A stretch of DNA of 35,440 nucleotides. Source: an uncultured bacterium. GTDB taxonomy: Bacteria > Patescibacteriota > Minisyncoccia > Phycocordibacterales > UBA9973. The translations under genes were made by a program, and so were the position numbers. The notes beneath the pieces were generated by a model. It was not told the origin of the DNA, did not search any database, and saw nothing but the letters and a program-made list of their open reading frames with translations. The stretch covers positions 1 to 35,440 of the forward strand of contig CAIOXR010000078.1 of NCBI GenBank assembly GCA_903862375.1, given 5' to 3'. Shown here piece by piece: positions 1 to 35,440 of the stretch. Position 1 is the first letter of the stretch, and every line of letters begins with the position of its first letter.

Positions 1-64
1 ACGAGGGAGGATGAGGAGCCAGACATTTTTTCATAAAATAATTTGTTACGCATATATTAAAGAT

Positions 65-583
65 ATGAATAAAGAACAATTAAAAGGAAAAGTAAATAAA
101 TTTTTTGAATCAAAAGTTTTTAAGTATGTGATATATGGTTTAGCTACAGTATTCATACTTTCTTTTGTATTTCAAGCTGGGGTAATGGTAGGTTTCAGGA
201 AGGCATCATTTAGTCATAATTGGGGGAATAATTATGAAAGAAATTTTGGTCCTAATCGTCAAATTCCTCGTTTTATAGATGAAGGTAGAGGTATGATGAA
301 TGCTCACGGAGCAGTAGGTAGAATAATTAAAGTTGAATCTCCAAATATTATAGTTTTAGACAAAGATCAGACAGAGAAGATTGTGAAGATAAATGAAGAC
401 ACTAGTATTCTAGAAAGAAAAGAAAAAGTAGACAAAAATATTTTAGCAGTTGATCAATTCGTAATAGTAATAGGGAATCCAAATGATACAGGTCAAATTG
501 AAGCAAAATTAATAAGAATTATGCCAAACCCAGAAGAAATGCCGAAGTTAAATATGAAAGAGTTTAATAACAATAATATATAA
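65..583 (+). CDS. Small membrane-anchored protein (N-terminal TM helix plus C-terminal beta-rich domain, DUF5666-like). It is a paralog of the 4371-4838 product.
   Basis: The tracked ORF is 11-583, but the ATG at 65 (MNKEQLKG...) is the likelier start. The hydrophobic segment VIYGLATVFILSFVFQAGVMVGF is followed by a C-terminal region (GRIIKVESPNIIVLDKDQTEKIVKI...VIVIGNPNDTGQIEAKLIRIMP) that aligns with the C-terminus of the 4371-4838 protein. Confidence 0.55.
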   Translation: MNKEQLKGKVNKFFESKVFKYVIYGLATVFILSFVFQAGVMVGFRKASFSHNWGNNYERNFGPNRQIPRFIDEGRGMMNAHGAVGRIIKVESPNIIVLDKDQTEKIVKINEDTSILERKEKVDKNILAVDQFVIVIGNPNDTGQIEAKLIRIMPNPEEMPKLNMKEFNNNNI

Positions 584-585
584 TT

Positions 586-2226
586 ATGAATAATCAAACA
601 TTTATACAGAAAGTAAAATCATTTATCAGTAACCATAAAATTTGGAGTTTCATTATTCTACTGGTAATTATATTTTTAGTTTACCTCTTCTTTTTTAAGA
701 GTAAAACAACAACAGAAACTAAGTATGTATCTAGTGCTGTTTCTAAAGGGAATATCATAGTCTCAGTTTCAGGTACTGGACAGATAGAGTCAGCTGATAC
801 TATAAATATAAATGCTAAAGTTTCAGGTGATGTGATATCTGTGCCAGTAAAAGTAGGTCAAGAAGTAAAGAAAGGCACTCTTATTGCAAGTATGGATTCT
901 CGTGATGCTAGGATTGTTCTTGAGACTGCACAGCTATCATTAGATAAGATAAAGAAGTTAGACCCGCTTACAGTTCTTCAAAAGGAAAATTCTACAATAA
1001 AAACATATACAGACGGCTGGAATAATACATCTGCTTTTTTGATAGATATGAACGTAGTTGTCACAGGTATGTATGATATAAGTAATGGTTACTTAGGTTA
1101 TAAGAATAAAATGTTATTAAGTGAATCAGGCAAAATTAAACTAGATGCATCTGAAAAGGCTTATTGGGAAGCAAAGAAAAGTTTGGATACTACAACCTCA
1201 CTATATAAAACACTTTCTATAAATAGTTCAAAAGATGAGATAAAGAATCTTATAAGTAAAACTTTAGACACAGCAAAAGTTGTATCGAATGGAGTTAAGT
1301 TAACACAAGCAAGTCTTGATTATACTATCTACTCTCTAGATGCTACTTCCACTACAGATGCTACAAATAACCAGAAAAATTTGACATCATGGACTGCTAC
1401 TACGAATAATTATCTGAATAGTATAGCTACGAATTTAAATAATATAAATGAAAGTAGTCAGTCACTAAGTGATACTTTAGCTGGAGCAGATGAGCTTGAT
1501 ATTCGTCAAGCAGAACTTAACCTAGAGACTAAACAGAATAGTTATAATGATTATTTTATAAGAGCACCTTTCGATGGAATTATCGCTACTCTTACAGCAA
1601 AAGTTGGACAGACTGCAAGTGGAAGTATTGGAACATTAATTGCTAAACAAAAGATAGTAAAGATATCACTGAATGAAGTTGATATTGCTAAAATTAAACT
1701 AGGACAGAAAGCAACACTATCCTTTGATGCTATCGATGGTTTAACCATTACAGGGAAAGTCGATGGTATCGATTCTGTGGGGACAGTGAGTCAAGGAGTT
1801 GTCACTTATAATGTCACTATAGTTTTAGATGTGGATGATGCAAGAGTCAAGCCGGGTATGAGTGTCTCAGCTACTATTATTACTGATACAGCTCAGGACG
1901 TAGTCATAGTACCGAGTAGTGCTGTTAAAGAAAAAAATGGAGTAAGTTATGTAGAGACTTTAGGATTAGCAACTTCCACTGTGACAGATTCACAAGGTTT
2001 AGTCTCTACAGTAAAACCTATTTCTGTAAATATAACTGTCGGATTAGTGGATGACATGTCTTCAGAAATTATTTCAGGATTAAAAGAAGGAGATATAATA
2101 ATAACAAAGACTATTACTACTTCTACTTCAGCAAAAACAACTACAGCACCAAGTATTCTTGGAGCAGTAGGAGGGAATAAAGCAGGAGCAAGTAGTGGAG
2201 CGATGAGATCAGTAATGGGACACTAA
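586..2226 (+). CDS. HlyD/MacA-family membrane-fusion (periplasmic adaptor) protein with a long inserted coiled-coil/Ser-Thr-rich region
   Basis: It has an N-terminal TM helix, a lipoyl-like hairpin (GTGQIES...INAKVSGDVISVPVKVGQEVKKGTLIASMD ... IRAPFDGIIATLTAKVGQ) and a beta-barrel region. It sits immediately upstream of the ABC ATPase and FtsX permease. Confidence 0.8.
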   Translation: MNNQTFIQKVKSFISNHKIWSFIILLVIIFLVYLFFFKSKTTTETKYVSSAVSKGNIIVSVSGTGQIESADTININAKVSGDVISVPVKVGQEVKKGTLIASMDSRDARIVLETAQLSLDKIKKLDPLTVLQKENSTIKTYTDGWNNTSAFLIDMNVVVTGMYDISNGYLGYKNKMLLSESGKIKLDASEKAYWEAKKSLDTTTSLYKTLSINSSKDEIKNLISKTLDTAKVVSNGVKLTQASLDYTIYSLDATSTTDATNNQKNLTSWTATTNNYLNSIATNLNNINESSQSLSDTLAGADELDIRQAELNLETKQNSYNDYFIRAPFDGIIATLTAKVGQTASGSIGTLIAKQKIVKISLNEVDIAKIKLGQKATLSFDAIDGLTITGKVDGIDSVGTVSQGVVTYNVTIVLDVDDARVKPGMSVSATIITDTAQDVVIVPSSAVKEKNGVSYVETLGLATSTVTDSQGLVSTVKPISVNITVGLVDDMSSEIISGLKEGDIIITKTITTSTSAKTTTAPSILGAVGGNKAGASSGAMRSVMGH

Positions 2227-2229
2227 TTT

Positions 2230-2934
2230 ATGATTGAAATAAAAGATATAAGAAAATCATATAGGACTGATGCTGAACCTTTTGAAGCACTAAAAGGTGT
2301 AAGTTTTACTATTAAAGATGGAGAGTTTGTGGCGATTATGGGTCCATCTGGATCTGGTAAATCTACCTTAATGCATATTTTAGGAGCCTTAGATAGTCCG
2401 ACAAGCGGTACGTACTTTTTAGATGGTAAAGATGTATCAATACTTACAGACGATGAGCTTGCTGATATCAGAAAAGATAAGATAGGGTTTGTTTTTCAAT
2501 CTTTTAATTTACTTCCAAGAACAACTGTTTTAAGGAACGTAGTATTGCCTCTCATATATGATGGAGTAGGAGAGAAAGAAAGAATAGTTCGGGCCAAAGA
2601 AGCACTTATAGCAAGTGGACTAGACGAAGCACACTTTACTCATTTATCGAATCAACTTTCAGGTGGTCAGATACAGCGTGTAGCTATAGCCAGAGCTCTT
2701 GTGAATAATCCGACTCTTATACTTGCAGATGAACCGACTGGTAATCTTGATACTAAAACTGGGGAGATAGTGTTGGGTACTTTTCAGAAATTAAATAAAG
2801 AACAAGGAAGGACAATAGTTTTAATTACTCATGAGTATGATGTAGCACTACATGCTGATCGAATTATTACAATTCGTGATGGATTTATTATTAGTGATAA
2901 TAATTTACACGAAAAGAAAATAATAAATTTATGA
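2230..2934 (+). CDS. ABC transporter ATP-binding protein (MacB/LolD-like)
   Basis: Walker A is GPSGSGKST, the signature is LSGGQIQRVAIARAL, Walker B is LILADEPTGNLD, and the H-loop is ITHE. The stop overlaps the next start (ATGA). Confidence 0.93.
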   Translation: MIEIKDIRKSYRTDAEPFEALKGVSFTIKDGEFVAIMGPSGSGKSTLMHILGALDSPTSGTYFLDGKDVSILTDDELADIRKDKIGFVFQSFNLLPRTTVLRNVVLPLIYDGVGEKERIVRAKEALIASGLDEAHFTHLSNQLSGGQIQRVAIARALVNNPTLILADEPTGNLDTKTGEIVLGTFQKLNKEQGRTIVLITHEYDVALHADRIITIRDGFIISDNNLHEKKIINL

Positions 2935-4154
2935 AAACAAAAGATATTTTAGAAGAAACAATTATGGCTCTTTCAAGTAATAAAGTTCGATCAGGACTTA
3001 CTATGCTCGGTATTATTATCGGTATCGCTTCAGTTATTGCTATGACAGCTATCGGTACTGGTGCACAGAATTCTATCTCAGCATCTATTCAGTCTATCGG
3101 TTCAAATCTTATTATAGTTTCACCTGGGGCACCTCGTGGGGTTGGCCAGCAAGTCAGACAAGAGCGTGGTTCAGCCAAGACTCTCACTTTAGCAGATGTG
3201 GAAGCATTAAAGACAATTAGTGGAGTTAAGTCAGTTACAGCTGAAGTATCAAGTAGGTATCAAGTTACAGCAAAAGGTACGAATACAAATACAACTGTAG
3301 ATGGTGTAACTACTGATTATTCTATTGTTAGGAATTTAGAAATGGGTGAGGGGAATTTTATTACAGATCAGAATAATCAAAGTGGAGCAAAAGTAGCAGT
3401 CATAGGTCCGACAGTAGTTATAGATCTTTTTGGAGAAGGGGCTACAGATATAGTTGGCCAGTCAATAAAAATTAAAAGTATACAATTTAAAGTAATAGGA
3501 ATAACAAAAGCAAAAGGTGGTACAGGTTTTCAGAATCCAGATGATATGATTTACATTCCTTTAACTACAGCACAAAGATACTTCTCAGGTGATCAATATG
3601 TGAGTTCGATAAGTGTTGCAGCTACAAGTTCTGATGTCACGACACAAGTTCAGACTGATATTACTACAAAGCTTTTAGATCGTCATCATATATCTAATCC
3701 TACTCTTGCAGATTTTAATACCATGAATCAGGCAGATATTATTAAGACTGCTTCTTCGGTGACCGGGACATTCACAATGTTACTTTCAGCTATAGCAGGT
3801 ATCTCTCTTCTTGTAGGAGGAATAGGTATTATGAATATGATGCTTACTTCTGTCACAGAGAGAACTAAAGAGATAGGGTTAAGGAAAGCAATAGGTGCTA
3901 AAAGGAGAGATGTAAATATACAGTTTTTAGTCGAAGCTGTAATGCTTACATTTATCGGAGGTGTACTAGGTGTGATACTTGGTTGGGGAGTATCATTTGC
4001 TATAACCTCACTAGGAATACTAGAGGCACAAGTGTCTCTATCGTCAGTATTGTTAGCTTTTGGTGTGTCAGCATTTATAGGTATTGTTTTCGGTTATTAC
4101 CCAGCACAAAGAGCTTCAAAGTTAAATCCTATTGAAGCATTGAGATATGAGTAG
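2931..4154 (+). CDS. ABC transporter permease (MacB periplasmic core domain plus FtsX 4-TM type)
   Basis: An N-terminal TM helix is followed by a large extracytoplasmic domain and a C-terminal FtsX-like region (TERTKEIGLRKAIGAKRRDVNIQFLVEA...PAQRASKLNPIEALRYE). Confidence 0.9.
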   Translation: MKTKDILEETIMALSSNKVRSGLTMLGIIIGIASVIAMTAIGTGAQNSISASIQSIGSNLIIVSPGAPRGVGQQVRQERGSAKTLTLADVEALKTISGVKSVTAEVSSRYQVTAKGTNTNTTVDGVTTDYSIVRNLEMGEGNFITDQNNQSGAKVAVIGPTVVIDLFGEGATDIVGQSIKIKSIQFKVIGITKAKGGTGFQNPDDMIYIPLTTAQRYFSGDQYVSSISVAATSSDVTTQVQTDITTKLLDRHHISNPTLADFNTMNQADIIKTASSVTGTFTMLLSAIAGISLLVGGIGIMNMMLTSVTERTKEIGLRKAIGAKRRDVNIQFLVEAVMLTFIGGVLGVILGWGVSFAITSLGILEAQVSLSSVLLAFGVSAFIGIVFGYYPAQRASKLNPIEALRYE

Positions 4155-4155
4155 T

Positions 4156-4343
4156 TGGTTTGGTTTAAAATAGTTCTTCTCAGAGGGTCCGGATAAAATT
4201 AGGTGGAATTTCCTTCCCCTATTGTCTACTGCGTAAAGACAATTTGCTTCGCAACTGGATGAAAAGTAAAGAAGTTTACTTTTCATTACCCGTTCGTCGC
4301 CCTTGCGCACGCCTTTCTGATAAGACTATTTTAAACTCAACTG
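4156..4343 (+). ncRNA. Unclassified GC-rich structured element A. A long closing helix encloses several hairpins, and the 3' half is homologous to 19665-19766.
   Basis: A helix of about 30 bp pairs 4156-4184 with 4316-4343, with a perfect core TTTAAAATAG / CTATTTTAAA. Internal hairpins are 4201-4220, 4221-4243 (ATTGTCT..AGACAAT) and 4257-4290 (TGAAAAGTAA..TTACTTTTCA). The GC content is far above the flanking DNA. Strand is assumed from the flanking genes. Confidence 0.45.
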
Positions 4344-4370
4344 TTATTATTAAATTAAAATAAATATTAT

Positions 4371-4838
4371 ATGGAAAATAAAAAAGTAATTATGAGTGTA
4401 GTAGTTTGTGTTGTTATAGCAGTTCTTAGTTTTTTGGGGGGTATGAGTTACGGAAAAGGGAAGAATAATACTATATCAACTAGACAAGGATCATATAGTC
4501 AGAATGGATTCAATCAGGGTGGATATTTGAAAGGGGCACAAGGAATGCGTAGTGGTAGAAGTGGAGGAATGATGAATGGTGGTGGCTTTACCTCTGGAGA
4601 AATTATTTCAAAAGACGATAAGAGTATGACTATCAAACTTCGAGATGGAGGATCAAAGATAGTATTATTTGGAGCATCTGCAAAAGTAGAGAAGACAGTA
4701 GATGGTAGTATAGCAGATGTAAGTGTAGGTAAGTCTGTGATGGTTACAGGGACTACAAATTCAGATGGAAGCATAAGTGCTACATCTATACAAATGAGAC
4801 CCGCATTCCCAGCTATAGCTCCATCCAAAACAAATTAG
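4371..4838 (+). CDS. Small membrane-anchored/secreted protein with a Gly-rich linker and a C-terminal beta-rich domain (DUF5666-like). It is a paralog of the 65-583 product.
   Basis: The N-terminal TM helix VIMSVVVCVVIAVLSFLGGM is followed by a G-rich low-complexity segment. Then comes GEIISKDDKSMTIKLRDGGSKIVLF...VMVTGTTNSDGSISATSIQMRP, which aligns to the first ORF. Confidence 0.6.
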   Translation: MENKKVIMSVVVCVVIAVLSFLGGMSYGKGKNNTISTRQGSYSQNGFNQGGYLKGAQGMRSGRSGGMMNGGGFTSGEIISKDDKSMTIKLRDGGSKIVLFGASAKVEKTVDGSIADVSVGKSVMVTGTTNSDGSISATSIQMRPAFPAIAPSKTN

Positions 4839-4859
4839 GTTTAAATATAATAAATAATA

Positions 4860-4898
4860 ATCTAAAAATACATAGGCAAAGCCTATGTATTTTTAGAT
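4860..4898. terminator. Bidirectional intrinsic terminator hairpin between convergent genes
   Basis: A perfect 18-bp inverted repeat ATCTAAAAATACATAGGC / GCCTATGTATTTTTAGAT has a 3-nt loop and is flanked by A/T runs on both sides. Confidence 0.75.
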
Positions 4899-4900
4899 TA

Positions 4901-6547
4901 TTATTTAGTACACTCTTTGTCAGCTTGTATATTTAATAATCCGAAGAGTTTGACGCATACATTTCCGATATTTTTCTTATTTGCAAATACGTGGTCTTCA
5001 CCTTTGTATGTTGTAAGATTTACATTTTTATTTGCATCTTTTAATTTTCCATTTAAGAGAGTTGCTTGCCAGAGGGGGACGGTGCGATCAGCTTCTCCTT
5101 GGATTATTTCAATTCTTTGATTCTCTAAATTACTAATTTTATTTATTATTGAAGCTTGATCATAGAGACTTCTATTCGTATTATTGGGTAGACCATTAAA
5201 GTGAGTATTAAATATCGAAGTTTGCATTTTTACAAGCAAACTCTCCCAATCAGTAACTCCATTGATAGAGAATATTCCTTTGAAAGTATCAGGATATTCG
5301 ACTATAGACTTAAGGGACATATATCCTCCATAGCTATTCCCAGCTAAGTAAGTATCACTAATTTTGTATTGATTCTTCATATATTTAGTCGCTTCCATTA
5401 CGTCTTCTATATCTCCTTTACCTACTGACTCTTTTATGCTTTCAGAATATTTTCGCCCCACTCCAAAGCTTCCTCTGTAGTCTAGTTTTAAAACGATTAC
5501 ATTATTCTTCTGTAATAATTTTAACATTGCATCATACATACCATAACTGTGGTAGGGGTGGTAGCCTAAGCTTGTCTGCCTAAGGGGCCCTCCATGAAGC
5601 CAGATGACTAGTGGGTAAACTTTTGTTTTATCATAACTTAGTGGAGTCATCACCACTCCATTTGAAATACCGACTTTCAGAAATTCCTCATTCTTTATAT
5701 TTTTTTTTGTATTTATATTCGGTATTTTTAAATAGCTAATCTTTTTTGTTTTGGTATTGTATATTTCTGGACCATATCCTTTTTCTTGCTGAGATATAAA
5801 GAAAAGATAATTTCCTACTTTAGTAATTTTATCTACATATGAGACGTATGATTCAATTATTTTATCTTTTCCAGTTTTAAGATCAAGATGGTAAAGAGAC
5901 CATATGTAAGGGTTTTCTTTTGTATTTCCTACATAGTAAATATTTGAAGAATCAAAAAAAGTGAAAGTTGCAATATTAGTAGCTGTAGTTACTATTTTTA
6001 TATTTTCAAAACTATTATTTTTAAGATTGTCTGTATCAACTTTGTATATTGAAGTATTATTATCTTTATCATCTAGATATAGTAAAGTCTTTTCATCAGG
6101 GGAGAATTCAAAAACTTTACTATATTCATCTATTAGATCCCAGTATGATACACTTTCAGATATTTTATAATTTATGTTTTCTTTTATATTTTTTATTATG
6201 TAACTTCGTTTATTTTCGGGTTCTTTTGCACTTATATAATAAGCTAAGAATCTACTATTTTTAGACATTATTGCGTGATTACCATTTACTTCTTTTAATT
6301 CTTGTTTAATTAAATTTTTCAGTATTTGGTTATTTGGTTTGCCTATAGTTGTTTTCTTTGTGGAAGTACATTTTAAACTTGTAATATTACATATGTAATT
6401 ATTCTTTTTACCTATACCATAGTATTCTATGAGTACATCTGTATTTGTATATCCTTTGATATTTCCATATTGTATGTCTAAAGCTTGGGCTTTTGATGTA
6501 AAAGTAAAAATTATTATAAGTAAAAATATGTATTTGAGTTTAACCAT
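4901..6547 (-). CDS. S9-family serine peptidase (prolyl oligopeptidase / dipeptidyl-peptidase-like), secreted
   Basis: The C-terminal alpha/beta-hydrolase domain carries the nucleophile elbow GNSYGG plus downstream GEADRTVP and EDHVF (Asp/His candidates). The N-terminal half is beta-propeller-like. The start is placed at MVKLKYIFLLIIIFTFTSKAQA (signal peptide), because the tracked 5' extension to 6697 would overlap the divergent gene. Confidence 0.8.
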   Translation of the reverse strand: MVKLKYIFLLIIIFTFTSKAQALDIQYGNIKGYTNTDVLIEYYGIGKKNNYICNITSLKCTSTKKTTIGKPNNQILKNLIKQELKEVNGNHAIMSKNSRFLAYYISAKEPENKRSYIIKNIKENINYKISESVSYWDLIDEYSKVFEFSPDEKTLLYLDDKDNNTSIYKVDTDNLKNNSFENIKIVTTATNIATFTFFDSSNIYYVGNTKENPYIWSLYHLDLKTGKDKIIESYVSYVDKITKVGNYLFFISQQEKGYGPEIYNTKTKKISYLKIPNINTKKNIKNEEFLKVGISNGVVMTPLSYDKTKVYPLVIWLHGGPLRQTSLGYHPYHSYGMYDAMLKLLQKNNVIVLKLDYRGSFGVGRKYSESIKESVGKGDIEDVMEATKYMKNQYKISDTYLAGNSYGGYMSLKSIVEYPDTFKGIFSINGVTDWESLLVKMQTSIFNTHFNGLPNNTNRSLYDQASIINKISNLENQRIEIIQGEADRTVPLWQATLLNGKLKDANKNVNLTTYKGEDHVFANKKNIGNVCVKLFGLLNIQADKECTK

Positions 6548-6569
6548 AGTTCTATAGTATAATAAATCT

Positions 6570-7184
6570 ATGGATAATACAAAAAAGGGGAGAGAACTTG
6601 TTTTCGTACAAATATTATATTTATTTATTATTCCGATTTTACTTTTATATTTTAAAGTCTTACCTGGGAATTTTAGATTTATTATGTTACTAGTCATAGG
6701 ATTATTATTATTTGGTATAGTGAAGTATGATCGCTGGACTTATGCTGATATGGGGATAAAAAAAGACTTCACGAAAGATATAGTCCCTTATTCACTTTTT
6801 ACAATTGGAGGAGTATTTTTTCTTGTTTGGCTTGCACAGATAGTTCCTCATAGTCCGTTTTTAGAATGGTGGGAGAATGCTAAATTCCTTATTCTTTTTA
6901 TACCTATTAGTATTATACAAGAGATTATCTTTAGAGGTATTCTTATGAATATGCTTCGCCGAGCTTTTGGAAGCCCTATCTTTATTATTCTATTAAATTC
7001 AGCAGTATTTGCTTTTATGCATGTTATATACTTAAACTCTATTTTCGTTTTACCTATGACTTTCATAGCAGGTATAGGGTTTGCTTGGATGTATTACCAG
7101 TATGAGAATCTACCCCTTATTTCTTTCGCTCATACTATCTTAAACTTTACAGCCATGATACTTGGATTTTTTGTAATTAGGTAA
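6570..7184 (+). CDS. CPBP-family intramembrane glutamic endopeptidase (CAAX protease/Abi-like)
   Basis: It is a multi-TM protein with the motifs QEIIFRG, FAFMH and HTILN in the usual order. Confidence 0.8.
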   Translation: MDNTKKGRELVFVQILYLFIIPILLLYFKVLPGNFRFIMLLVIGLLLFGIVKYDRWTYADMGIKKDFTKDIVPYSLFTIGGVFFLVWLAQIVPHSPFLEWWENAKFLILFIPISIIQEIIFRGILMNMLRRAFGSPIFIILLNSAVFAFMHVIYLNSIFVLPMTFIAGIGFAWMYYQYENLPLISFAHTILNFTAMILGFFVIR

Positions 7185-7187
7185 AAT

Positions 7188-7215
7188 AAAATACCTTCAG
7201 TTGTGAGGGTATTTT
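7188..7215. terminator. Bidirectional terminator hairpin between convergent genes
   Basis: AAAATACCTTC / GAGGGTATTTT forms 11 bp including one G-U pair, with the 6-nt loop AGTTGT. A/T runs flank it. Confidence 0.6.
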
Positions 7216-7224
7216 ATATTTAAA

Positions 7225-7767
7225 TTATTTAAAATTTTTCCACATCATTGATCCTTTGGGTAGTATATCTTCGTTATTGTATTTTGCACTTACTTTTTTG
7301 TTATACATTCTTTCTGGAGTTACTTCTCCATCTACAACATAGTATATTAATTGGCCTACTGGCATACCTGGGTATATTCTTACTGGGATACTTGTAGACA
7401 TTTCAAGTGTCCAGAATCCACAATATCCTATGTCTCCTTTTCCTGCTGTTGCATGTATATCTATTCCTAATCTACCTGTGGAAGACTTACCTTCTAAGAA
7501 TGGAACATGTTTGTGTGTTTCAGTATATTCTAGGGTTGAACATAAATATAATTCTCCAGGTTGAAGCACATAACCTTCTTCGGGTATTTCAAAATGTCTA
7601 ATTTCATTATTCTTTTTTGCATCGATTTCCTTGTCTACATACTGAGCAAAATGTTTGCTAAGGTGTACATCATAAGAGTTACCACCCATATTACTAATAT
7701 CAAACGGAGTAATAATTATTTCACCACTATCTATTTTCTCTAAAATCTTTTTATCGGATAATATCAT
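7225..7767 (-). CDS. dcd: dCTP deaminase (dUTPase-fold)
   Basis: MILSDKKILE...GGNSYDVHL...EGKSSTGRLGI...GFWTLEMS are typical Dcd family motifs. Confidence 0.9.
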   Translation of the reverse strand: MILSDKKILEKIDSGEIIITPFDISNMGGNSYDVHLSKHFAQYVDKEIDAKKNNEIRHFEIPEEGYVLQPGELYLCSTLEYTETHKHVPFLEGKSSTGRLGIDIHATAGKGDIGYCGFWTLEMSTSIPVRIYPGMPVGQLIYYVVDGEVTPERMYNKKVSAKYNNEDILPKGSMMWKNFK

Positions 7768-7790
7768 ATTTTTATTTTAACATATTTAAT

Positions 7791-8321
7791 TTAATTGTTA
7801 ATTCTTTCATAAACTACGAAATTCGTATTATATATATTTATATCATCTTTTTCATATTTATTTTCTTTTATTTTTTTCCATTTTAATAGATCTATAGTAG
7901 GGAAGAGTGTATCAGCATCAGGAAATTCCGCATTTACGTGCGTTATATAAAGTCTATCAGCTTTGTCGATGAAAAGTTTATATATCATCCCTCCACCTAT
8001 TATGAATACCTCCTCATTTTCTTCCATTGTATTTTTAAGAAGTATATCGAGTTCATCTAGTGAATATACGATTTCACAATTATTTCTTTTAAAATTTTTA
8101 TCTGAAGTTAATACTATGTTTCTTCTTTTTGGAAGTGGTTTTCCTTTTGTGCCATCGGGGGATATACCAAGAGATTCGAAAGTTCTTTGCCCCATTATGA
8201 CTGGGTGGCCAGAAGTAGTTTCTCGAAAGTGCTTCATGTCTATAGGTAAATCCCATAGAAGTTCATTCTTTCTTCCGATTTCATTATTATTTGCAATTGC
8301 AGATATTATAGATAAGATCAT
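7791..8321 (-). CDS. folA: Dihydrofolate reductase
   Basis: Motifs are ISAIANNNEIGRKNELLWDLPIDMKHFRETTSGHPVIMGQRTFESLG, RRNIVLT and FIIGGGMIY. Confidence 0.9.
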   Translation of the reverse strand: MILSIISAIANNNEIGRKNELLWDLPIDMKHFRETTSGHPVIMGQRTFESLGISPDGTKGKPLPKRRNIVLTSDKNFKRNNCEIVYSLDELDILLKNTMEENEEVFIIGGGMIYKLFIDKADRLYITHVNAEFPDADTLFPTIDLLKWKKIKENKYEKDDINIYNTNFVVYERINN

Positions 8322-8330
8322 AAAATATTT

Positions 8331-9302
8331 TTATACAGCTATTGTAGCTTTTATTGTATCGTGTGGGTTGTAATTTAATAATTTAAAGTCTTCATATTTA
8401 AAATCAAATATATTTTTAACATCTGGATTTATTTCCATCGTAGGTGAAGGTCTTATATCATTTTCTCTTGAAATTTGTAATTCGGCTTGTTCTATATGAT
8501 TCAAATAAAGATGAATATCTCCTCCAGTCCATATAAATTCTCCAAGTTCATATCCAGAGACTTGAGCTATCATCATAGTTAGAAGTGCATACGAAGCTAC
8601 ATTAAATGGTACTCCTAAGAAGAAGTCAGCACTTCTTTGATAAAGTTGGCAAGACAATTTTCCATTTAATACATGGAATTGAAAGAGAGAGTGGCATGGA
8701 GGTGGAGCATGATGGTGGTCATGAATTAAATCATATATTTCTCCGACATTCCATCCGCTGACCATTATCCTTCTTGAAGAGGGATCACTCTTTAGCATAT
8801 CAATTACATTTTGTATTTGATCAATACATACATTATTTGGATCTTCCCAGCATCTCCATTGTTTTCCATATATTGGTCCGAGTTCTCCCCATAATGATGC
8901 AAAGGTATCATCAGACTTTATTTGTTCTACGAACCAGTTTAATTTATCAGTCCATTCTGGAGAGTATCGTACAAGAGATTCATTTAAATTATTTTTTTCT
9001 AGATAAACCTGGAATGCCCACTCATTCCAGATTTTTACGTCATTACGTACTAGATATTTTATATTTGTATCACCAGTAAGAAACCAAAGTAATTCATGAA
9101 TGATACCTCTAATGAAAACCTTTTTAGTAGTTAAAAGTGGAAATCCTTTTGATAAATCAAAACGCATTTGATGACCAAAAACACTTTTGGTGCCTATTTT
9201 AGTACGTTCTTCTCTTTTCACTCCATTCTTAAGAATATGCTTCATAAGTGAAAGATATTCTTCATCTGGTTTTTCATAGTATTCATATGTTTTCATAATC
9301 AC
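8331..9302 (-). CDS. thyA: Thymidylate synthase ThyA, long (Lactobacillus casei-type) form with a small-domain insert
   Basis: Motifs are [21 protein letters not shown], the active-site [11 protein letters not shown], and [21 protein letters not shown]. The alternative start is 2 codons downstream (MKTYEYY). Confidence 0.95.
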
Positions 9303-9313
9303 ATTATAACCTT

Positions 9314-9342
9314 TTCATATTTTTTGCCAAATATGCTAAAAT
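9314..9342 (+). promoter_or_regulatory. Candidate sigma70-type promoter for the glyA operon
   Basis: TTCATA (9314-9319), a 17-nt spacer and an extended -10 TGcTAAAAT (9334-9342). An alternative is TTGCCA (9324-9329) with TATTAA (9348-9353). This is sequence resemblance only. Confidence 0.3.
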
Positions 9343-9375
9343 CAACTTATTAACAATCTAATTTATTTATAATAT

Positions 9376-10548
9376 ATGAAAGATAAACAAATAGAGAAAC
9401 TTATTAAAGAAGAAGAGAAAAGACAGAAAAGTGTTGTGAACTTAATAGCTTCTGAGAATATTGTATCTGATGATGTTTTGAAGGCTCTTGGTTCTAAACT
9501 TACCAATAAGTATGCTGAGGGTTATCCAGGGAAAAGATATTATGGTGGCAATCAAGTTGTAGATAAAGTAGAATTGCTCTGTATTGCGAGGGCGTTAAAA
9601 TTATTCAAACTTAAACCAGAAGATTGGCATGTGAATGTCCAACTTCTTTCTGGAAGTCCCGCCAATTTTGCTTTGTATTCTGCTTTAGTTCCTGTAGGAG
9701 GAAAGATAATGGGTATGAAGCTAACTTCAGGTGGTCACCTTACTCACGGTCATCCACTTTCTATGACAGGTAAACTTTGGAAACCATTACAATTTGAACT
9801 TGATAAGAATACTGAAGTTATAGACTATGAAGCACTAAAAACTTTGGCTATTACTGAGAAGCCAGATATTATTGTTTGTGGTTTTACAGCATATCCTAGA
9901 ATTGTAGACTTTAAAAAGTTTAGAGAAATTGCTGATAGTTGTGGTGCACTTCTTCATGTAGATATGTCACACTTTGCAGGGCTTGTAGCTGGAGGAGCAT
10001 ATCCATCTCCCTTCCCATATGCAGATACAGTGATGACTACTACACATAAGTCGCTTCGTGGACCTCGCCAAGCTATTTTATTTGTAAAGAAAGACGCAAG
10101 AGAATTTGATAAGAAATTAGACAAGATGGTGATCCCTGGACTTTTCGGTGGACCGCATGAGAACAATATAGCGGCCGTAGCCGTTGCCCTAGCTGAAGCG
10201 ATGAAGCCAGAATTTAAAAAGTACGCAAAGCAAGTAGTCAAGAATGCTAAAGTATTAGCGAAAGAATTGCAAAAGCTTGGATGGCATATTATCTCTGGTG
10301 GTACTGACTCACATCTTATACTTATGGATACTTGGATGGATGGGAAAGGAGTTCCTGGAAAGATAGCCAGTGATAAGCTTGAGAAAGCAGGTATAATCGT
10401 AAATATGAATACAATACCAGGAGATCCTCGAGGTGTTATGGATCCATCTGGAATCAGACTAGGTACTTGTGCTGAGACAACTCGTGGGAAGAAAGAAGCA
10501 GATATGGTAAAGCTTGCAGTTAGAATGGATAAGGTGTTAAGAAATTAA
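9376..10548 (+). CDS. glyA: Serine hydroxymethyltransferase
   Basis: Motifs are NLIASENIVS, YAEGYPGKRYYGG, and VMTTTHKSLRGPR with the PLP lysine. Confidence 0.95.
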   Translation: MKDKQIEKLIKEEEKRQKSVVNLIASENIVSDDVLKALGSKLTNKYAEGYPGKRYYGGNQVVDKVELLCIARALKLFKLKPEDWHVNVQLLSGSPANFALYSALVPVGGKIMGMKLTSGGHLTHGHPLSMTGKLWKPLQFELDKNTEVIDYEALKTLAITEKPDIIVCGFTAYPRIVDFKKFREIADSCGALLHVDMSHFAGLVAGGAYPSPFPYADTVMTTTHKSLRGPRQAILFVKKDAREFDKKLDKMVIPGLFGGPHENNIAAVAVALAEAMKPEFKKYAKQVVKNAKVLAKELQKLGWHIISGGTDSHLILMDTWMDGKGVPGKIASDKLEKAGIIVNMNTIPGDPRGVMDPSGIRLGTCAETTRGKKEADMVKLAVRMDKVLRN

Positions 10549-10551
10549 TTT

Positions 10552-11280
10552 ATGTTAAAAGATAAAATTATTTTAATAACAGGTTCGTCATCAGGTATTG
10601 GTGCAGCAACAGCTAGGCTTGCAAAAGAGTATGGAGCAATTCCTATTCTTCATGGTAAAACTGAAAGTGAAGAATTAACTAAATTAGCAAAAGAATTAGA
10701 ATGTAAATATATTTTCTGTGATGTATCAGATAAAGTTGCAGTAGAAAAATCTGTTAAAGATATTTTATTAGAAATTAAAAGAATTGATATTCTAGTAAAT
10801 TCAGCTGGTATCGCACCACGTGCAACGTTTTTAGAATCTACTGATGAATCATGGTTAGATATTTTTAAAGTTAATGTTTTAGGAACTGTACATTTTTGTC
10901 AGGTAATCCTTCCAATAATGAAAGAAAATAACTATGGAAGAGTAGTTAATATAGCTTCAATAAGAGCAAATATTAATACTTCAGGACGTGCAGCGTATTC
11001 TGCTTCAAAAGCTGCTATAGTGAATTTAACCTCAGTCTTAGCAAAAGAATTTGCTCCAAATATAGCAGTAAATGCAGTTTCACCTGGATACACAGAAACA
11101 CCTATTGCCGCAAATTGGGATGCAGAGGTTTGGAAGCAGGTAAATACTGCATTGGTAGGTAGAATTGGGCAACCTAAAGAAATTGCTGAAGCAATATTGT
11201 TTCTAGCAAGCGATAGAGCAAGTTTTATTACAGGGCAGAGTTTTATTGTCGATGGAGGTTATTCAATATCAGGGAAGTAA
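10552..11280 (+). CDS. Short-chain dehydrogenase/reductase (FabG-like SDR)
   Basis: It has the cofactor motif TGSSSGIG, NSAG, and the catalytic YSASKAA. The substrate cannot be assigned from sequence. Confidence 0.85.
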   Translation: MLKDKIILITGSSSGIGAATARLAKEYGAIPILHGKTESEELTKLAKELECKYIFCDVSDKVAVEKSVKDILLEIKRIDILVNSAGIAPRATFLESTDESWLDIFKVNVLGTVHFCQVILPIMKENNYGRVVNIASIRANINTSGRAAYSASKAAIVNLTSVLAKEFAPNIAVNAVSPGYTETPIAANWDAEVWKQVNTALVGRIGQPKEIAEAILFLASDRASFITGQSFIVDGGYSISGK

Positions 11281-11283
11281 TTT

Positions 11284-11943
11284 ATGCAAGAGAAAATAAA
11301 TACATTTTTATTAAAGAATCCTTTTGAATTGATTCCTATGGATAGGAAGGATTTTTATGATGAACAAGTTAAATTATTTAGAAGTGGTAAAAAACCAAAT
11401 AGAGCAATAGAGGTAATAAATGTAATTATATTTAATAGTCATGGTGAGTTAATTATTCAGAAAAGATCATACAATAAGAATCATAATGCAGGGTTGCTAG
11501 ACAAATCAATTGGTGGACATATTACATCTGGAGATACACCCGATTATACAGTTATGGTTGAAACAATACAGGAACTACAAATTCCCTCGATAGTACTAAA
11601 AGATGAGAATGATTTTATAAAAACTTTTCATCTTTTAGGAAACTATTTAGAAACAATTTCTTTGGCTAAACATTTTATTACTACATTCTACACTCCAATA
11701 AAAATAATAAACAAAGAGAATATACCAGTTGCAAATAGGATGCATTTATATTTTAGTATATATAATGGCAGAATAAGACCTGTGGATCGTGAAGCAAAAG
11801 GAATATTGTTTTATTCTATTTCTGAATTAAAAGAAGAAATGAATTTAAATCCTGAGACTTTTACAGATGATATGCATTATATTATGAAGGAGTATAAGGA
11901 TGATATTGAAAAGTTTGTAAAGATGATAACTAAAGACAAATAA
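11284..11943 (+). CDS. Nudix-fold protein of the IDI-like subgroup with a degenerate Nudix box
   Basis: IIFNSHGELIIQKRSYNKNHNAGLLDKSIGGHITSGDTPDYTVMVETIQELQI aligns to GX5EX7REUXEEXGU. However, it has D for the first E, V for R, Q for the first E of the EE pair, and Q for G. Confidence 0.65.
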   Translation: MQEKINTFLLKNPFELIPMDRKDFYDEQVKLFRSGKKPNRAIEVINVIIFNSHGELIIQKRSYNKNHNAGLLDKSIGGHITSGDTPDYTVMVETIQELQIPSIVLKDENDFIKTFHLLGNYLETISLAKHFITTFYTPIKIINKENIPVANRMHLYFSIYNGRIRPVDREAKGILFYSISELKEEMNLNPETFTDDMHYIMKEYKDDIEKFVKMITKDK

Positions 11944-11946
11944 TTT

Positions 11947-12039
11947 ATGAAAATATATTTTTCAGGAGCAATATCTGGGGGTAGAGAGTATTCTCATATT
12001 TATGAGAAGTTTATAAATATTATTAAAAAATTATTATGA
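11947..12039 (+). pseudogene. 30-codon relic of a nucleoside 2-deoxyribosyltransferase-like / DNPH1(Rcl)-like gene, N-terminus only
   Basis: This is not in the ORF track. It translates to MKIYFSGAISGGREYSHIYEKFINIIKKLL*, which matches the characteristic N-terminus (V/I)YF(A/C)GSIRGGR(E/D)...Y..I...L of that family. It ends in the ATGA overlap with tmk. Confidence 0.5.
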
Positions 12040-12767
12040 TAAATAAAAAAAGTTTAAAAAAGGGAAAACTTATAGTTATAGATGGCACAGATGGAAGTGG
12101 AAAGGCGACACAGGTTGTTTATTTGACGGAGAGGCTTAAGAAAGATGGGCACAAAGTAAAAGTTGTTGATTTCCCCGAATACTATAAGAATTTTTTTGGA
12201 GCTTTTATTGGACATTGTCTTTCTGAACAATATTACAATTTTATCAATGTTCATCCAAAAATTGCTTCAGTTCTTTATGCCGCTGACAGGTGGCAATCAA
12301 AAGATGGAATGGAAAAATGGCTTAAAGAAGGATATGTTATTATCGCGAACCGTTATGTCTCAGCCAATCAGATTCATCAGGGCGGCAAAATAAGTGATGC
12401 AAAAAAGAGAAATAGTTTTATAAAATGGCTTAATCAGATGGAGTATGAAGAATTTGGAATTCCAAGACCAGATGTTACCATATATTTAAGTTTGCCTATA
12501 GAGATAGTAATGAAACTTCTAAATGACAGAGAAAGTAGCCAGATGAAAAGAAAATATTTGAAGAAAAATAAAGATGTCCATGAAGCAGATGAAAAGTTTA
12601 TGGAGAATTCTATAAAGAGTGCATTATGGCTTGCAAAAACCCAGTCGAATTGGAGTAAAATTAATTGTTCAGAAAAAGGAGAAATTCTTTCGCGTGAGCA
12701 AATTCATGAGATGGTTTATGAAGAAGTGAAAAAGGTATTACCTGCTCGCCGAAATAGTGGGAAATAA
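12036..12767 (+). CDS. tmk: Thymidylate kinase
   Basis: It has the P-loop IVIDGTDGSGKATQ, the DRW/DRY-type motif AADRW, and a lid region. It is somewhat longer than typical Tmk. Confidence 0.9.
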   Translation: MINKKSLKKGKLIVIDGTDGSGKATQVVYLTERLKKDGHKVKVVDFPEYYKNFFGAFIGHCLSEQYYNFINVHPKIASVLYAADRWQSKDGMEKWLKEGYVIIANRYVSANQIHQGGKISDAKKRNSFIKWLNQMEYEEFGIPRPDVTIYLSLPIEIVMKLLNDRESSQMKRKYLKKNKDVHEADEKFMENSIKSALWLAKTQSNWSKINCSEKGEILSREQIHEMVYEEVKKVLPARRNSGK

Positions 12768-12768
12768 T

Positions 12769-13242
12769 ATGAGAATTCCAATTGTAAATGAAAAAGATGA
12801 AATAATAGGTTATAAAGAGAGAGAAGATAGAAATCCTCAAGATATTTCTCGTTGTACTGGTCTTTGGGTTGCAGATAAAGAAGGAAATATATTTTTGGCT
12901 CAAAGAGCTTTAGGAAAGAAGCATGATCCAGGATTATGGGGTCCAGCAGTTGGTGGAACAGTTGAAGAAGGTGAAACTTATGAATCAAATATTTTAAAAG
13001 AAGCAAGAGAAGAGATCGGATTAGTTAATATGAGTTTTAATTTTATAAATAAGATTCTTGTTCATAATTGTGTTGCTAAGTTTTATTCTGTCGTTGTTGA
13101 TCATGACTATAAATTTGTAAAACAAGATTCAGAAGTAGAAAATATAAAATGGTTCTCAAGAGAAGAATTAAATAAATTACTTGAAGAAAAACCAGAGATG
13201 TTTCAAAAAGATTTTAAAAAAATTATAGAATTATTTAAATAA
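12769..13242 (+). CDS. Nudix hydrolase (canonical Nudix box)
   Basis: GGTVEEGETYESNILKEAREEIGL is a full Nudix signature. The ATG at 12769 lies 1 nt after the tmk stop, so I prefer it over the tracked GTG at 12757. Confidence 0.85.
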   Translation: MRIPIVNEKDEIIGYKEREDRNPQDISRCTGLWVADKEGNIFLAQRALGKKHDPGLWGPAVGGTVEEGETYESNILKEAREEIGLVNMSFNFINKILVHNCVAKFYSVVVDHDYKFVKQDSEVENIKWFSREELNKLLEEKPEMFQKDFKKIIELFK

Positions 13243-13243
13243 C

Positions 13244-13666
13244 ATGAAAATCAAAATTAAAAAACTAAAAGAAGAAGCTAAATTACCAAAGTATCATCAT
13301 GTGGGAGATGTGGGTATGGATGTGTACTCTATGGAGACTTATACTATAGAACCAGGTGGGCATAAATTCTTCTTTCATGGTTTTGCGATGGAGTTTCCAG
13401 TTGGATATGTGGCATTAATTAAAGATAAAAGTAGTCTCTCTAAGGCGGGATTACATTCTATCGGTGGGGTATTTGATGCAGGATATAGAGGTGAATATAA
13501 TACTCATCTGGTAAATCTTTCAGATAAACCTTATACTGTAGAAGAGGGAGATAAAGTTGCCCAGATAGTTATAATGCCAGTTTCTATAGTAGAATTAGAA
13601 GAGGTTGAGAATTTAAGTGAATCAGACAGAGGAGAAGGTGCATTTGGAAGTACAGGGAGAAAATAG
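13244..13666 (+). CDS. dut: dUTP diphosphatase
   Basis: Motifs are HVGDVGMDVY, DAGYRGE, GDKVAQIV and the C-terminal RGEGAFGSTG. Confidence 0.93.
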   Translation: MKIKIKKLKEEAKLPKYHHVGDVGMDVYSMETYTIEPGGHKFFFHGFAMEFPVGYVALIKDKSSLSKAGLHSIGGVFDAGYRGEYNTHLVNLSDKPYTVEEGDKVAQIVIMPVSIVELEEVENLSESDRGEGAFGSTGRK

Positions 13667-13701
13667 AATAATAATTAAGAATTAATAATTAAGATTTAAG
13701 A

Positions 13702-15462
13702 ATGAAAAAACAAATAGAAAAATTAATACAGGAAGCATTAAAATCTTTAGATATAAATGAGGTTAATTTTTCTATTGAGCATCCGACTGATTTTAATAAT
13801 GGGGATTATTCGACAAATGTAGCAATGGTCTGTGCCAAACAAATGAAAACTAATCCTAGAGATTTAGCAGAGAAGATTGTTGCACTATTACAGACCCCCT
13901 CTGCTTTTGGCATCTCACCCTTAGCAGGGGGCGAGAATACTCTATCTATAATTTCAAAAATTCAAGTTGCTGGTCCTGGATTTATAAACTTTTATTTATC
14001 GAGAGAATTTTTTGCAAATAATATAAATGATATTTTAAAACAAAAAGAAAATTGGGGTAAGAATAAAATTCTTGAAGGTAAAAAGGTGATGGTAGAGTAT
14101 ACAGATATGAATCCATTTAAGCCTTTTCATATTGGTCATCTTATGACAAATGCGATAGGCGAGTCAGTCTCACGAATTGTAGAATTCTCTGGAGCAGATA
14201 CTATTCGTGCAAATTACCAGGGTGATGTGGGTCCTCATGTAGCTAAAGCTATATACGGTATTTTAAACTCTAAAGAATATAAAGAATTAGGATTTAAAAA
14301 TATTAATGGATCTGTCTCTCAAATTTCAAACTGGATTGGTGGATGTTATGCTAATGGTAGTAATTTGATGGATACGAGTGAAGACATAAAGAGAGAAATT
14401 GAAAGGATCAATAAAGCTGTTTATGAAAAAAGTGATGAAGAAGTGAATACAGTTTACGAATGGGGTATGGATATAACCATGAGGGCTTTTGAAGAGATTT
14501 ATAAAATTCTAGGAACAAAATTCGACAGATATTATATGGAGAGTGTCATGGCTCCTATCGGAGAAAAGATAGTAAAAGAAAATTTAGGTAAAGTGTTCAC
14601 AGAATCCGATGGAGCAATTGTTTTCCATGGCGAGAATTTTGATAAGAAGCTTCATACTAGAGTATTTATGAATTCTCAAGGCCTTCCTACCTATGAAACG
14701 AAAGAGATAGGTTTGACTATTACAAAATTTGAGAAAGATAACCCAGATATATCTATTATAACAACTGCGATAGAACAAGCAGAGTATATGAAAGTAGTCC
14801 AAAAGGCTATATCGTTAATACATCCAGATCTTGAGTCAAGAATGAAGCACATAACTCACGGCATGATGAAATTTGCTTTTGGAAAAATGTCTTCCAGAAA
14901 AGGTAATGTCATTACTGGTCAGTCACTCTTGAATGATTCTATAAGTGTAGTTTTAGAGAAAATGAAGGATAGAGAAATGACTGAAGAAGAGAAGAAAAAA
15001 ACTTCTGAAATCGTTGGTATATCGGCATTGAAATATTCAATACTCCGATCTTCTTTAGGTAGTGATATTATTTATGATTTTGAGAAATCAATCTCTTTTG
15101 AGGGAGATTCTGGTCCTTATCTACAGTACACCTCTGTCCGTGCAAATTCTATTATTAAAAAATCAGAGAGTATGAAGATAGGGGATAGTAATGATATTCC
15201 AGAGAGTATTACTTTACTTGAAAGATACCTGTATCAATTCCCTGAAGTTGTAGAACACTCATATGATAAGCTTGAGCCTCATCATATCGCTACATACCTC
15301 ACTGAGCTTGCAAGTAGTTTTAATTCATTCTATGGGAATACTCAAATACTGGTAGAAGAGAATAAATATATAAATTATCATTTGAATTTGATTAAGGCAT
15401 TTACAAGTACTATGAAGAATGGTCTCTGGCTTTTAGGTATTAAAATCCCAGAGAGAATGTAA
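13702..15462 (+). CDS. argS: Arginine--tRNA ligase
   Basis: It has GDYSTNVAM, AGPGFINF, the class I signature NPFKPFHIGHL, MSSRKGN (KMSKS-like), and a DALR anticodon-binding C-terminus ending in M. Confidence 0.95.
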   Translation: MKKQIEKLIQEALKSLDINEVNFSIEHPTDFNNGDYSTNVAMVCAKQMKTNPRDLAEKIVALLQTPSAFGISPLAGGENTLSIISKIQVAGPGFINFYLSREFFANNINDILKQKENWGKNKILEGKKVMVEYTDMNPFKPFHIGHLMTNAIGESVSRIVEFSGADTIRANYQGDVGPHVAKAIYGILNSKEYKELGFKNINGSVSQISNWIGGCYANGSNLMDTSEDIKREIERINKAVYEKSDEEVNTVYEWGMDITMRAFEEIYKILGTKFDRYYMESVMAPIGEKIVKENLGKVFTESDGAIVFHGENFDKKLHTRVFMNSQGLPTYETKEIGLTITKFEKDNPDISIITTAIEQAEYMKVVQKAISLIHPDLESRMKHITHGMMKFAFGKMSSRKGNVITGQSLLNDSISVVLEKMKDREMTEEEKKKTSEIVGISALKYSILRSSLGSDIIYDFEKSISFEGDSGPYLQYTSVRANSIIKKSESMKIGDSNDIPESITLLERYLYQFPEVVEHSYDKLEPHHIATYLTELASSFNSFYGNTQILVEENKYINYHLNLIKAFTSTMKNGLWLLGIKIPERM

Positions 15463-15465
15463 TCT

Positions 15466-15717
15466 ATGGAAACTATAGAAGAAAGATTAAATAAAATAGA
15501 AGAAAGGAATAAAAGAGTTGAAATTGATAAAGCTTGGGAGACTAGTTTTGTCAGGATTCTTTCTATTAGTATTATCACTTATATTATAACTATCGTCCTA
15601 ATGTATAGTATTGGTATAGCTAAGCCATACTTAAACGCCTTCTTGCCTGTTTTTGGTTTTATACTTTCAACTCAATCAATTCCTGTTATAAAAAAGTATT
15701 GGATTAAGAATAAATAA
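15466..15717 (+). CDS. Small membrane protein (N-terminal coiled-coil segment plus 2 TM helices), function unknown
   Basis: METIEERLNKIEERNKRVEIDKAWETS is followed by two hydrophobic helices. It sits 3 nt after the argS stop and ends 3 nt before the next gene. Confidence 0.6.
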   Translation: METIEERLNKIEERNKRVEIDKAWETSFVRILSISIITYIITIVLMYSIGIAKPYLNAFLPVFGFILSTQSIPVIKKYWIKNK

Positions 15718-15720
15718 AAT

Positions 15721-17460
15721 ATGGAAAATAAAACTCCAAAATTCGATACAATTTTAGATAAAATGTTGGAATGTTTAGTACCTCATTATCGTGTTTGTAA
15801 ATGGAGTGGTTTACATCAATATTGTGAAGGTGAATTTAATATAACAAAAGAAGATATTGAATTTCTCAAAATACTTCGAGCTCCAGCTCCAAATTATTGT
15901 CCTACTTGTAGAAGGATGAATCGTCATGCTTTCGTAAATAATATCAATTTATATAAGAGAGTAAATAGTGCTCCAGGGAAGAATAATAATACAATATCTT
16001 TTGTCCCCCCAGTTTCTAAATTTATTGTTTACGATTTAGAAAGTTATAAAAATAATTTTGATCCATATCTTTACGGTACTTTTTATGATGAATCAAAAAG
16101 TTTTATTGATCAATTTTATGATTTAAGATTGAAAGTTCCACAACCTGCTATTATTCGAGATCCTTCAAATATAAATAGCGAATATTCTATAAATGGAAGA
16201 GATTTGAAGAATGGATACTATGTTAGCGGTGGGTGGAGGTCTGAAAATGTCTGGTACTCAAATTTAGTGACAGACTCTCGTAATGTTATGGATATTTACG
16301 CCTCACATTTTATAGAAAATTCATATGAATTAACTTCTTGTGAGAAATGTTATAACTGTCAGTATTCTTATTTTTCTGATAATTGTATTAATTCAATGTT
16401 TATGTATGATTGTAACAATTGCCAAGATTGTTTTGGGTGTGTAAATTTAAGAAATAAAAGTAATTGCATTTTTAATAATCAATATTCAAAAGAAGAATAT
16501 AAAGAGAGTATTCTTAAAATTAATTTAAATAGTAAAAAAGTATTATCTGACTTAAATGATAAATTTTGGAAATTTGTAAAAACACAACCAGTTCGAGCAG
16601 AAAGGCATGAAAGTGTGAATAATGTCTCAGGAGTAAATATTTCAAATTCAAGAAATTGCCATGATGTTATTGATTGTGTTAATACAGAACATGTACTACA
16701 TTGTGACCAAATAGTAGGGCATAGAGATTCTATGGATGCCTCAGTGACAGGCGGTTCAGAAAGATTATACAATACCATTGCAGTAGGCTCTAAATCATCA
16801 AATGTAAAATTTTCTTTTGCTTCGAAATTTATAACAGAATCAGAATTTGTAATTAATTGTAGGAATGTGAATAATTGTTTTGCTTGTATTGGATTAGAGA
16901 ATAAGAATTATTGTATTTTTAATAGACAATATGAAAAAGATGAATATTATAAAGAATTAGATAAAATTAAAACAAATTTATTAATAAATGGAGAATATGG
17001 AGATTTTTTACCTTTTAAGTTTAGCACATTTGCTTATAATGGTTCATTGGCAGATATATCATTTCCAATAGACAAAGAAGGTATTGAAAAAGTTAGTGCA
17101 ATATGGCAGCCAGAAACTGAAACAAACGCAATAGGAATGGAGATGATAGAACCAGAAAATATACCAGATACAATAGAAGAAGTTTCTGATGATATTTTAC
17201 AGAAGGCTCTTATCTGCGAAAAAACAAGAAGACCATTTAGAATAATTGAATCTGAACTTGAATTTTACAAAATTCATAATATTCCCTTACCAAGAGTTCA
17301 CCAAATAAAAAGAATTAAAGATAGATATAAATATGTAGGAAATCTTAAAGCTTATAGTAATAATTGTGAATTATGTAGTAAAAAAATTAATACTTTTTAT
17401 ATAAAAGAAGATGGATGGAAATTATATTGTGATGAATGTTACAAGAGAGAAGTTTTATAA
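15721..17460 (+). CDS. Cysteine-rich protein of unknown function. It is the more degenerate paralog (26 Cys) of the 17473-19143 product.
   Basis: It aligns end to end with the downstream gene. It contains two copies of the cap motif C-x2-C-[FI]-[GA]-C-[VI]-x-L-x-x-K-x-x-C-I-F-N-x-x-Y-x-K-[ED]-E-Y, and zinc-ribbon-like termini that have partly lost their CxxC pairs. Confidence 0.8.
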   Translation: MENKTPKFDTILDKMLECLVPHYRVCKWSGLHQYCEGEFNITKEDIEFLKILRAPAPNYCPTCRRMNRHAFVNNINLYKRVNSAPGKNNNTISFVPPVSKFIVYDLESYKNNFDPYLYGTFYDESKSFIDQFYDLRLKVPQPAIIRDPSNINSEYSINGRDLKNGYYVSGGWRSENVWYSNLVTDSRNVMDIYASHFIENSYELTSCEKCYNCQYSYFSDNCINSMFMYDCNNCQDCFGCVNLRNKSNCIFNNQYSKEEYKESILKINLNSKKVLSDLNDKFWKFVKTQPVRAERHESVNNVSGVNISNSRNCHDVIDCVNTEHVLHCDQIVGHRDSMDASVTGGSERLYNTIAVGSKSSNVKFSFASKFITESEFVINCRNVNNCFACIGLENKNYCIFNRQYEKDEYYKELDKIKTNLLINGEYGDFLPFKFSTFAYNGSLADISFPIDKEGIEKVSAIWQPETETNAIGMEMIEPENIPDTIEEVSDDILQKALICEKTRRPFRIIESELEFYKIHNIPLPRVHQIKRIKDRYKYVGNLKAYSNNCELCSKKINTFYIKEDGWKLYCDECYKREVL

Positions 17461-17472
17461 AATAAATAAATT

Positions 17473-19143
17473 ATGAATTCAGAAACAAAAAATTGTAAGA
17501 ATTGTAAAAAAGATTTCACAATAGAATCTGATGATTTTTCTTTTTATGAAAAGATTGGTGTTTGTGTTCCAAACATGTGTCCTTGTTGTAGAGCTCAGTC
17601 ACGATTAAGTTTTCGTAATGAAAGAACATTTTATAAAAGACCATGTGATAAATGTAAGAAAAGTGTTGTATCTATGTATTCACCCAATAAATCATTTACT
17701 GTTTATTGCTACGATTGCTGGTTTAATGACAATTGGGGAGGGGAGGATTTTGGATTAGATTATGATTATAAAATTCCTTTTTTTGAACAATTTGATAAAT
17801 TATGGAAAAAAGTGCCTAAAGTTTCACTTATTTATATGCGTAGTCCAGGAAGTGAATATACAAATATATCTGCCGATAACAAAGATTGCTACTATATTAT
17901 AGAATCATCAAACAATGAAAATTCAATACATTCATACTGGATTCAAGAGTGTAGAGATGTGATAGACACTTCTTTTGCATCCAAGTGTGAGCTTACATAT
18001 GAATCTGATGATTGTTACAATTCATACAAACTTTTATATAGTAAAGGTTGTCATGATTGTACTACGAGTTATTTTCTTGCTGATTGCAAAGGGTGCACAG
18101 ATTGTATTGGGTGTATTAATTTAAGAAATAAAAGTAATTATATTTTCAATGAATCATATTCAAAAAAAGATTATGAAGAGATTAAAAAAGACTTAAATCT
18201 TAATACTTATACTGGCATAAAAAATTTCAGAGAAAAATATGAAGAATTTTTAATAAAAAAACCTCGTAAATTTGCTGAAATAATACAAATTGTAAATTCA
18301 ACTGGTTCATATATGAAAAATGTTAAGAATTGCAAGTCGTGTTTCCATTGTTATGATGCAGAAGACAATAAGTATGGTGTTCATATTTGGAGAAATGCTA
18401 AAGACACTATGGATTGTGATACAGCAGGAAGGAATGTATCTTTAATATATAATTCGATAAATGCTGGAATTGATAATTCAAATCTGACCTGTGTTGCTTT
18501 GTGTTGGACTTGTTCATTTGTAGAGTATTCTATGTATTGTTTTAATTCCAATAATTGTTTTGGTTGTGTTGGATTAAGAAAAAAGAATTATTGTATTTTA
18601 AATAAACAATATGGAAAAGAAGAATATGAAAGAATCGTAAATAATATAAAGAATGAATTGAAAGAAAAAGGAGAGTATGGTAGTTTCTTTTCTAATAATT
18701 TATCATGTTTTGGATATAATGAGACTCCAGCCAATGAACAATTTCCACTTTCTAAAAAAGAAGCAATAGAGAGAAGTTTTAAATGGGAAGATACGGAAAG
18801 GGGAGTATATAATAAAGAAACGAAGAAGATAGAGGATATACCTGACAGAATAGAAGATATAGATTTTGAAGTTAGTAATGAGATATATGTCTGTGCGGAT
18901 TGTAATAAAAATTATAAGATTATAGTAGATGAATTCTCTTTTTATAAGAAGTTAGATATTCCTTTACCTCGCTTGTGTCCTGAATGTAGACATAATAGAA
19001 GGATGAAATCGCGTGGTCCGAACAAGCTTTGGCATAGGTCTTGTATGAAAGAAGGTTGTTCTAATGAATTTGAAACTTCGTATTCATCAGATCGACCAGA
19101 GATAGTTTACTGCGAACAATGTTATCAGAATGAAGTAGTATAA
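17473..19143 (+). CDS. Cysteine-rich protein of unknown function (40 Cys) with zinc-ribbon modules at both termini and an internally duplicated Cys-ladder core
   Basis: The N-terminal module is CKNCKKDFTIESDDFSFYEKIGVCVPNMCPCCR...RPCDKCKK...VYCYDCW. The C-terminal module is CADCNKNYKIIVDEFSFYKKLDIPLPRLCPECR...RSCMKEGC...VYCEQCY. The central repeats end in CKGCTDCIGCINLRNKSNYIFNESYSKKDY and CFNSNNCFGCVGLRKKNYCILNKQYGKEEY. Confidence 0.85.
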   Translation: MNSETKNCKNCKKDFTIESDDFSFYEKIGVCVPNMCPCCRAQSRLSFRNERTFYKRPCDKCKKSVVSMYSPNKSFTVYCYDCWFNDNWGGEDFGLDYDYKIPFFEQFDKLWKKVPKVSLIYMRSPGSEYTNISADNKDCYYIIESSNNENSIHSYWIQECRDVIDTSFASKCELTYESDDCYNSYKLLYSKGCHDCTTSYFLADCKGCTDCIGCINLRNKSNYIFNESYSKKDYEEIKKDLNLNTYTGIKNFREKYEEFLIKKPRKFAEIIQIVNSTGSYMKNVKNCKSCFHCYDAEDNKYGVHIWRNAKDTMDCDTAGRNVSLIYNSINAGIDNSNLTCVALCWTCSFVEYSMYCFNSNNCFGCVGLRKKNYCILNKQYGKEEYERIVNNIKNELKEKGEYGSFFSNNLSCFGYNETPANEQFPLSKKEAIERSFKWEDTERGVYNKETKKIEDIPDRIEDIDFEVSNEIYVCADCNKNYKIIVDEFSFYKKLDIPLPRLCPECRHNRRMKSRGPNKLWHRSCMKEGCSNEFETSYSSDRPEIVYCEQCYQNEVV

Positions 19144-19181
19144 TAAAAAATTATGAATATACTAGTCAATATAGTATTGAA

Positions 19182-19397
19182 TTGTTTAATAAATTAAAAG
19201 ATCATAAATTAACTATTTTCTCTGGAGATATTGATAAATGTGTATTTGGAGACCAACTAGCAACTATGGATTTTAAAACAAGAATATTCTTTACTTATAC
19301 TGATAAAATAAAAATAGAGAATAAAATTAATTTACCTAAATATAGTGGATATATAATAAGTAGTAATTATGAAGGAGATATAAAGATAGAAAAATAA
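19182..19397 (+). CDS. Doubtful small ORF (71 codons, TTG start)
   Basis: It is an open frame only. It has no recognisable motif and its first in-frame ATG is internal. It is the only sizeable ORF in the 19144-19405 spacer. Confidence 0.25.
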   Translation: MFNKLKDHKLTIFSGDIDKCVFGDQLATMDFKTRIFFTYTDKIKIENKINLPKYSGYIISSNYEGDIKIEK

Positions 19398-19405
19398 TAT
19401 CTTTC

Positions 19406-19433
19406 TTGCAAATTTTAATTTTAGTGTTATCAT
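19406..19433 (+). promoter_or_regulatory. Candidate sigma70-type promoter of the ileS leader
   Basis: TTGCAA (19406-19411), a 16-nt spacer and an extended -10 TGtTATCAT (19425-19433). It lies just upstream of the T-box leader. Confidence 0.45.
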
Positions 19434-19440
19434 CTAGGTA

Positions 19441-19653
19441 TACGAAGAAGGAGTCATCACTCCTGAGTATTGGGAAGAAATGTTTCGTAAATCCGCCTTC
19501 GCAGGAAGGCTACGGCGAGACAAAGTAGAACCCTTTAATGAGAAGTCCCGTGCAATTCAGCGGGTAAAAAATGAGGTGGTACCACGTGTTTCATCGGAAG
19601 CTCGTCCTTATATAGCAATTATTATAATTGTTGTATGTGGACGAGTTTTTTTT
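19441..19653 (+). promoter_or_regulatory. T-box riboswitch leader (putative Ile specifier) controlling ileS by transcription attenuation
   Basis: The T-box core is AAAAAUGAGGUGGUACCACG (19567-19586). An antiterminator can form from GAGG (19573-19576) paired to CCUU (19606-19609), a 7-nt bulge UGGUACC, and ACG/CGU. Its 3' strand is shared with the terminator 5' arm. A Stem-III-like hairpin is CCCG..CGGG (19547-19564). AUC-A sits at 19456-19459 in the apical loop of hairpin 19450-19463. Confidence 0.75.
19601..19653 (+). terminator. Intrinsic terminator of the T-box leader
   Basis: CTCGTCC (19601-19607) pairs with GGACGAG (19639-19645). The stem extends inward with A-U and G-U pairs and is followed by T8 (19646-19653). 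Confidence 0.8.
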
Positions 19654-19664
19654 GTTTATGTTAC

Positions 19665-19766
19665 ATAAAAATATTTTCGTTTCGCTAACGGATAAATTTC
19701 TACTGAAATTTTCCTCATTGCTCGGCTCGACAGCCTCCGCAGTGGCTCATCTGAAAATATTTTTAT
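19665..19766 (+). ncRNA. Unclassified structured element B, homologous to the 3' half of element A. It lies in the ileS 5' UTR downstream of the T-box terminator.
   Basis: A 14-bp closing helix is ATAAAAATATTTTC (19665-19678) / GAAAATATTTTTAT (19753-19766). The 74-nt GC-rich core contains hairpin GGAUAAAUUUC-UACU-GAAAUUUUCC and a GC hairpin. About 65 percent of positions align with 4244-4320. Confidence 0.45.
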
Positions 19767-19811
19767 TTTACCTTTATAAGTTTAATTATTATAAATATTT
19801 TAATAAAATAT

Positions 19812-22800
19812 ATGGAAGAAAAAAATCAAAAGTCAAATAGTGCATTAAGAGAAGAAGCTGTTTTAAAATTCTGGAAAGAGAATGATATTTTCGAAAAGAG
19901 TTTAAAGAAAGACGCACCAAAAGGTAAATATGTTTTTTATGATGGTCCTCCTTTTGCTACGGGTTTGCCTCATTATGGTCATATTCTTGGAAGTGCAGTA
20001 AAAGATGTTATCGGTAGGTATAAAACAATGAGTGGATATAATGTTCCTCGTCGTTGGGGTTGGGATTGTCATGGTTTACCTATTGAAAATATTGTTGAAA
20101 AAGATTTAGGTATTTCAGGAAAGAAAGCCATCGAAGCATTAGGGATAGATAAGTTTACAGAACACGCACGTAGTAAGGTTCTTACTTATGTCTCCGAATG
20201 GAAGAAGACTGTTGATCGTATGGGACGCTGGGTAGATTTTGATAACTCCTATAAGACTATGGATAATACTTTTATAGAAAGTGTCTGGTGGGCATTAGGT
20301 GAAATGAATAAAAAAGGTTTACTTTACGAAGGAGTAAGAGTATTAGCATATTGCCCTCGATGTGAGACACCAATAGCAAACTCAGAAATAGCTATGGATA
20401 ATAGTTATAAAGATATCACTGATATTTCTGTATATGTTAAATTTAAAATTTTAGATAAAAAATATAAAGATACTTATCTTCTGGCTTGGACTACGACCCC
20501 TTGGACACTTCCTGGTAATACTGCCATAGCTATAAATAAAGATTTAGTTTATATATTAGTGAAAAATATTACAGATAAAGGTGAAGAAGTGTATATAGTA
20601 TCAAAAGATTTATTTGAAAGTTTAAGAAGTAAATTTAATAATCCTGAAATTATTAAAGAAGTAAAAGGTGAAGATTTAATCGGTCTTTCTTATGAACCAA
20701 TTTTTTCTTATTATGAAAATGTTGAAATACCAAATAAAGAAAATATTTGGAAAGTTTGGCATGCTGATTTTGTGACAATGGAAAAAGGTACTGGTATTGC
20801 GCATGAGGCTCCTGCCTTTGGTGAAGATGACATGAATCTGGCAAAGATGAATAATATTCCTTTTATTCGTCATGTTGAACCAAATGGTGATTTCTCAAAA
20901 GAAGTTACTGATTTCCCAAATGTGAAAGCAAAACCCAAAGAAGATCATCAATCTACTGATATATTAATTATTAAATATTTGGCTGGTAGTGGACATCTTT
21001 TTGCCAAAGAAAAAATAATACACTCATATCCTCATTGTTACCGTTGTGAGACACCACTTTTGTATTATGCTCTTCCATCTTGGTTTATAAATATTCAAAA
21101 AGTAAAAAATGATTTAATTAAGAAGGGTGAAGATATGAATTGGATACCAGGACATTTAAAAGATGGGCGCTTTAAGCAAACTATGGAAAGTGCACCAGAT
21201 TGGACTATATCTCGTAATCGTTATTGGGCAAGTCCATTACCATTTTGGAAATCAAAAAGTGGCAAACTAATAGTTATAAGTTCACTAGAGGATCTAAAAT
21301 CAAAAATAAAGAAATCTGGAAATAAATATTTTGTAATGCGTCATGGAGAAGCAGAGTGTAATGTCAGTAAAGTTATTTTAGATGATGATCAAGCGAATAA
21401 TTGTAAACTTACAGAAAAAGGTAGGGAGCAAGTTAAAGATAGTTCTAAGAATTTTAAAGAAAAGATAGATATCATAATTGCTTCTCCTTTGGAAAGAACT
21501 AGAGAAACTACAAAAATTATTTGTGAAAATATTGGTTTTCCTTTAGATAAAGTTATATACAGTGACCTTGAAAAAGAATGGGATGTTAGCTCAAATTTTC
21601 AAGGTAAATCCAGAGAAGATTTTGAAGATTATTATTGTAGACAATATTTGAATCATCCATTTGAAGCATTACCAAATGGAGAGAGTTATTCTCAGCTTGT
21701 ATATCGTGTTGGTAAAATGATTTATGATATAGATAGTAAATATAATGGGAAAAATATTCTTTTAGTTGGGCATGCAGGTGAAACCAGTGCTCTTAATCAT
21801 GTGGTTCAAGGATTTTCTTTTGAGACATTAGCGAAAGATTTGCATTTTCCTTCATATTTAAAGAATGCTGAGATAAGAGAACTTGATTTTATTCCTTTAC
21901 CTCACAATCATAATTATGAACTTGATTTTCATCGTCCATATATTGACTCCATTATACTTGTAGATGATGAAGGGGAAGAATACAAAAGAATTTCTGAAGT
22001 TGTAGATTGTTGGTTTGAATCTGGGTCTATGCCTTTTGCTCAAAATCATTACCCATTTGAGTGTCCTAATTGGAAAGAAGAAAATTTTCCATCAGGTTTT
22101 GTTGCTGAGTATATAGCTCAAACTCGAACATGGTTTTACTATACACATACTATTTCTACTATTCTTTTTGGAGAAGCACCATTTGAGAATGTTGTGACGA
22201 CTGGAACTGTATTAGCAGAAGATGGGGCTAAGATGTCGAAATCTAAGAATAATTATCCTGATCCATGGTTATTATTTAATAAATATGGAGTTGATGCTCT
22301 TCGTTTTTATTTAGTATCTTCTACTCTTATGAAAGGAGAGGATGTTAATTTCTCTGAAAAGTTAGTACAAGAGGTCGCTAGTAAGATAATTAATCGTTTT
22401 GATAATGTAGTTTCTTTTTATGAATTATATAAAGGAGATTTTGATCCAGAAAGTGAACATGAAATATCAAAAAATGTTTTAGATATTTGGATCATATCAA
22501 GATTAAAACAATTTGTTTTAGAAGTAGAAGATGGTATGAAATCCTATGATTTAGCACAAGCGACAAAACCATTTGAATTGTTTATTGAAGATTTATCTAC
22601 ATGGTATTTGCGTAGATCTCGCGATAGATTAAAAGAAAATGATGCTGAATCTAAACAGACGCTATATTTTGTGTTAAAGGTAACAGTTCAGTTATTTGCT
22701 CCATTTATGCCATTTATTGCTGATGATATTTGGCAGAAAATCCGATTTGAATCGGATCCTGTAAGTGTTCATCTTACAGACTTTTTTGATGGAATTAAAA

Positions 22801-23291
22801 TAGATAGTATAGATACTAAAATAATAAATGAAATGCAAGAAGTTCGTGAGGTTGTTACTTTGGGTCTTCAAGCGAGACAAAAAGCAGGAATACCAGTAAG
22901 ACAGCCTTTGGGTGAGCTAGTAGTTACTAATTACAAGCTACCTAAAGAATACGAAGAGATAGTCAAAGATGAATTAAATATAAAAGAGATTAAGATATTA
23001 GATGGTGAAGAAAAGAAAGTAGAGATAGATACGGATATCACACCCGAGCTTCGTACAGAGGGTCAGTATAGAGAGCTTGTAAGAGCTATACAAGATATGA
23101 GGAAAAAAGCAGGACTTAACCCAAGTGATATTGTAAATATCATAATATCTACCTCTAAAGAAGGAGAAGGTCTAATAAATAAATTTAAGAATGAACTACT
23201 AAAAGCAGTAGGGTCAAATGAGATAAAAATAAAAGAGAATAATGGAACTGAGGTCAAGATTGATGATTTAATATTTGTCATAAGTATATAA
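19812..23291 (+). CDS. ileS: Isoleucine--tRNA ligase (type 2-like) carrying an inserted histidine-phosphatase domain
   Basis: It has HIGH as PHYGHILG, the CP1 editing motif TTTPWTLPGNTA, RNRYWASPLPFW, and KMSKS as AKMSKSKNN. At 1159 aa it includes an insert of about 195 aa, listed separately. Confidence 0.95.
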   Translation: MEEKNQKSNSALREEAVLKFWKENDIFEKSLKKDAPKGKYVFYDGPPFATGLPHYGHILGSAVKDVIGRYKTMSGYNVPRRWGWDCHGLPIENIVEKDLGISGKKAIEALGIDKFTEHARSKVLTYVSEWKKTVDRMGRWVDFDNSYKTMDNTFIESVWWALGEMNKKGLLYEGVRVLAYCPRCETPIANSEIAMDNSYKDITDISVYVKFKILDKKYKDTYLLAWTTTPWTLPGNTAIAINKDLVYILVKNITDKGEEVYIVSKDLFESLRSKFNNPEIIKEVKGEDLIGLSYEPIFSYYENVEIPNKENIWKVWHADFVTMEKGTGIAHEAPAFGEDDMNLAKMNNIPFIRHVEPNGDFSKEVTDFPNVKAKPKEDHQSTDILIIKYLAGSGHLFAKEKIIHSYPHCYRCETPLLYYALPSWFINIQKVKNDLIKKGEDMNWIPGHLKDGRFKQTMESAPDWTISRNRYWASPLPFWKSKSGKLIVISSLEDLKSKIKKSGNKYFVMRHGEAECNVSKVILDDDQANNCKLTEKGREQVKDSSKNFKEKIDIIIASPLERTRETTKIICENIGFPLDKVIYSDLEKEWDVSSNFQGKSREDFEDYYCRQYLNHPFEALPNGESYSQLVYRVGKMIYDIDSKYNGKNILLVGHAGETSALNHVVQGFSFETLAKDLHFPSYLKNAEIRELDFIPLPHNHNYELDFHRPYIDSIILVDDEGEEYKRISEVVDCWFESGSMPFAQNHYPFECPNWKEENFPSGFVAEYIAQTRTWFYYTHTISTILFGEAPFENVVTTGTVLAEDGAKMSKSKNNYPDPWLLFNKYGVDALRFYLVSSTLMKGEDVNFSEKLVQEVASKIINRFDNVVSFYELYKGDFDPESEHEISKNVLDIWIISRLKQFVLEVEDGMKSYDLAQATKPFELFIEDLSTWYLRRSRDRLKENDAESKQTLYFVLKVTVQLFAPFMPFIADDIWQKIRFESDPVSVHLTDFFDGIKIDSIDTKIINEMQEVREVVTLGLQARQKAGIPVRQPLGELVVTNYKLPKEYEEIVKDELNIKEIKILDGEEKKVEIDTDITPELRTEGQYRELVRAIQDMRKKAGLNPSDIVNIIISTSKEGEGLINKFKNELLKAVGSNEIKIKENNGTEVKIDDLIFVISI
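21324..21917 (+). other. Histidine phosphatase (phosphoglycerate-mutase-like) domain embedded in-frame within IleRS (about aa 505-702)
   Basis: KYFVMRHGEAECN carries the RHG catalytic motif. IIASPLERTRETT carries the second Arg region. ILLVGHAGETSAL carries the distal catalytic His. The domain is flanked by IleRS core segments: ...PFWKSKSGKLIVISSLEDLK on the left and ELDFHRPYID...VVDCWFESGSMP on the right. Confidence 0.8.
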
Positions 23292-23299
23292 AATATATT

Positions 23300-23842
23300 A
23301 TGGATACAATGTATCAAAAAGAATTAAATTCTTGGAAAAAGATTTGTATTTTAAATCCTCATAATCTTAGTGAAAAGGAAATAAGTGAACTACCTGTCTA
23401 TTTTGGGACTAGGACTGTCATACTAGTAGATGACGATAAGGTTGTATTAATTAAATCCACGAAATCAAATTATTATGTACTAGTTGGAGGAAGTATAGAA
23501 GAAGGGGAGACCATAGAGCAGGGCCTTATACGTGAGTGTAAAGAGGAATCTGGGTATGATATCTCTATTATTTCTCCTCTCGGTTACATAGAACTATGTA
23601 AGAAAAAATACAAAAGAATTATTTTTGGATTTTTAGTAAAAGCTGTAGGAGAGCCAACTGAGCTTTTGCTTACGGAGGAAGAAAAAGAATTAGGGCATAC
23701 AGTATACATCTGTCCTATGGATGAAGCGATAACTCTCTTAAAAAATGATGTAAAAAAAGGCGTTTTTGTTAAAGATAATTTGGCAGCCATCCGCTCTCTT
23801 ATGTTTTTAGAAGAAGCTGAAAAGTATTTAAAAAAGTGCTAA
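23300..23842 (+). CDS. Nudix hydrolase
   Basis: GGSIEEGETIEQGLIRECKEESGY is a canonical Nudix box. Confidence 0.8.
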   Translation: MDTMYQKELNSWKKICILNPHNLSEKEISELPVYFGTRTVILVDDDKVVLIKSTKSNYYVLVGGSIEEGETIEQGLIRECKEESGYDISIISPLGYIELCKKKYKRIIFGFLVKAVGEPTELLLTEEEKELGHTVYICPMDEAITLLKNDVKKGVFVKDNLAAIRSLMFLEEAEKYLKKC

Positions 23843-23851
23843 AATAGGGTT

Positions 23852-24418
23852 ATGGAAAAAATTATAAAAGAAGCTAGAGAACTAGCATATGGTGAAGCTG
23901 AAAAGAATGGAACACCTGCTGTACCTATTATTAATTTATCAACAGAAATAGGTAAAAGAATCGCTGGGGAATTAGGTGCAAATATTGAAATAGTTGAAAT
24001 TGGTACATTGCTTATGGACTGTGTCTTGGGGCAAGCCATAAAAGAAAATCGCCAGAAAGAACACATCCAGATGTCATATGAAAAAACAGATGAATTATTA
24101 AAAAAATTTTCAATATTAGAAGAAGATAAAAATAATATAAAGCATTGTGTACTGGAACATCATGGGGTTAAAAAGTTTTATTCTTTAGAGTCAGAAATAT
24201 GTTGTAATGCAGATTGTTACAGATTTATTTCTGTAAAAGGTATATTTCTTCAAATAAGAAATATGAGGGAAATGCCATTTGAAAAAATAGTTGAAAAATT
24301 AGAAGAAAAAGTAAATGAAAAGTGGAATGCTCTAACTTTAGATATTGCAAAAAATGAGTTATCTATTCAGTATGAATTAATAATTAAATTATTAGAAAAT
24401 TTAAAAGTAAAAAATTAA
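23852..24418 (+). CDS. HD-domain-like protein with a degenerate metal-binding signature
   Basis: The helical protein has GTLLMDCVLG where HD proteins have LLHDIG, and a later HCVLEHHG motif. The assignment is tentative. Confidence 0.45.
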   Translation: MEKIIKEARELAYGEAEKNGTPAVPIINLSTEIGKRIAGELGANIEIVEIGTLLMDCVLGQAIKENRQKEHIQMSYEKTDELLKKFSILEEDKNNIKHCVLEHHGVKKFYSLESEICCNADCYRFISVKGIFLQIRNMREMPFEKIVEKLEEKVNEKWNALTLDIAKNELSIQYELIIKLLENLKVKN

Positions 24419-24420
24419 TT

Positions 24421-25005
24421 ATGAAAAAAGTATTTATTGTTCACGGGTTTGTAGGTATACCTAATGGTGGGTGGATTCCTTGGTTAATGGAGGAACTAGC
24501 AAAAAATAAAATCTTTGCTTGTGCTTTAGCAATGCCTAATCCAAAAAACCCATCTGTACCAGAATGGATTGAAGAAATTTCTCATGCTGTAAATAATGCA
24601 CCAGACGATGAAATATATTTGGTAGGGCATAGTTTAGGAGCTACAGCAGTAATGAAATATCTTGAAAGTATTCCAAATGAAAAAAAAGTTTCTGGGGTTG
24701 TATTAATTTCAGGACTCATAAGTCCACTTGATCCAGAAAATAGTAAAAGCAATTATCGCGCAATTGATTCATTCGTTGTTCCATCAATTTATTTTGAAAA
24801 AGTGAAAAATAAATCAGACAAGTTTATTTTGCTTCATAGTGTGGATGACCCAGCAGTTCCATTTGCACATGCTGAGATAATTTCCAAAGAGTTAAATTGT
24901 AAACTCGTTAAGGTAGATAAGTATAAACATTTTTTTATACTTGCAGAACCAATTTGTTATCAAATACCTGAATTACTAAAAATTATTGATGAAATATTAG
25001 AATAA
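24421..25005 (+). CDS. Alpha/beta hydrolase of the YdeN/RBBP9 serine-hydrolase family
   Basis: Motifs are VFIVHGF...GGWIPWL, the nucleophile elbow GHSLGA, the Asp region HSVDDPAVPF, and KHF as the His candidate. Confidence 0.75.
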   Translation: MKKVFIVHGFVGIPNGGWIPWLMEELAKNKIFACALAMPNPKNPSVPEWIEEISHAVNNAPDDEIYLVGHSLGATAVMKYLESIPNEKKVSGVVLISGLISPLDPENSKSNYRAIDSFVVPSIYFEKVKNKSDKFILLHSVDDPAVPFAHAEIISKELNCKLVKVDKYKHFFILAEPICYQIPELLKIIDEILE

Positions 25006-25589
25006 TGCATCATATTTATCATACACATGGATTTATACTAAGTTCGAAGAATAAAGGGGAAGCAAATAAAATGCTTACTGTTTATACTCGTGAGATGGGT
25101 TTGGTAAGGGCAATGGTTCAGGGAGTGAGGCTTCACAAATCAAAACTTCGATTTAGTTTACAAGATTTTTCTTATGTAAATATAGATTTCGTAAGAGGTA
25201 AAGATATATGGAGAGTGACATCAGCAAATAGTATCACAAGTTTTCCTTTTGCTAGATCTTCCAGAAGTTCACTACTGTTCATAGCTAGGATATGCAAACT
25301 TCTTGAAAGACTTTGTGATGGTGAAGAGTCAAATGAGAAGATATTTGATGATTTTATCCAAGTATTATATCTGATAGATGATTCAAATATATTAGATTCA
25401 TCAAGAGAAGCCCTTGAGCTTCATCTGGTGTTAAGAATAATGAATTCACTTGGTTATATTGGGGATTCTTTAATGTTGATGGATTATCTGGATGGAAGTA
25501 TAGACCTCACTCAGACAGAAACTTTACTAAGAGAAAAAAGATCTATTATTTCTCATATAAATAAGGCTTTGAATGAAAGCCAGCTTTAA
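25005..25589 (+). CDS. recO: DNA repair protein RecO (short form without the zinc-finger region)
   Basis: The N-terminal OB-fold pattern is THGFILSSKNKGEANKMLTVYTREMGLVRAMVQGVR...SKLRFSLQDFSYVNIDFV, followed by a helical C-terminus. It has a 1-nt overlap with the upstream gene. Confidence 0.8.
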   Translation: MHHIYHTHGFILSSKNKGEANKMLTVYTREMGLVRAMVQGVRLHKSKLRFSLQDFSYVNIDFVRGKDIWRVTSANSITSFPFARSSRSSLLFIARICKLLERLCDGEESNEKIFDDFIQVLYLIDDSNILDSSREALELHLVLRIMNSLGYIGDSLMLMDYLDGSIDLTQTETLLREKRSIISHINKALNESQL

Positions 25590-25660
25590 TTTAAATTAAA
25601 GCTAAATCACAGGTTAGATAATTTGTTACTTTTAAATAAAATGGTATTATAATAAAATAT

Positions 25661-27526
25661 ATGCCTGAGAATGAGAATAAAATTGAAGATATAAAACGTC
25701 GTCTTTATGAACCTAAAGATACAGTAACTCATCGCACAAAAGAAAATATAATTCATAATATTGATCATAAGGTAGAACAAAATTGGAAACAAGAAGACGA
25801 AAATACTTCTAATAAAATCAGAAAACCAAAAACATCAATTTTTAAAAAGTTTTTTATTTTTTCAATAGTGTTCTTTTTTTTGGCTATTGGGGTAGCATTT
25901 TATCTATACTCAAATAATGGTACTTCTGTTTCGAATGAATATATTGATATAACAGTTATAGGTAATGCATTTACAAAGGGAGGAGAAGAATTACCTTTAC
26001 AGATCGAAGTTACAAATAGGAATAAAGCAAATCTTGAACTTGTAAATTTGATAGTTTCTTTTCCAAATGGGGCAAATAACAATTCTATAGATATCACAAG
26101 ACTGCCTAGAATTACTATTGGAACTATTAAACCAGGTGAAACAATCACAAAAAACATAAAAGTAGTTTTATATGGTGATGAAAGATCTGATCGTAACATA
26201 AAGATTGATCTTGAGTATCATCCTGAAAGTTCAAATGCAATTTTTACAAAAAGTAAAGATTATCCAGTTAATATAAGTTCTGCTCCTCTTTCTTTGTTCG
26301 TAGAAGCACCAGATACTGTAACCTCTGATCAGCCAGTAATTGTAACTGTAAAAGCTGTTCTTAATACTTCACTACAAAATAACGGTACGGTAATGCAAGT
26401 AAGTTATCCAAATAACTTTATTTATGAAGGTGCTGAGCCAGCACCTACCTTAGGAAATTCTATGTGGAGTTTAGATTCTCTAAGTTTGACTAATCCAGTT
26501 TCTGTCGTTATTAAAGGTAGAATAGTAGGATTAGATAATGACCAACAGGTTTTTCATGTTTATGCTGGAACTATAAAAGAAAATGATAAATCCAATATGG
26601 ATATTGTATATAATTCTTTGTTACACACAATTACTATTACAAAACCATTTCTTGAAGCAAATATTATTGCGAAAGACACTTCTTCGTCTGGTGATATAGT
26701 TGAAGTTAAAATATTATGGGTAAATAATTTACCAACTAAAATAACTGATGGGGAAATTTTTGTTAATTTAGGAGGGAATGTTTATGATCGTACATCGGTC
26801 AAACCTTCAAAGGGATTTTTTGATTCATTTAATAATCGTATAATTTGGGATAGGAACTATATAGATGAATTATCAAATATTGAACCTGGGCAAAGTGGAG
26901 AGGTTGATTTTAGTGTTAGCTCAAAAGAATTATCAGGTATTCAAGATTTAATTAAAGATCCAGAATTAACGTTTGATGTAAGTATAAAAGGACGTCAACC
27001 TTCTTTAGGGTCTACATATACTGAAGTAAATAATTTTTCAAAAAAAGTTGTAAAAATATTATCTAATTTTCAAATTGCTGCTTCTGCTTCATATAAGGCG
27101 GGTCCTCTTCCTCCAAAAGCTGAGAAAAAAACGGATTATGTTGTTACATGGAGTTTGCTTAATGGAACCAATACGATATCAGAGGCAGTGGCAAGGGCAT
27201 CTCTTCCTATTTATGTAAATTGGGTTTCTTCTAACTCACAAAGAGAAAATATAACTTATAATGAATCTACTCGTGAAGTTGTTTGGAAAATAGGTACAGT
27301 TCGTGCAAATACTGGTGGAAATGTTGACAAAGAAGCTGTATTTACAATTTCACTTTCTCCTTCGCTTTCTCAAGTGGGAAGCACTCCACAGTTAATGAAA
27401 GAAATATTTTTATCTGGAACTGATACATTTACAAATACACAAATTAATTTTAAAAATGGATCAATTAATACATTATTATCAGGAGATATAAATTTTAAAT
27501 CAGGTGATGAACGTGTAGTAGAGTAA
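25661..27526 (+). CDS. Membrane-anchored extracytoplasmic protein (beta-rich, probably tandem Ig-like domains), function unknown
   Basis: A charged N-terminus is followed by one TM helix (FFIFSIVFFFLAIGVAFYLY) and then about 540 aa rich in T/S/N/V with no catalytic motif I recognise. Confidence 0.7.
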   Translation: MPENENKIEDIKRRLYEPKDTVTHRTKENIIHNIDHKVEQNWKQEDENTSNKIRKPKTSIFKKFFIFSIVFFFLAIGVAFYLYSNNGTSVSNEYIDITVIGNAFTKGGEELPLQIEVTNRNKANLELVNLIVSFPNGANNNSIDITRLPRITIGTIKPGETITKNIKVVLYGDERSDRNIKIDLEYHPESSNAIFTKSKDYPVNISSAPLSLFVEAPDTVTSDQPVIVTVKAVLNTSLQNNGTVMQVSYPNNFIYEGAEPAPTLGNSMWSLDSLSLTNPVSVVIKGRIVGLDNDQQVFHVYAGTIKENDKSNMDIVYNSLLHTITITKPFLEANIIAKDTSSSGDIVEVKILWVNNLPTKITDGEIFVNLGGNVYDRTSVKPSKGFFDSFNNRIIWDRNYIDELSNIEPGQSGEVDFSVSSKELSGIQDLIKDPELTFDVSIKGRQPSLGSTYTEVNNFSKKVVKILSNFQIAASASYKAGPLPPKAEKKTDYVVTWSLLNGTNTISEAVARASLPIYVNWVSSNSQRENITYNESTREVVWKIGTVRANTGGNVDKEAVFTISLSPSLSQVGSTPQLMKEIFLSGTDTFTNTQINFKNGSINTLLSGDINFKSGDERVVE

Positions 27527-27557
27527 TTAATAATTTATAAATATACGATTAAGAACT

Positions 27558-28964
27558 ATGGAACAAAAAAATGATGGAAAATTAATGGAGAAGATTATAT
27601 CACTTTGTAAGAGAAGAGGTTTTGTTTTTGCTTCTTCAGAAATATATGGTGGTATGGCTGGTGTTTATGATTATGGGCACTATGGTGTACTTTTTAAAGA
27701 CAATATAAAAAAAGAATGGGAAAAAAATATGATACAGATGAGGGAAGATATTGTTGGTCTTGATAGTGCTATATTCATGCATCCAAGGACATGGGTTGCT
27801 TCTGGTCACGTGGCAGGATTTAATGATCCACAAGTTGACTGTCATAATTGTAAATCAAGATTTAGAGCTGATCATATACTTGAAGATTTCGGTATTCAAG
27901 CCGATAAGGCTGGTATAGAATTTATAAATGATGAATTGAATAAACTTCGTGAATTAAAAAAGCTTGTATGTCAGAACTGTGGTAAGGCTGAATTAGGAGA
28001 AGCTAGAGTATTCTCAATGATGGTTAAATCAAATTTTGGTTCACCGATTGATTCACTTACTGAAGAAAATGTAGCTTATCTAAGACCAGAGACTTGTGGT
28101 GGTATATATCTAGAATATAAGAATACACTTGATAGTCTTCATTCTAAACTACCATTCGGTATTGCTCAAGTTGGTAAAGTATTTAGGAATGAAATTGCAG
28201 CTAGGCAGTTTATCTTTCGTACTCGTGAATTTGAACAAATGGAAATGCAGTATTTTCATGATCCATTAGATACAGTTTCTATTTTTGAAAATTGGAAACA
28301 GACAAGATATGACTGGTATCTTTTATATGGAATTCCTGATGATAAATTACGTTTTTATAAGCATGAGAAGTTGGCTCATTATGCTACTGATGCTTATGAT
28401 GTCGAGTATGATTTTGAGTCGATGGGTGGCTTTAAAGAAGTAGAAGGTATACACGCAAGGGGAAACTGGGATTTGTCTCAACATAGCAAGTTCTCAGGTA
28501 TTGCTCTTGACTACTACGATGAAGAAAAGAAGAAAAGATTTACTCCACATATAGTAGAAACTTCTGTAGGTTTAGCTAGACTTTTCTTAATGTTTATTGA
28601 TAATGCTTATACAGAAATACTTTCAGAAGAAGGTGAGACTCGTGTATTCTTGAAACTAGATCCAAGATTAGCTCCTATCAAGGTTGCTATCTTTCCACTA
28701 CTTAAGAACAAGCCTGAGCTTGTATCAACTGCGCATAATTTGTATTTAAAGATTAGAAGTGAGTTTATGTGTGAGTTTGATGATAATGGTAACATAGGTA
28801 AGAGGTATAGAAGACAGGATGAGATAGGAACTCCATGGTGTGTGGTTGTAGACTTTGATACACTCGAAGATAATTCTGTAACTATCCGTGATCGTGATAC
28901 TGGTCTTCAAGAAAGAATTCAAAAAGAAGATATAGTCGCTTACATAAAAGAGAGGATGAAATAA
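27558..28964 (+). CDS. glyQS: Glycine--tRNA ligase (homodimeric alpha2 type)
   Basis: Motifs are RRGFVFASSEIYGG, YLRPETCGG, FRNEIAARQFIFRTREFEQMEMQYF, and a C-terminal anticodon-binding domain. Confidence 0.95.
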   Translation: MEQKNDGKLMEKIISLCKRRGFVFASSEIYGGMAGVYDYGHYGVLFKDNIKKEWEKNMIQMREDIVGLDSAIFMHPRTWVASGHVAGFNDPQVDCHNCKSRFRADHILEDFGIQADKAGIEFINDELNKLRELKKLVCQNCGKAELGEARVFSMMVKSNFGSPIDSLTEENVAYLRPETCGGIYLEYKNTLDSLHSKLPFGIAQVGKVFRNEIAARQFIFRTREFEQMEMQYFHDPLDTVSIFENWKQTRYDWYLLYGIPDDKLRFYKHEKLAHYATDAYDVEYDFESMGGFKEVEGIHARGNWDLSQHSKFSGIALDYYDEEKKKRFTPHIVETSVGLARLFLMFIDNAYTEILSEEGETRVFLKLDPRLAPIKVAIFPLLKNKPELVSTAHNLYLKIRSEFMCEFDDNGNIGKRYRRQDEIGTPWCVVVDFDTLEDNSVTIRDRDTGLQERIQKEDIVAYIKERMK

Positions 28965-28981
28965 AAATAAAATTATAAAAA

Positions 28982-29003
28982 TCCCTTAGATAAATACTAG
29001 GGA
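28982..29003 (+). terminator. Weak candidate terminator after glyQS
   Basis: TCCCTTAG / CTAGGGA forms 7 bp with one bulge and a 7-nt loop. It is followed by ACTTTTGG, which is only a short T-run. Confidence 0.35.
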
Positions 29004-29049
29004 ACTTTTGGAATTTTATAATACTTTAATAATATGCTAAAATGGTTTT

Positions 29050-30321
29050 ATGATAAAAGCAAAAAAGAAAGTATTTAAAAGTGGTTTAAGGGTGGTAACA
29101 ATACCTATGAAAGATAATCCTACTGTGACAGTGCTAGTACTTGTAGGTACAGGAAGTGACTATGAACCAAAGGAAATTAATGGCATTTCTCACTTTTTAG
29201 AGCATATGTGTTTTAAAGGAACTATAAAACGTCCCACTTCTAAGGATATTTCACATGAGCTTGATTCACTAGGGTGTCAGTATAATGCTTTCACTGGATC
29301 TGAATATACTGGCTACTATGCTAAGGGTGATTCAAAGAATTTTAAACAAATGTTTGATGTTGTAACTGATATATATTTAAATTCAACATTTCCAGAGATG
29401 GATATGCAAAAAGAAAAAGGGGTAATAATAGAAGAGATAAATATGTATGAAGATATGCCAGCAAGTGATGTGCAGGATCTTTTCACAAAAGTTTTATATG
29501 GTGATCAGCCAGCAGGAAGAAGCACTTTGGGTACAAAAGAAAATATCAACAATATGATCCGTGATAATTTTGTAAATTATAAAAAGATTCACTATGTGGC
29601 AGAAAATACTGTGGTAATAGTAGCTGGTAATGTAACGAATGAAGAAGTATACAAAGAAATTGCCAAATCATTTAAAGATGTACCGATAAACAAAACTGGT
29701 AAAAAGTCTAAAACAAAAGACGAACAACAAAATGCAAAAGTTTTAGTAAAATTTAAAGAGACAGATCAGACACACTTTGTACTTGGAGTAAGAACATTCT
29801 CAGTTTTTGATAAAAGGAATACTATATTATCACTTTTATCTGGAGTATTAGGAGCAGGGATGAGTTCAAGACTTTTCTCAAAACTTAGGGAAGAGCTTGG
29901 AGTTGCTTACTATGTGCGTGCTTATAATAATCCTTCACTTGATCATGGATCATTTCAGATATCGGCAGGTGTGAATAATACTAGAACAGAAGAAGTGATA
30001 AAAGAAATAATTAAAGAATGTAATTTATTAATAAATGAGAAAGTTAGTGAAAACGAATTAGAAAAAGTTAAATCACTTATAATAGGGAATATGAAGATGT
30101 CCCTTGAAGCGACAGATGATATAGCGAATTTCTATGGTGGTCAAGAATTAATAAAAAAAGAAATTAAAAGCTTAGAAGAAAAAATTAAGGAAATAAAAAA
30201 GGTAACAACAGTAGATATCCAAAAGATGGCTAAAGTTATTTTCAAAACTAAGAATCTAAATCTAGCAATTATTGGTCCATTTAAAGAACAAACTTTATTT
30301 GAAAATATACTTAAGTTTTAG
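29050..30321 (+). CDS. M16-family (pitrilysin-like) zinc peptidase
   Basis: It has the inverted zinc motif HFLEHMCFKGT and a downstream EE(I)N glutamate region. It has a two-domain M16 length. Confidence 0.9.
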   Translation: MIKAKKKVFKSGLRVVTIPMKDNPTVTVLVLVGTGSDYEPKEINGISHFLEHMCFKGTIKRPTSKDISHELDSLGCQYNAFTGSEYTGYYAKGDSKNFKQMFDVVTDIYLNSTFPEMDMQKEKGVIIEEINMYEDMPASDVQDLFTKVLYGDQPAGRSTLGTKENINNMIRDNFVNYKKIHYVAENTVVIVAGNVTNEEVYKEIAKSFKDVPINKTGKKSKTKDEQQNAKVLVKFKETDQTHFVLGVRTFSVFDKRNTILSLLSGVLGAGMSSRLFSKLREELGVAYYVRAYNNPSLDHGSFQISAGVNNTRTEEVIKEIIKECNLLINEKVSENELEKVKSLIIGNMKMSLEATDDIANFYGGQELIKKEIKSLEEKIKEIKKVTTVDIQKMAKVIFKTKNLNLAIIGPFKEQTLFENILKF

Positions 30322-30353
30322 TAAAAGTTTATATTTCATGGTAAAATCATAAT

Positions 30354-31421
30354 ATGAAAGAAAATGATAAAAATGTATGTATATCTATATCGAATGATTC
30401 TATAATCCGATTTATTCTAATTGGTATTGTTTTTTATGCAATTTTTAAATTAACAAACTTAATACTTATTGTCCTTACTTCTATCGTTATAGCTTCTTTT
30501 GTGGTTTATGCTGTCAGCAAGATGAATAGATTTATTAAGAATAGACTAGCTTCAATATTACTTATATATATCATTAGTATTGGTATTATTGTAGGATTGT
30601 TGTCAGTATTTATACCTACATTTATTACTGAAATGTCTGACTTGGTAGGTCAATTAGGTAAATATATTCCAAATTCAAGCATATTAAATGGTTTTCAGAC
30701 AGACACAATATCAGGTGCAAAAACAGTAGTTTCTACTATTGCCCATAATGCATCATTGGGAGATGTTATAAAAAGTATACAGAGTCTTGTTGGTAGTCTT
30801 TCTGGTGGATTTATTAATATATTTGGTTCAACCTTTGGCGGAATAGTTAATTTATTATTGATATTCATTATTTCATTCTATCTTTCAATAACGGAAAAAG
30901 GTATAGAGAATTTCTTAAGAATTGTCACTCCAGATAAGAATGAAGAATACCTTATTAACCTTTGGTTAAGAACTGAGAAAAAGATTGGTTTGTGGATGCA
31001 AGGTCAAATGCTTATGAGTGTGATAGTAGGAGTTCTTGCTTATTTAGGTTTGACGATAATAGGAGTTAACTACTCTCTTGTATTAGCTTTGATTGTCATT
31101 GTTGCAGAGCTTGTTCCTTTTGGTTTGGTAATCGCTACTATACCCGCATTATTATTTGCATATTTAGATGGTGGAGTTGCTTTGACTGCTATAACTTTTG
31201 GATTCTATTTAATTCTAGGACAATTTGAAACTTATCTTATATATCCATTAATAGTAAAAAAGGCGACAGGTATCTCACCTTTGGTTGTTATCCTTTCTGT
31301 ATTAATTGGAGCAGAACTTGCTGGTATTTGGGGAGTATTCTTGGCTGTCCCTATCGCTGTATGTTTACTTGAATTTTTTGATGATTTAGAAAAGAAGAAA
31401 ATAGAAGCTCGAAATAATTAA
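30354..31421 (+). CDS. AI-2E family transporter (PerM/YhhT-like permease)
   Basis: It has about 8 TM helices and the family-typical C-terminal region AELVPFGLVIATIPALLFA...ISPLVVILSVLIGAELAGIWGVFLAVP. Confidence 0.85.
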   Translation: MKENDKNVCISISNDSIIRFILIGIVFYAIFKLTNLILIVLTSIVIASFVVYAVSKMNRFIKNRLASILLIYIISIGIIVGLLSVFIPTFITEMSDLVGQLGKYIPNSSILNGFQTDTISGAKTVVSTIAHNASLGDVIKSIQSLVGSLSGGFINIFGSTFGGIVNLLLIFIISFYLSITEKGIENFLRIVTPDKNEEYLINLWLRTEKKIGLWMQGQMLMSVIVGVLAYLGLTIIGVNYSLVLALIVIVAELVPFGLVIATIPALLFAYLDGGVALTAITFGFYLILGQFETYLIYPLIVKKATGISPLVVILSVLIGAELAGIWGVFLAVPIAVCLLEFFDDLEKKKIEARNN

Positions 31422-31425
31422 CTCT

Positions 31426-32976
31426 ATGAATAAAACATTTTTTCACAACAAGCGAGGATCGAATAGCCAAGTAGACTTGGATATGTCGTCCGAATCGAAG
31501 TTGGGACAAAACGGTACTCCGTTTTATCTTACAACAACTTTGCCGTACGTGAACGCACCACTACACATGGGGCATGCATTAGAGTTCGTACGTGCAGATA
31601 CAATAGCTCGATATAAGAAATTACTTGGTTTTGATGTTTATTTTAATACTGGGACAGATGAGCACGGTATGAAGATTTATGAGAAAGCTAAAGAGAGTGG
31701 CTTGGATATTCAAGATTTTGTGGACCAAGGTTTTGAAACTTTTAAAAATCAGCTAAAGATGTTTGGGGTTTTAGAAGACGTCCACTTCATTCGTACTACA
31801 GATACGAATCATATAAAATCTGCTCAAGAATTCTGGAAGAGGGTAGAGAGTAATGGTTTTATTTATAAGAAAACCTATGAGGCTAAATATTGTATGGGTT
31901 GTGAAAGTGAAAAAACAGATTCAGAACTTGTAAATGGTGAGTGTCCATTTCATACTGGACAAGAACTTAAACTTATAAATGAAGAGAATTATTTCTTTAA
32001 ATATTCTTCATTTGGAGATAAACTTTTGAAATTATATTCTGATAATCCAAATTTTGTTATTCCAGATTTTAGACTGAATGAAGTAAAGAATTTTGTAAAT
32101 AGTGGTCTTCAAGATTTTTCAATTTCTCGCTTGAAAGAAAAAATGCCATGGGGTATACCAGTACCTGGGGATGATGCTCAAGTAATGTATGTATGGTTTG
32201 ATGCACTCACAAATTATATTTCAACTTTAGGGTGGCCTACCTCATATACTGATTCGACGGACAAGCCGGAAGATAAAGATAATTTTGAAAAGTATTGGAT
32301 AAATGGCAATCCTACTCAGTATTGTGGAAAAGATAATACTCGTTTTCAAGCTGCTATGTGGCAGGCAATGCTTATGGCTGCAGGTGTACCTAACTCTCAT
32401 CAGATAATTGTGAATGGATTTATAACAGGTGAAGGTGGTATTCGTATGTCGAAGTCTCTTGGCAATGGAGTTGATCCTAAAGAAATTGTAGATGAGTACG
32501 GTACTGATGCTTTAAGATACTTTCTCCTTCGTGAAGTAAGTAGTTTTGAAGATAGTCCTTTTACTATTGAACGATTTAAGGATTCATATAATTCAGGATT
32601 AGCAAATGGATTAGGGAATTTAACTTCAAGAATATTAACTTTATCTGAAAAATATTTAAATGGAAATTTTAATTTAGAAGAGCAAAAAATTCCTGAAGAA
32701 TTTTTTGCATATTTGGAAAGTTTTGATATTCAAAAAGCTACTTCGTATATATGGGAGAAAATAGGTGAGCTAGATAAAAGGATTCAAGAGACTGAGCCAT
32801 TTAAAGTAGTAAAAGTTGATTTAGAAAAAGGGAAAGAATTAATTAAGGAAAATGTTATTAACTTATATATTATTTCTAAAATGCTTATTCCTATCCTTCC
32901 AGAAACATCTAAAAAAATTCAAAGTTTAATTAAAGAAAATAAAAAACCAGAAATTTCTTTATTTTTACGTAAATAA
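31426..32976 (+). CDS. metG: Methionine--tRNA ligase
   Basis: It has TLPYVNAPLHMGH (HIGH), a CxxC...CP knuckle (CMGCESE...GECPFH), RMSKSLGN (KMSKS), and WFDALTNY. The start is ambiguous: the ATG at 31483 (MSSESK...) would remove an atypical 19-aa N-terminal extension. Confidence 0.93.
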   Translation: MNKTFFHNKRGSNSQVDLDMSSESKLGQNGTPFYLTTTLPYVNAPLHMGHALEFVRADTIARYKKLLGFDVYFNTGTDEHGMKIYEKAKESGLDIQDFVDQGFETFKNQLKMFGVLEDVHFIRTTDTNHIKSAQEFWKRVESNGFIYKKTYEAKYCMGCESEKTDSELVNGECPFHTGQELKLINEENYFFKYSSFGDKLLKLYSDNPNFVIPDFRLNEVKNFVNSGLQDFSISRLKEKMPWGIPVPGDDAQVMYVWFDALTNYISTLGWPTSYTDSTDKPEDKDNFEKYWINGNPTQYCGKDNTRFQAAMWQAMLMAAGVPNSHQIIVNGFITGEGGIRMSKSLGNGVDPKEIVDEYGTDALRYFLLREVSSFEDSPFTIERFKDSYNSGLANGLGNLTSRILTLSEKYLNGNFNLEEQKIPEEFFAYLESFDIQKATSYIWEKIGELDKRIQETEPFKVVKVDLEKGKELIKENVINLYIISKMLIPILPETSKKIQSLIKENKKPEISLFLRK

Positions 32977-32977
32977 T

Positions 32978-33856
32978 ATGCCTAAATATATAGACATACA
33001 CGCACATACGAATTTTAAAGCTTTTGAAGAAGATCGAGATCAAGTTATTTCTCGTGCACTTGAGAATGATACATGGATTATAAATATAGGAACTCAGTAT
33101 GATACGTCTAAAAAAGCAGTTCATATGACTAACGAATATGGAGAAGGTGTATATGCAACAATAGGACTTCATCCAATTCATACTTCTGCTTCTTATCATG
33201 ATGAAAATGAGTTAGGTGAGGATGGTAAAGAATTTACTTCAAGAGGAGAAGTTTTTGATAAAGAGAAATATAAAGAGTTAGCATCACAAGGTAAGGTAGT
33301 AGCGATAGGTGAGTGTGGCCTTGATTATTATCACTTGGAAGAAGATAGTATTGAAAAACAAAAATCCGCATTTATATCACAGATAGAACTTGCGAATGAA
33401 CTTGGTTTACCTTTAATGCTCCATGTTAGGAATAACAATACAGATAAAACTCACAATGCATATTTTGATGTTTATGAATTAATTAAAAAATATTCAAAAA
33501 CTAATGAAGTCGGACTTCCTTATATCAGGGGGGTATCACATTTTTTTGCAGGAAGCGTAGAGGATATGAAAAGATTTATGGAGATAGGTGTATACATATC
33601 TTTTGCTGGTCCTATTACTTATAAGCCAAACTTACTTATTTGTGATTATGAAACTGTAATAAAAGAGACACCTATAGATATGATACTTGCTGATACAGAT
33701 AGTCCTTACGTGGCCCCAGTGCCTCATAGAGGTACTAGGAATGAGCCTTTGTATGTAAAGGATATAGTAAACAAAATTGCTCAAATTAAAGGTTTAGATG
33801 AAGATGAGGTGGCAAGACAGATAGTTATTAATGCAAAAAAGTTATTTAAAATATAA
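32978..33856 (+). CDS. tatD: TatD-family metal-dependent hydrolase/DNase
   Basis: Motifs are IDIHAHTNF, GECGLDY, LHVRN, SHFFAG and ADTDSPY. Confidence 0.9.
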   Translation: MPKYIDIHAHTNFKAFEEDRDQVISRALENDTWIINIGTQYDTSKKAVHMTNEYGEGVYATIGLHPIHTSASYHDENELGEDGKEFTSRGEVFDKEKYKELASQGKVVAIGECGLDYYHLEEDSIEKQKSAFISQIELANELGLPLMLHVRNNNTDKTHNAYFDVYELIKKYSKTNEVGLPYIRGVSHFFAGSVEDMKRFMEIGVYISFAGPITYKPNLLICDYETVIKETPIDMILADTDSPYVAPVPHRGTRNEPLYVKDIVNKIAQIKGLDEDEVARQIVINAKKLFKI

Positions 33857-33890
33857 TTTTTTAGGCATAATCTTTAGGAACTAAATTTTT

Positions 33891-33919
33891 TTGACTTTTC
33901 TATACTTTTCTGTTAGTAT
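33891..33919 (+). promoter_or_regulatory. Candidate sigma70-type promoter of the rpsF-ssb-rpsR operon
   Basis: TTGACT (33891-33896), a 17-nt spacer and TAGTAT (33914-33919). This would give a 5' leader of about 195 nt. Confidence 0.4.
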
Positions 33920-34119
33920 AACTCTACATTTCGTTTGTCCTAGTCTTATAACTAGTACACATTGGTCCATAATGAAATGACCGTAAGTGTTAAAGCTGAA
34001 GGTATTAAAATTAATAGTTAAAGTTTTTAAGAGAGTAATTCCATTTGAAATTATATATAATTATAATTTATTAAAGTGACTATTTTATAGTCGTTTTACT
34101 CTTTAAAAATATATTACAT

Positions 34120-34626
34120 ATGGCAAAAGCAAGAGTGGTAGTAGAAAGTACAGAGGATATAGAGAATTCAGATTCTAAATCTTCTATCTATGAGGTTGGT
34201 TATATAATGGTTCCAAGTATTCCAGAAGAAAATCTTGGAGGTGAAGTTTCTAGTTTTAAGGATTCATTATCAGATATGGGTGCAACATTTATATCTGATG
34301 AATATCCAAAAATGATCGAATTAGCATATGAAATGTCTCGTTCTGTTGCAAACAAAAGACAGAAGTTTACATATGGTTACTTTGGTTGGGTAAAGTTTGA
34401 ATGTAATACTAAAAATGGAAAGGCGATAAAGGAGTCTTTAGATAAGAATGAAAAGCTTGTTCGTTATCTAATGATTAAGACTGTTCGTGAAAGTACTATG
34501 TCTACAAAACGTGCATATGGTAACAATAAGGACGGTTTCAAGCGTCGTGCAACAGTAAGAACAGAAGAGACATTACCTATAAATGAAGAGACTATAGATA
34601 AAGAAATTGAAGCACTTGTGGTATAA
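34120..34626 (+). CDS. rpsF: 30S ribosomal protein S6 with N- and C-terminal extensions
   Basis: It is in the canonical rpsF-ssb-rpsR order. The S6-like core starts at IYEVGYIMVPSIPEE...MIELAYEM...GYFGWVKF...VRYLMIK. Confidence 0.85.
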   Translation: MAKARVVVESTEDIENSDSKSSIYEVGYIMVPSIPEENLGGEVSSFKDSLSDMGATFISDEYPKMIELAYEMSRSVANKRQKFTYGYFGWVKFECNTKNGKAIKESLDKNEKLVRYLMIKTVRESTMSTKRAYGNNKDGFKRRATVRTEETLPINEETIDKEIEALVV

Positions 34627-34662
34627 TTAATTTATTATAAGTTAACAATTTAAAACTAATTT

Positions 34663-35112
34663 ATGTATTTAAACAAAGCAATTCTAATAGGGAATCTAAC
34701 TCGTGATCCAGAATTAAAAGCGATTGCATCTGGGAATAAGGTTTGTACTTTTAGTATAGCTACTAATCGTACTTATAAAGATTCAAATGGTGTAAAACAA
34801 GAAAAGACTGATTATCATAACATTGTAGTATGGGGAAAAACAGCAGAGAATGTAGCTACTTATATGAAAAAAGGAAGTCAAATTCTTGTAGAGGGTAGAA
34901 TGGAGACTCGTAGTTGGGATGATGCAGCAACAAATACAAAAAAGTATCGAACAGAAATCATTGCAGATACAGTTCAATTCGGCTCAAAAAATACAACAGG
35001 GCAAGGTTATCAAGCACCAGCAAATCAATCATCATCTTCTAAAAAAGAAGAAGAAATAGATACAATTGAGTATCCCGAGGAGCAAATAAATGCAGAAGAT
35101 ATACCATTTTAA
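34663..35112 (+). CDS. ssb: Single-stranded DNA-binding protein
   Basis: The OB fold is MYLNKAILIGNLTRDPELK...TDYHNIVVWGKTAENV...ILVEGRMETRSW, with the acidic tail EDIPF. Confidence 0.93.
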   Translation: MYLNKAILIGNLTRDPELKAIASGNKVCTFSIATNRTYKDSNGVKQEKTDYHNIVVWGKTAENVATYMKKGSQILVEGRMETRSWDDAATNTKKYRTEIIADTVQFGSKNTTGQGYQAPANQSSSSKKEEEIDTIEYPEEQINAEDIPF

Positions 35113-35148
35113 AACAATTAAGAATTAGGAATTAACAATTAAGAATTA
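35113..35148. repeat. Direct repeat AACAATTAAGAATTA x2 in the ssb-rpsR spacer
   Basis: Perfect 15-nt copies at 35113-35127 and 35134-35148 are separated by GGAATT. The core AATTAAGAATTA recurs at 13673-13684 upstream of argS. Confidence 0.6.
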
Positions 35149-35154
35149 AAAACA

Positions 35155-35355
35155 ATGAAACAAGATTATTTTTCATCAAACAATATTAAGCATATAGATT
35201 ATAAAGATCTAGAATTGCTTCGCCGTTTTTTGACACCGAGTGCTCGTATGCAGTCTCGTCGTCGTACAGATGTGACTTCTAAGAATCAAAGAAAACTAGC
35301 TATTGCTATCAAAAGAGCTCGTTTTATGGGGTTATTACCTTATATAGCAAAGTAA
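35155..35355 (+). CDS. rpsR: 30S ribosomal protein S18
   Basis: IDYKDLELLRRFLTPSARMQSRRRTDVTSKNQRKLAIAIKRARFMGLLPY is a typical S18 sequence. Confidence 0.93.
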   Translation: MKQDYFSSNNIKHIDYKDLELLRRFLTPSARMQSRRRTDVTSKNQRKLAIAIKRARFMGLLPYIAK

Positions 35356-35370
35356 AAATATTGAAATATA

Positions 35371-35404
35371 ATAAAAATACTAACCTTACAGTTAGTATTT
35401 TTAT
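35371..35404 (+). terminator. Intrinsic terminator after rpsR
   Basis: ATAAAAATACTAAC / GTTAGTATTTTTAT forms a 14-bp stem with the 6-nt loop CTTACA. The 3' arm ends in a T-run. Confidence 0.7.
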
Positions 35405-35440
35405 TATTGTTATTATTATATATTTGTGGTATAAAGTGTA

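Follow-up and report, generated by a model that had tools for sequence, protein, structure and literature searches.

A strongly folding spacer in a patescibacterial operon: most likely a miniature mobile element rather than a gene-specific riboswitch or a relic of a T-box

Imperfect palindromes of ~100–130 nt occur in the transcribed intergenic DNA of several bacterial groups, among them the ERIC/IRU repeats and other palindromes of enterobacteria, the pneumococcal BOX and RUP elements and the Rickettsia palindromic elements (RPEs). They vary in copy number between relatives and have stable predicted RNA folds, and in ERIC the stem is preserved from copy to copy through compensatory changes. 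The Correia elements of Neisseria (CREE/NEMIS) are non-coding, ~100–155 bp long, and combine terminal inverted repeats of ~26 bp with insertion at TA (PMC2649163, PMC10969869). Many of their copies are intergenic and often co-transcribed; in the transcript, the arms form a hairpin that RNase III binds or cuts and that alters the expression of neighbouring genes (PMC2649163, PMC10969869). Prokaryotic MITEs as a class are shorter than 500 bp, have inverted repeats of 4–30 bp, target AT-rich intergenic DNA and give stable hairpins in transcripts, and BOX elements have been noted for T-box-like motifs (PMC10969869).

The family described here is a previously undescribed one of this MITE/ERIC/Correia-like kind, and a literature search found no description of such repeats in Patescibacteria. 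It resembles the Correia elements in size, terminal inverted repeats, TA and intergenic copies, but shows no sequence kinship with them and belongs to another phylum. Its core consists of two conserved internal hairpins in a predicted three-way junction, whereas an IHF site, promoter creation and RNase III cleavage are, of the two, known for the Correia elements only. The family is like the ERIC, BOX, RUP and RPE repeats in the properties listed above but differs from them in sequence, fold and host clade, and its density in the DNA examined (~1 copy per 11 kb) is high for a genome whose size is probably below 1 Mb. Insertion within coding genes is frequent among RPEs, whereas the copies of this family are intergenic and no in-gene insertion was seen.

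We analysed a stretch of 35,440 nt, the whole of which we call the window. Its MacB protein places it in Patescibacteria, with best matches in Nomurabacteria and Paceibacterota MAGs (86% and 85% identity). The MacB-type permease gene (2931–4154) and the gene for a small DUF5666 protein (4371–4838) are separated by a spacer of 216 nt that holds element A, whose closing helix takes in the last 2 nt of the MacB stop codon and stops 24 nt before the DUF5666 start. A sequence-only reading of this DNA had singled out the spacer as GC-rich and heavily self-complementary, and both properties are borne out. The GC content is 40% over 4156–4343 and 44% in the core of A, against a window mean of 31% and 15–27% in other spacers; the ileS T-box leader, at 42%, is the sole comparable spacer. 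The plus-strand fold of 4150–4350 has an MFE of -63.8 kcal/mol (z = -6.5), with none of 200 shuffles as good, and the minus-strand fold reaches -59.6 kcal/mol (z = -5.7).

Most helices proposed in that reading recur in the computed fold. The closing helix, put at about 30 bp, extends from 4153–4190 to 4312–4347, and the two pairs that were spot-checked have ensemble probabilities of 0.99 or more. The hairpin placed at 4201–4220 is seen at 4200–4221 with a pair probability of at least 0.99, and the one placed within 4257–4290 is present in the MFE structure as an AU hairpin. The GC hairpin GUCGC-CCUU-GCGCAC does appear at 4297–4311, but as only one of two alternative pairings. The AUUGUCU/AGACAAU hairpin (4221–4243) was not upheld: its ensemble probability is ~0.03, and forcing it costs 2.7 kcal/mol.

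Element A is non-coding, in that it contains spurious ORFs only, and it is shorter than 500 bp, as in the prokaryotic MITE definition. A protein-coding reading was rejected: the minus-strand 62-aa ORF, already suspected to be spurious, is not called by gene callers in complete contigs. A search of 5.8 billion proteins with a 64-aa plus-frame translation of A gave no candidate homologue. No known RNA family accounts for the element either, in keeping with the earlier suggestion of novelty. Rfam 15 gives no match at the gathering threshold over the whole window; on 4000–4500 at E <= 10 it returns chance microRNA matches only, with the T-box model silent, and on copies A, C, D and E of the family described below it returns chance-level matches only. 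ARAGORN found no tRNA or tmRNA genes. The rod-like shape suggested 6S, SRP or Y RNA, none of which is supported by a model match. A scan detected neither a plus-strand promoter-like site nor a terminator-like site in or at element A, and the sole terminator in the scan is that of the operon, a 20-bp hairpin at 4857–4901. The proposal of a small RNA gene thus found no backing at A, although the scan is still compatible with one.

The claim that the 3′ half of A is homologous to a second element in the ileS leader (19676–19755, here copy B) could not be settled on the pair itself. Comparison by blastn gives no match. The best permissive Smith–Waterman local alignment does fall at 19634–19779, yet 30 of 100 shuffled queries score equally, and a covariance model built from A alone, using its 3′ half (CM R1), scores B at only 8.6 bits, at rank 20. 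This model did match a third copy, C, at L181 5518–5570 (26 bits, E = 0.002 over 579 kb). L181 belongs to the readable DNA of the source genome, 54.5 kb that include the JGI contig Ga0114951_10000135 (read as L181 and L169). Copy C is approximately identical to B over ~36 nt (GGATAAATTTCTnCTGAAATTTTCCTCATTGCTCGG) and exactly identical to A over two stretches of 19 and 13 nt (GGGTCCGGATAAA and CGTCGCCCTTGCGCACGCC), the second of which lies in the second partial unit of A. A model built from A, B and C (CM R2) then identifies five copies in the 54.5 kb, all of them intergenic and all except E on the plus strand (Table 1). Because C bridges the two copies where the pairwise tests failed, the homology of A and B is established through the family, and the earlier claim stands. 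Note that pairwise statistics rejected a true homology here, between copies only 46% identical, and that an intermediate copy was needed.

A sixth copy, F, is found in a distant patescibacterial genome. Searches by nhmmer with a six-copy profile confirm all copies (A, E = 1e-9; B, E = 8e-21) and give nothing significant against 82 other Patescibacteria loci. Pairwise identity among the copies is 39–74%, and copy B also folds strongly (z = -5.65). No repeated 20- to 30-mer overlapping 4140–4360 is present in the 54.5 kb. In viral contigs, the exact pattern from the arms of A has no match, the core pattern of A has 78 chance matches and the hairpin pattern and family pattern have none. In JGI metagenomes the arm pattern gives six chance coding matches and no further copies, in a scan that missed A itself, the genome being apparently outside the scanned set.

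Table 1. Copies of the repeat family and features of element A. Positions are those of the window unless a contig or locus is named; L181 position = window position + 9415, and copies C, D and E sit 0.5–3.9 kb upstream of window position 1.
Feature	Position	Strand	Support	Location or description
Copy A	4166–4333	+	CM R2 63.2 bits, E = 1.7e-10	MacB-to-DUF5666 spacer
Copy B, standard length	19660–19771	+	CM R2 102.3 bits, E = 1.3e-18	ileS 5′ UTR between T-box terminator (end near 19652) and start codon (19812)
Copy C	L181 5470–5583	+	CM R2 123 bits	between G6PD and cupin genes
Copy D	L181 8590–8702	+	CM R2 102 bits	between sigma-factor gene and 133-aa gene
Copy E	L181 8767–8879	-	CM R2 58 bits	64 nt from D, same spacer
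Copy F (sixth)	L055, distant Patescibacteria MAG, MacB only 65% identical		45 bits, E ~1e-6 to 8e-6	between convergent genes
Element A, whole foldback	4153–4347	+		enlarged family copy with ~12 nt of complementary flank per side
Left flanking TA (4166–4167) and left terminal inverted repeat AAATAGTTCTTCTCAGAGGG..	4166–4190	+	same arm in D and E (AAATAGCTCTTCTCAAAGAG)	pairs with 4312–4333
First partial unit of A	4166–4217	+	nhmmer six-copy profile, model 7–58, E = 5.7e-6	left arm, GGAUAAA motif, hairpin
Second partial unit of A	4243–4333	+	nhmmer six-copy profile, model 17–107, E = 1.3e-9	inner left-arm remnant, GGAUGAA, enlarged H1, CAUUAC junction, GC hairpin, right arm
Enlarged AU-rich hairpin, H1 of unit 2	4257–4290	+		12-bp stem plus two further closing G-C pairs in MFE
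GC hairpin GUCGC-CCUU-GCGCAC, in H2 region	4297–4311	+	sequence common to C and D	
Right arm, terminal inverted repeat ..CCTTTCTGATAAGACTATTT, with its flanking TA (4332–4333)	4312–4333	+	matches right arm of D (CTCTTTGATAAGACTATTT)	3′ strand of closing helix

The family unit is ~112 nt long and comprises a closing helix of ~20 bp, formed by the terminal inverted repeats, and two internal hairpins, H1 and H2. Its order is 5′ arm, UCC, H1 (GGAUAAAUUUC-loop-GAAAUUUUCC), junction UCAUUGCUC, GC hairpin H2, junction UUGCGCACGC and 3′ arm, and it is predicted to fold as a three-way junction of the closing helix, H1 and H2. Copies A, D and E have arms of ~20 nt in common, with the left arm AAATAG(C/T)TCTTCTCA.AG.G, the right arm C.TT.TGATAAGACTATTT and the same left/right asymmetry. 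The arms of B and C are paired but unlike these in sequence. A solo left arm is present between D and E. Immediately outside both arms is TA in A, B, D and E, whereas C has TT and TA; this flanking TA is palindromic, common in DNA of 31% GC and inseparable from a 2-nt extension of the palindrome, and at the empty sites of relatives divergence precludes an alignment.

Element A departs from the standard unit in length (164–195 nt, against 112–114 nt) and in organization. The profile matches it twice, with model positions 17–58 duplicated, and A is a partial dimer, in which two incomplete units follow each other head to tail with ~25 nt between them. Its second H1 is enlarged and rewritten, unlike the H1 of B, C or D in sequence, and has retained its pairing. 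The sequence-only reading had remarked that the AU-rich hairpin differs between A and B and still pairs, and comparison of the copies identifies this as genuine compensatory change; the U-A to A-U flip that it described in the GC hairpin also holds when the copies are compared by hand. In A the canonical pairing of H2, GGGC/GCCC in C, no longer forms, which leaves the GC hairpin at 4297–4311 as the only option for the H2 region.

Two questions bear on how these copies came to be where they are: (i) whether the orthologous sites of relatives contain them and (ii) what lies beside them. For the first question, the gene order HlyD-like, ABC ATPase, MacB permease and DUF5666 is found in ~60 of 80 related loci, and the MacB-to-DUF5666 spacer is mostly 10–50 nt. 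Searches for A by blastn and nhmmer in the 80 related loci give no match. In the nearest relative with the small gene (L002), the spacer is 48 nt long and the element is absent. Removal of A together with one TA from the spacer described here leaves 50 nt, within the usual range. A second relative (L191), syntenic over 20 kb from G6PD to ThyA/SHMT, is without A, C, D and E; it has unrelated sequence at the spacer of A, and its sigma-factor spacer is 46 nt, as opposed to 403 nt here, and aligns with the sequence just downstream of E. A further 21 kb of a Nomurabacteria genome (L190; IleS 73% identical) contain no copy, which brings the DNA covered in these two closer relatives to 41 kb. For copy B, the informative relative is L178 (IleS 79% identical), where promoter, T-box and terminator are kept at ~80% identity and unrelated sequence occupies the place of B. 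These comparisons identify element A as a lineage-specific insertion in a normally tight operon junction, and copy B as an insertion downstream of the ileS T-box terminator.

As to the second question, the neighbours of the copies include the DUF5666 gene, ileS, a cupin gene and the gene for a 133-aa protein; one copy is antisense, and the L055 copy lies between convergent genes. The proposal of a locus-specific cis-regulatory RNA is contradicted by these observations, as A is missing from the corresponding spacers of L002 and L191 and its relatives in the family stand beside unrelated genes, one of them in opposite orientation.

Same-species contigs from several samples have A unchanged, and one contig has a single SNP (T4214G). 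Three Logan contigs start at 4260–4262 and one ends at 4287, either side of the enlarged hairpin of A. On the ENA contig ERZ1426818, HlyD-ABC-MacB is followed by ~209 nt and then by recA instead of the DUF5666 gene. Both this order and the breaks in the Logan contigs would be accounted for if recA had an A-like copy upstream of it. As a separate observation, unrelated long hairpins are present in the same spacer of a minority of other lineages (L006, L012, L019, L041, L050 and L038).

The ileS leader (19436–19612) is a genuine T-box, though its score is low (32 bits, E = 1.6e-5), and the sequence-only reading had seen in A both a resemblance to its core and colinearity with its locus. There are points of likeness. 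A and the T-box (RF00230) have the 12-mer AAUnAGGUGGnA in common, both are GC-enriched structured RNA in the window, and copy B is located in the T-box leader itself. The 12-mer is present as described (AATNAGGTGGNA, at 4197–4208 and 19570–19581), but the pattern was set after seeing both sites, and the T-box covariance model is silent on A at E <= 10. The 12-mer is part of the GGAUAAA-H1 motif in the first unit of A, a conserved motif of the repeat family and not of the T-box, and its resemblance to the T-box core is coincidental. The colinearity does not hold, as 4191–4208 aligns to 19691–19708 in copy B and not to the T-box at 19562–19581. Element A also has no specifier loop and no antiterminator/terminator pair, and no Stem I, as had been recognized; likewise its downstream gene, the DUF5666 gene, is not an aminoacyl-tRNA synthetase gene and is unrelated to amino-acid metabolism. 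A decayed copy of the ileS leader is therefore not a suitable description of A, because B is itself an insertion, being missing from the leader of L178, and A has no T-box signal.

Together these results make it most likely that element A is a miniature mobile element. A is a copy of a dispersed, non-coding family of imperfect palindromes (~112 nt) of MITE/ERIC/Correia-like type in a Paceibacteria/Nomurabacteria-like host, and we consider it probable that the family spread in trans into TA sites and that A is co-transcribed in the operon. The traits of the family match the published description of prokaryotic MITEs (PMC10969869), and this match counts for the MITE reading. Terminal inverted repeats within the range of ~4–30 bp are present as the arms of A, D and E; dispersed copies in AT-rich intergenic DNA number five plus one solo arm, in either orientation; and orthologous sites are empty in L002 (for A), L178 (for B) and L191 (for A, C and D/E). 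In this model, the family would have spread by transposition into TA sites through a transposase acting in trans, itself not seen: the Pfam-annotated called genes of the 54.5 kb include no transposase or parent IS with these ends (family end sequence AAATAGCTCTTCTCA). A would have inserted in the short spacer of the conserved HlyD-ABC-MacB-DUF5666 operon and would be co-transcribed with it. By analogy with the Correia elements, the arms of A may form a ~30 bp helix in the mRNA that loops the insert out, possibly as a stability element or an RNase III target at the junction of the two cistrons. A local inverted duplication of the spacer by template switching, suggested by a faint match to the L002 spacer, was dropped once the family had been found.

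The copies are old, yet most of their helical positions are still paired. In a fold-fitted alignment of the six sequences, 89% of pair cells are paired and double changes occur at 23 of 33 pairs, a result that none of 500 shuffles reaches; when the structure is slid by 1–3 columns, the paired cells drop to 47–55%. In a plain MAFFT alignment restricted to H1 and H2, 88.5% of cells are paired and the covariation score is 0.45, compared to 0.25 for shuffles, with 1 of 500 as high. The covariation comes from six sequences only, and the model itself guided the main alignment. In copy F every helix is rewritten and perfectly paired, and UAAA, CUCG and CG.C..CU are fixed. Hairpins that are still paired in copies of 39–74% identity are not expected of a purely neutral, decaying MITE. 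We infer that the fold is under selection and that compensatory change keeps the hairpins because the fold matters, for mobility or for host tolerance.

One reading of this conservation is that the motif is a structured RNA selected by the host and needed at many transcripts, for instance as a small ribozyme, as a platform for protein binding or as a processing and stability signal between cistrons or in UTRs. The covarying helices and the conserved junctions, which extend to a second, distant genome, speak for it, as do the raised GC content, as in the T-box, and the sense orientation of four of the five copies in this genome relative to flanking genes. However, G-U pairs are not in excess over A-C in the helices (9 versus 6), so that nothing indicates selection on one RNA strand. 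A transposase that recognizes a folded DNA strand or both ends would fit equally well, and so would host tolerance. Copy E is antisense and only 64 nt from D, F lies between convergent genes, the flanking genes are functionally unrelated and the same spacers in syntenic relatives function without the element. Moreover, A itself is a scrambled dimer with a broken canonical H2. We therefore regard a host-selected RNA motif as unlikely.

Mobility and RNA function could also be combined. If the three-way-junction fold, and not the DNA ends, were under selection, the family might represent a Patescibacteria-specific class of mobile structured RNA, self-processing or protein-recruiting, that rides operon transcripts and is partly domesticated as an intercistronic control element. 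Such a class would explain why helices covary at 39–74% identity, why junction nucleotides are kept in a second distant genome and why ~1 copy per 11 kb is found in a minimal genome; we think it quite unlikely to be the case.

A third reading, which we judge distinctly improbable, has the family as a single-strand DNA repeat recognized through its hairpins, either a REP/BIME type mobilized via RAYT or a PATE derived from IS200/IS605, with the internal hairpins as the target of the enzyme. Structure conserved over sequence without RNA strand bias would be natural for such repeats, and the clustered, inverted D/E pair beside a solo arm is BIME-like. The unit, with ~112 nt and three helices, is nevertheless far larger than a REP hairpin (20–40 nt), a conserved 5′ GTAG-like tetranucleotide is not seen, and a Y1/HUH transposase or TnpB is absent among the called genes of the 54.5 kb. 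The view of the sequence-only reading, either a locus-specific cis-regulatory RNA or small RNA of the DUF5666 gene or a decayed duplicate of the T-box leader of ileS, draws on the strong fold, the 12-mer common with the T-box core and a position 24 nt upstream of the DUF5666 start, but is very improbable indeed, since relatives have spacers of 10–50 nt with no element, B is absent where the T-box is conserved, no promoter or terminator was detected, the T-box model is silent on A, the 12-mer sits in a family motif found in B as well (19691–19708), and the additional copies by unrelated genes and the empty orthologous sites contradict it.

The identification of A as a probable miniature mobile element carries a warning. 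GC-rich, strongly folding spacers in AT-rich genomes are the standard signature by which riboswitches are nominated, and dispersed palindromic repeats mimic this signature, covariation included. Should selection on the fold prove to act on the RNA, an uncultured phylum would have yielded, in this family, a new structured RNA that is tractable. Genomes of Patescibacteria are small and streamlined, and mobile DNA is usually described as scarce in them. The presence of a repeat at ~1 copy per 11 kb, with copies in operons and in a T-box-regulated 5′ UTR, bears on how selfish DNA is tolerated, and perhaps used, by these organisms.

The HlyD-like, ABC ATPase, MacB permease and small DUF5666 protein genes stand in this order at window 586-4838 and in about 60 related loci. 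This four-gene order is widely conserved across Patescibacteria, which suggests that the DUF5666 protein belongs to the efflux or export system formed with the HlyD-like protein, ABC ATPase and MacB. Several other Patescibacteria (L006, L012, L019, L038, L041 and L050) carry long hairpins or foldbacks in the MacB-to-DUF5666 spacer (z -4.4 to -10) that are unrelated to element A, the enlarged repeat copy occupying this spacer in the window. In L006 the hairpin is perfect and about 26 bp long; in L019 a 27-bp closing helix surrounds about 90 nt. The presence of unrelated foldbacks at the same junction in several Patescibacteria points to their repeated and independent acquisition there. The site 3′ of the T-box terminator in the ileS leader also appears to be a recurrent target of foldback inserts.

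Further copies of the repeat family lie upstream of the window on L181, DNA from the same genome. Copies D and E, together with a solo left arm, take up a spacer that measures 403 nt here and 46 nt in the syntenic relative L191. This arrangement resembles a hot spot for insertion or a cluster of the BIME type.

Logan contigs end or start on either side of the enlarged hairpin of A (window 4260-4287), and in one assembly (ENA contig ERZ1426818) MacB and about 209 nt are followed by recA where the DUF5666 gene stands in the window. Taken together, the breaks and the recA join suggest either that another A-like copy precedes recA or that the region is rearranged in a strain. Window position 1 or 13 is where several independent assemblies begin (L182, L185 and two ENA contigs), which hints at a further repeat, or a point that varies between strains, immediately upstream.

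Coordinates of additional features in and near the window
Feature	Position	Location
Hairpin, 30 nt, 97% complementary	window 4848-4910	between convergent DUF5666 and S9 peptidase genes
Two neighbouring paralogous genes (579 and 556 aa)	window 15721-19143	
ileS leader: T-box and long terminator hairpin	window 19436-19652	
ileS gene (IleS, 1159 aa)	window 19812-23291	
D and E (opposite orientations) and solo left arm	L181 8564-8966	upstream of the window, 0.45-0.85 kb from its start

The hairpin downstream of the DUF5666 gene reads as a putative terminator on both strands. The two paralogues have no match in Pfam, and each gene contains internal repeats spaced by about 450 nt (repeat families D1 and D2). 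A histidine-phosphatase domain (PF00300) is inserted within the IleS synthetase at residues 507-675, a combination also found in many Paceibacteria IleS homologues according to precomputed Pfam hits.

In L178, a relative with 79% identical IleS, the place of copy B in the ileS leader (L178 1395-1450) holds a different GC-rich segment, which lies between runs of A and T that are complementary to each other (AAAAAAAGTC...GACATTTTTTT). The ileS-leader T-box of the window scores 32 bits, far under the Rfam gathering score of 93, yet it is conserved, being about 80% identical to its L178 counterpart, promoter included. Divergent T-boxes of Patescibacteria may be worth a closer look.

Follow-up and report, generated by a model that had tools for sequence, protein, structure and literature searches.

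What do two adjacent, cysteine-rich proteins do at the end of a run of housekeeping genes, and to which family do they belong? The question is raised by the window (the whole stretch of 35,440 nucleotides that was analysed), in which a preliminary description had marked two neighbouring plus-strand reading frames, here called A and B (Table 1). The coordinates, the lengths of 579 and 556 aa and the cysteine counts of 26 and 40 given there were all exact, and the two proteins can be aligned over their full length (E=3e-90, with 34% identity in 555 aa). The sequence of A is identical to entry P0121. No catalytic motif was found in the conserved columns, which hold aromatic residues, Pro, Gly, Asn and Cys, in line with the first reading, and neither a signal peptide nor a TM segment was found in A and B.

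The gene order in the window is glyA...tmk-NUDIX-dut-argS-83 aa ORF-A-B, with spacers of 3, 3 and 12 nt, as expected for the proposed polycistron with its spacers of 3-12 nt; both genes are chromosomal and lie among housekeeping genes. The T-box that had been placed before ileS is present as a T-box-like leader, carrying the GGTGGTACCACG motif, a hairpin and a T-run, but its score (32 bits, E=2.5e-5) is under the Rfam gathering score. The idea that the pair is always tandem and beside aaRS genes had to be abandoned: two loci (L006 and L007) have the order argS-B-ileS without A, and elsewhere in the family one to nine copies are found next to neighbours other than argS/ileS. The adjacency to argS/ileS is local synteny only.

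Table 1. Features of the two genes and their products in the window
Feature	Position	Strand	Basis and remarks
Paralog A, A-type subfamily	15721..17460	+	ORF, 579 aa, 26 Cys; putative zinc sites 2 and 3 missing
Paralog B, B-type subfamily	17473..19143	+	ORF, 556 aa, 40 Cys; 4/4 putative terminal zinc sites, 2/2 caps
A N-terminal module	15784..16056	+	Site 1 present, site 2 gone; A/B alignment, Cys positions, homologs
A cap block 1 (res 231-260, CNNCQDCFGCVNLRNKSNCIFNNQYSKEEY)	16411..16500	+	Sequence; Cys positions; homologs
A cap block 2 (res 380-409, CRNVNNCFACIGLENKNYCIFNRQYEKDEY)	16858..16947	+	Sequence; Cys positions; homologs
A C-terminal module	17203..17454	+	Site 3 partial, site 4 whole; A/B alignment, Cys positions, homologs
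B N-terminal module (res 4-86)	17482..17730	+	Fingers a and b; hhalign vs C-terminal module, E=1.3e-25
B core half 1 ladder (res 127-216)	17851..18120	+	12-residue rows; ends in cap coil C205-x2-C208-x2-C211-x2-C214
B cap block 1 (res 205-234, CKGCTDCIGCINLRNKSNYIFNESYSKKDY)	18085..18174	+	Sequence; L217, R218, N226, Y234 conserved
B core half 2 ladder (res 279-367)	18307..18573	+	hhalign to half 1; 12-residue rows
B cap block 2 (res 356-385, CFNSNNCFGCVGLRKKNYCILNKQYGKEEY)	18538..18627	+	Sequence and column conservation
B C-terminal module (res 470-555)	18880..19137	+	Fingers a and b; hhalign vs N-terminal module

The family to which A and B belong comprises 5,690 clusters at 50% identity, with more than 5,273 homologs of B. 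All named lineages among its members are Parcubacteria (CPR), to which it is apparently confined. There are one to nine copies per locus, on the same strand and tightly spaced, and the neighbourhoods include aaRS, DnaK/DnaJ and SecDF genes. The copies in an array are old paralogs, not recent duplicates, and some arrays contain split copies (L027, L041, L045 and L052). Between orthologs B is 80-82% identical, compared with 70-72% for ArgRS, 48-73% for IleRS and 46-53% for GlyRS, and judged by these identities it is slower-evolving than the flanking aaRS genes. With dN/dS estimated at about 0.09-0.12 (dS being saturated), the alignments show strong purifying selection on the family, which is non-neutral and widely conserved, so that none of the refuting conditions named in the first reading arose.

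The same module had been reported at both ends of B, and indeed the two segments are homologous in the profile-profile comparison (hhalign; 99.7% probability, E=1.3e-25), whereas control comparisons of module and core were negative (E about 0.25). Each module is finger-bearing as described, but it holds two different tetra-Cys fingers. Finger a (C8/C11/C36/C39, zf_Tbcl-like, and C474/C477/C502/C505 in B) follows the pattern CxxC-x3-F-x-I-x3-[DE]-x2-FY-x-K...P-x2-C-x2-CR. Finger b is an exact CxxC-x17-CxxC in the N-terminal module (C58-x2-C61-x17-C79-x2-C82), and its C-terminal copy opens with a Cx4C pair (C524-x4-C529-x17-C547-x2-C550). The proposed identity of the modules as zf-trcl-like was borne out for the family: 18/53 homologs match Pfam zf_Tbcl (PF13451; best 4.7e-6) and 14/53 match zf_Tbcl_2 (PF23477; best 7.2e-7), and Foldseek matched the terminal modules to viral 'zinc-ribbon domain proteins'. 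B itself reaches 16.6 bits (E=0.008, at 472-512) against the zf_Tbcl gathering cut-off of 24, and A has no Pfam match to it. This indicates probable homology of the terminal modules to zf_Tbcl and zf_Tbcl_2 at the family level, with the window proteins under the Pfam cut-off. Among the NCBIfam models none matched A or B at E<=1, including that of the CxxC-x17-CxxC domain, which we take to be TIGR04272. The zf_Tbcl and CxxC-x17-CxxC proteins have the finger a pattern and the finger b spacing in common with B; in B, unlike known zf_Tbcl proteins, the fingers are paired into a module of ~85 aa that stands at both ends of a protein of ~560 aa. The zf_Tbcl, zf_Tbcl_2 and CxxC-x17-CxxC families are themselves without established function. 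A LIM domain (PF00412) at B 504-554 was rejected, as its 16.4 bits fall short of the cut-off (22.9) and the ligands are all Cys, spaced otherwise than in the C2HC+C4-type double finger of LIM; LIM proteins in the PDB matched at E=0.004-0.3 only. Stand-alone CxxC-x17-CxxC proteins bind zinc according to ICP-MS (PMC12704099).

Among 170 members, conservation reaches 99-100% at sites 1 and 4 and 59-83% at site 2, where C61/C79/C82 covary with phi 0.98-1.0; the two finger a sites are 86-99% conserved and covary as units. Across the family, ligand sets are gained or lost all-or-none (phi 0.98-1.0 and 0.70-0.90). Metal binding by the terminal tetra-Cys sites is well supported by this covariation (phi 0.7-1.0), and the metal is assumed to be zinc, rather than iron.

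In A, site 1 (C26-x8-C35...C60-x2-C63) and site 4 (C549, C552, C570, C573) are kept, whereas site 2 is replaced by N82, P85, D105 and S108, and site 3 is down to C499 (with T502, H527 and K530). The preliminary description was therefore right that A has lost ligand pairs, with PRVHQIKR opposite PRLCPECR of B, but its term degenerate does not fit. Sites 2 and 3 are at 0% Cys in 117/117 A-type homologs, all of which retain sites 1 and 4 (100%), while conservation is 95-100% in cap 1 and 63-100% in cap 2. A and ArgRS evolve at the same rate. Since the same two sites are absent in all 117, the rest is kept and the rate is ArgRS-like, A is not a decaying copy.

Between the modules lies a core for which two runs of short repeats with one Cys each had been proposed. 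The duplication is clear, as B 131-244 and B 279-395 are homologous (hhalign; 99.8% probability, E=1e-27), but the repeat is a different one: its unit spans 12 residues, columns 1, 4, 7 and 10 are occupied by Cys or Ser, and lags 3 and 12 stand out as peaks in the autocorrelation. The four cap blocks quoted at the outset were found verbatim. Cap 1 has four Cys at 3-residue spacing in one coil, 82-96% conserved, and cap 2 has three well-conserved Cys only (in B, C356 80%, C365 95% and C374 83%, beside N377 and Y380 at 100%). The AF2 model of B has a pLDDT of 81 and a pTM of 0.83, its strands lie 12 residues apart, and the ladder regions in both AF2 models have a pLDDT of 55-70. A solenoid-like Cys ladder, as had been suggested, fits both the 12-residue period and the predicted strand spacing in this low-pLDDT region. 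The CxxCxxCxxC spacing had also been read as a sign of metal or cluster binding, which is plausible for the cap; the ladder Cys swap freely with Ser and covary weakly, and most of them are therefore probably packing residues, not ligands. Taken together, the profile comparisons and the repeat rows show an architecture of two-finger module, ladder and cap, ladder and cap, linker, and two-finger module.

No match covering the core was found in Pfam, NCBIfam, PADLOC, PDB sequences or Foldseek, and for the ladder Foldseek gave no match at E<0.4, with a model pLDDT there of only 55-70. A left-handed beta-helix of hexapeptide repeats was rejected: GlmU, LpxD and gamma-carbonic anhydrase appeared only at E>=0.4 and TM<0.12, there was no Hexapep Pfam match, and the period is 12, not 18. 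The nearest likeness is to the beetle antifreeze beta-helix TmAFP (PDB 1EZG), whose coil TCTxSxNCxxAx has 12 residues with a small residue at every third position, of which C2, S5, C8 and A11 face inward (PMC8038014). The family ladder has the same period and Cys/Ser at columns 1, 4, 7 and 10, but similarity is lacking in sequence (Pfam, PDB) and in Foldseek, where the low-pLDDT ladder weakens the fold test. Moreover, TmAFP is secreted and has disulfide-bonded coils and an ice-binding TxT face, whereas the family appears cytoplasmic and has no TxT face, and its ladder is duplicated, has a four-Cys coil as its cap and lies between putative zinc modules. The likeness is best taken as an analogy of repeat geometry, not as membership.

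A lead to function comes from the gene neighbourhoods. TrwB/VirD4-like ATPases directly adjoin a family gene in 27/50 cases, against 165/961 for other genes (OR 5.7, p=1e-8 in a Fisher test whose independence is overstated by loci from related genomes), and an ATPase is present in 19/33 loci with at least three family copies versus 4/37 single-copy loci. Ten non-family proteins in the loci match the terminal module, and all of them are such ATPases; the segment that B shares with the long TrwB-like ATPases is finger b. TrwB is the only PDB match of the neighbouring ATPases, most of which lack TM helices, and their genes are often preceded by a gene for a DUF8128-type TM protein that is related to them but lacks a Walker A motif. 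These data show that, at the level of the family, the genes are linked in the genome to TM-less TrwB/VirD4-like ATPases with the same CxxC-x17-CxxC finger. No TrwB/VirD4-like ATPase was found within the 35 kb of this window, and the link is therefore one of guilt by association at the family level.

A published survey counted 5,713 VirD4-like T4CPs in CPR genomes, 148 of them near virB4, and its authors could not rule out exaptation; in the CPR the ATPases lie mostly far from virB4. There is a known subfamily of T4CPs that lack a TMD and have a small membrane protein as their partner, and those of the TraJ/TraI type of pIP501 resemble the neighbouring ATPases, not A or B (PMC7434980). The neighbouring ATPases differ from the pIP501 type in having no relaxase or conjugation genes nearby, and the long ones carry the CxxC-x17-CxxC finger, which is not described for T4CPs. 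In Bartonella, VirD4 recognises the BID domain shared by the Beps (PMC6519360). Like the Beps, the family is a repertoire of paralogs with a common terminal module, encoded beside VirD4/TrwB-family ATPases; unlike the Beps, its paralogs are of ancient origin and strongly conserved instead of diversifying rapidly, and the terminal finger is present in the ATPase itself. The C-terminus also differs from that of T4SS substrates in having no disordered basic tail.

The best explanation, which we hold tentatively and at somewhat less than even confidence, is that A and B are non-enzymatic, zinc-stabilised solenoid proteins that act as clients or adaptors of orphan coupling ATPases, a function that we infer. 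They would be two old paralogs from a family that is specific to the Parcubacteria and whose members are soluble proteins of the cytoplasm without enzymatic activity. The terminal sites would bind zinc and serve as docking modules, one at each end of a rigid and acidic double solenoid, and different paralogs (A with two sites, B with four) would work together as a set. As a repertoire, this set would provide clients or adaptors for the ATPases, which are often encoded with a DUF8128-type membrane partner; the ATPase would recognise the finger modules, and the proteins would be handed to a membrane machine or bring cargo there.

Tightly metal-bound proteins are poor translocation substrates, which counts against a role as clients. 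So does the conservation of B above that of the aaRS genes, unusual for translocated effectors, as well as its C-terminus, a conserved structured finger (...Y546-C547-E548-x-C550-Y551-x-x-E554; pLDDT 81-86) with Y551 and E554 instead of the disordered basic tail typical of T4SS substrates. A bolder version, in which a hitherto unrecognised system of TM-less TrwB/VirD4-like ATPases and DUF8128 proteins exports or handles ancient zinc-capped solenoids throughout the Parcubacteria and the core is a new fold, a cytoplasmic 12-residue beta-helix with a thiol-lined lumen and a metal-binding four-Cys coil that closes it, seems rather unlikely at present.

Alternatively, the proteins might form a self-assembling intracellular scaffold with a structural or cytoskeletal role, joined end to end by their zinc modules as polymers or hetero-oligomers, the ATPase synteny being coincidental. 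The pseudo-symmetric module-core-core-module layout would suit such a role, as would the co-directional, tightly spaced arrays of old paralogs, which resemble those of complex subunits, and the housekeeping-like conservation and neighbourhoods (aaRS, DnaK/DnaJ, SecDF). LIM domains are protein-interaction modules, and the terminal fingers are weakly LIM-like. A scaffold leaves unexplained, however, why the finger recurs in TrwB-like ATPases alone and why ATPases are enriched beside the arrays, and with one to nine copies no fixed stoichiometry is apparent; we consider it unlikely. To the same degree we doubt that the two basic zinc modules bind DNA or RNA, one at each end of the protein, and that the family acts with FtsK/TrwB-type motors when DNA is taken up, processed or segregated. 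CPR cells are nucleotide-auxotrophic, which makes such a role relevant. The modules are net basic (+2.4 and +4.3), with Arg/Lys conserved after each finger, and in conjugation the TrwB-type ATPases serve as motors that depend on DNA (PMC7434980). Nevertheless, the ladders are acidic, as is the bulk of the protein, and no recognised nucleic-acid-binding domain was matched in Pfam or NCBIfam. One source labels a homolog 'Zn ribbon nucleic-acid-binding protein', but this label is automatic and reflects no tested function. In the window, A and B stand last in an operon with many genes of dNTP metabolism (tmk, dut, NUDIX), a context that is local synteny only.

It is improbable that the Cys-lined coils and the caps house metal clusters, Fe-S or polynuclear, with a part in electron transfer, sensing or metal storage. 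The regular, conserved Cys of cap 1, alternative covarying CxxC pairs on adjacent coils (187/190/199/202) and the 22-47 Cys per family protein would fit such clusters, but the ready exchange of ladder Cys for Ser, the mere three well-conserved Cys of cap 2 and the lack of recurring redox partner genes nearby do not. A ferredoxin-type 4Fe-4S site was rejected, as the cap reads CxxCxxCxxC and not CxxCxxCxxxCP, no CP follows, and there is no Fer4 Pfam match. Finally, that these genes belong to mobile elements, phages or defence, or are selfish genes in decay, without a conserved cellular role, is largely refuted and highly improbable: the multi-copy arrays with split copies and the weak PADLOC mad8/HerA matches, the only ones of the neighbouring ATPases, stand against the absence of PADLOC matches for A and B and of family relatives in 2.9 million viral contigs, the chromosomal housekeeping surroundings, the strong purifying selection and the age of the paralogs.

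The Parcubacteria are ultrasmall and among the most abundant uncultured bacteria, and their lineage-specific genes are mostly unexplained. Here a family of thousands of clusters, with up to nine copies per locus, is still nameless, lacks a domain model and has a core without structural relatives. The genomic link to the ATPases, together with the finger that they have in common with the family, offers a concrete partner hypothesis for the 5,713 VirD4-like coupling proteins of the CPR. If the client system is true, the orphan CPR coupling proteins would gain their missing clients, and a thiol-lined 12-residue beta-helix with metal caps, should the core prove to be one, would represent a protein architecture not seen before.

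The two adjacent cysteine-rich genes A and B are located exactly where the preliminary description had placed them, both on the plus strand, and the paralogy over their full length that it had proposed is clear (34% identity, E=3e-90). Its cysteine counts (26 in A, 40 in B) were reproduced, and the four cap blocks and the contrast between PRVHQIKR in A and PRLCPECR in B that it had quoted occur verbatim in the sequence. Both internal duplications it had described were recovered in profile-profile comparisons. The terminal modules match each other (B 4-86 versus B 470-555, 99.7% probability, E=1.3e-25, 83 columns, using sub-alignments), as do the two halves of the core (B 131-244 versus B 279-395, 99.8% probability, E=1e-27, 114 columns); control comparisons of module with core were negative.

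The domain order is module-core-core-linker-module, and each terminal module consists of two different tetra-Cys fingers. Finger a carries a zf_Tbcl-like motif (in B, site 1, C8/C11...C36/C39, at the N-terminus and site 3, C474/C477...C502/C505, at the C-terminus), and finger b is a CxxC-x17-CxxC unit (site 2, C58/C61-x17-C79/C82; site 4, C524/C529-x17-C547/C550). When the core is written in rows of 12 residues, Cys or Ser occupies columns 1, 4, 7 and 10 and almost never any other, and the autocorrelation of combined Cys and Ser occupancy peaks at lags 3 and 12. The final coil of each ladder, the CxxCxxCxxC cap, has mostly Cys at the repeat positions (C205/C208/C211/C214 at 82-96%). Neither protein has a signal peptide or a hydrophobic segment compatible with a transmembrane (TM) helix (maximal 19-residue Kyte-Doolittle mean 1.18). 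The AlphaFold2 model of B is confident overall (pLDDT 81, pTM 0.83) and shows short strands 12 residues apart in the ladders, where confidence is only 56-70; a core-only model built from a deeper alignment (141 sequences) had a lower pLDDT (74 versus 81 for the full-length model) and was of no help. The core may be a beta-solenoid.

The core is without known relative. Pfam (E<=1) leaves it uncovered in A, in B and in all of 53 homologs, in which only zf_Tbcl (18/53), zf_Tbcl_2 (14/53) and, weakly, LIM (6/53) were matched; together with the motif in finger a, the zf_Tbcl matches among the homologs support, for the family as a whole, the proposed zf-trcl-like nature of the terminal modules. NCBIfam (E<=1) and PADLOC returned nothing for A and B, and searches of the PDB by single sequence and by profile gave weak LIM-like finger matches and nothing stronger. 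Foldseek found no match at E<0.001 for the full-length model in PDB and BFVD or for the core-only model in PDB; against PDB, neither model had a match even at E<0.4, the insignificant top matches being left-handed beta-helix proteins, and against BFVD the zinc-ribbon module alone matches. The confident full-length hit that the preliminary description had allowed for thus failed to appear, with no match on the core in Pfam, NCBIfam, PDB or Foldseek. The ladder does resemble the beetle antifreeze beta-helix, whose coil, TCTxSxNCxxAx, has C2, S5, C8 and A11 pointing inward (PMC8038014): in both, the register is 12 residues long and every third position, four in all, is taken by a small residue. 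However, homology is not detectable and the antifreeze protein is secreted and disulfide-bonded, so that the likeness is an analogy of geometry only. The literature searched holds no earlier description of the Cys-rich family, which fits no known family or system.

In an alignment of 170 distinct full-length members from 83 loci, the ligand cysteines are conserved at 99-100% in sites 1 and 4, at 86-99% in site 3 and at 59-83% in site 2. The ligands of site 2 come and go as a set (phi 0.98-1.00 for C61/C79/C82), and so do those of site 3 (phi 0.70-0.90 for C477/C502/C505), as genuine tetra-Cys metal sites would be expected to do. The ladder cysteines swap one by one with Ser and covary weakly (phi<=0.5), and an alternative Cys set, 187/190/199/202, anticorrelates with 193/196. 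From this pattern of conservation and covariation we conclude that the terminal sites very likely bind metal, that the caps probably do so as well, and that most ladder cysteines would be small packing residues rather than ligands. ICP-MS on two purified CxxC-x17-CxxC proteins from Methanosarcina mazei, both of them stand-alone, showed bound zinc (PMC12704099). In the A/B family, too, the metal would presumably be zinc.

Paralog A had been suggested to be a degenerate partner subunit, but it represents a stable subfamily with fewer sites and is not a decaying copy. All 117 A-type homologs lack sites 2 and 3 (0% Cys at the ligand positions) and retain sites 1 and 4 (100%), cap 1 (95-100%) and cap 2 (63-100%); the median Cys count is 25, versus 38 in the B-type. 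The identity of A to its ortholog in a close relative (L001) is 72%, equal to that of ArgRS.

The window is occupied by housekeeping genes (HlyD/ABC/MacB, dcd, folA, thyA, glyA, tmk, dut, argS, ileS, recO, glyS, metG, rpsF, ssb). The order argS-83 aa ORF-A-B-ileS was found again only in the loci of close relatives (L001, L021); in two further loci (L006, L007) B is present without A at the same place, and at other places the neighbours of B-type genes are DnaJ, ATPases or further members of the family. Tandem pairing and adjacency to aminoacyl-tRNA synthetase (aaRS) genes, about which the preliminary description had asked, are therefore not traits of the family; the aaRS neighbourhood is local synteny, and an aaRS-linked function was rejected on this ground.

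Several other features of the region were recorded (see table). The hydrophobic 83 aa ORF between argS and A, with 3-nt spacers on both sides, has no family match; L006 and L007 have a small ORF resembling it at the corresponding place. No Pfam model matches the 621 aa ORF that separates recO from glyS; its relatives in L001, L006 and L021 (66-68% identity) are found at the same position. A divergent T-box-like leader upstream of ileS contains a GGTGGTACCACG motif, followed by a CTCGTCC...GGACGAG hairpin with a T-run. The match to Rfam RF00230 spans the full model at 32 bits (gathering 93; E=2.5e-5) and was seen in E-value mode only; at the gathering threshold, Rfam found nothing in the window. 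The isoleucyl-tRNA synthetase has a histidine-phosphatase insert inside its catalytic domain, as does its L001 ortholog, which is an unusual aaRS architecture.

Features of the window and of two further loci (L002, L004)
Feature	Sequence	Position	Strand	Remark
A	window	15721-17460	+	ORF, 579 aa
B	window	17473-19143	+	ORF, 556 aa
Hydrophobic ORF	window	15466-15717	+	83 aa
T-box-like leader	window	19406-19653	+	upstream of ileS
Promoter-like site	window	19406-19433		TTGCAA-16-TG-TATCAT
RF00230 match	window	19436-19612
Isoleucyl-tRNA synthetase	window	19812-23291	+	His_Phos_1 insert (RHGE motif), residues 507-675, E=8e-24
ORF between recO and glyS	window	25661-27526	+	621 aa
SecD to soluble ATPase block	L004	1-6228		upstream of family array
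Long ATPase and LTD+PKD protein	L002	9727-13482

The pair is no isolated oddity. B recovers >5,273 database clusters at 90% identity and A 1,395, which carry no label or an automatic one ('hypothetical protein', 'zinc-ribbon domain containing protein'). With 5,690 representatives at 50% identity in an exhaustive profile search (2,242 at E<=1e-30; nearly all of the best 150 of the 5,690 are ~510-600 aa) and 571 confirmed relatives among GTDB species representatives, the homologs are not sporadic, as the preliminary description had considered possible. The named lineages all belong to the Parcubacteria group of Patescibacteria (Nomura-, Lipton-, Staskawicz-, Jorgensen-, Harrison- and Giovannonibacteria, Paceibacterota and RAAC4_OD1), to which the family is apparently restricted. 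Some bins bear the generic label 'uncultured Candidatus Saccharibacteria', of doubtful reliability, and those labelled Gammaproteobacteria, Ignavibacteria and Peribacteria (2-3 kb contigs) are likely mis-binned. No relatives were found in 2.9 million viral contigs.

An HMM search of the ORFs in all fetched loci gave 1-9 copies per locus, on the same strand, with at least three in many loci and nine within 17 kb in L059. Neighbouring copies differ from each other as much as family pairs drawn at random do (median identity 40% vs 41%), so that the arrays consist of old paralogs and not of recent duplicates; recent tandem duplication and arms-race diversification were rejected accordingly. In L027, L041, L045 and L052 some copies are split into 2-3 consecutive ORFs, either pseudogenes or assembly frameshifts. 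The arrays of old paralogs are under purifying selection. B is 80-82% identical to its syntenic relatives (dN 0.11-0.14) and evolves more slowly than ArgRS (70-72%), IleRS (48-73%) and GlyRS (46-53%). Its dN/dS of ~0.09-0.12 is rough, since dS is saturated (>1.2) in all available orthologs, and for this reason the argument rests chiefly on dN and on amino-acid identity in comparison with the genes nearby; neutral evolution, the other doubt raised beforehand, is excluded.

Among 1,011 clustered neighbouring ORFs, one cluster, of TrwB/VirD4-like ATPases, is conspicuous: it has 50 members, spread over 29 loci. Of these, 27/50 lie directly next to a family gene and run in its direction, versus 165/961 of the others (OR 5.7, p=1e-8; the loci are phylogenetically non-independent), and they occur in 19 of the 33 loci with at least three family copies versus 4 of the 37 single-copy loci. 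They match TrwB_AAD_bind, T4SS-DNA_transf, TraG-D_C and DUF87 in Pfam; in the PDB, sequence searches retrieved nothing but the coupling protein TrwB (E=2e-8, 2e-4). TM helices are missing in most. A related form of ~465 aa, which precomputed annotations assign to DUF8128, bears TM segments at its N-terminus and no Walker A motif, and often lies upstream of a 172 aa protein and a soluble ATPase of ~495 aa. When locus proteins were searched with the terminal-module HMM, all ten non-family matches were the long form of the ATPases, the common segment being finger b (e.g. ...CSNCGKSTMVPFEPKEGRPIYCKDC...). The family is thus linked to TM-less TrwB-like ATPases by both genomic position and domain sharing.

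Other recurring neighbours are DnaK, DnaJ, a PaaX-like protein, SecDF, a sigma-70-like protein, an LTD+PKD protein and an M17 aminopeptidase. A block conserved upstream of family arrays in several lineages (L004, L018, L042, L062, L033) reads SecD, SecF, sigma-70-like/HARE-HTH protein, DUF8128-type TM protein (TrwB-related, no Walker A), 172 aa protein, soluble TrwB-like ATPase. In L002, L024, L036 and L041 a long TrwB-like ATPase (700-870 aa, with the CxxC-x17-CxxC finger) is followed by an LTD+PKD protein of ~480 aa that looks like a surface protein. The dnaK-dnaJ genes are interleaved with family and ATPase genes in eight loci (L025, L045, L061, L071, L080, L081, L016, L026), in the order PaaX-like (minus strand), DnaK, ATPase, family, ATPase, DnaJ, family, 196 aa protein. 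Such an arrangement may reflect either a functional link or a gene order inherited from a common ancestor.

A 2025 survey reported 5,713 VirD4-like coupling proteins in 2,918 CPR genomes, 148 of them near virB4; its authors leave exaptation open and do not mention the Cys-rich family. We tentatively propose that the A/B family may be a client or adaptor set of such orphan coupling ATPases. Since no TrwB-like ATPase lies within 35 kb in the window, A and B are tied to this function solely through their family. Comparable elements are known: TMD-less coupling proteins acting together with a small membrane protein form a recognised subfamily, such as TraJ/TraI of pIP501 (PMC7434980), and in Bartonella a coupling protein recognises paralogous effector repertoires via a common domain (PMC6519360). 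Simple secreted effectors would, however, agree poorly with the very high conservation, the structured C-terminus without basic tail and the predicted tight metal binding, hence the wording client or adaptor. Since conservation falls on structural residues, and basic modules contrast with acidic ladders, we infer a non-enzymatic docking or scaffold role, in which different paralogs may act jointly. Beside the link to the ATPases, a scaffold working independently of them is rather unlikely, and we are equally doubtful of a factor that handles nucleic acids. A redox or cluster protein is improbable: the earlier suggestion that CxxCxxCxxC indicates metal or cluster binding seems plausible for metal, but the spacing is wrong for a ferredoxin-like cluster, and that motif was rejected. 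A selfish or defence element is scarcely credible, and the defence or mobile-element idea was set aside.

The preliminary description was largely accurate and its finding real. What is added is a system context at the level of the family, to which the client or adaptor function would belong. The pair A and B is one local occurrence, in two copies, of a family that is very large and uncharacterised.

Follow-up and report, generated by a model that had tools for sequence, protein, structure and literature searches.

Rickettsia palindromic elements (RPE), reportedly described by Ogata et al. 2000 (Science) and in later work, are palindromic repeats of ~100-150 bp that form a long hairpin and are present in dozens of copies in a small, reduced genome. 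They lie between genes and also in-frame within housekeeping genes, which are translated through them, so that the protein gains an additional peptide segment. We know of no transposase encoded by them, of no clear target duplication and of no established route by which they move. The genomes of the Candidate Phyla Radiation (CPR), in turn, are seen as streamlined, with little mobile DNA. Here we analyze a folded stretch, element B, in the 5' untranslated region of ileS in a CPR genome; it lies in a 35,440-nt stretch of DNA that we call the window, and positions given without a contig handle refer to it. An earlier note had taken B for a second layer of control on read-through ileS transcripts or, alternatively, for a small mobile palindromic element. 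We consider it most likely that B is a passenger, and that the palindromic element of which it is a copy, ~105 nt long and dispersed in this genome and in part of the class Paceibacteria, is selfish and RPE-like.

The only promoter-like site found in the ileS leader, a TG-extended TTGCAA-16-TATCAT at 19406-19433 (+), lies outside the repeat; shuffled sequences yield 1.7 ± 1.4 such sites, and thus it counts as a consensus match only. It is followed by the divergent T-box leader of ileS at 19436-19612 (+), which matches Rfam RF00230 with 32.3 bits (E 2e-5) against a gathering score of 93. The specifier is AUC, within GAGUC-AUC-ACUCC, and AUC is also found in the leaders of G012, G010 and G017, which together with this genome make up the four leaders read. 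The ileS T-boxes of the group score 32-63 bits against the same gathering score of 93 (window 19436-19612 and loci L015, L016, L031, L033, L036 and L038). The distal part of Stem I is mostly missing from the T-box in the window, where 6 nt replace 76 model positions.

As the earlier note had described, a T-box terminator with a T8 run precedes the module. Read from the sequence, the terminator (19598-19653, +) consists of a hairpin at 19598-19645 with the stem AAGCUCGUCC...GGACGAG, followed by T8 at 19646-19653; the hairpin is conserved in G010 and G017. Element B begins 9-10 nt after the T8 run, and the ileS coding sequence (19812-23291, +) opens with an ATG at 19812, 42 nt past the end of B. 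B lies outside the T-box, since the Rfam match ends at 19612, before the 3' arm of the terminator, and B starts at 19663. A scan of the sequence detected neither a promoter-like nor a terminator-like site within B, and no promoter that could bypass the T-box was found after B. Any ileS transcript that reads through the terminator must include B.

Element B (19663-19769, +) is a full repeat copy of the B-type subfamily. It scores 86.2 bits (E 1.4e-18) over positions 1-109 of R1, a covariance model of the family whose 38 training sequences included B itself; an nhmmer profile with neither B nor element A, the other copy discussed below, in its seed finds B at E 1e-14. B belongs to this repeat family, and its closest paralogue, on contig C95 (2977-3045), is 94% identical over 69 nt by blastn. 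The R1 score extends over the full model, in which a long P1, P2 and P3 are arranged round a three-way junction. The outer part of P1 pairs AUAAAAAUAUUUUC (19665-19678, +) with GAAAAUAUUUUUAU (19753-19766, +) in the perfect 14-bp complement that the earlier note had recognized. Beyond an internal loop, inner P1 pairs GCUA (19684-19687, +) with UGGC (19743-19746), a pairing likewise read from the sequence, and the C95 copy has GCCA:UGGC at the same place.

P2 (19690-19714, +) is a hairpin with a bulged U, GGA(U)AAAUUUC - UACU - GAAAUUUUCC, which had already been proposed as GGAUAAAUUUC-UACU-GAAAUUUUCC. P3 (19719-19741, +) is formed by UGC (19719-19721) paired with GCA (19739-19741), an internal loop and then GGCU-CGAC-AGCC (19724-19735). 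The GC hairpin suggested earlier, (A)CAGC-CUCC-GCAG(U), has an A-A mismatch and has to be given up, as covariation backs UGC..GGCU-CGAC-AGCC..GCA at 19719-19741 instead. The segment 19655-19815 folds with -31.8 kcal/mol compared with -18.9 ± 3.1 for shuffled sequences (z -4.15; 0/200 shuffles as good), and in the predicted fold B is unpaired with the ileS start region. The two strands of B fold alike (-30.2 vs -30.1 kcal/mol). A hammerhead-like pattern on the reverse strand of B (CAGAUGAG...CGAAAC) was rejected, as both stem I and an Rfam match are missing.

Copies of the same element are found throughout the host assembly (0.90 Mb, 110 contigs, 31% G+C). Blastn searches of the whole assembly with B and A returned many matches on both strands, and the nhmmer profile, built from 13 canonical copies with B and A left out, located 38 places. 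R1, built from 38 aligned copies with a structure written by hand and checked row by row, likewise reports 38 copies at E <= 0.01. The family is multicopy, occurs in both orientations and lies between genes as well as in-frame inside housekeeping genes. The earlier note had named multiple copies in both orientations as the mark of a repeat, and its alternative of a mobile palindromic element agrees with what is seen here: ~38 copies in both orientations, some of them inside genes. Adjacent copies in opposite orientation are common; they are 15-70 nt apart, convergent or divergent, and usually of differing subfamilies (G000 C3:13747-13855(-)/13906-14014(+) and C91:465-573(+)/640-748(-); also in G023, G021, G003, G004, G008 and G017).

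The family unit is ~105 nt long and has a conserved three-way junction closed by P1. P1 comprises 20-28 bp and varies in sequence between copies and subfamilies; P2 has ~10 bp, a bulged U and the loop CUGCUG; P3 consists of UGC:GCA, an internal loop and a 4-bp GC stem with the loop CGAC or CGUC. The short junction is a separate part of the copy anatomy beside these helices. In an alignment of 57 copies from many genomes, 92.6% of the cells in paired columns are paired, compared with 60.7% after column shuffling and 40-52% with slid partners, and 36 of the 37 pairs vary on both sides. For helix 2 (P2), 97.7% of the cells are paired and all pairs (10/10) vary on both sides; for helices 3 and 4 (P3), 94.0% and 96.8% are paired and 6/7 pairs vary on both sides. 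The 57-copy alignment was fitted to R1, which favours the structure; the margin is very large nonetheless, and the same pairing pattern is already visible in the raw MAFFT alignment. Compensatory differences, which the earlier note had read from B and A, cannot be claimed from two sequences but are abundant across the 57 copies.

P1 has a common sequence within a subfamily, namely AAATAGCTCTTCTC...GATAAGACTATTT in this genome and GCCTYGGCGC..TTTTGCAAG in another family of genomes, where it is found in copies from three different genes. Since subfamilies share P1, the stem is carried along with the element and drifts apart through paired changes. Rfam 15 yields no gathering-level match in the window and, even at E <= 10, nothing relevant for B or A (19300-19900 and 4100-4420, both strands). 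A literature text search of incomplete coverage retrieved no description of palindromic repeats or MITEs in Patescibacteria. With neither an Rfam match nor a literature description found, the family is apparently undescribed, which is not proof of novelty. Two further places in G000 (C10:2471-2565 and C65:432-533) match R1 weakly, with 27-32 bits; they combine a P2-like hairpin with a different, G+C-rich remainder and may belong to a related family.

Element A (4163-4337, +) is a long composite copy, in which canonical P1 arms are combined with an extra internal module bearing the B-type motif UUCGCAAC-UGGAU. R1 gives it 31-43 bits, and the profile seeded without A or B matches its two halves at E 3e-8 and 5e-4, the nhmmer matches within A lying at 4168-4214 and 4281-4333. 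Similar long variants are found at C9:2681-2850, C97:3602-3790 and C89:7271-7440; the B-type 5' motif UUCGCUAAC-GGAU forms an internal module in A and three other long copies, and the half-element matches in this genome all fall in long composite copies. The homology of B and A, proposed earlier from an alignment of the two, stands when drawn through the family profile and the covariance model. The alignment itself does not: 19679-19752 against 4244-4320 scores 15, compared with 13.5 ± 2.1 for dinucleotide shuffles (493/2000 as high; z 0.7), and blastn gives no direct B-A match. Thus, it is the family profile only that links the two elements. Element A is fixed in ten other assemblies: all those that contain the gene beside it have the same 216-nt spacer, and no allele with an empty site was seen. 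The short-read Logan contigs L109, L110 and L111, from other samples, stop ~110 nt upstream of the gene at window position 4371, inside element A.

To place B among its orthologous leaders, the ileS 5' regions of 30 genomes were searched with R1 and Rfam. The nearest ileS orthologues lack the element: G012 and G010, with IleRS N-terminal identities of 87% and 85%, each have the T-box and its terminator followed by ~20-30 nt to the ATG, with no element between. The retention in related ileS leaders by which the earlier note would have judged a functional role is therefore missing in both of the closest relatives. In G017 (52% identity), a copy of another subfamily lies 12 nt past the terminator T-run in B's orientation, and in G014 and G018 (49%) a copy lies upstream of the T-box. 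With no element in G012 and G010, another subfamily in G017 and another position in G014 and G018, B is not a conserved component of that leader. Insertions into the spacer upstream of ileS have occurred on at least three separate occasions, and the two independent copies that lie in the same orientation after the ileS T-box terminator in this genome and G017 might reflect a preferred site or some benefit.

Other copies reside within protein-coding genes. Two in-frame copies in this genome, in TsaD (C85:1291-1398) and RecG (C3:3264-3371), add 36-37 residues each. The TsaD insert is common to G003, G005 and G008, G015 retains its C-terminal third only, and the TsaD of G004, G010, G001 and G014 is without it; the RecG insert is common to G005 and G017 and missing in at least 10 relatives. 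Simple reading-frame calls place 18 of the 57 sampled copies within long reading frames. In 15 of these 18, the sense strand is the one that folds better, mostly in one frame, which gives peptides like LAQRDGASRAIRQQANMRV; two of the 18 (L136 and L137) are at the very N-terminal end of the open frame, so that the true start may in fact lie downstream of them. Hosts confirmed by Pfam include UvrA, LeuRS, an IleRS-type synthetase, MiaA, a MurD-type ligase, an HhH-GPD glycosylase, MPG and a class-V aminotransferase. Since the intragenic copies have a higher G+C content and are free of stop codons, they are probably translated, with predicted peptide segments such as ...LAQRDGASRAIRQQ....

In TsaD, the orthologous copies from this genome, G003 and G005 have P1 in common but differ by paired changes in P2 and P3. 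The fold may be selected in resident copies, or the hairpin may undergo self-correction, for example through template switching in quasi-palindromes. The core of the element is very highly conserved, and these compensatory changes fit selection on the fold, which a purely selfish element does not obviously predict. The TsaD loop between ...AxxxR and LPRPM carries differing inserts from genome to genome, for example LLIEEGVGGGDLKINHHPALSGTPP (L052/G006, L056/G009, L047/G016 and L049/G017), and looks like a hotspot that tolerates repeated insertions. The LeuRS at L129 (G098:C1 ~81723-81829), host of an in-frame copy, has a NUDIX domain (Pfam E 4e-13) beside the editing domain.

To analyze the distribution of the element, we searched genomes at several taxonomic ranges, all of them MAGs. 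It is present in 34 of 41 relatives, with 1-36 copies each, and in 11 of the 17 genera and families of the order. Among 251 genomes drawn evenly from the class, 25 have it, corresponding to 19 of 190 genera; per-genome counts in these large searches are lower bounds, as 12-15 candidates per genome were scored. Of 301 genomes sampled across the phylum, none outside the class Paceibacteria gave a hit. Among named records, near-identical cores turn up in Candidatus Paceibacteria and Nomurabacteria MAGs. Neither phage records, searched by blastn with a canonical copy, nor viral contigs, searched with two core patterns, gave any match. Exact-pattern matches in GC-rich Acidobacteriota, Actinomycetota and Gemmatimonadaceae were set aside as unrelated, since the surrounding sequence shows no element. 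From the distribution, we infer that the element is mobile.

The fold of the element depends on the strand. In 31 of 34 copies, the modelled strand, which in B is the ileS-sense strand, folds less well than its reverse complement (mean difference 6.7 kcal/mol, p 1e-6). Helix mismatches on the modelled strand comprise 98 pyrimidine-pyrimidine vs 14 purine-purine and 42 A-C vs 33 G-U oppositions, and the opposite strand turns them into purine-purine and G-U. A fold that belongs to one strand, in an element inserted in both directions, agrees with passage through a single-stranded intermediate and agrees less well with an RNA motif that serves the neighbouring gene.

One possible alternative is that the family is a structured module useful to its host, such as a stabiliser of mRNA ends, a terminator or insulator, or a platform for protein binding, and that B modulates the stability or read-through of ileS transcripts. 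The very strong covariation, the junction that is nearly invariant across genera and the compensatory changes between orthologous TsaD copies would all suit such a module, as would the many copies that begin 5-30 nt from a stop codon and the two independent same-orientation copies after an ileS T-box terminator. However, relative to the flanking reading frames, 17 copies are sense, 13 antisense, 4 convergent and 2 divergent, and this shows no orientation bias. Intrinsic termination was rejected as a function, since T-tracts are not enriched on the transcription-downstream side of the stem (3.28 vs 3.0 T per 8 nt, p 0.39) and B has no terminator-like site. One third of the sampled copies are in-frame within coding sequences, the distribution is patchy, and the closest ileS leaders are without the element. 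Overall, we regard a host-serving module as improbable.

The more specific proposal that B is an ileS regulator, which acts on read-through transcripts via translation, stability or IleRS binding, has in its favour that B is stably folded between the attenuator and the start codon and that G017 shows a similar arrangement. This second layer of control, favoured by the earlier note, is nevertheless very hard to reconcile with two closest ileS leaders that lack the element and with ~38 copies scattered in both orientations, 37 of them other than B and located beside unrelated genes or inside genes. In addition, the G017 copy is from another subfamily, and B ends 42 nt before an ATG whose surroundings are unpaired with B in the predicted fold. 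Equally slight, in our judgement, is the chance that the conserved three-way junction is a multicopy catalytic RNA, for example a self-cleaving ribozyme. A three-helix junction whose conserved joining nucleotides are purine-rich on the better-folding strand, present in many copies and both orientations, does resemble hammerhead and twister ribozymes; however, even at E <= 10 none of the Rfam ribozyme families gives a match, and 15 of the 18 intragenic copies put the better-folding strand in a housekeeping mRNA, which self-cleavage would destroy. Given the many copies and the closest leaders without the element, B is most likely a passenger rather than a further ileS switch. The best-supported reading of B is that of an insertion which is tolerated and which leaves the T-box decision untouched, although it may still exert a mild, constant effect on transcript stability or translation.

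How the element might move was approached from its ends and from candidate enzymes. For the family, no encoded protein or transposase and no terminal inverted repeat conserved across all copies was found, and no parent IS turned up, the half-element matches of this genome all belonging to long composite copies. By eye, the flanks of 33 copies contain no direct repeats, with exact ends uncertain and a 2-nt palindromic duplication still compatible, and no conserved target motif outside the stems; they extend the inverted complementarity by a mean of 2.8 nt, compared with 1.3 nt in controls. All copies have self-complementary ends, whose sequence is common only within subfamilies and otherwise covaries freely. 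The genome encodes three Y1_Tnp proteins of ~237-267 aa (C39:16135-16938, C80:6569-7282 and C99:11024-11740) with HUH (NHFH) and Y-I-H-L-N-P motifs, and their best NCBIfam match is the REP-associated tyrosine transposase (REP_Tyr_transpos), at 27-44 bits against a cut-off of 80. Y1 genes are present in 33/41 relatives and 153/251 class genomes, often in several copies.

It is tempting to refine the preferred explanation by regarding the family as a REP/REPIN-like element moved as single-stranded DNA by these RAYT-like HUH tyrosine transposases. The three genes with their motifs, their best NCBIfam match and the Y1 genes of most relatives speak for it; a strand-asymmetric fold is expected of a single-stranded substrate, and the P3 loop CGAC/CGTC recalls the CGTC-tagged REPs of PMC3733652. 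However, the NCBIfam scores are under the cut-off, and each RAYT-like gene is bracketed by its own short hairpin, for example GGAAGTCCGACTTCC or CTAGGTCTTGCCTAG, whereas the nearest 105-nt element is at least 1.1 kb from any of the three. In tallies that ignore phylogeny, a Y1 gene is found in 30/34 relatives with the element vs 3/7 without it, and in 19/25 class genomes with it vs 134/226 without it, the latter a weak co-occurrence; G252 has at least six copies and no Y1 match. Moreover, variable arms round a conserved centre in a unit of ~105 nt are the reverse of REPIN architecture. A specific RAYT link was rejected, as the hairpins beside the RAYT-like genes are different ones and the genes have a far wider distribution than the element; we consider movement by these enzymes unlikely, though less so than a host-serving module.

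The hairpin that flanks the C80 RAYT-like gene, the short palindrome GAAGTCGGACTTC, is also found inside the gene itself at C80:6761-6773 and has ~7 copies in the genome. In the window it lies at 33506-33518, in-frame (peptide NEVGLP) in the reading frame 32978-33856, which is TatD-like by eye. GAAGTCGGACTTC may represent a second, smaller repeat family that also invades genes.

We then propose a model in which the family is a selfish mobile element analogous to RPE. It would spread in trans via a single-stranded intermediate, in which the folded strand would be the reverse complement of the ileS mRNA strand. B would have entered the spacer between terminator and start codon after the lineage split from its closest relatives. 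As a tolerated passenger, it would add a stable hairpin to read-through transcripts and take no part in the T-box decision. More tentatively, we suggest that this is an undescribed family confined to Paceibacteria, with a three-way junction and a hypervariable closing stem, that colonizes housekeeping genes in-frame as RPE do, and that it is the first such case in the CPR, its fold being kept by compensatory change in orthologous coding copies. If so, it would point either to a new route of movement that reads a single-stranded fold and needs no terminal repeats, no target duplication and no transposase encoded by the element, or to a host function of the fold.

Our results correct the earlier reading of this locus: the ileS T-box leader would carry a passenger repeat, without a second regulatory layer. 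The ~38 copies of a structured repeat in this genome contrast with the usual view of CPR genomes as poor in mobile DNA. A repeat that is read through in UvrA, LeuRS, MiaA, MurD, TsaD and RecG may explain some of the odd insertions in CPR proteins, and it breaks short-read assemblies of the host organism. The strand-asymmetric, covarying three-way junction offers a concrete substrate for the question of movement, one shared with the Rickettsia elements.

Compared with known systems, B shares with the T-box leader (RF00230) the 5' untranslated region in which it lies, directly after the terminator; however, it is wholly outside the model span and absent from the leaders of close relatives, and the element is mostly found at sites without a T-box. 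Like REP/REPIN sequences, the family consists of dispersed palindromes thought to act as single-stranded hairpins, with RAYT-like genes in its genomes and with adjacent inverted copy pairs. REPs, however, are 20-40 nt long, have a conserved GTAG or CGTC head and flank their RAYT gene, whereas the element has ~105 nt and a three-way junction, carries CGAC/CGTC in the P3 loop and not at its end, lies apart from the RAYT-like genes and co-occurs with them weakly across the class. CREE/NEMIS of Neisseria, and MITEs of bacteria in general, are likewise non-autonomous dispersed repeats of ~100-150 bp with self-complementary ends, often located in 5' or 3' untranslated regions in either orientation. 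The defining features of a MITE are terminal inverted repeats of conserved sequence, a duplicated target site (TA for Correia) and a parent IS; the element, in contrast, has terminal stems that vary in sequence, its flanks showed no direct repeat by eye and the search brought up no parent IS, and for B neither promoter nor terminator activity is predicted. Reviews on such repeats include PMC3184786, PMC2229807 and PMC10969869.

The closest likeness is to the Rickettsia palindromic elements, which are mentioned in PMC1779305 and PMC10969869. Both are palindromic, are found in small genomes, have intergenic as well as in-frame copies and lack a known mobilising protein; the element, at ~100 nt, falls within the RPE pattern of ~100-150 bp palindromes that are both intergenic and in-frame in coding genes. 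Its host belongs to another phylum (CPR, Paceibacteria), so that no sequence relation is expected, and we claim analogy, not membership. What distinguishes the element from RPE is its conserved three-way junction centre, with arms that vary by covariation and a strand-asymmetric fold.

Follow-up and report, generated by a model that had tools for sequence, protein, structure and literature searches.

A predicted phosphatase of the histidine phosphatase superfamily is nested in the CP3 subdomain of type-2 isoleucyl-tRNA synthetases of Patescibacteria

Few enzymes have been studied as well as the aminoacyl-tRNA synthetases, and the accretion of additional domains is seen chiefly as a trait of eukaryotes that usually affects the termini. 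Type-2 isoleucyl-tRNA synthetases (IleRS), represented by the structure 8C8V, the yeast and Candida cytoplasmic enzymes and the T. thermophilus enzyme, share the order Rossmann fold, CP core, CP1 editing domain, CP2, CP3, anticodon-binding domain and type-2 C-terminal domain. A precedent for the gain of an unrelated enzymatic domain by IleRS is ileS_w_GNAT, for which a curated model exists (NF040702). The phosphatases PhoE (YhfR of Geobacillus stearothermophilus), CobC and PspA are free-standing proteins of ~190-200 aa that carry an RHG motif, a second arginine, a glutamate donor and a distal histidine. Such domains also occur in bifunctional proteins: a CobC/PhoE-like phosphatase is fused end to end with a nucleic-acid enzyme in RNase H/acid phosphatase (M. 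tuberculosis Rv2228c type), while 6-phosphofructo-2-kinase/fructose-2,6-bisphosphatase contains a branch-1 histidine phosphatase in tandem with a domain working on the same metabolite. An earlier note on the locus studied here knew of no synthetase with an embedded phosphatase at this site, and indeed neither a phosphatase insert in IleRS nor a Patescibacteria IleRS was found described in open-access full text or in recent IleRS-wide phylogeny papers. A phosphatase nested in IleRS is therefore apparently an undescribed arrangement, one that is not rare and has gone unnamed in public databases since the groundwater genomes of 2015.

The window (the whole 35,440-nt stretch of DNA analysed here, from an uncultured bacterium of the Patescibacteriota) harbors ileS at 19812-23291 on the + strand, where all features of the gene described below are also located. 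As had been claimed before, the gene is a single unbroken ORF of 1159 aa with normal HIGH, CP1 editing and KMSKS elements, and the ORF list, profiles and structural matching identified its product as a type-2 IleRS. The HIGH signature has the canonical HXGH form (HYGH, aa 54-57, 19971-19982), the CP1 editing motif TTTPWT (aa 227-232, 20490-20507) is invariant in 60/60 relatives, the editing-site motif GTGIAH was found at aa 326-331, and KMSKS is located at aa 807-811 (22230-22244). The latter lies in a segment (21921-22421, alignment to 8C8V) in which CP3 closes with LDFHRPYID and the Rossmann fold is completed by its second half; further downstream, at 22482-23285, PF08264 marks the anticodon-binding domain (aa 891-1033) and PF19302 the type-2 C-terminal domain (aa 1069-1158). 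The protein scored 855.3 against the IleRS equivalog TIGR00392 (cutoff 621.4). IleRS2 was ranked first by sequence and by Foldseek: 8C8V was matched with 717 bits versus 291 bits for the IleRS1 8C9E, and the best structural matches of the full-length AF2 model (pLDDT 82.2, pTM 0.70) were the IleRS2 structures 8C8U/8C8V (E 6e-73). Two related families were rejected, namely the mupirocin-resistance IleRS MupA/MupB (NF000257/NF000258, 671 and 708 against a cutoff of 1900) and ileS_w_GNAT (346.6 against 1999; in the window protein, Pfam did not detect GNAT). Upstream of the gene, a T-box-like leader was tentatively assigned at 19436-19612 (+ strand), in a GC-rich patch within an AT-rich spacer. 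It was matched by Rfam RF00230 over the full model span at E 1.4e-5, with 32.3 bits where the gathering score is 93; the conserved T-box sequence with the canonical AAAUGAGGUGGUACCACG core is retained, while Stem I is truncated and largely missing.

To locate the inserted segment, the protein was compared with 8C8V (P. megaterium IleRS2) and with an insert-less syntenic relative (L098). Query residues 1-484 correspond to chain residues 1-462 of 8C8V and query residues 698-1072 to chain residues 480-859, so that ~17 reference residues face ~213 residues in the window IleRS; the comparison with a type-2 structure that the earlier note had proposed thus maps the insertion. The insert-less relative reads ...AELKEFSG-ILLN-DLHKPYID... 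across the same site, which sets the inserted segment to N504-E703 (21321-21920), within 3 nt of the ~195-aa insert placed previously at 21324-21917. It comprises the histidine phosphatase and a conserved return linker, ~200 aa in total, at a place where other IleRSs have a CP3 loop of 4-17 aa. The CP2-CP3 linker APDWTISRNRYWA (21192-21230) was compared with yeast IleRS, in which the corresponding segment 453-ARDWNVSRNRYWG-465 lines the tRNA-binding-site (reveromycin A) pocket (PMC7955072), and CP3 begins immediately after it. The N-terminal part of CP3 (21231-21320, ending in LEDLKSKIKKSG) is formed by a beta-hairpin and a helix in the AF2 model (E478-481, E486-488, H492-498) and leads into the insert; the subdomain was defined according to PMC7191050, where CP3 is also described as the most variable IleRS subdomain. 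The insert had been reported to lie inside the catalytic core. It does lie in the catalytic domain, but in its peripheral, variable CP3 and not in the Rossmann core itself. Both terminal strands of the inserted domain lie 3-12 residues away from the loop ends. The return linker DFIPLPHNHNYE (21885-21920) is highly conserved among fusions (pattern PLPHNxNYE; P697 0.96, H698 0.99, N699 0.91, Y702 0.90) and is missing in free-standing homologues as well as in insert-less IleRS. No Hint, splicing or homing-endonuclease domain that would mark an intein or another self-splicing or mobile insertion was found, and Pfam detected His_Phos_1 alone in aa 497-703.

Profile searches assigned the insert to the histidine phosphatase superfamily, as proposed before. 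His_Phos_1 (PF00300) was matched at aa 507-675 (21330-21836) with E 7.6e-24 when the whole protein was searched and with E 1.8e-25 when nt 21324-21917 were used alone (90.2 bits, cutoff 21.7). The motifs VMRHGEAECN, SPLERTRETT and LLVGHAGE are present as quoted earlier and contain the predicted catalytic residues: R510 and the putative nucleophile H511 of the RHG motif, which ends with G512 (21339-21347), the second arginine R562 (SPLERTRET, 21495-21497), the putative proton donor E589 (21576-21578) and the distal histidine H654 (LLVGHAG, 21771-21773). The cap region covers aa 585-625. None of the five catalytic residues (R510, H511, R562, E589 and H654) varies in 81 species sequences or in 119 homologues, and T534, G537, S558, E624 and R632 are likewise invariant in the 81 species. 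The insert alone was modeled by AF2 with a pLDDT of 90.3 and a pTM of 0.88, which agrees with the independent folding raised in the earlier note, and within the full-length model it mostly retained a pLDDT of 75-95. A search of the PDB with the insert profile returned PhoE (1EBB/1H2E, 1e-23), PspA (4IJ5) and CobC (6NRU) on top, and Foldseek matched the model with probability 1.00 and TM ~0.70-0.73 to PspA, CobC, GpgP and PhoE. Taken together, profile and model indicate that the insert is phosphatase-type (PhoE/CobC/PspA-like) and not mutase-type; of the former label "PGAM-like phosphatase" the phosphatase part therefore holds, whereas the PGAM-like part does not. Membership in narrower families was rejected for CobC alpha-ribazole phosphatase (TIGR03162, 61.3 against a cutoff of 162.9) and for PspA phosphoserine phosphatase (NF045917, 44.1 against 350). 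We consider it very probable that the embedded domain is catalytically active.

The PF00300 family also includes cofactor-dependent phosphoglycerate mutase (dPGM), and no other His_Phos or PGAM gene was found within the 35-kb window, which would fit a glycolytic dPGM of the organism hosted by its IleRS. The dPGM models, however, scored only 17-58 bits against cutoffs of 81.7-421 (NF038349, 58 versus 225; TIGR01258, 23 versus 81.7; PRK141xx, 17-25 versus 305-421), and the nearest structures are phosphatases. Mutases show ERHYG following the catalytic glutamate. In the window insert this position reads E-W-D-V-S-S and in relatives RE-x-x-F-G, a pattern shared with the phosphatase PhoE and not with mutases. 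A mutase hosted by the synthetase is thus scarcely credible.

In a scan of representative species genomes, 560 confirmed hits were obtained. The best 80 of them all belong to Patescibacteria, with the exception of one MAG labelled Nitrospira, and the clade search suggested by the earlier note recovered the same architecture in at least 80 species genomes of Paceibacteria/Parcubacteria. PF00133 and PF00300 were found together in 120/120 of the best full-length homologues (61-81% identity), many of which are encoded on contigs of 50-360 kb. When 1.84 billion representatives were searched with the domain, 95 of the 102 large proteins among its 150 closest relatives contained IleRS core sequence. 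The two homologues that are truncated within the phosphatase, both on long contigs (P0012 and P0015), might be taken as signs of a chimeric assembly, a pseudogene with a frameshift or an insertion in decay. These contigs belong to one and the same error-prone assembly, where ArgRS and all other genes are fragmented too, and the truncations are attributed to it. The ORF is uninterrupted at 76/80 genome loci, and an independent assembly (P0026) encodes the same protein with 100% identity (1157 aa compared to 1159 in the window). Moreover, dN/dS of the insert was 0.07-0.26, and in the pair L029/L031, with an unsaturated dS of 0.42, it was 0.09 compared to 0.11 for the core. These ratios point to purifying selection on the insert, consistent with the earlier view that its catalytic positions are preserved and that it does not decay. 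Assembly chimera and frameshift are ruled out, and we regard the probability of an artefact of any of these kinds as negligible. The majority-residue fraction is 0.55 in the insert versus 0.85 in the core; the insert therefore evolves faster.

The gene neighborhood was analyzed in relatives that have the phosphatase as a separate gene. Related Patescibacteria contain a split-gene block of argS, an ORF of 49-51 aa, His_Phos, ileS, recO and further genes. In one of them (L089), ArgRS, a 49-aa ORF and a 190-aa His_Phos are followed by IleRS, which starts 35 bp further downstream. In the insert-less relative L098, the order is ArgRS, 49-aa ORF, His_Phos (194 aa), a 311-aa ORF, a 1001-aa IleRS, RecO, unk621 and a class II aaRS, which matches the gene order of the window. 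ArgRS, the small ORF and His_Phos are found together at 9 of 11 close free-standing loci, while neither a free-standing His_Phos copy nor the small ORF is present at the 80 fusion loci. In the Paceibacteria/Parcubacteria lineages the separate His_Phos gene is gone and the domain is now inside ileS. The embedded phosphatase descends from the gene family that stands separate in the same conserved block of relatives. A crude identity comparison of inserted and free-standing domains gave 35-55% everywhere, too even to bear on their monophyly. The NUDIX gene downstream of ileS (23300-23842) was considered as part of the feature and rejected, since its adjacency is kept in only 2/80 related loci.

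This neighborhood also bears on the possibility, raised in the earlier note, that the domain is simply parked in a permissive loop. It is a live rival: a housekeeping phosphatase for a metabolite unrelated to translation would have been captured from the neighboring gene into an ileS loop, the two functions would be independent, and the fusion would be near-neutral or would just save one promoter in a minimal genome. Relatives have the donor-type gene on the upstream side of ileS at a distance of 35 bp to ~1 kb; local rearrangement would therefore be easy, and this proximity could alone account for repeated landing in ileS loops. The variability of CP3, the faster evolution of the insert and the occurrence of free-standing homologues in Patescibacteria-type contexts (ArgRS, IleRS) fit this scenario as well. 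On the other hand, the argS/ileS neighborhood is retained even for the unfused gene, the fusion-specific return linker is highly conserved, and IleRS cores dominate among the large proteins closest to the domain.

Further insertion sites were found in other lineages, in which His_Phos occurs at two further IleRS sites, with 1 to 4 copies per protein. One of these proteins (P0206) has a normal CP3 and carries His_Phos following WFESGSMPYAS and a second time between catalytic and anticodon domains; 6 contigs, the longest of 1.06 Mb, show this architecture. Two copies are present in other proteins and four in one. Thus, His_Phos entered IleRS at least at three independent internal sites, and the domain is carried by IleRS only and not by other synthetases. 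In the AF2 model, the three sites, A (aa 503/704), B (aa ~745-755) and C (aa ~873-890), all fall in loops that are coil or have low pLDDT, which is compatible with simple permissiveness. A single ancient insertion inherited vertically together with the core was rejected, because insert and core distances are uncorrelated (Spearman 0.03-0.13); instead, insert cassettes, of which there are at least 16 types, were exchanged between IleRS cores that are only ~47% identical, and the insert recombines independently of the core. Such free swapping between divergent cores speaks against an intimate, co-adapted interface and suits the capture of an unrelated phosphatase. That scenario hardly explains why copy number reaches four and why, despite at least three internal sites, a simple N-terminal end-to-end fusion was not seen, although gene order would make this the easiest result. 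Overall we regard it as possible, but rather unlikely.

The domain might also bind or turn over a metabolite, for instance a phosphoester of glycolysis or a nucleotide derived from an alarmone, and tune IleRS allosterically. The location within the catalytic domain, the conserved linkers on either side, which suggest a fixed orientation, and the pTM of 0.70 for the full-length model would be in agreement with a regulatory sensor. Cassette exchange among very different cores and the use of sites B and C fit tuned allostery poorly, however, and the full conservation of the catalytic machinery suggests turnover rather than mere binding. Regulation of this kind therefore seems very improbable.

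Other enzymatic domains were also observed in related synthetases. A related CPR protein (P0245) contains His_Phos and GNAT together, and other CPR IleRSs have an HD phosphohydrolase at the C-terminus or have acquired GNAT. An IleRS-NUDIX fusion was encountered in a single protein fragment (P0357) and is unconvincing. Close relatives at the syntenic locus alternate between HXGH and the mupirocin-hyper-resistance motif G/AXHH, indicating that a motif linked to hyper-resistance circulates among these uncultured bacteria. Such observations could be accommodated if the insert were a repair or defence module that restores charging, either by clearing the 3' CCA end of tRNA(Ile) of a phosphate or pyrophosphate that blocks it, or by relieving IleRS itself of an inhibitory phosphate. 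The blocks would stem from toxins, e.g. tRNA-pyrophosphorylating toxSAS enzymes or Hip-type kinases targeting synthetases. CP3 comes after the segment lining the reveromycin pocket, and the ileS locus is a recombination mosaic of HIGH variants and shuffled cassettes, as is typical under antagonistic selection. The superfamily also contains protein and phospho-histidine phosphatases, such as SixA, PGAM5 and Sts-1. This support is wholly circumstantial: no linked toxin gene was found, the insert gave no match in the defence-system library PADLOC, and we know of no histidine phosphatase that acts on the tRNA 3' end. In addition, the ancestral unfused gene goes together with a small ORF of membrane type, which does not hint at tRNA repair, and breakpoints at conserved flanks may be neutral. 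A repair or defence role is thus improbable, and so is its wider form, in which the HD, GNAT and possibly NUDIX domains of sister CPR IleRSs would share it. If it were nevertheless true, cassette shuffling and the HXGH/G/AXHH switching at one syntenic locus would be the record of an arms race on IleRS.

The reading that we prefer, with a probability of roughly one half, is that of a bifunctional enzyme in which a working type-2 IleRS carries an autonomous PhoE/CobC/PspA-type phosphomonoesterase nested in a surface loop of CP3. Because its terminal strands sit so close to the loop ends, the phosphatase would fold like a bead on the loop and leave the synthetase undisturbed. By the classical mechanism, H511 would attack a phosphomonoester to form a phospho-histidine, with R510, R562 and H654 holding the phosphate and E589 protonating the leaving group. 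The fusion would ensure 1:1 expression and co-localisation of phosphatase and IleRS, and the substrate would be a translation-linked phosphomonoester encountered at or near the synthetase. The leading guess is a nucleotide, or else a tRNA end whose phosphorylation would block charging; a glycolytic intermediate is less likely, and any one particular substrate has at best a low probability. Whether the link between phosphatase and IleRS is functional and not merely genomic appears evenly balanced to us. The ancestral state is a separate gene, and covalent attachment is therefore dispensable for function; moreover, the restriction to IleRS would be unexpected under a general product-removal role.

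With this bifunctional enzyme, an entire class of ultra-small bacteria would possess a second complete enzyme nested in an essential class I synthetase, within its catalytic domain. The split-gene and nested states in sister lineages with the same gene order represent a natural experiment. Convergent entry at three IleRS sites, one to four copies and the swapping of the cassette among divergent cores make it a tractable case, and a well-defined system in which to study how an enzyme takes up a further domain and stays functional. The sequences are sufficient to design point mutants and a construct with a replaced loop. According to what the substrate is, tRNA charging could prove to be connected in a new way with the metabolism of phosphate esters or with the repair of tRNA.

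Compared with the closest described systems, the insert has the fold and size of PhoE, CobC and PspA, aligns with them end to end and shares their catalytic residues, but identity is merely ~20-25%, no equivalog cutoff is reached, and the window domain is nested in another enzyme instead of being free-standing. The synthetase has the domain order, HIGH and KMSKS of the type-2 IleRSs, while its CP3 contains an extra enzyme of ~200 aa for which no solved or described IleRS was found to have a counterpart. RNase H/acid phosphatase (NF005567) is the best NCBIfam match of the insert, which is a non-member (65.9 bits, cutoff 326); both polypeptides combine such a phosphatase with a nucleic-acid enzyme, but the partner differs, and the end-to-end fusion of the Rv2228c type stands against a nested insertion in the window. 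6-phosphofructo-2-kinase/fructose-2,6-bisphosphatase, matched by the insert profile with E ~1e-11, is also bifunctional, yet has no synthetase partner. In ileS_w_GNAT both the acquired domain and its site differ from those of the His_Phos variant, and while the former has its curated model, the latter is so far without one.

The ileS gene of the window (19812-23291, + strand; overall GC ~31%, AT-rich) is an uninterrupted ORF of 1159 aa, and its product was identified as isoleucyl-tRNA synthetase by TIGR00392 (855 bits, cutoff 621). The canonical HIGH form HYGH is located at aa 54-57 (window 19971-19982, + strand), TTTPWT at aa 227-232 and KMSKS at aa 807-811, and GTGIAH is also present. In the full-length AF2 model (pLDDT 82.2, pTM 0.70; insert mostly pLDDT 75-95) the non-insert remainder superposes on IleRS2 structures. 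The synthetase part was thereby shown to be intact, in agreement with the earlier note, which had described a continuous frame with HIGH, editing and KMSKS elements.

The class I catalytic domain is broken by Pfam into two stretches with a His_Phos_1 match (aa 507-675) between them. Alignment to the closest solved structure, 8C8V (P. megaterium IleRS2), matches window residues 1-484 to chain residues 1-462 and 698-1072 to 480-859, placing the extra segment between aa 484 and 698, where ~213 residues stand in place of ~17. The IleRS of L098, a relative lacking the insert, reads ...AELKEFSG-ILLN-DLHKPYID..., and this comparison delimits the insert as N504-E703 (nt 21321-21920, + strand). The earlier proposal of a ~195-aa segment replacing a short loop, with the interval 21324-21917, thus proved essentially correct. 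CP3 comprises residues 473-534 in Candida IleRS, with a beta-beta-alpha-alpha topology that differs between IleRSs (PMC7191050), and residues 459-526 in yeast IleRS, where it follows the linker 453-ARDWNVSRNRYWG-465 that lines the tRNA-binding-site pocket holding reveromycin A (PMC7955072). The counterpart of this linker in the window protein is APDWTISRNRYWA at aa 461-473. In the AF2 model a CP3 hairpin (478-488) and helix (492-498) are followed immediately by the first phosphatase strand (505-510). The phosphatase domain begins one residue past the native SG. It is left via a 12-residue return linker, DFIPLPHNHNYE, which is very conserved in the fusions and missing from free-standing homologues.

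Taken alone, nt 21324-21917 matched Pfam His_Phos_1 with 90 bits (E 1.8e-25), and the isolated insert was predicted by AF2 to fold independently (pLDDT 90.3, pTM 0.88). A profile of the insert from 81 species found PhoE (1EBB/1H2E, 1e-23), PspA (4IJ5) and CobC (6NRU) as top matches, with true mutases far lower, and Foldseek concurred on these phosphatase neighbours. The dPGM, CobC and PspA equivalog models all scored far under their cutoffs, which rules out membership in any characterised specificity family. Because of these nearest structures and the equivalog scores, the insert is assigned to the small-phosphatase subgroup within branch 1 of the histidine phosphatases. Of the initial description as PGAM-like, the superfamily assignment therefore stands, while the likeness to mutases does not, and a glycolytic mutase function is very unlikely. 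R510, H511, R562, E589 and H654 do not vary across the 81 species or across 119 homologues, and the same holds for T534, G537, S558, E624 and R632. The catalytic positions are accordingly preserved, and the domain would be an active phosphomonoesterase with H511 as nucleophile.

An assembly chimera or broken ORF was considered and rejected. The same protein occurs in an independent assembly with 100% identity (1157 aa against 1159), and the next 119 best full-length homologues (1136-1232 aa, 61-81% identical) all contain PF00133 and PF00300; contigs of 50-360 kb hold many of them, and one comes from a 2015 groundwater genome entry. A scan for the junction motifs in one genome per species (GTDB) yielded at least 560 confirmed matches, and a single continuous ORF was found in 76 of the best 80, which cover the entire insert and both junctions. 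By their record titles, of which a few MAG labels are probably incorrect, these 80 belong to Paceibacteria, Nomurabacteria, Zambryskiibacteria, Vogelbacteria and Parcubacteria, names that make up the Parcubacteria group within Patescibacteria. Two truncated homologues derive from one assembly full of errors, with every gene broken. In these loci (L081 and L082, ENA sample ERZ1286166, a long-contig assembly) nearly all genes, including ArgRS, IleRS and NTP-transferase, lie in short ORFs, a typical outcome of long-read indel errors left uncorrected, and such errors generate spurious 'split' IleRS-phosphatase entries in protein databases. Compared with the IleRS core, the insert changes more quickly (majority-residue fraction 0.55 against ~0.85). 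Since dN/dS of the insert is 0.07-0.26 between pairs sharing a cassette type (L029/L031: insert 0.09 at dS 0.42, core 0.11), it is under purifying selection and, in line with the earlier note, not decaying.

The free-standing proteins nearest to the insert (29-33% identity) reside in the same gene block. In L089, ArgRS is followed by a 49-aa basic/hydrophobic ORF, a His_Phos gene (190 aa) and, 35 bp downstream, IleRS; L083 and L087 contain ArgRS, then His_Phos. When free-standing His_Phos proteins were used as queries in a metagenome scan, ArgRS, small ORF and His_Phos were found together in 9 of 11 close loci and ileS within ~1.3 kb in 6 of 11. On the 49.8-kb contig L098, ArgRS, a 49-aa ORF and His_Phos (194 aa) precede a 311-aa ORF and an IleRS of 1001 aa whose CP3 is plain, after which come RecO, a conserved 600-aa protein and a class II synthetase. 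This order matches the window and most of the 80 fusion loci (neighbours: RecO in 64, ArgRS in 54, 600-aa protein in 57). The small ORF of 49-51 aa (L098:8846-8995, L083:3833-3988, L088:188-343, L089:419-568) is conserved ahead of the free-standing gene, whose start it abuts or overlaps in several loci (L098, L088, L093, L094), and combines a basic N-terminus (KYRKKYK) with a hydrophobic helix (VKVVGSxxLFFxxAxGxDAYxLFH). The window lacks it, and neither it nor the free-standing His_Phos gene was found in the 80 fusion loci. This shared gene order and complementary absence show that the split and nested states are alternatives at one locus, a Rosetta-stone relationship in a conserved neighbourhood.

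To survey other architectures, the 150 closest relatives of the phosphatase domain were taken from a library of 1.84 billion proteins. Of these, 102 were at least 260 aa long, and 95 of the 102 contained IleRS core sequence (25-51% identity to the window core). Several IleRS proteins carry two His_Phos domains and P0153 carries four; multiple domains, other sites or both characterise P0153, P0183, P0206, P0222, P0225 and P0260, with some copies after the WFESGS motif or between the catalytic and anticodon-binding domains. In P0206, which occurs on six contigs (the longest 1.06 Mb), CP3 is of the normal zinc-knuckle form without insert; one His_Phos copy stands immediately after WFESGSMPYAS (~ window aa 745-755) and a second separates the catalytic from the anticodon-binding domain (~873-890), insertions that are independent of that in CP3. 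The window AF2 model shows each of the three sites as coil or as a low-confidence loop. The main rival explanation, possible though less probable, is that an unrelated housekeeping phosphatase encoded by the adjacent gene was captured neutrally into such permissive loops. A functional tie of the phosphatase to IleRS, to which we give a probability of about 50%, is favoured because the association with ileS persists in the split form, three internal sites are used with no simple N-terminal fusion seen, copy number reaches four and the fusion-specific linker is conserved. The phosphatase would work as a second site of its own, autonomous though tethered to the synthetase; a role as allosteric sensor is unlikely.

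Across 60 full-length sequences, insert identity did not correlate with core identity (Spearman 0.03-0.13), against 0.83 for the two core halves and 0.71-0.86 for neighbouring genes with each other, and sliding-window identity broke sharply at ~aa 495 and ~690. By these comparisons, the insert is exchanged as a cassette. It is swapped on a kept core in L009/L066, L012/L036, window/L070 and L018/L074 (most of the catalytic core ~70-97% identical, insert 12-57%), and kept on a swapped core in L039/L050 (N-terminal core 27-60%, insert 42-85%) and L054/L042 (17-67% and 70-85%). ArgRS is 83-89% identical in L039/L050 and L054/L042 despite their divergent cores. At least 16 cassette types exist at 45% identity in this sample, and the differences between them are greatest in the cap region that follows E589. 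Among the 60 relatives' IleRS at the same syntenic position, 17 including the window have HXGH and 42 have G/AXHH (GIHH 34, ALHH 5, plus others), a motif that was shown to make IleRS2 hyper-resistant to mupirocin (PMC10485003). Since relatives as close as 83-89% ArgRS identity differ in core type, the ileS core itself is horizontally replaced. Four insert-bearing relatives further carry a C-terminally fused HD phosphohydrolase of ~190-210 aa in place of the DUF5915 end (L012:7732-8538, L014, L036:7735-8532, L074), with PF01966 at 29.8 and 33.7 bits (cutoff 22) in the two scanned tails, L012 and L036. The HD and GNAT acquisitions, the ileS mosaicism and the insert position adjoining the tRNA-binding-site pocket fit an attractive reading in which the phosphatase would serve in repair or against toxins, acting on the 3' end of the tRNA or on IleRS, but which we consider improbable. 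P0245 (1066 aa, JGI) has an IS200-like Y1 transposase domain in the CP1 editing region (aa 340-461), His_Phos at 680-854 and GNAT at 935-1063; it occurs on a single contig only and may be an artefact of assembly or of gene calling.

Around ileS, a T-box-like leader (19436-19612, + strand) lies ~200 nt upstream of the start. It scored 32.3 bits against RF00230 (E 1.4e-5; gathering score 93) and has a near-canonical AAAUGAGGUGGUACCACG core, a Stem I of only a few bases and a GC content of 48-49% within a spacer of 17-27%. Directly upstream of ileS are two adjacent large ORFs (15721-17460 and 17473-19143, + strand; 579 and 556 aa) without Pfam or PADLOC match, at least the second with very many CxxC pairs; homologues were found in merely 3-4 of 80 related loci. 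Three NUDIX hydrolase genes are present (23300-23842, + strand; 11284-11943; 12757-13242), the first beginning 9 nt past the ileS stop, an adjacency kept in just 2 of 80 related loci; in the fragmentary P0357 (492 aa), a NUDIX domain is attached to an IleRS N-terminus. The window also contains a compact dTMP/pyrimidine-salvage cluster (7225-13666: dCTP deaminase-like, DHFR, thymidylate synthase, SHMT, thymidylate kinase, dUTPase) and, besides IleRS (19812-23291), synthetase genes for ArgRS (13702-15462), a class II enzyme (27558-28964) and MetRS (31426-32976).

Taken together, we could show that the insert is a separately folded, selectively maintained domain with a complete catalytic set, derived from a neighbouring gene and modular with respect to the core. 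Full-text searches of the open-access literature, together with IleRS-wide structural and phylogenetic papers, yielded no description of a phosphatase-bearing IleRS, in line with the earlier note. NCBIfam holds a curated model for the IleRS-GNAT variant and none for IleRS-His_Phos, and NCBI annotates the fusion proteins merely as 'class I tRNA ligase family protein'. Synthetases with acquired extra domains are already known; what appears to be new is that CP3 houses an entire nested phosphatase throughout a bacterial class, along with the split-gene counterpart, convergent insertion sites and cassette exchange.
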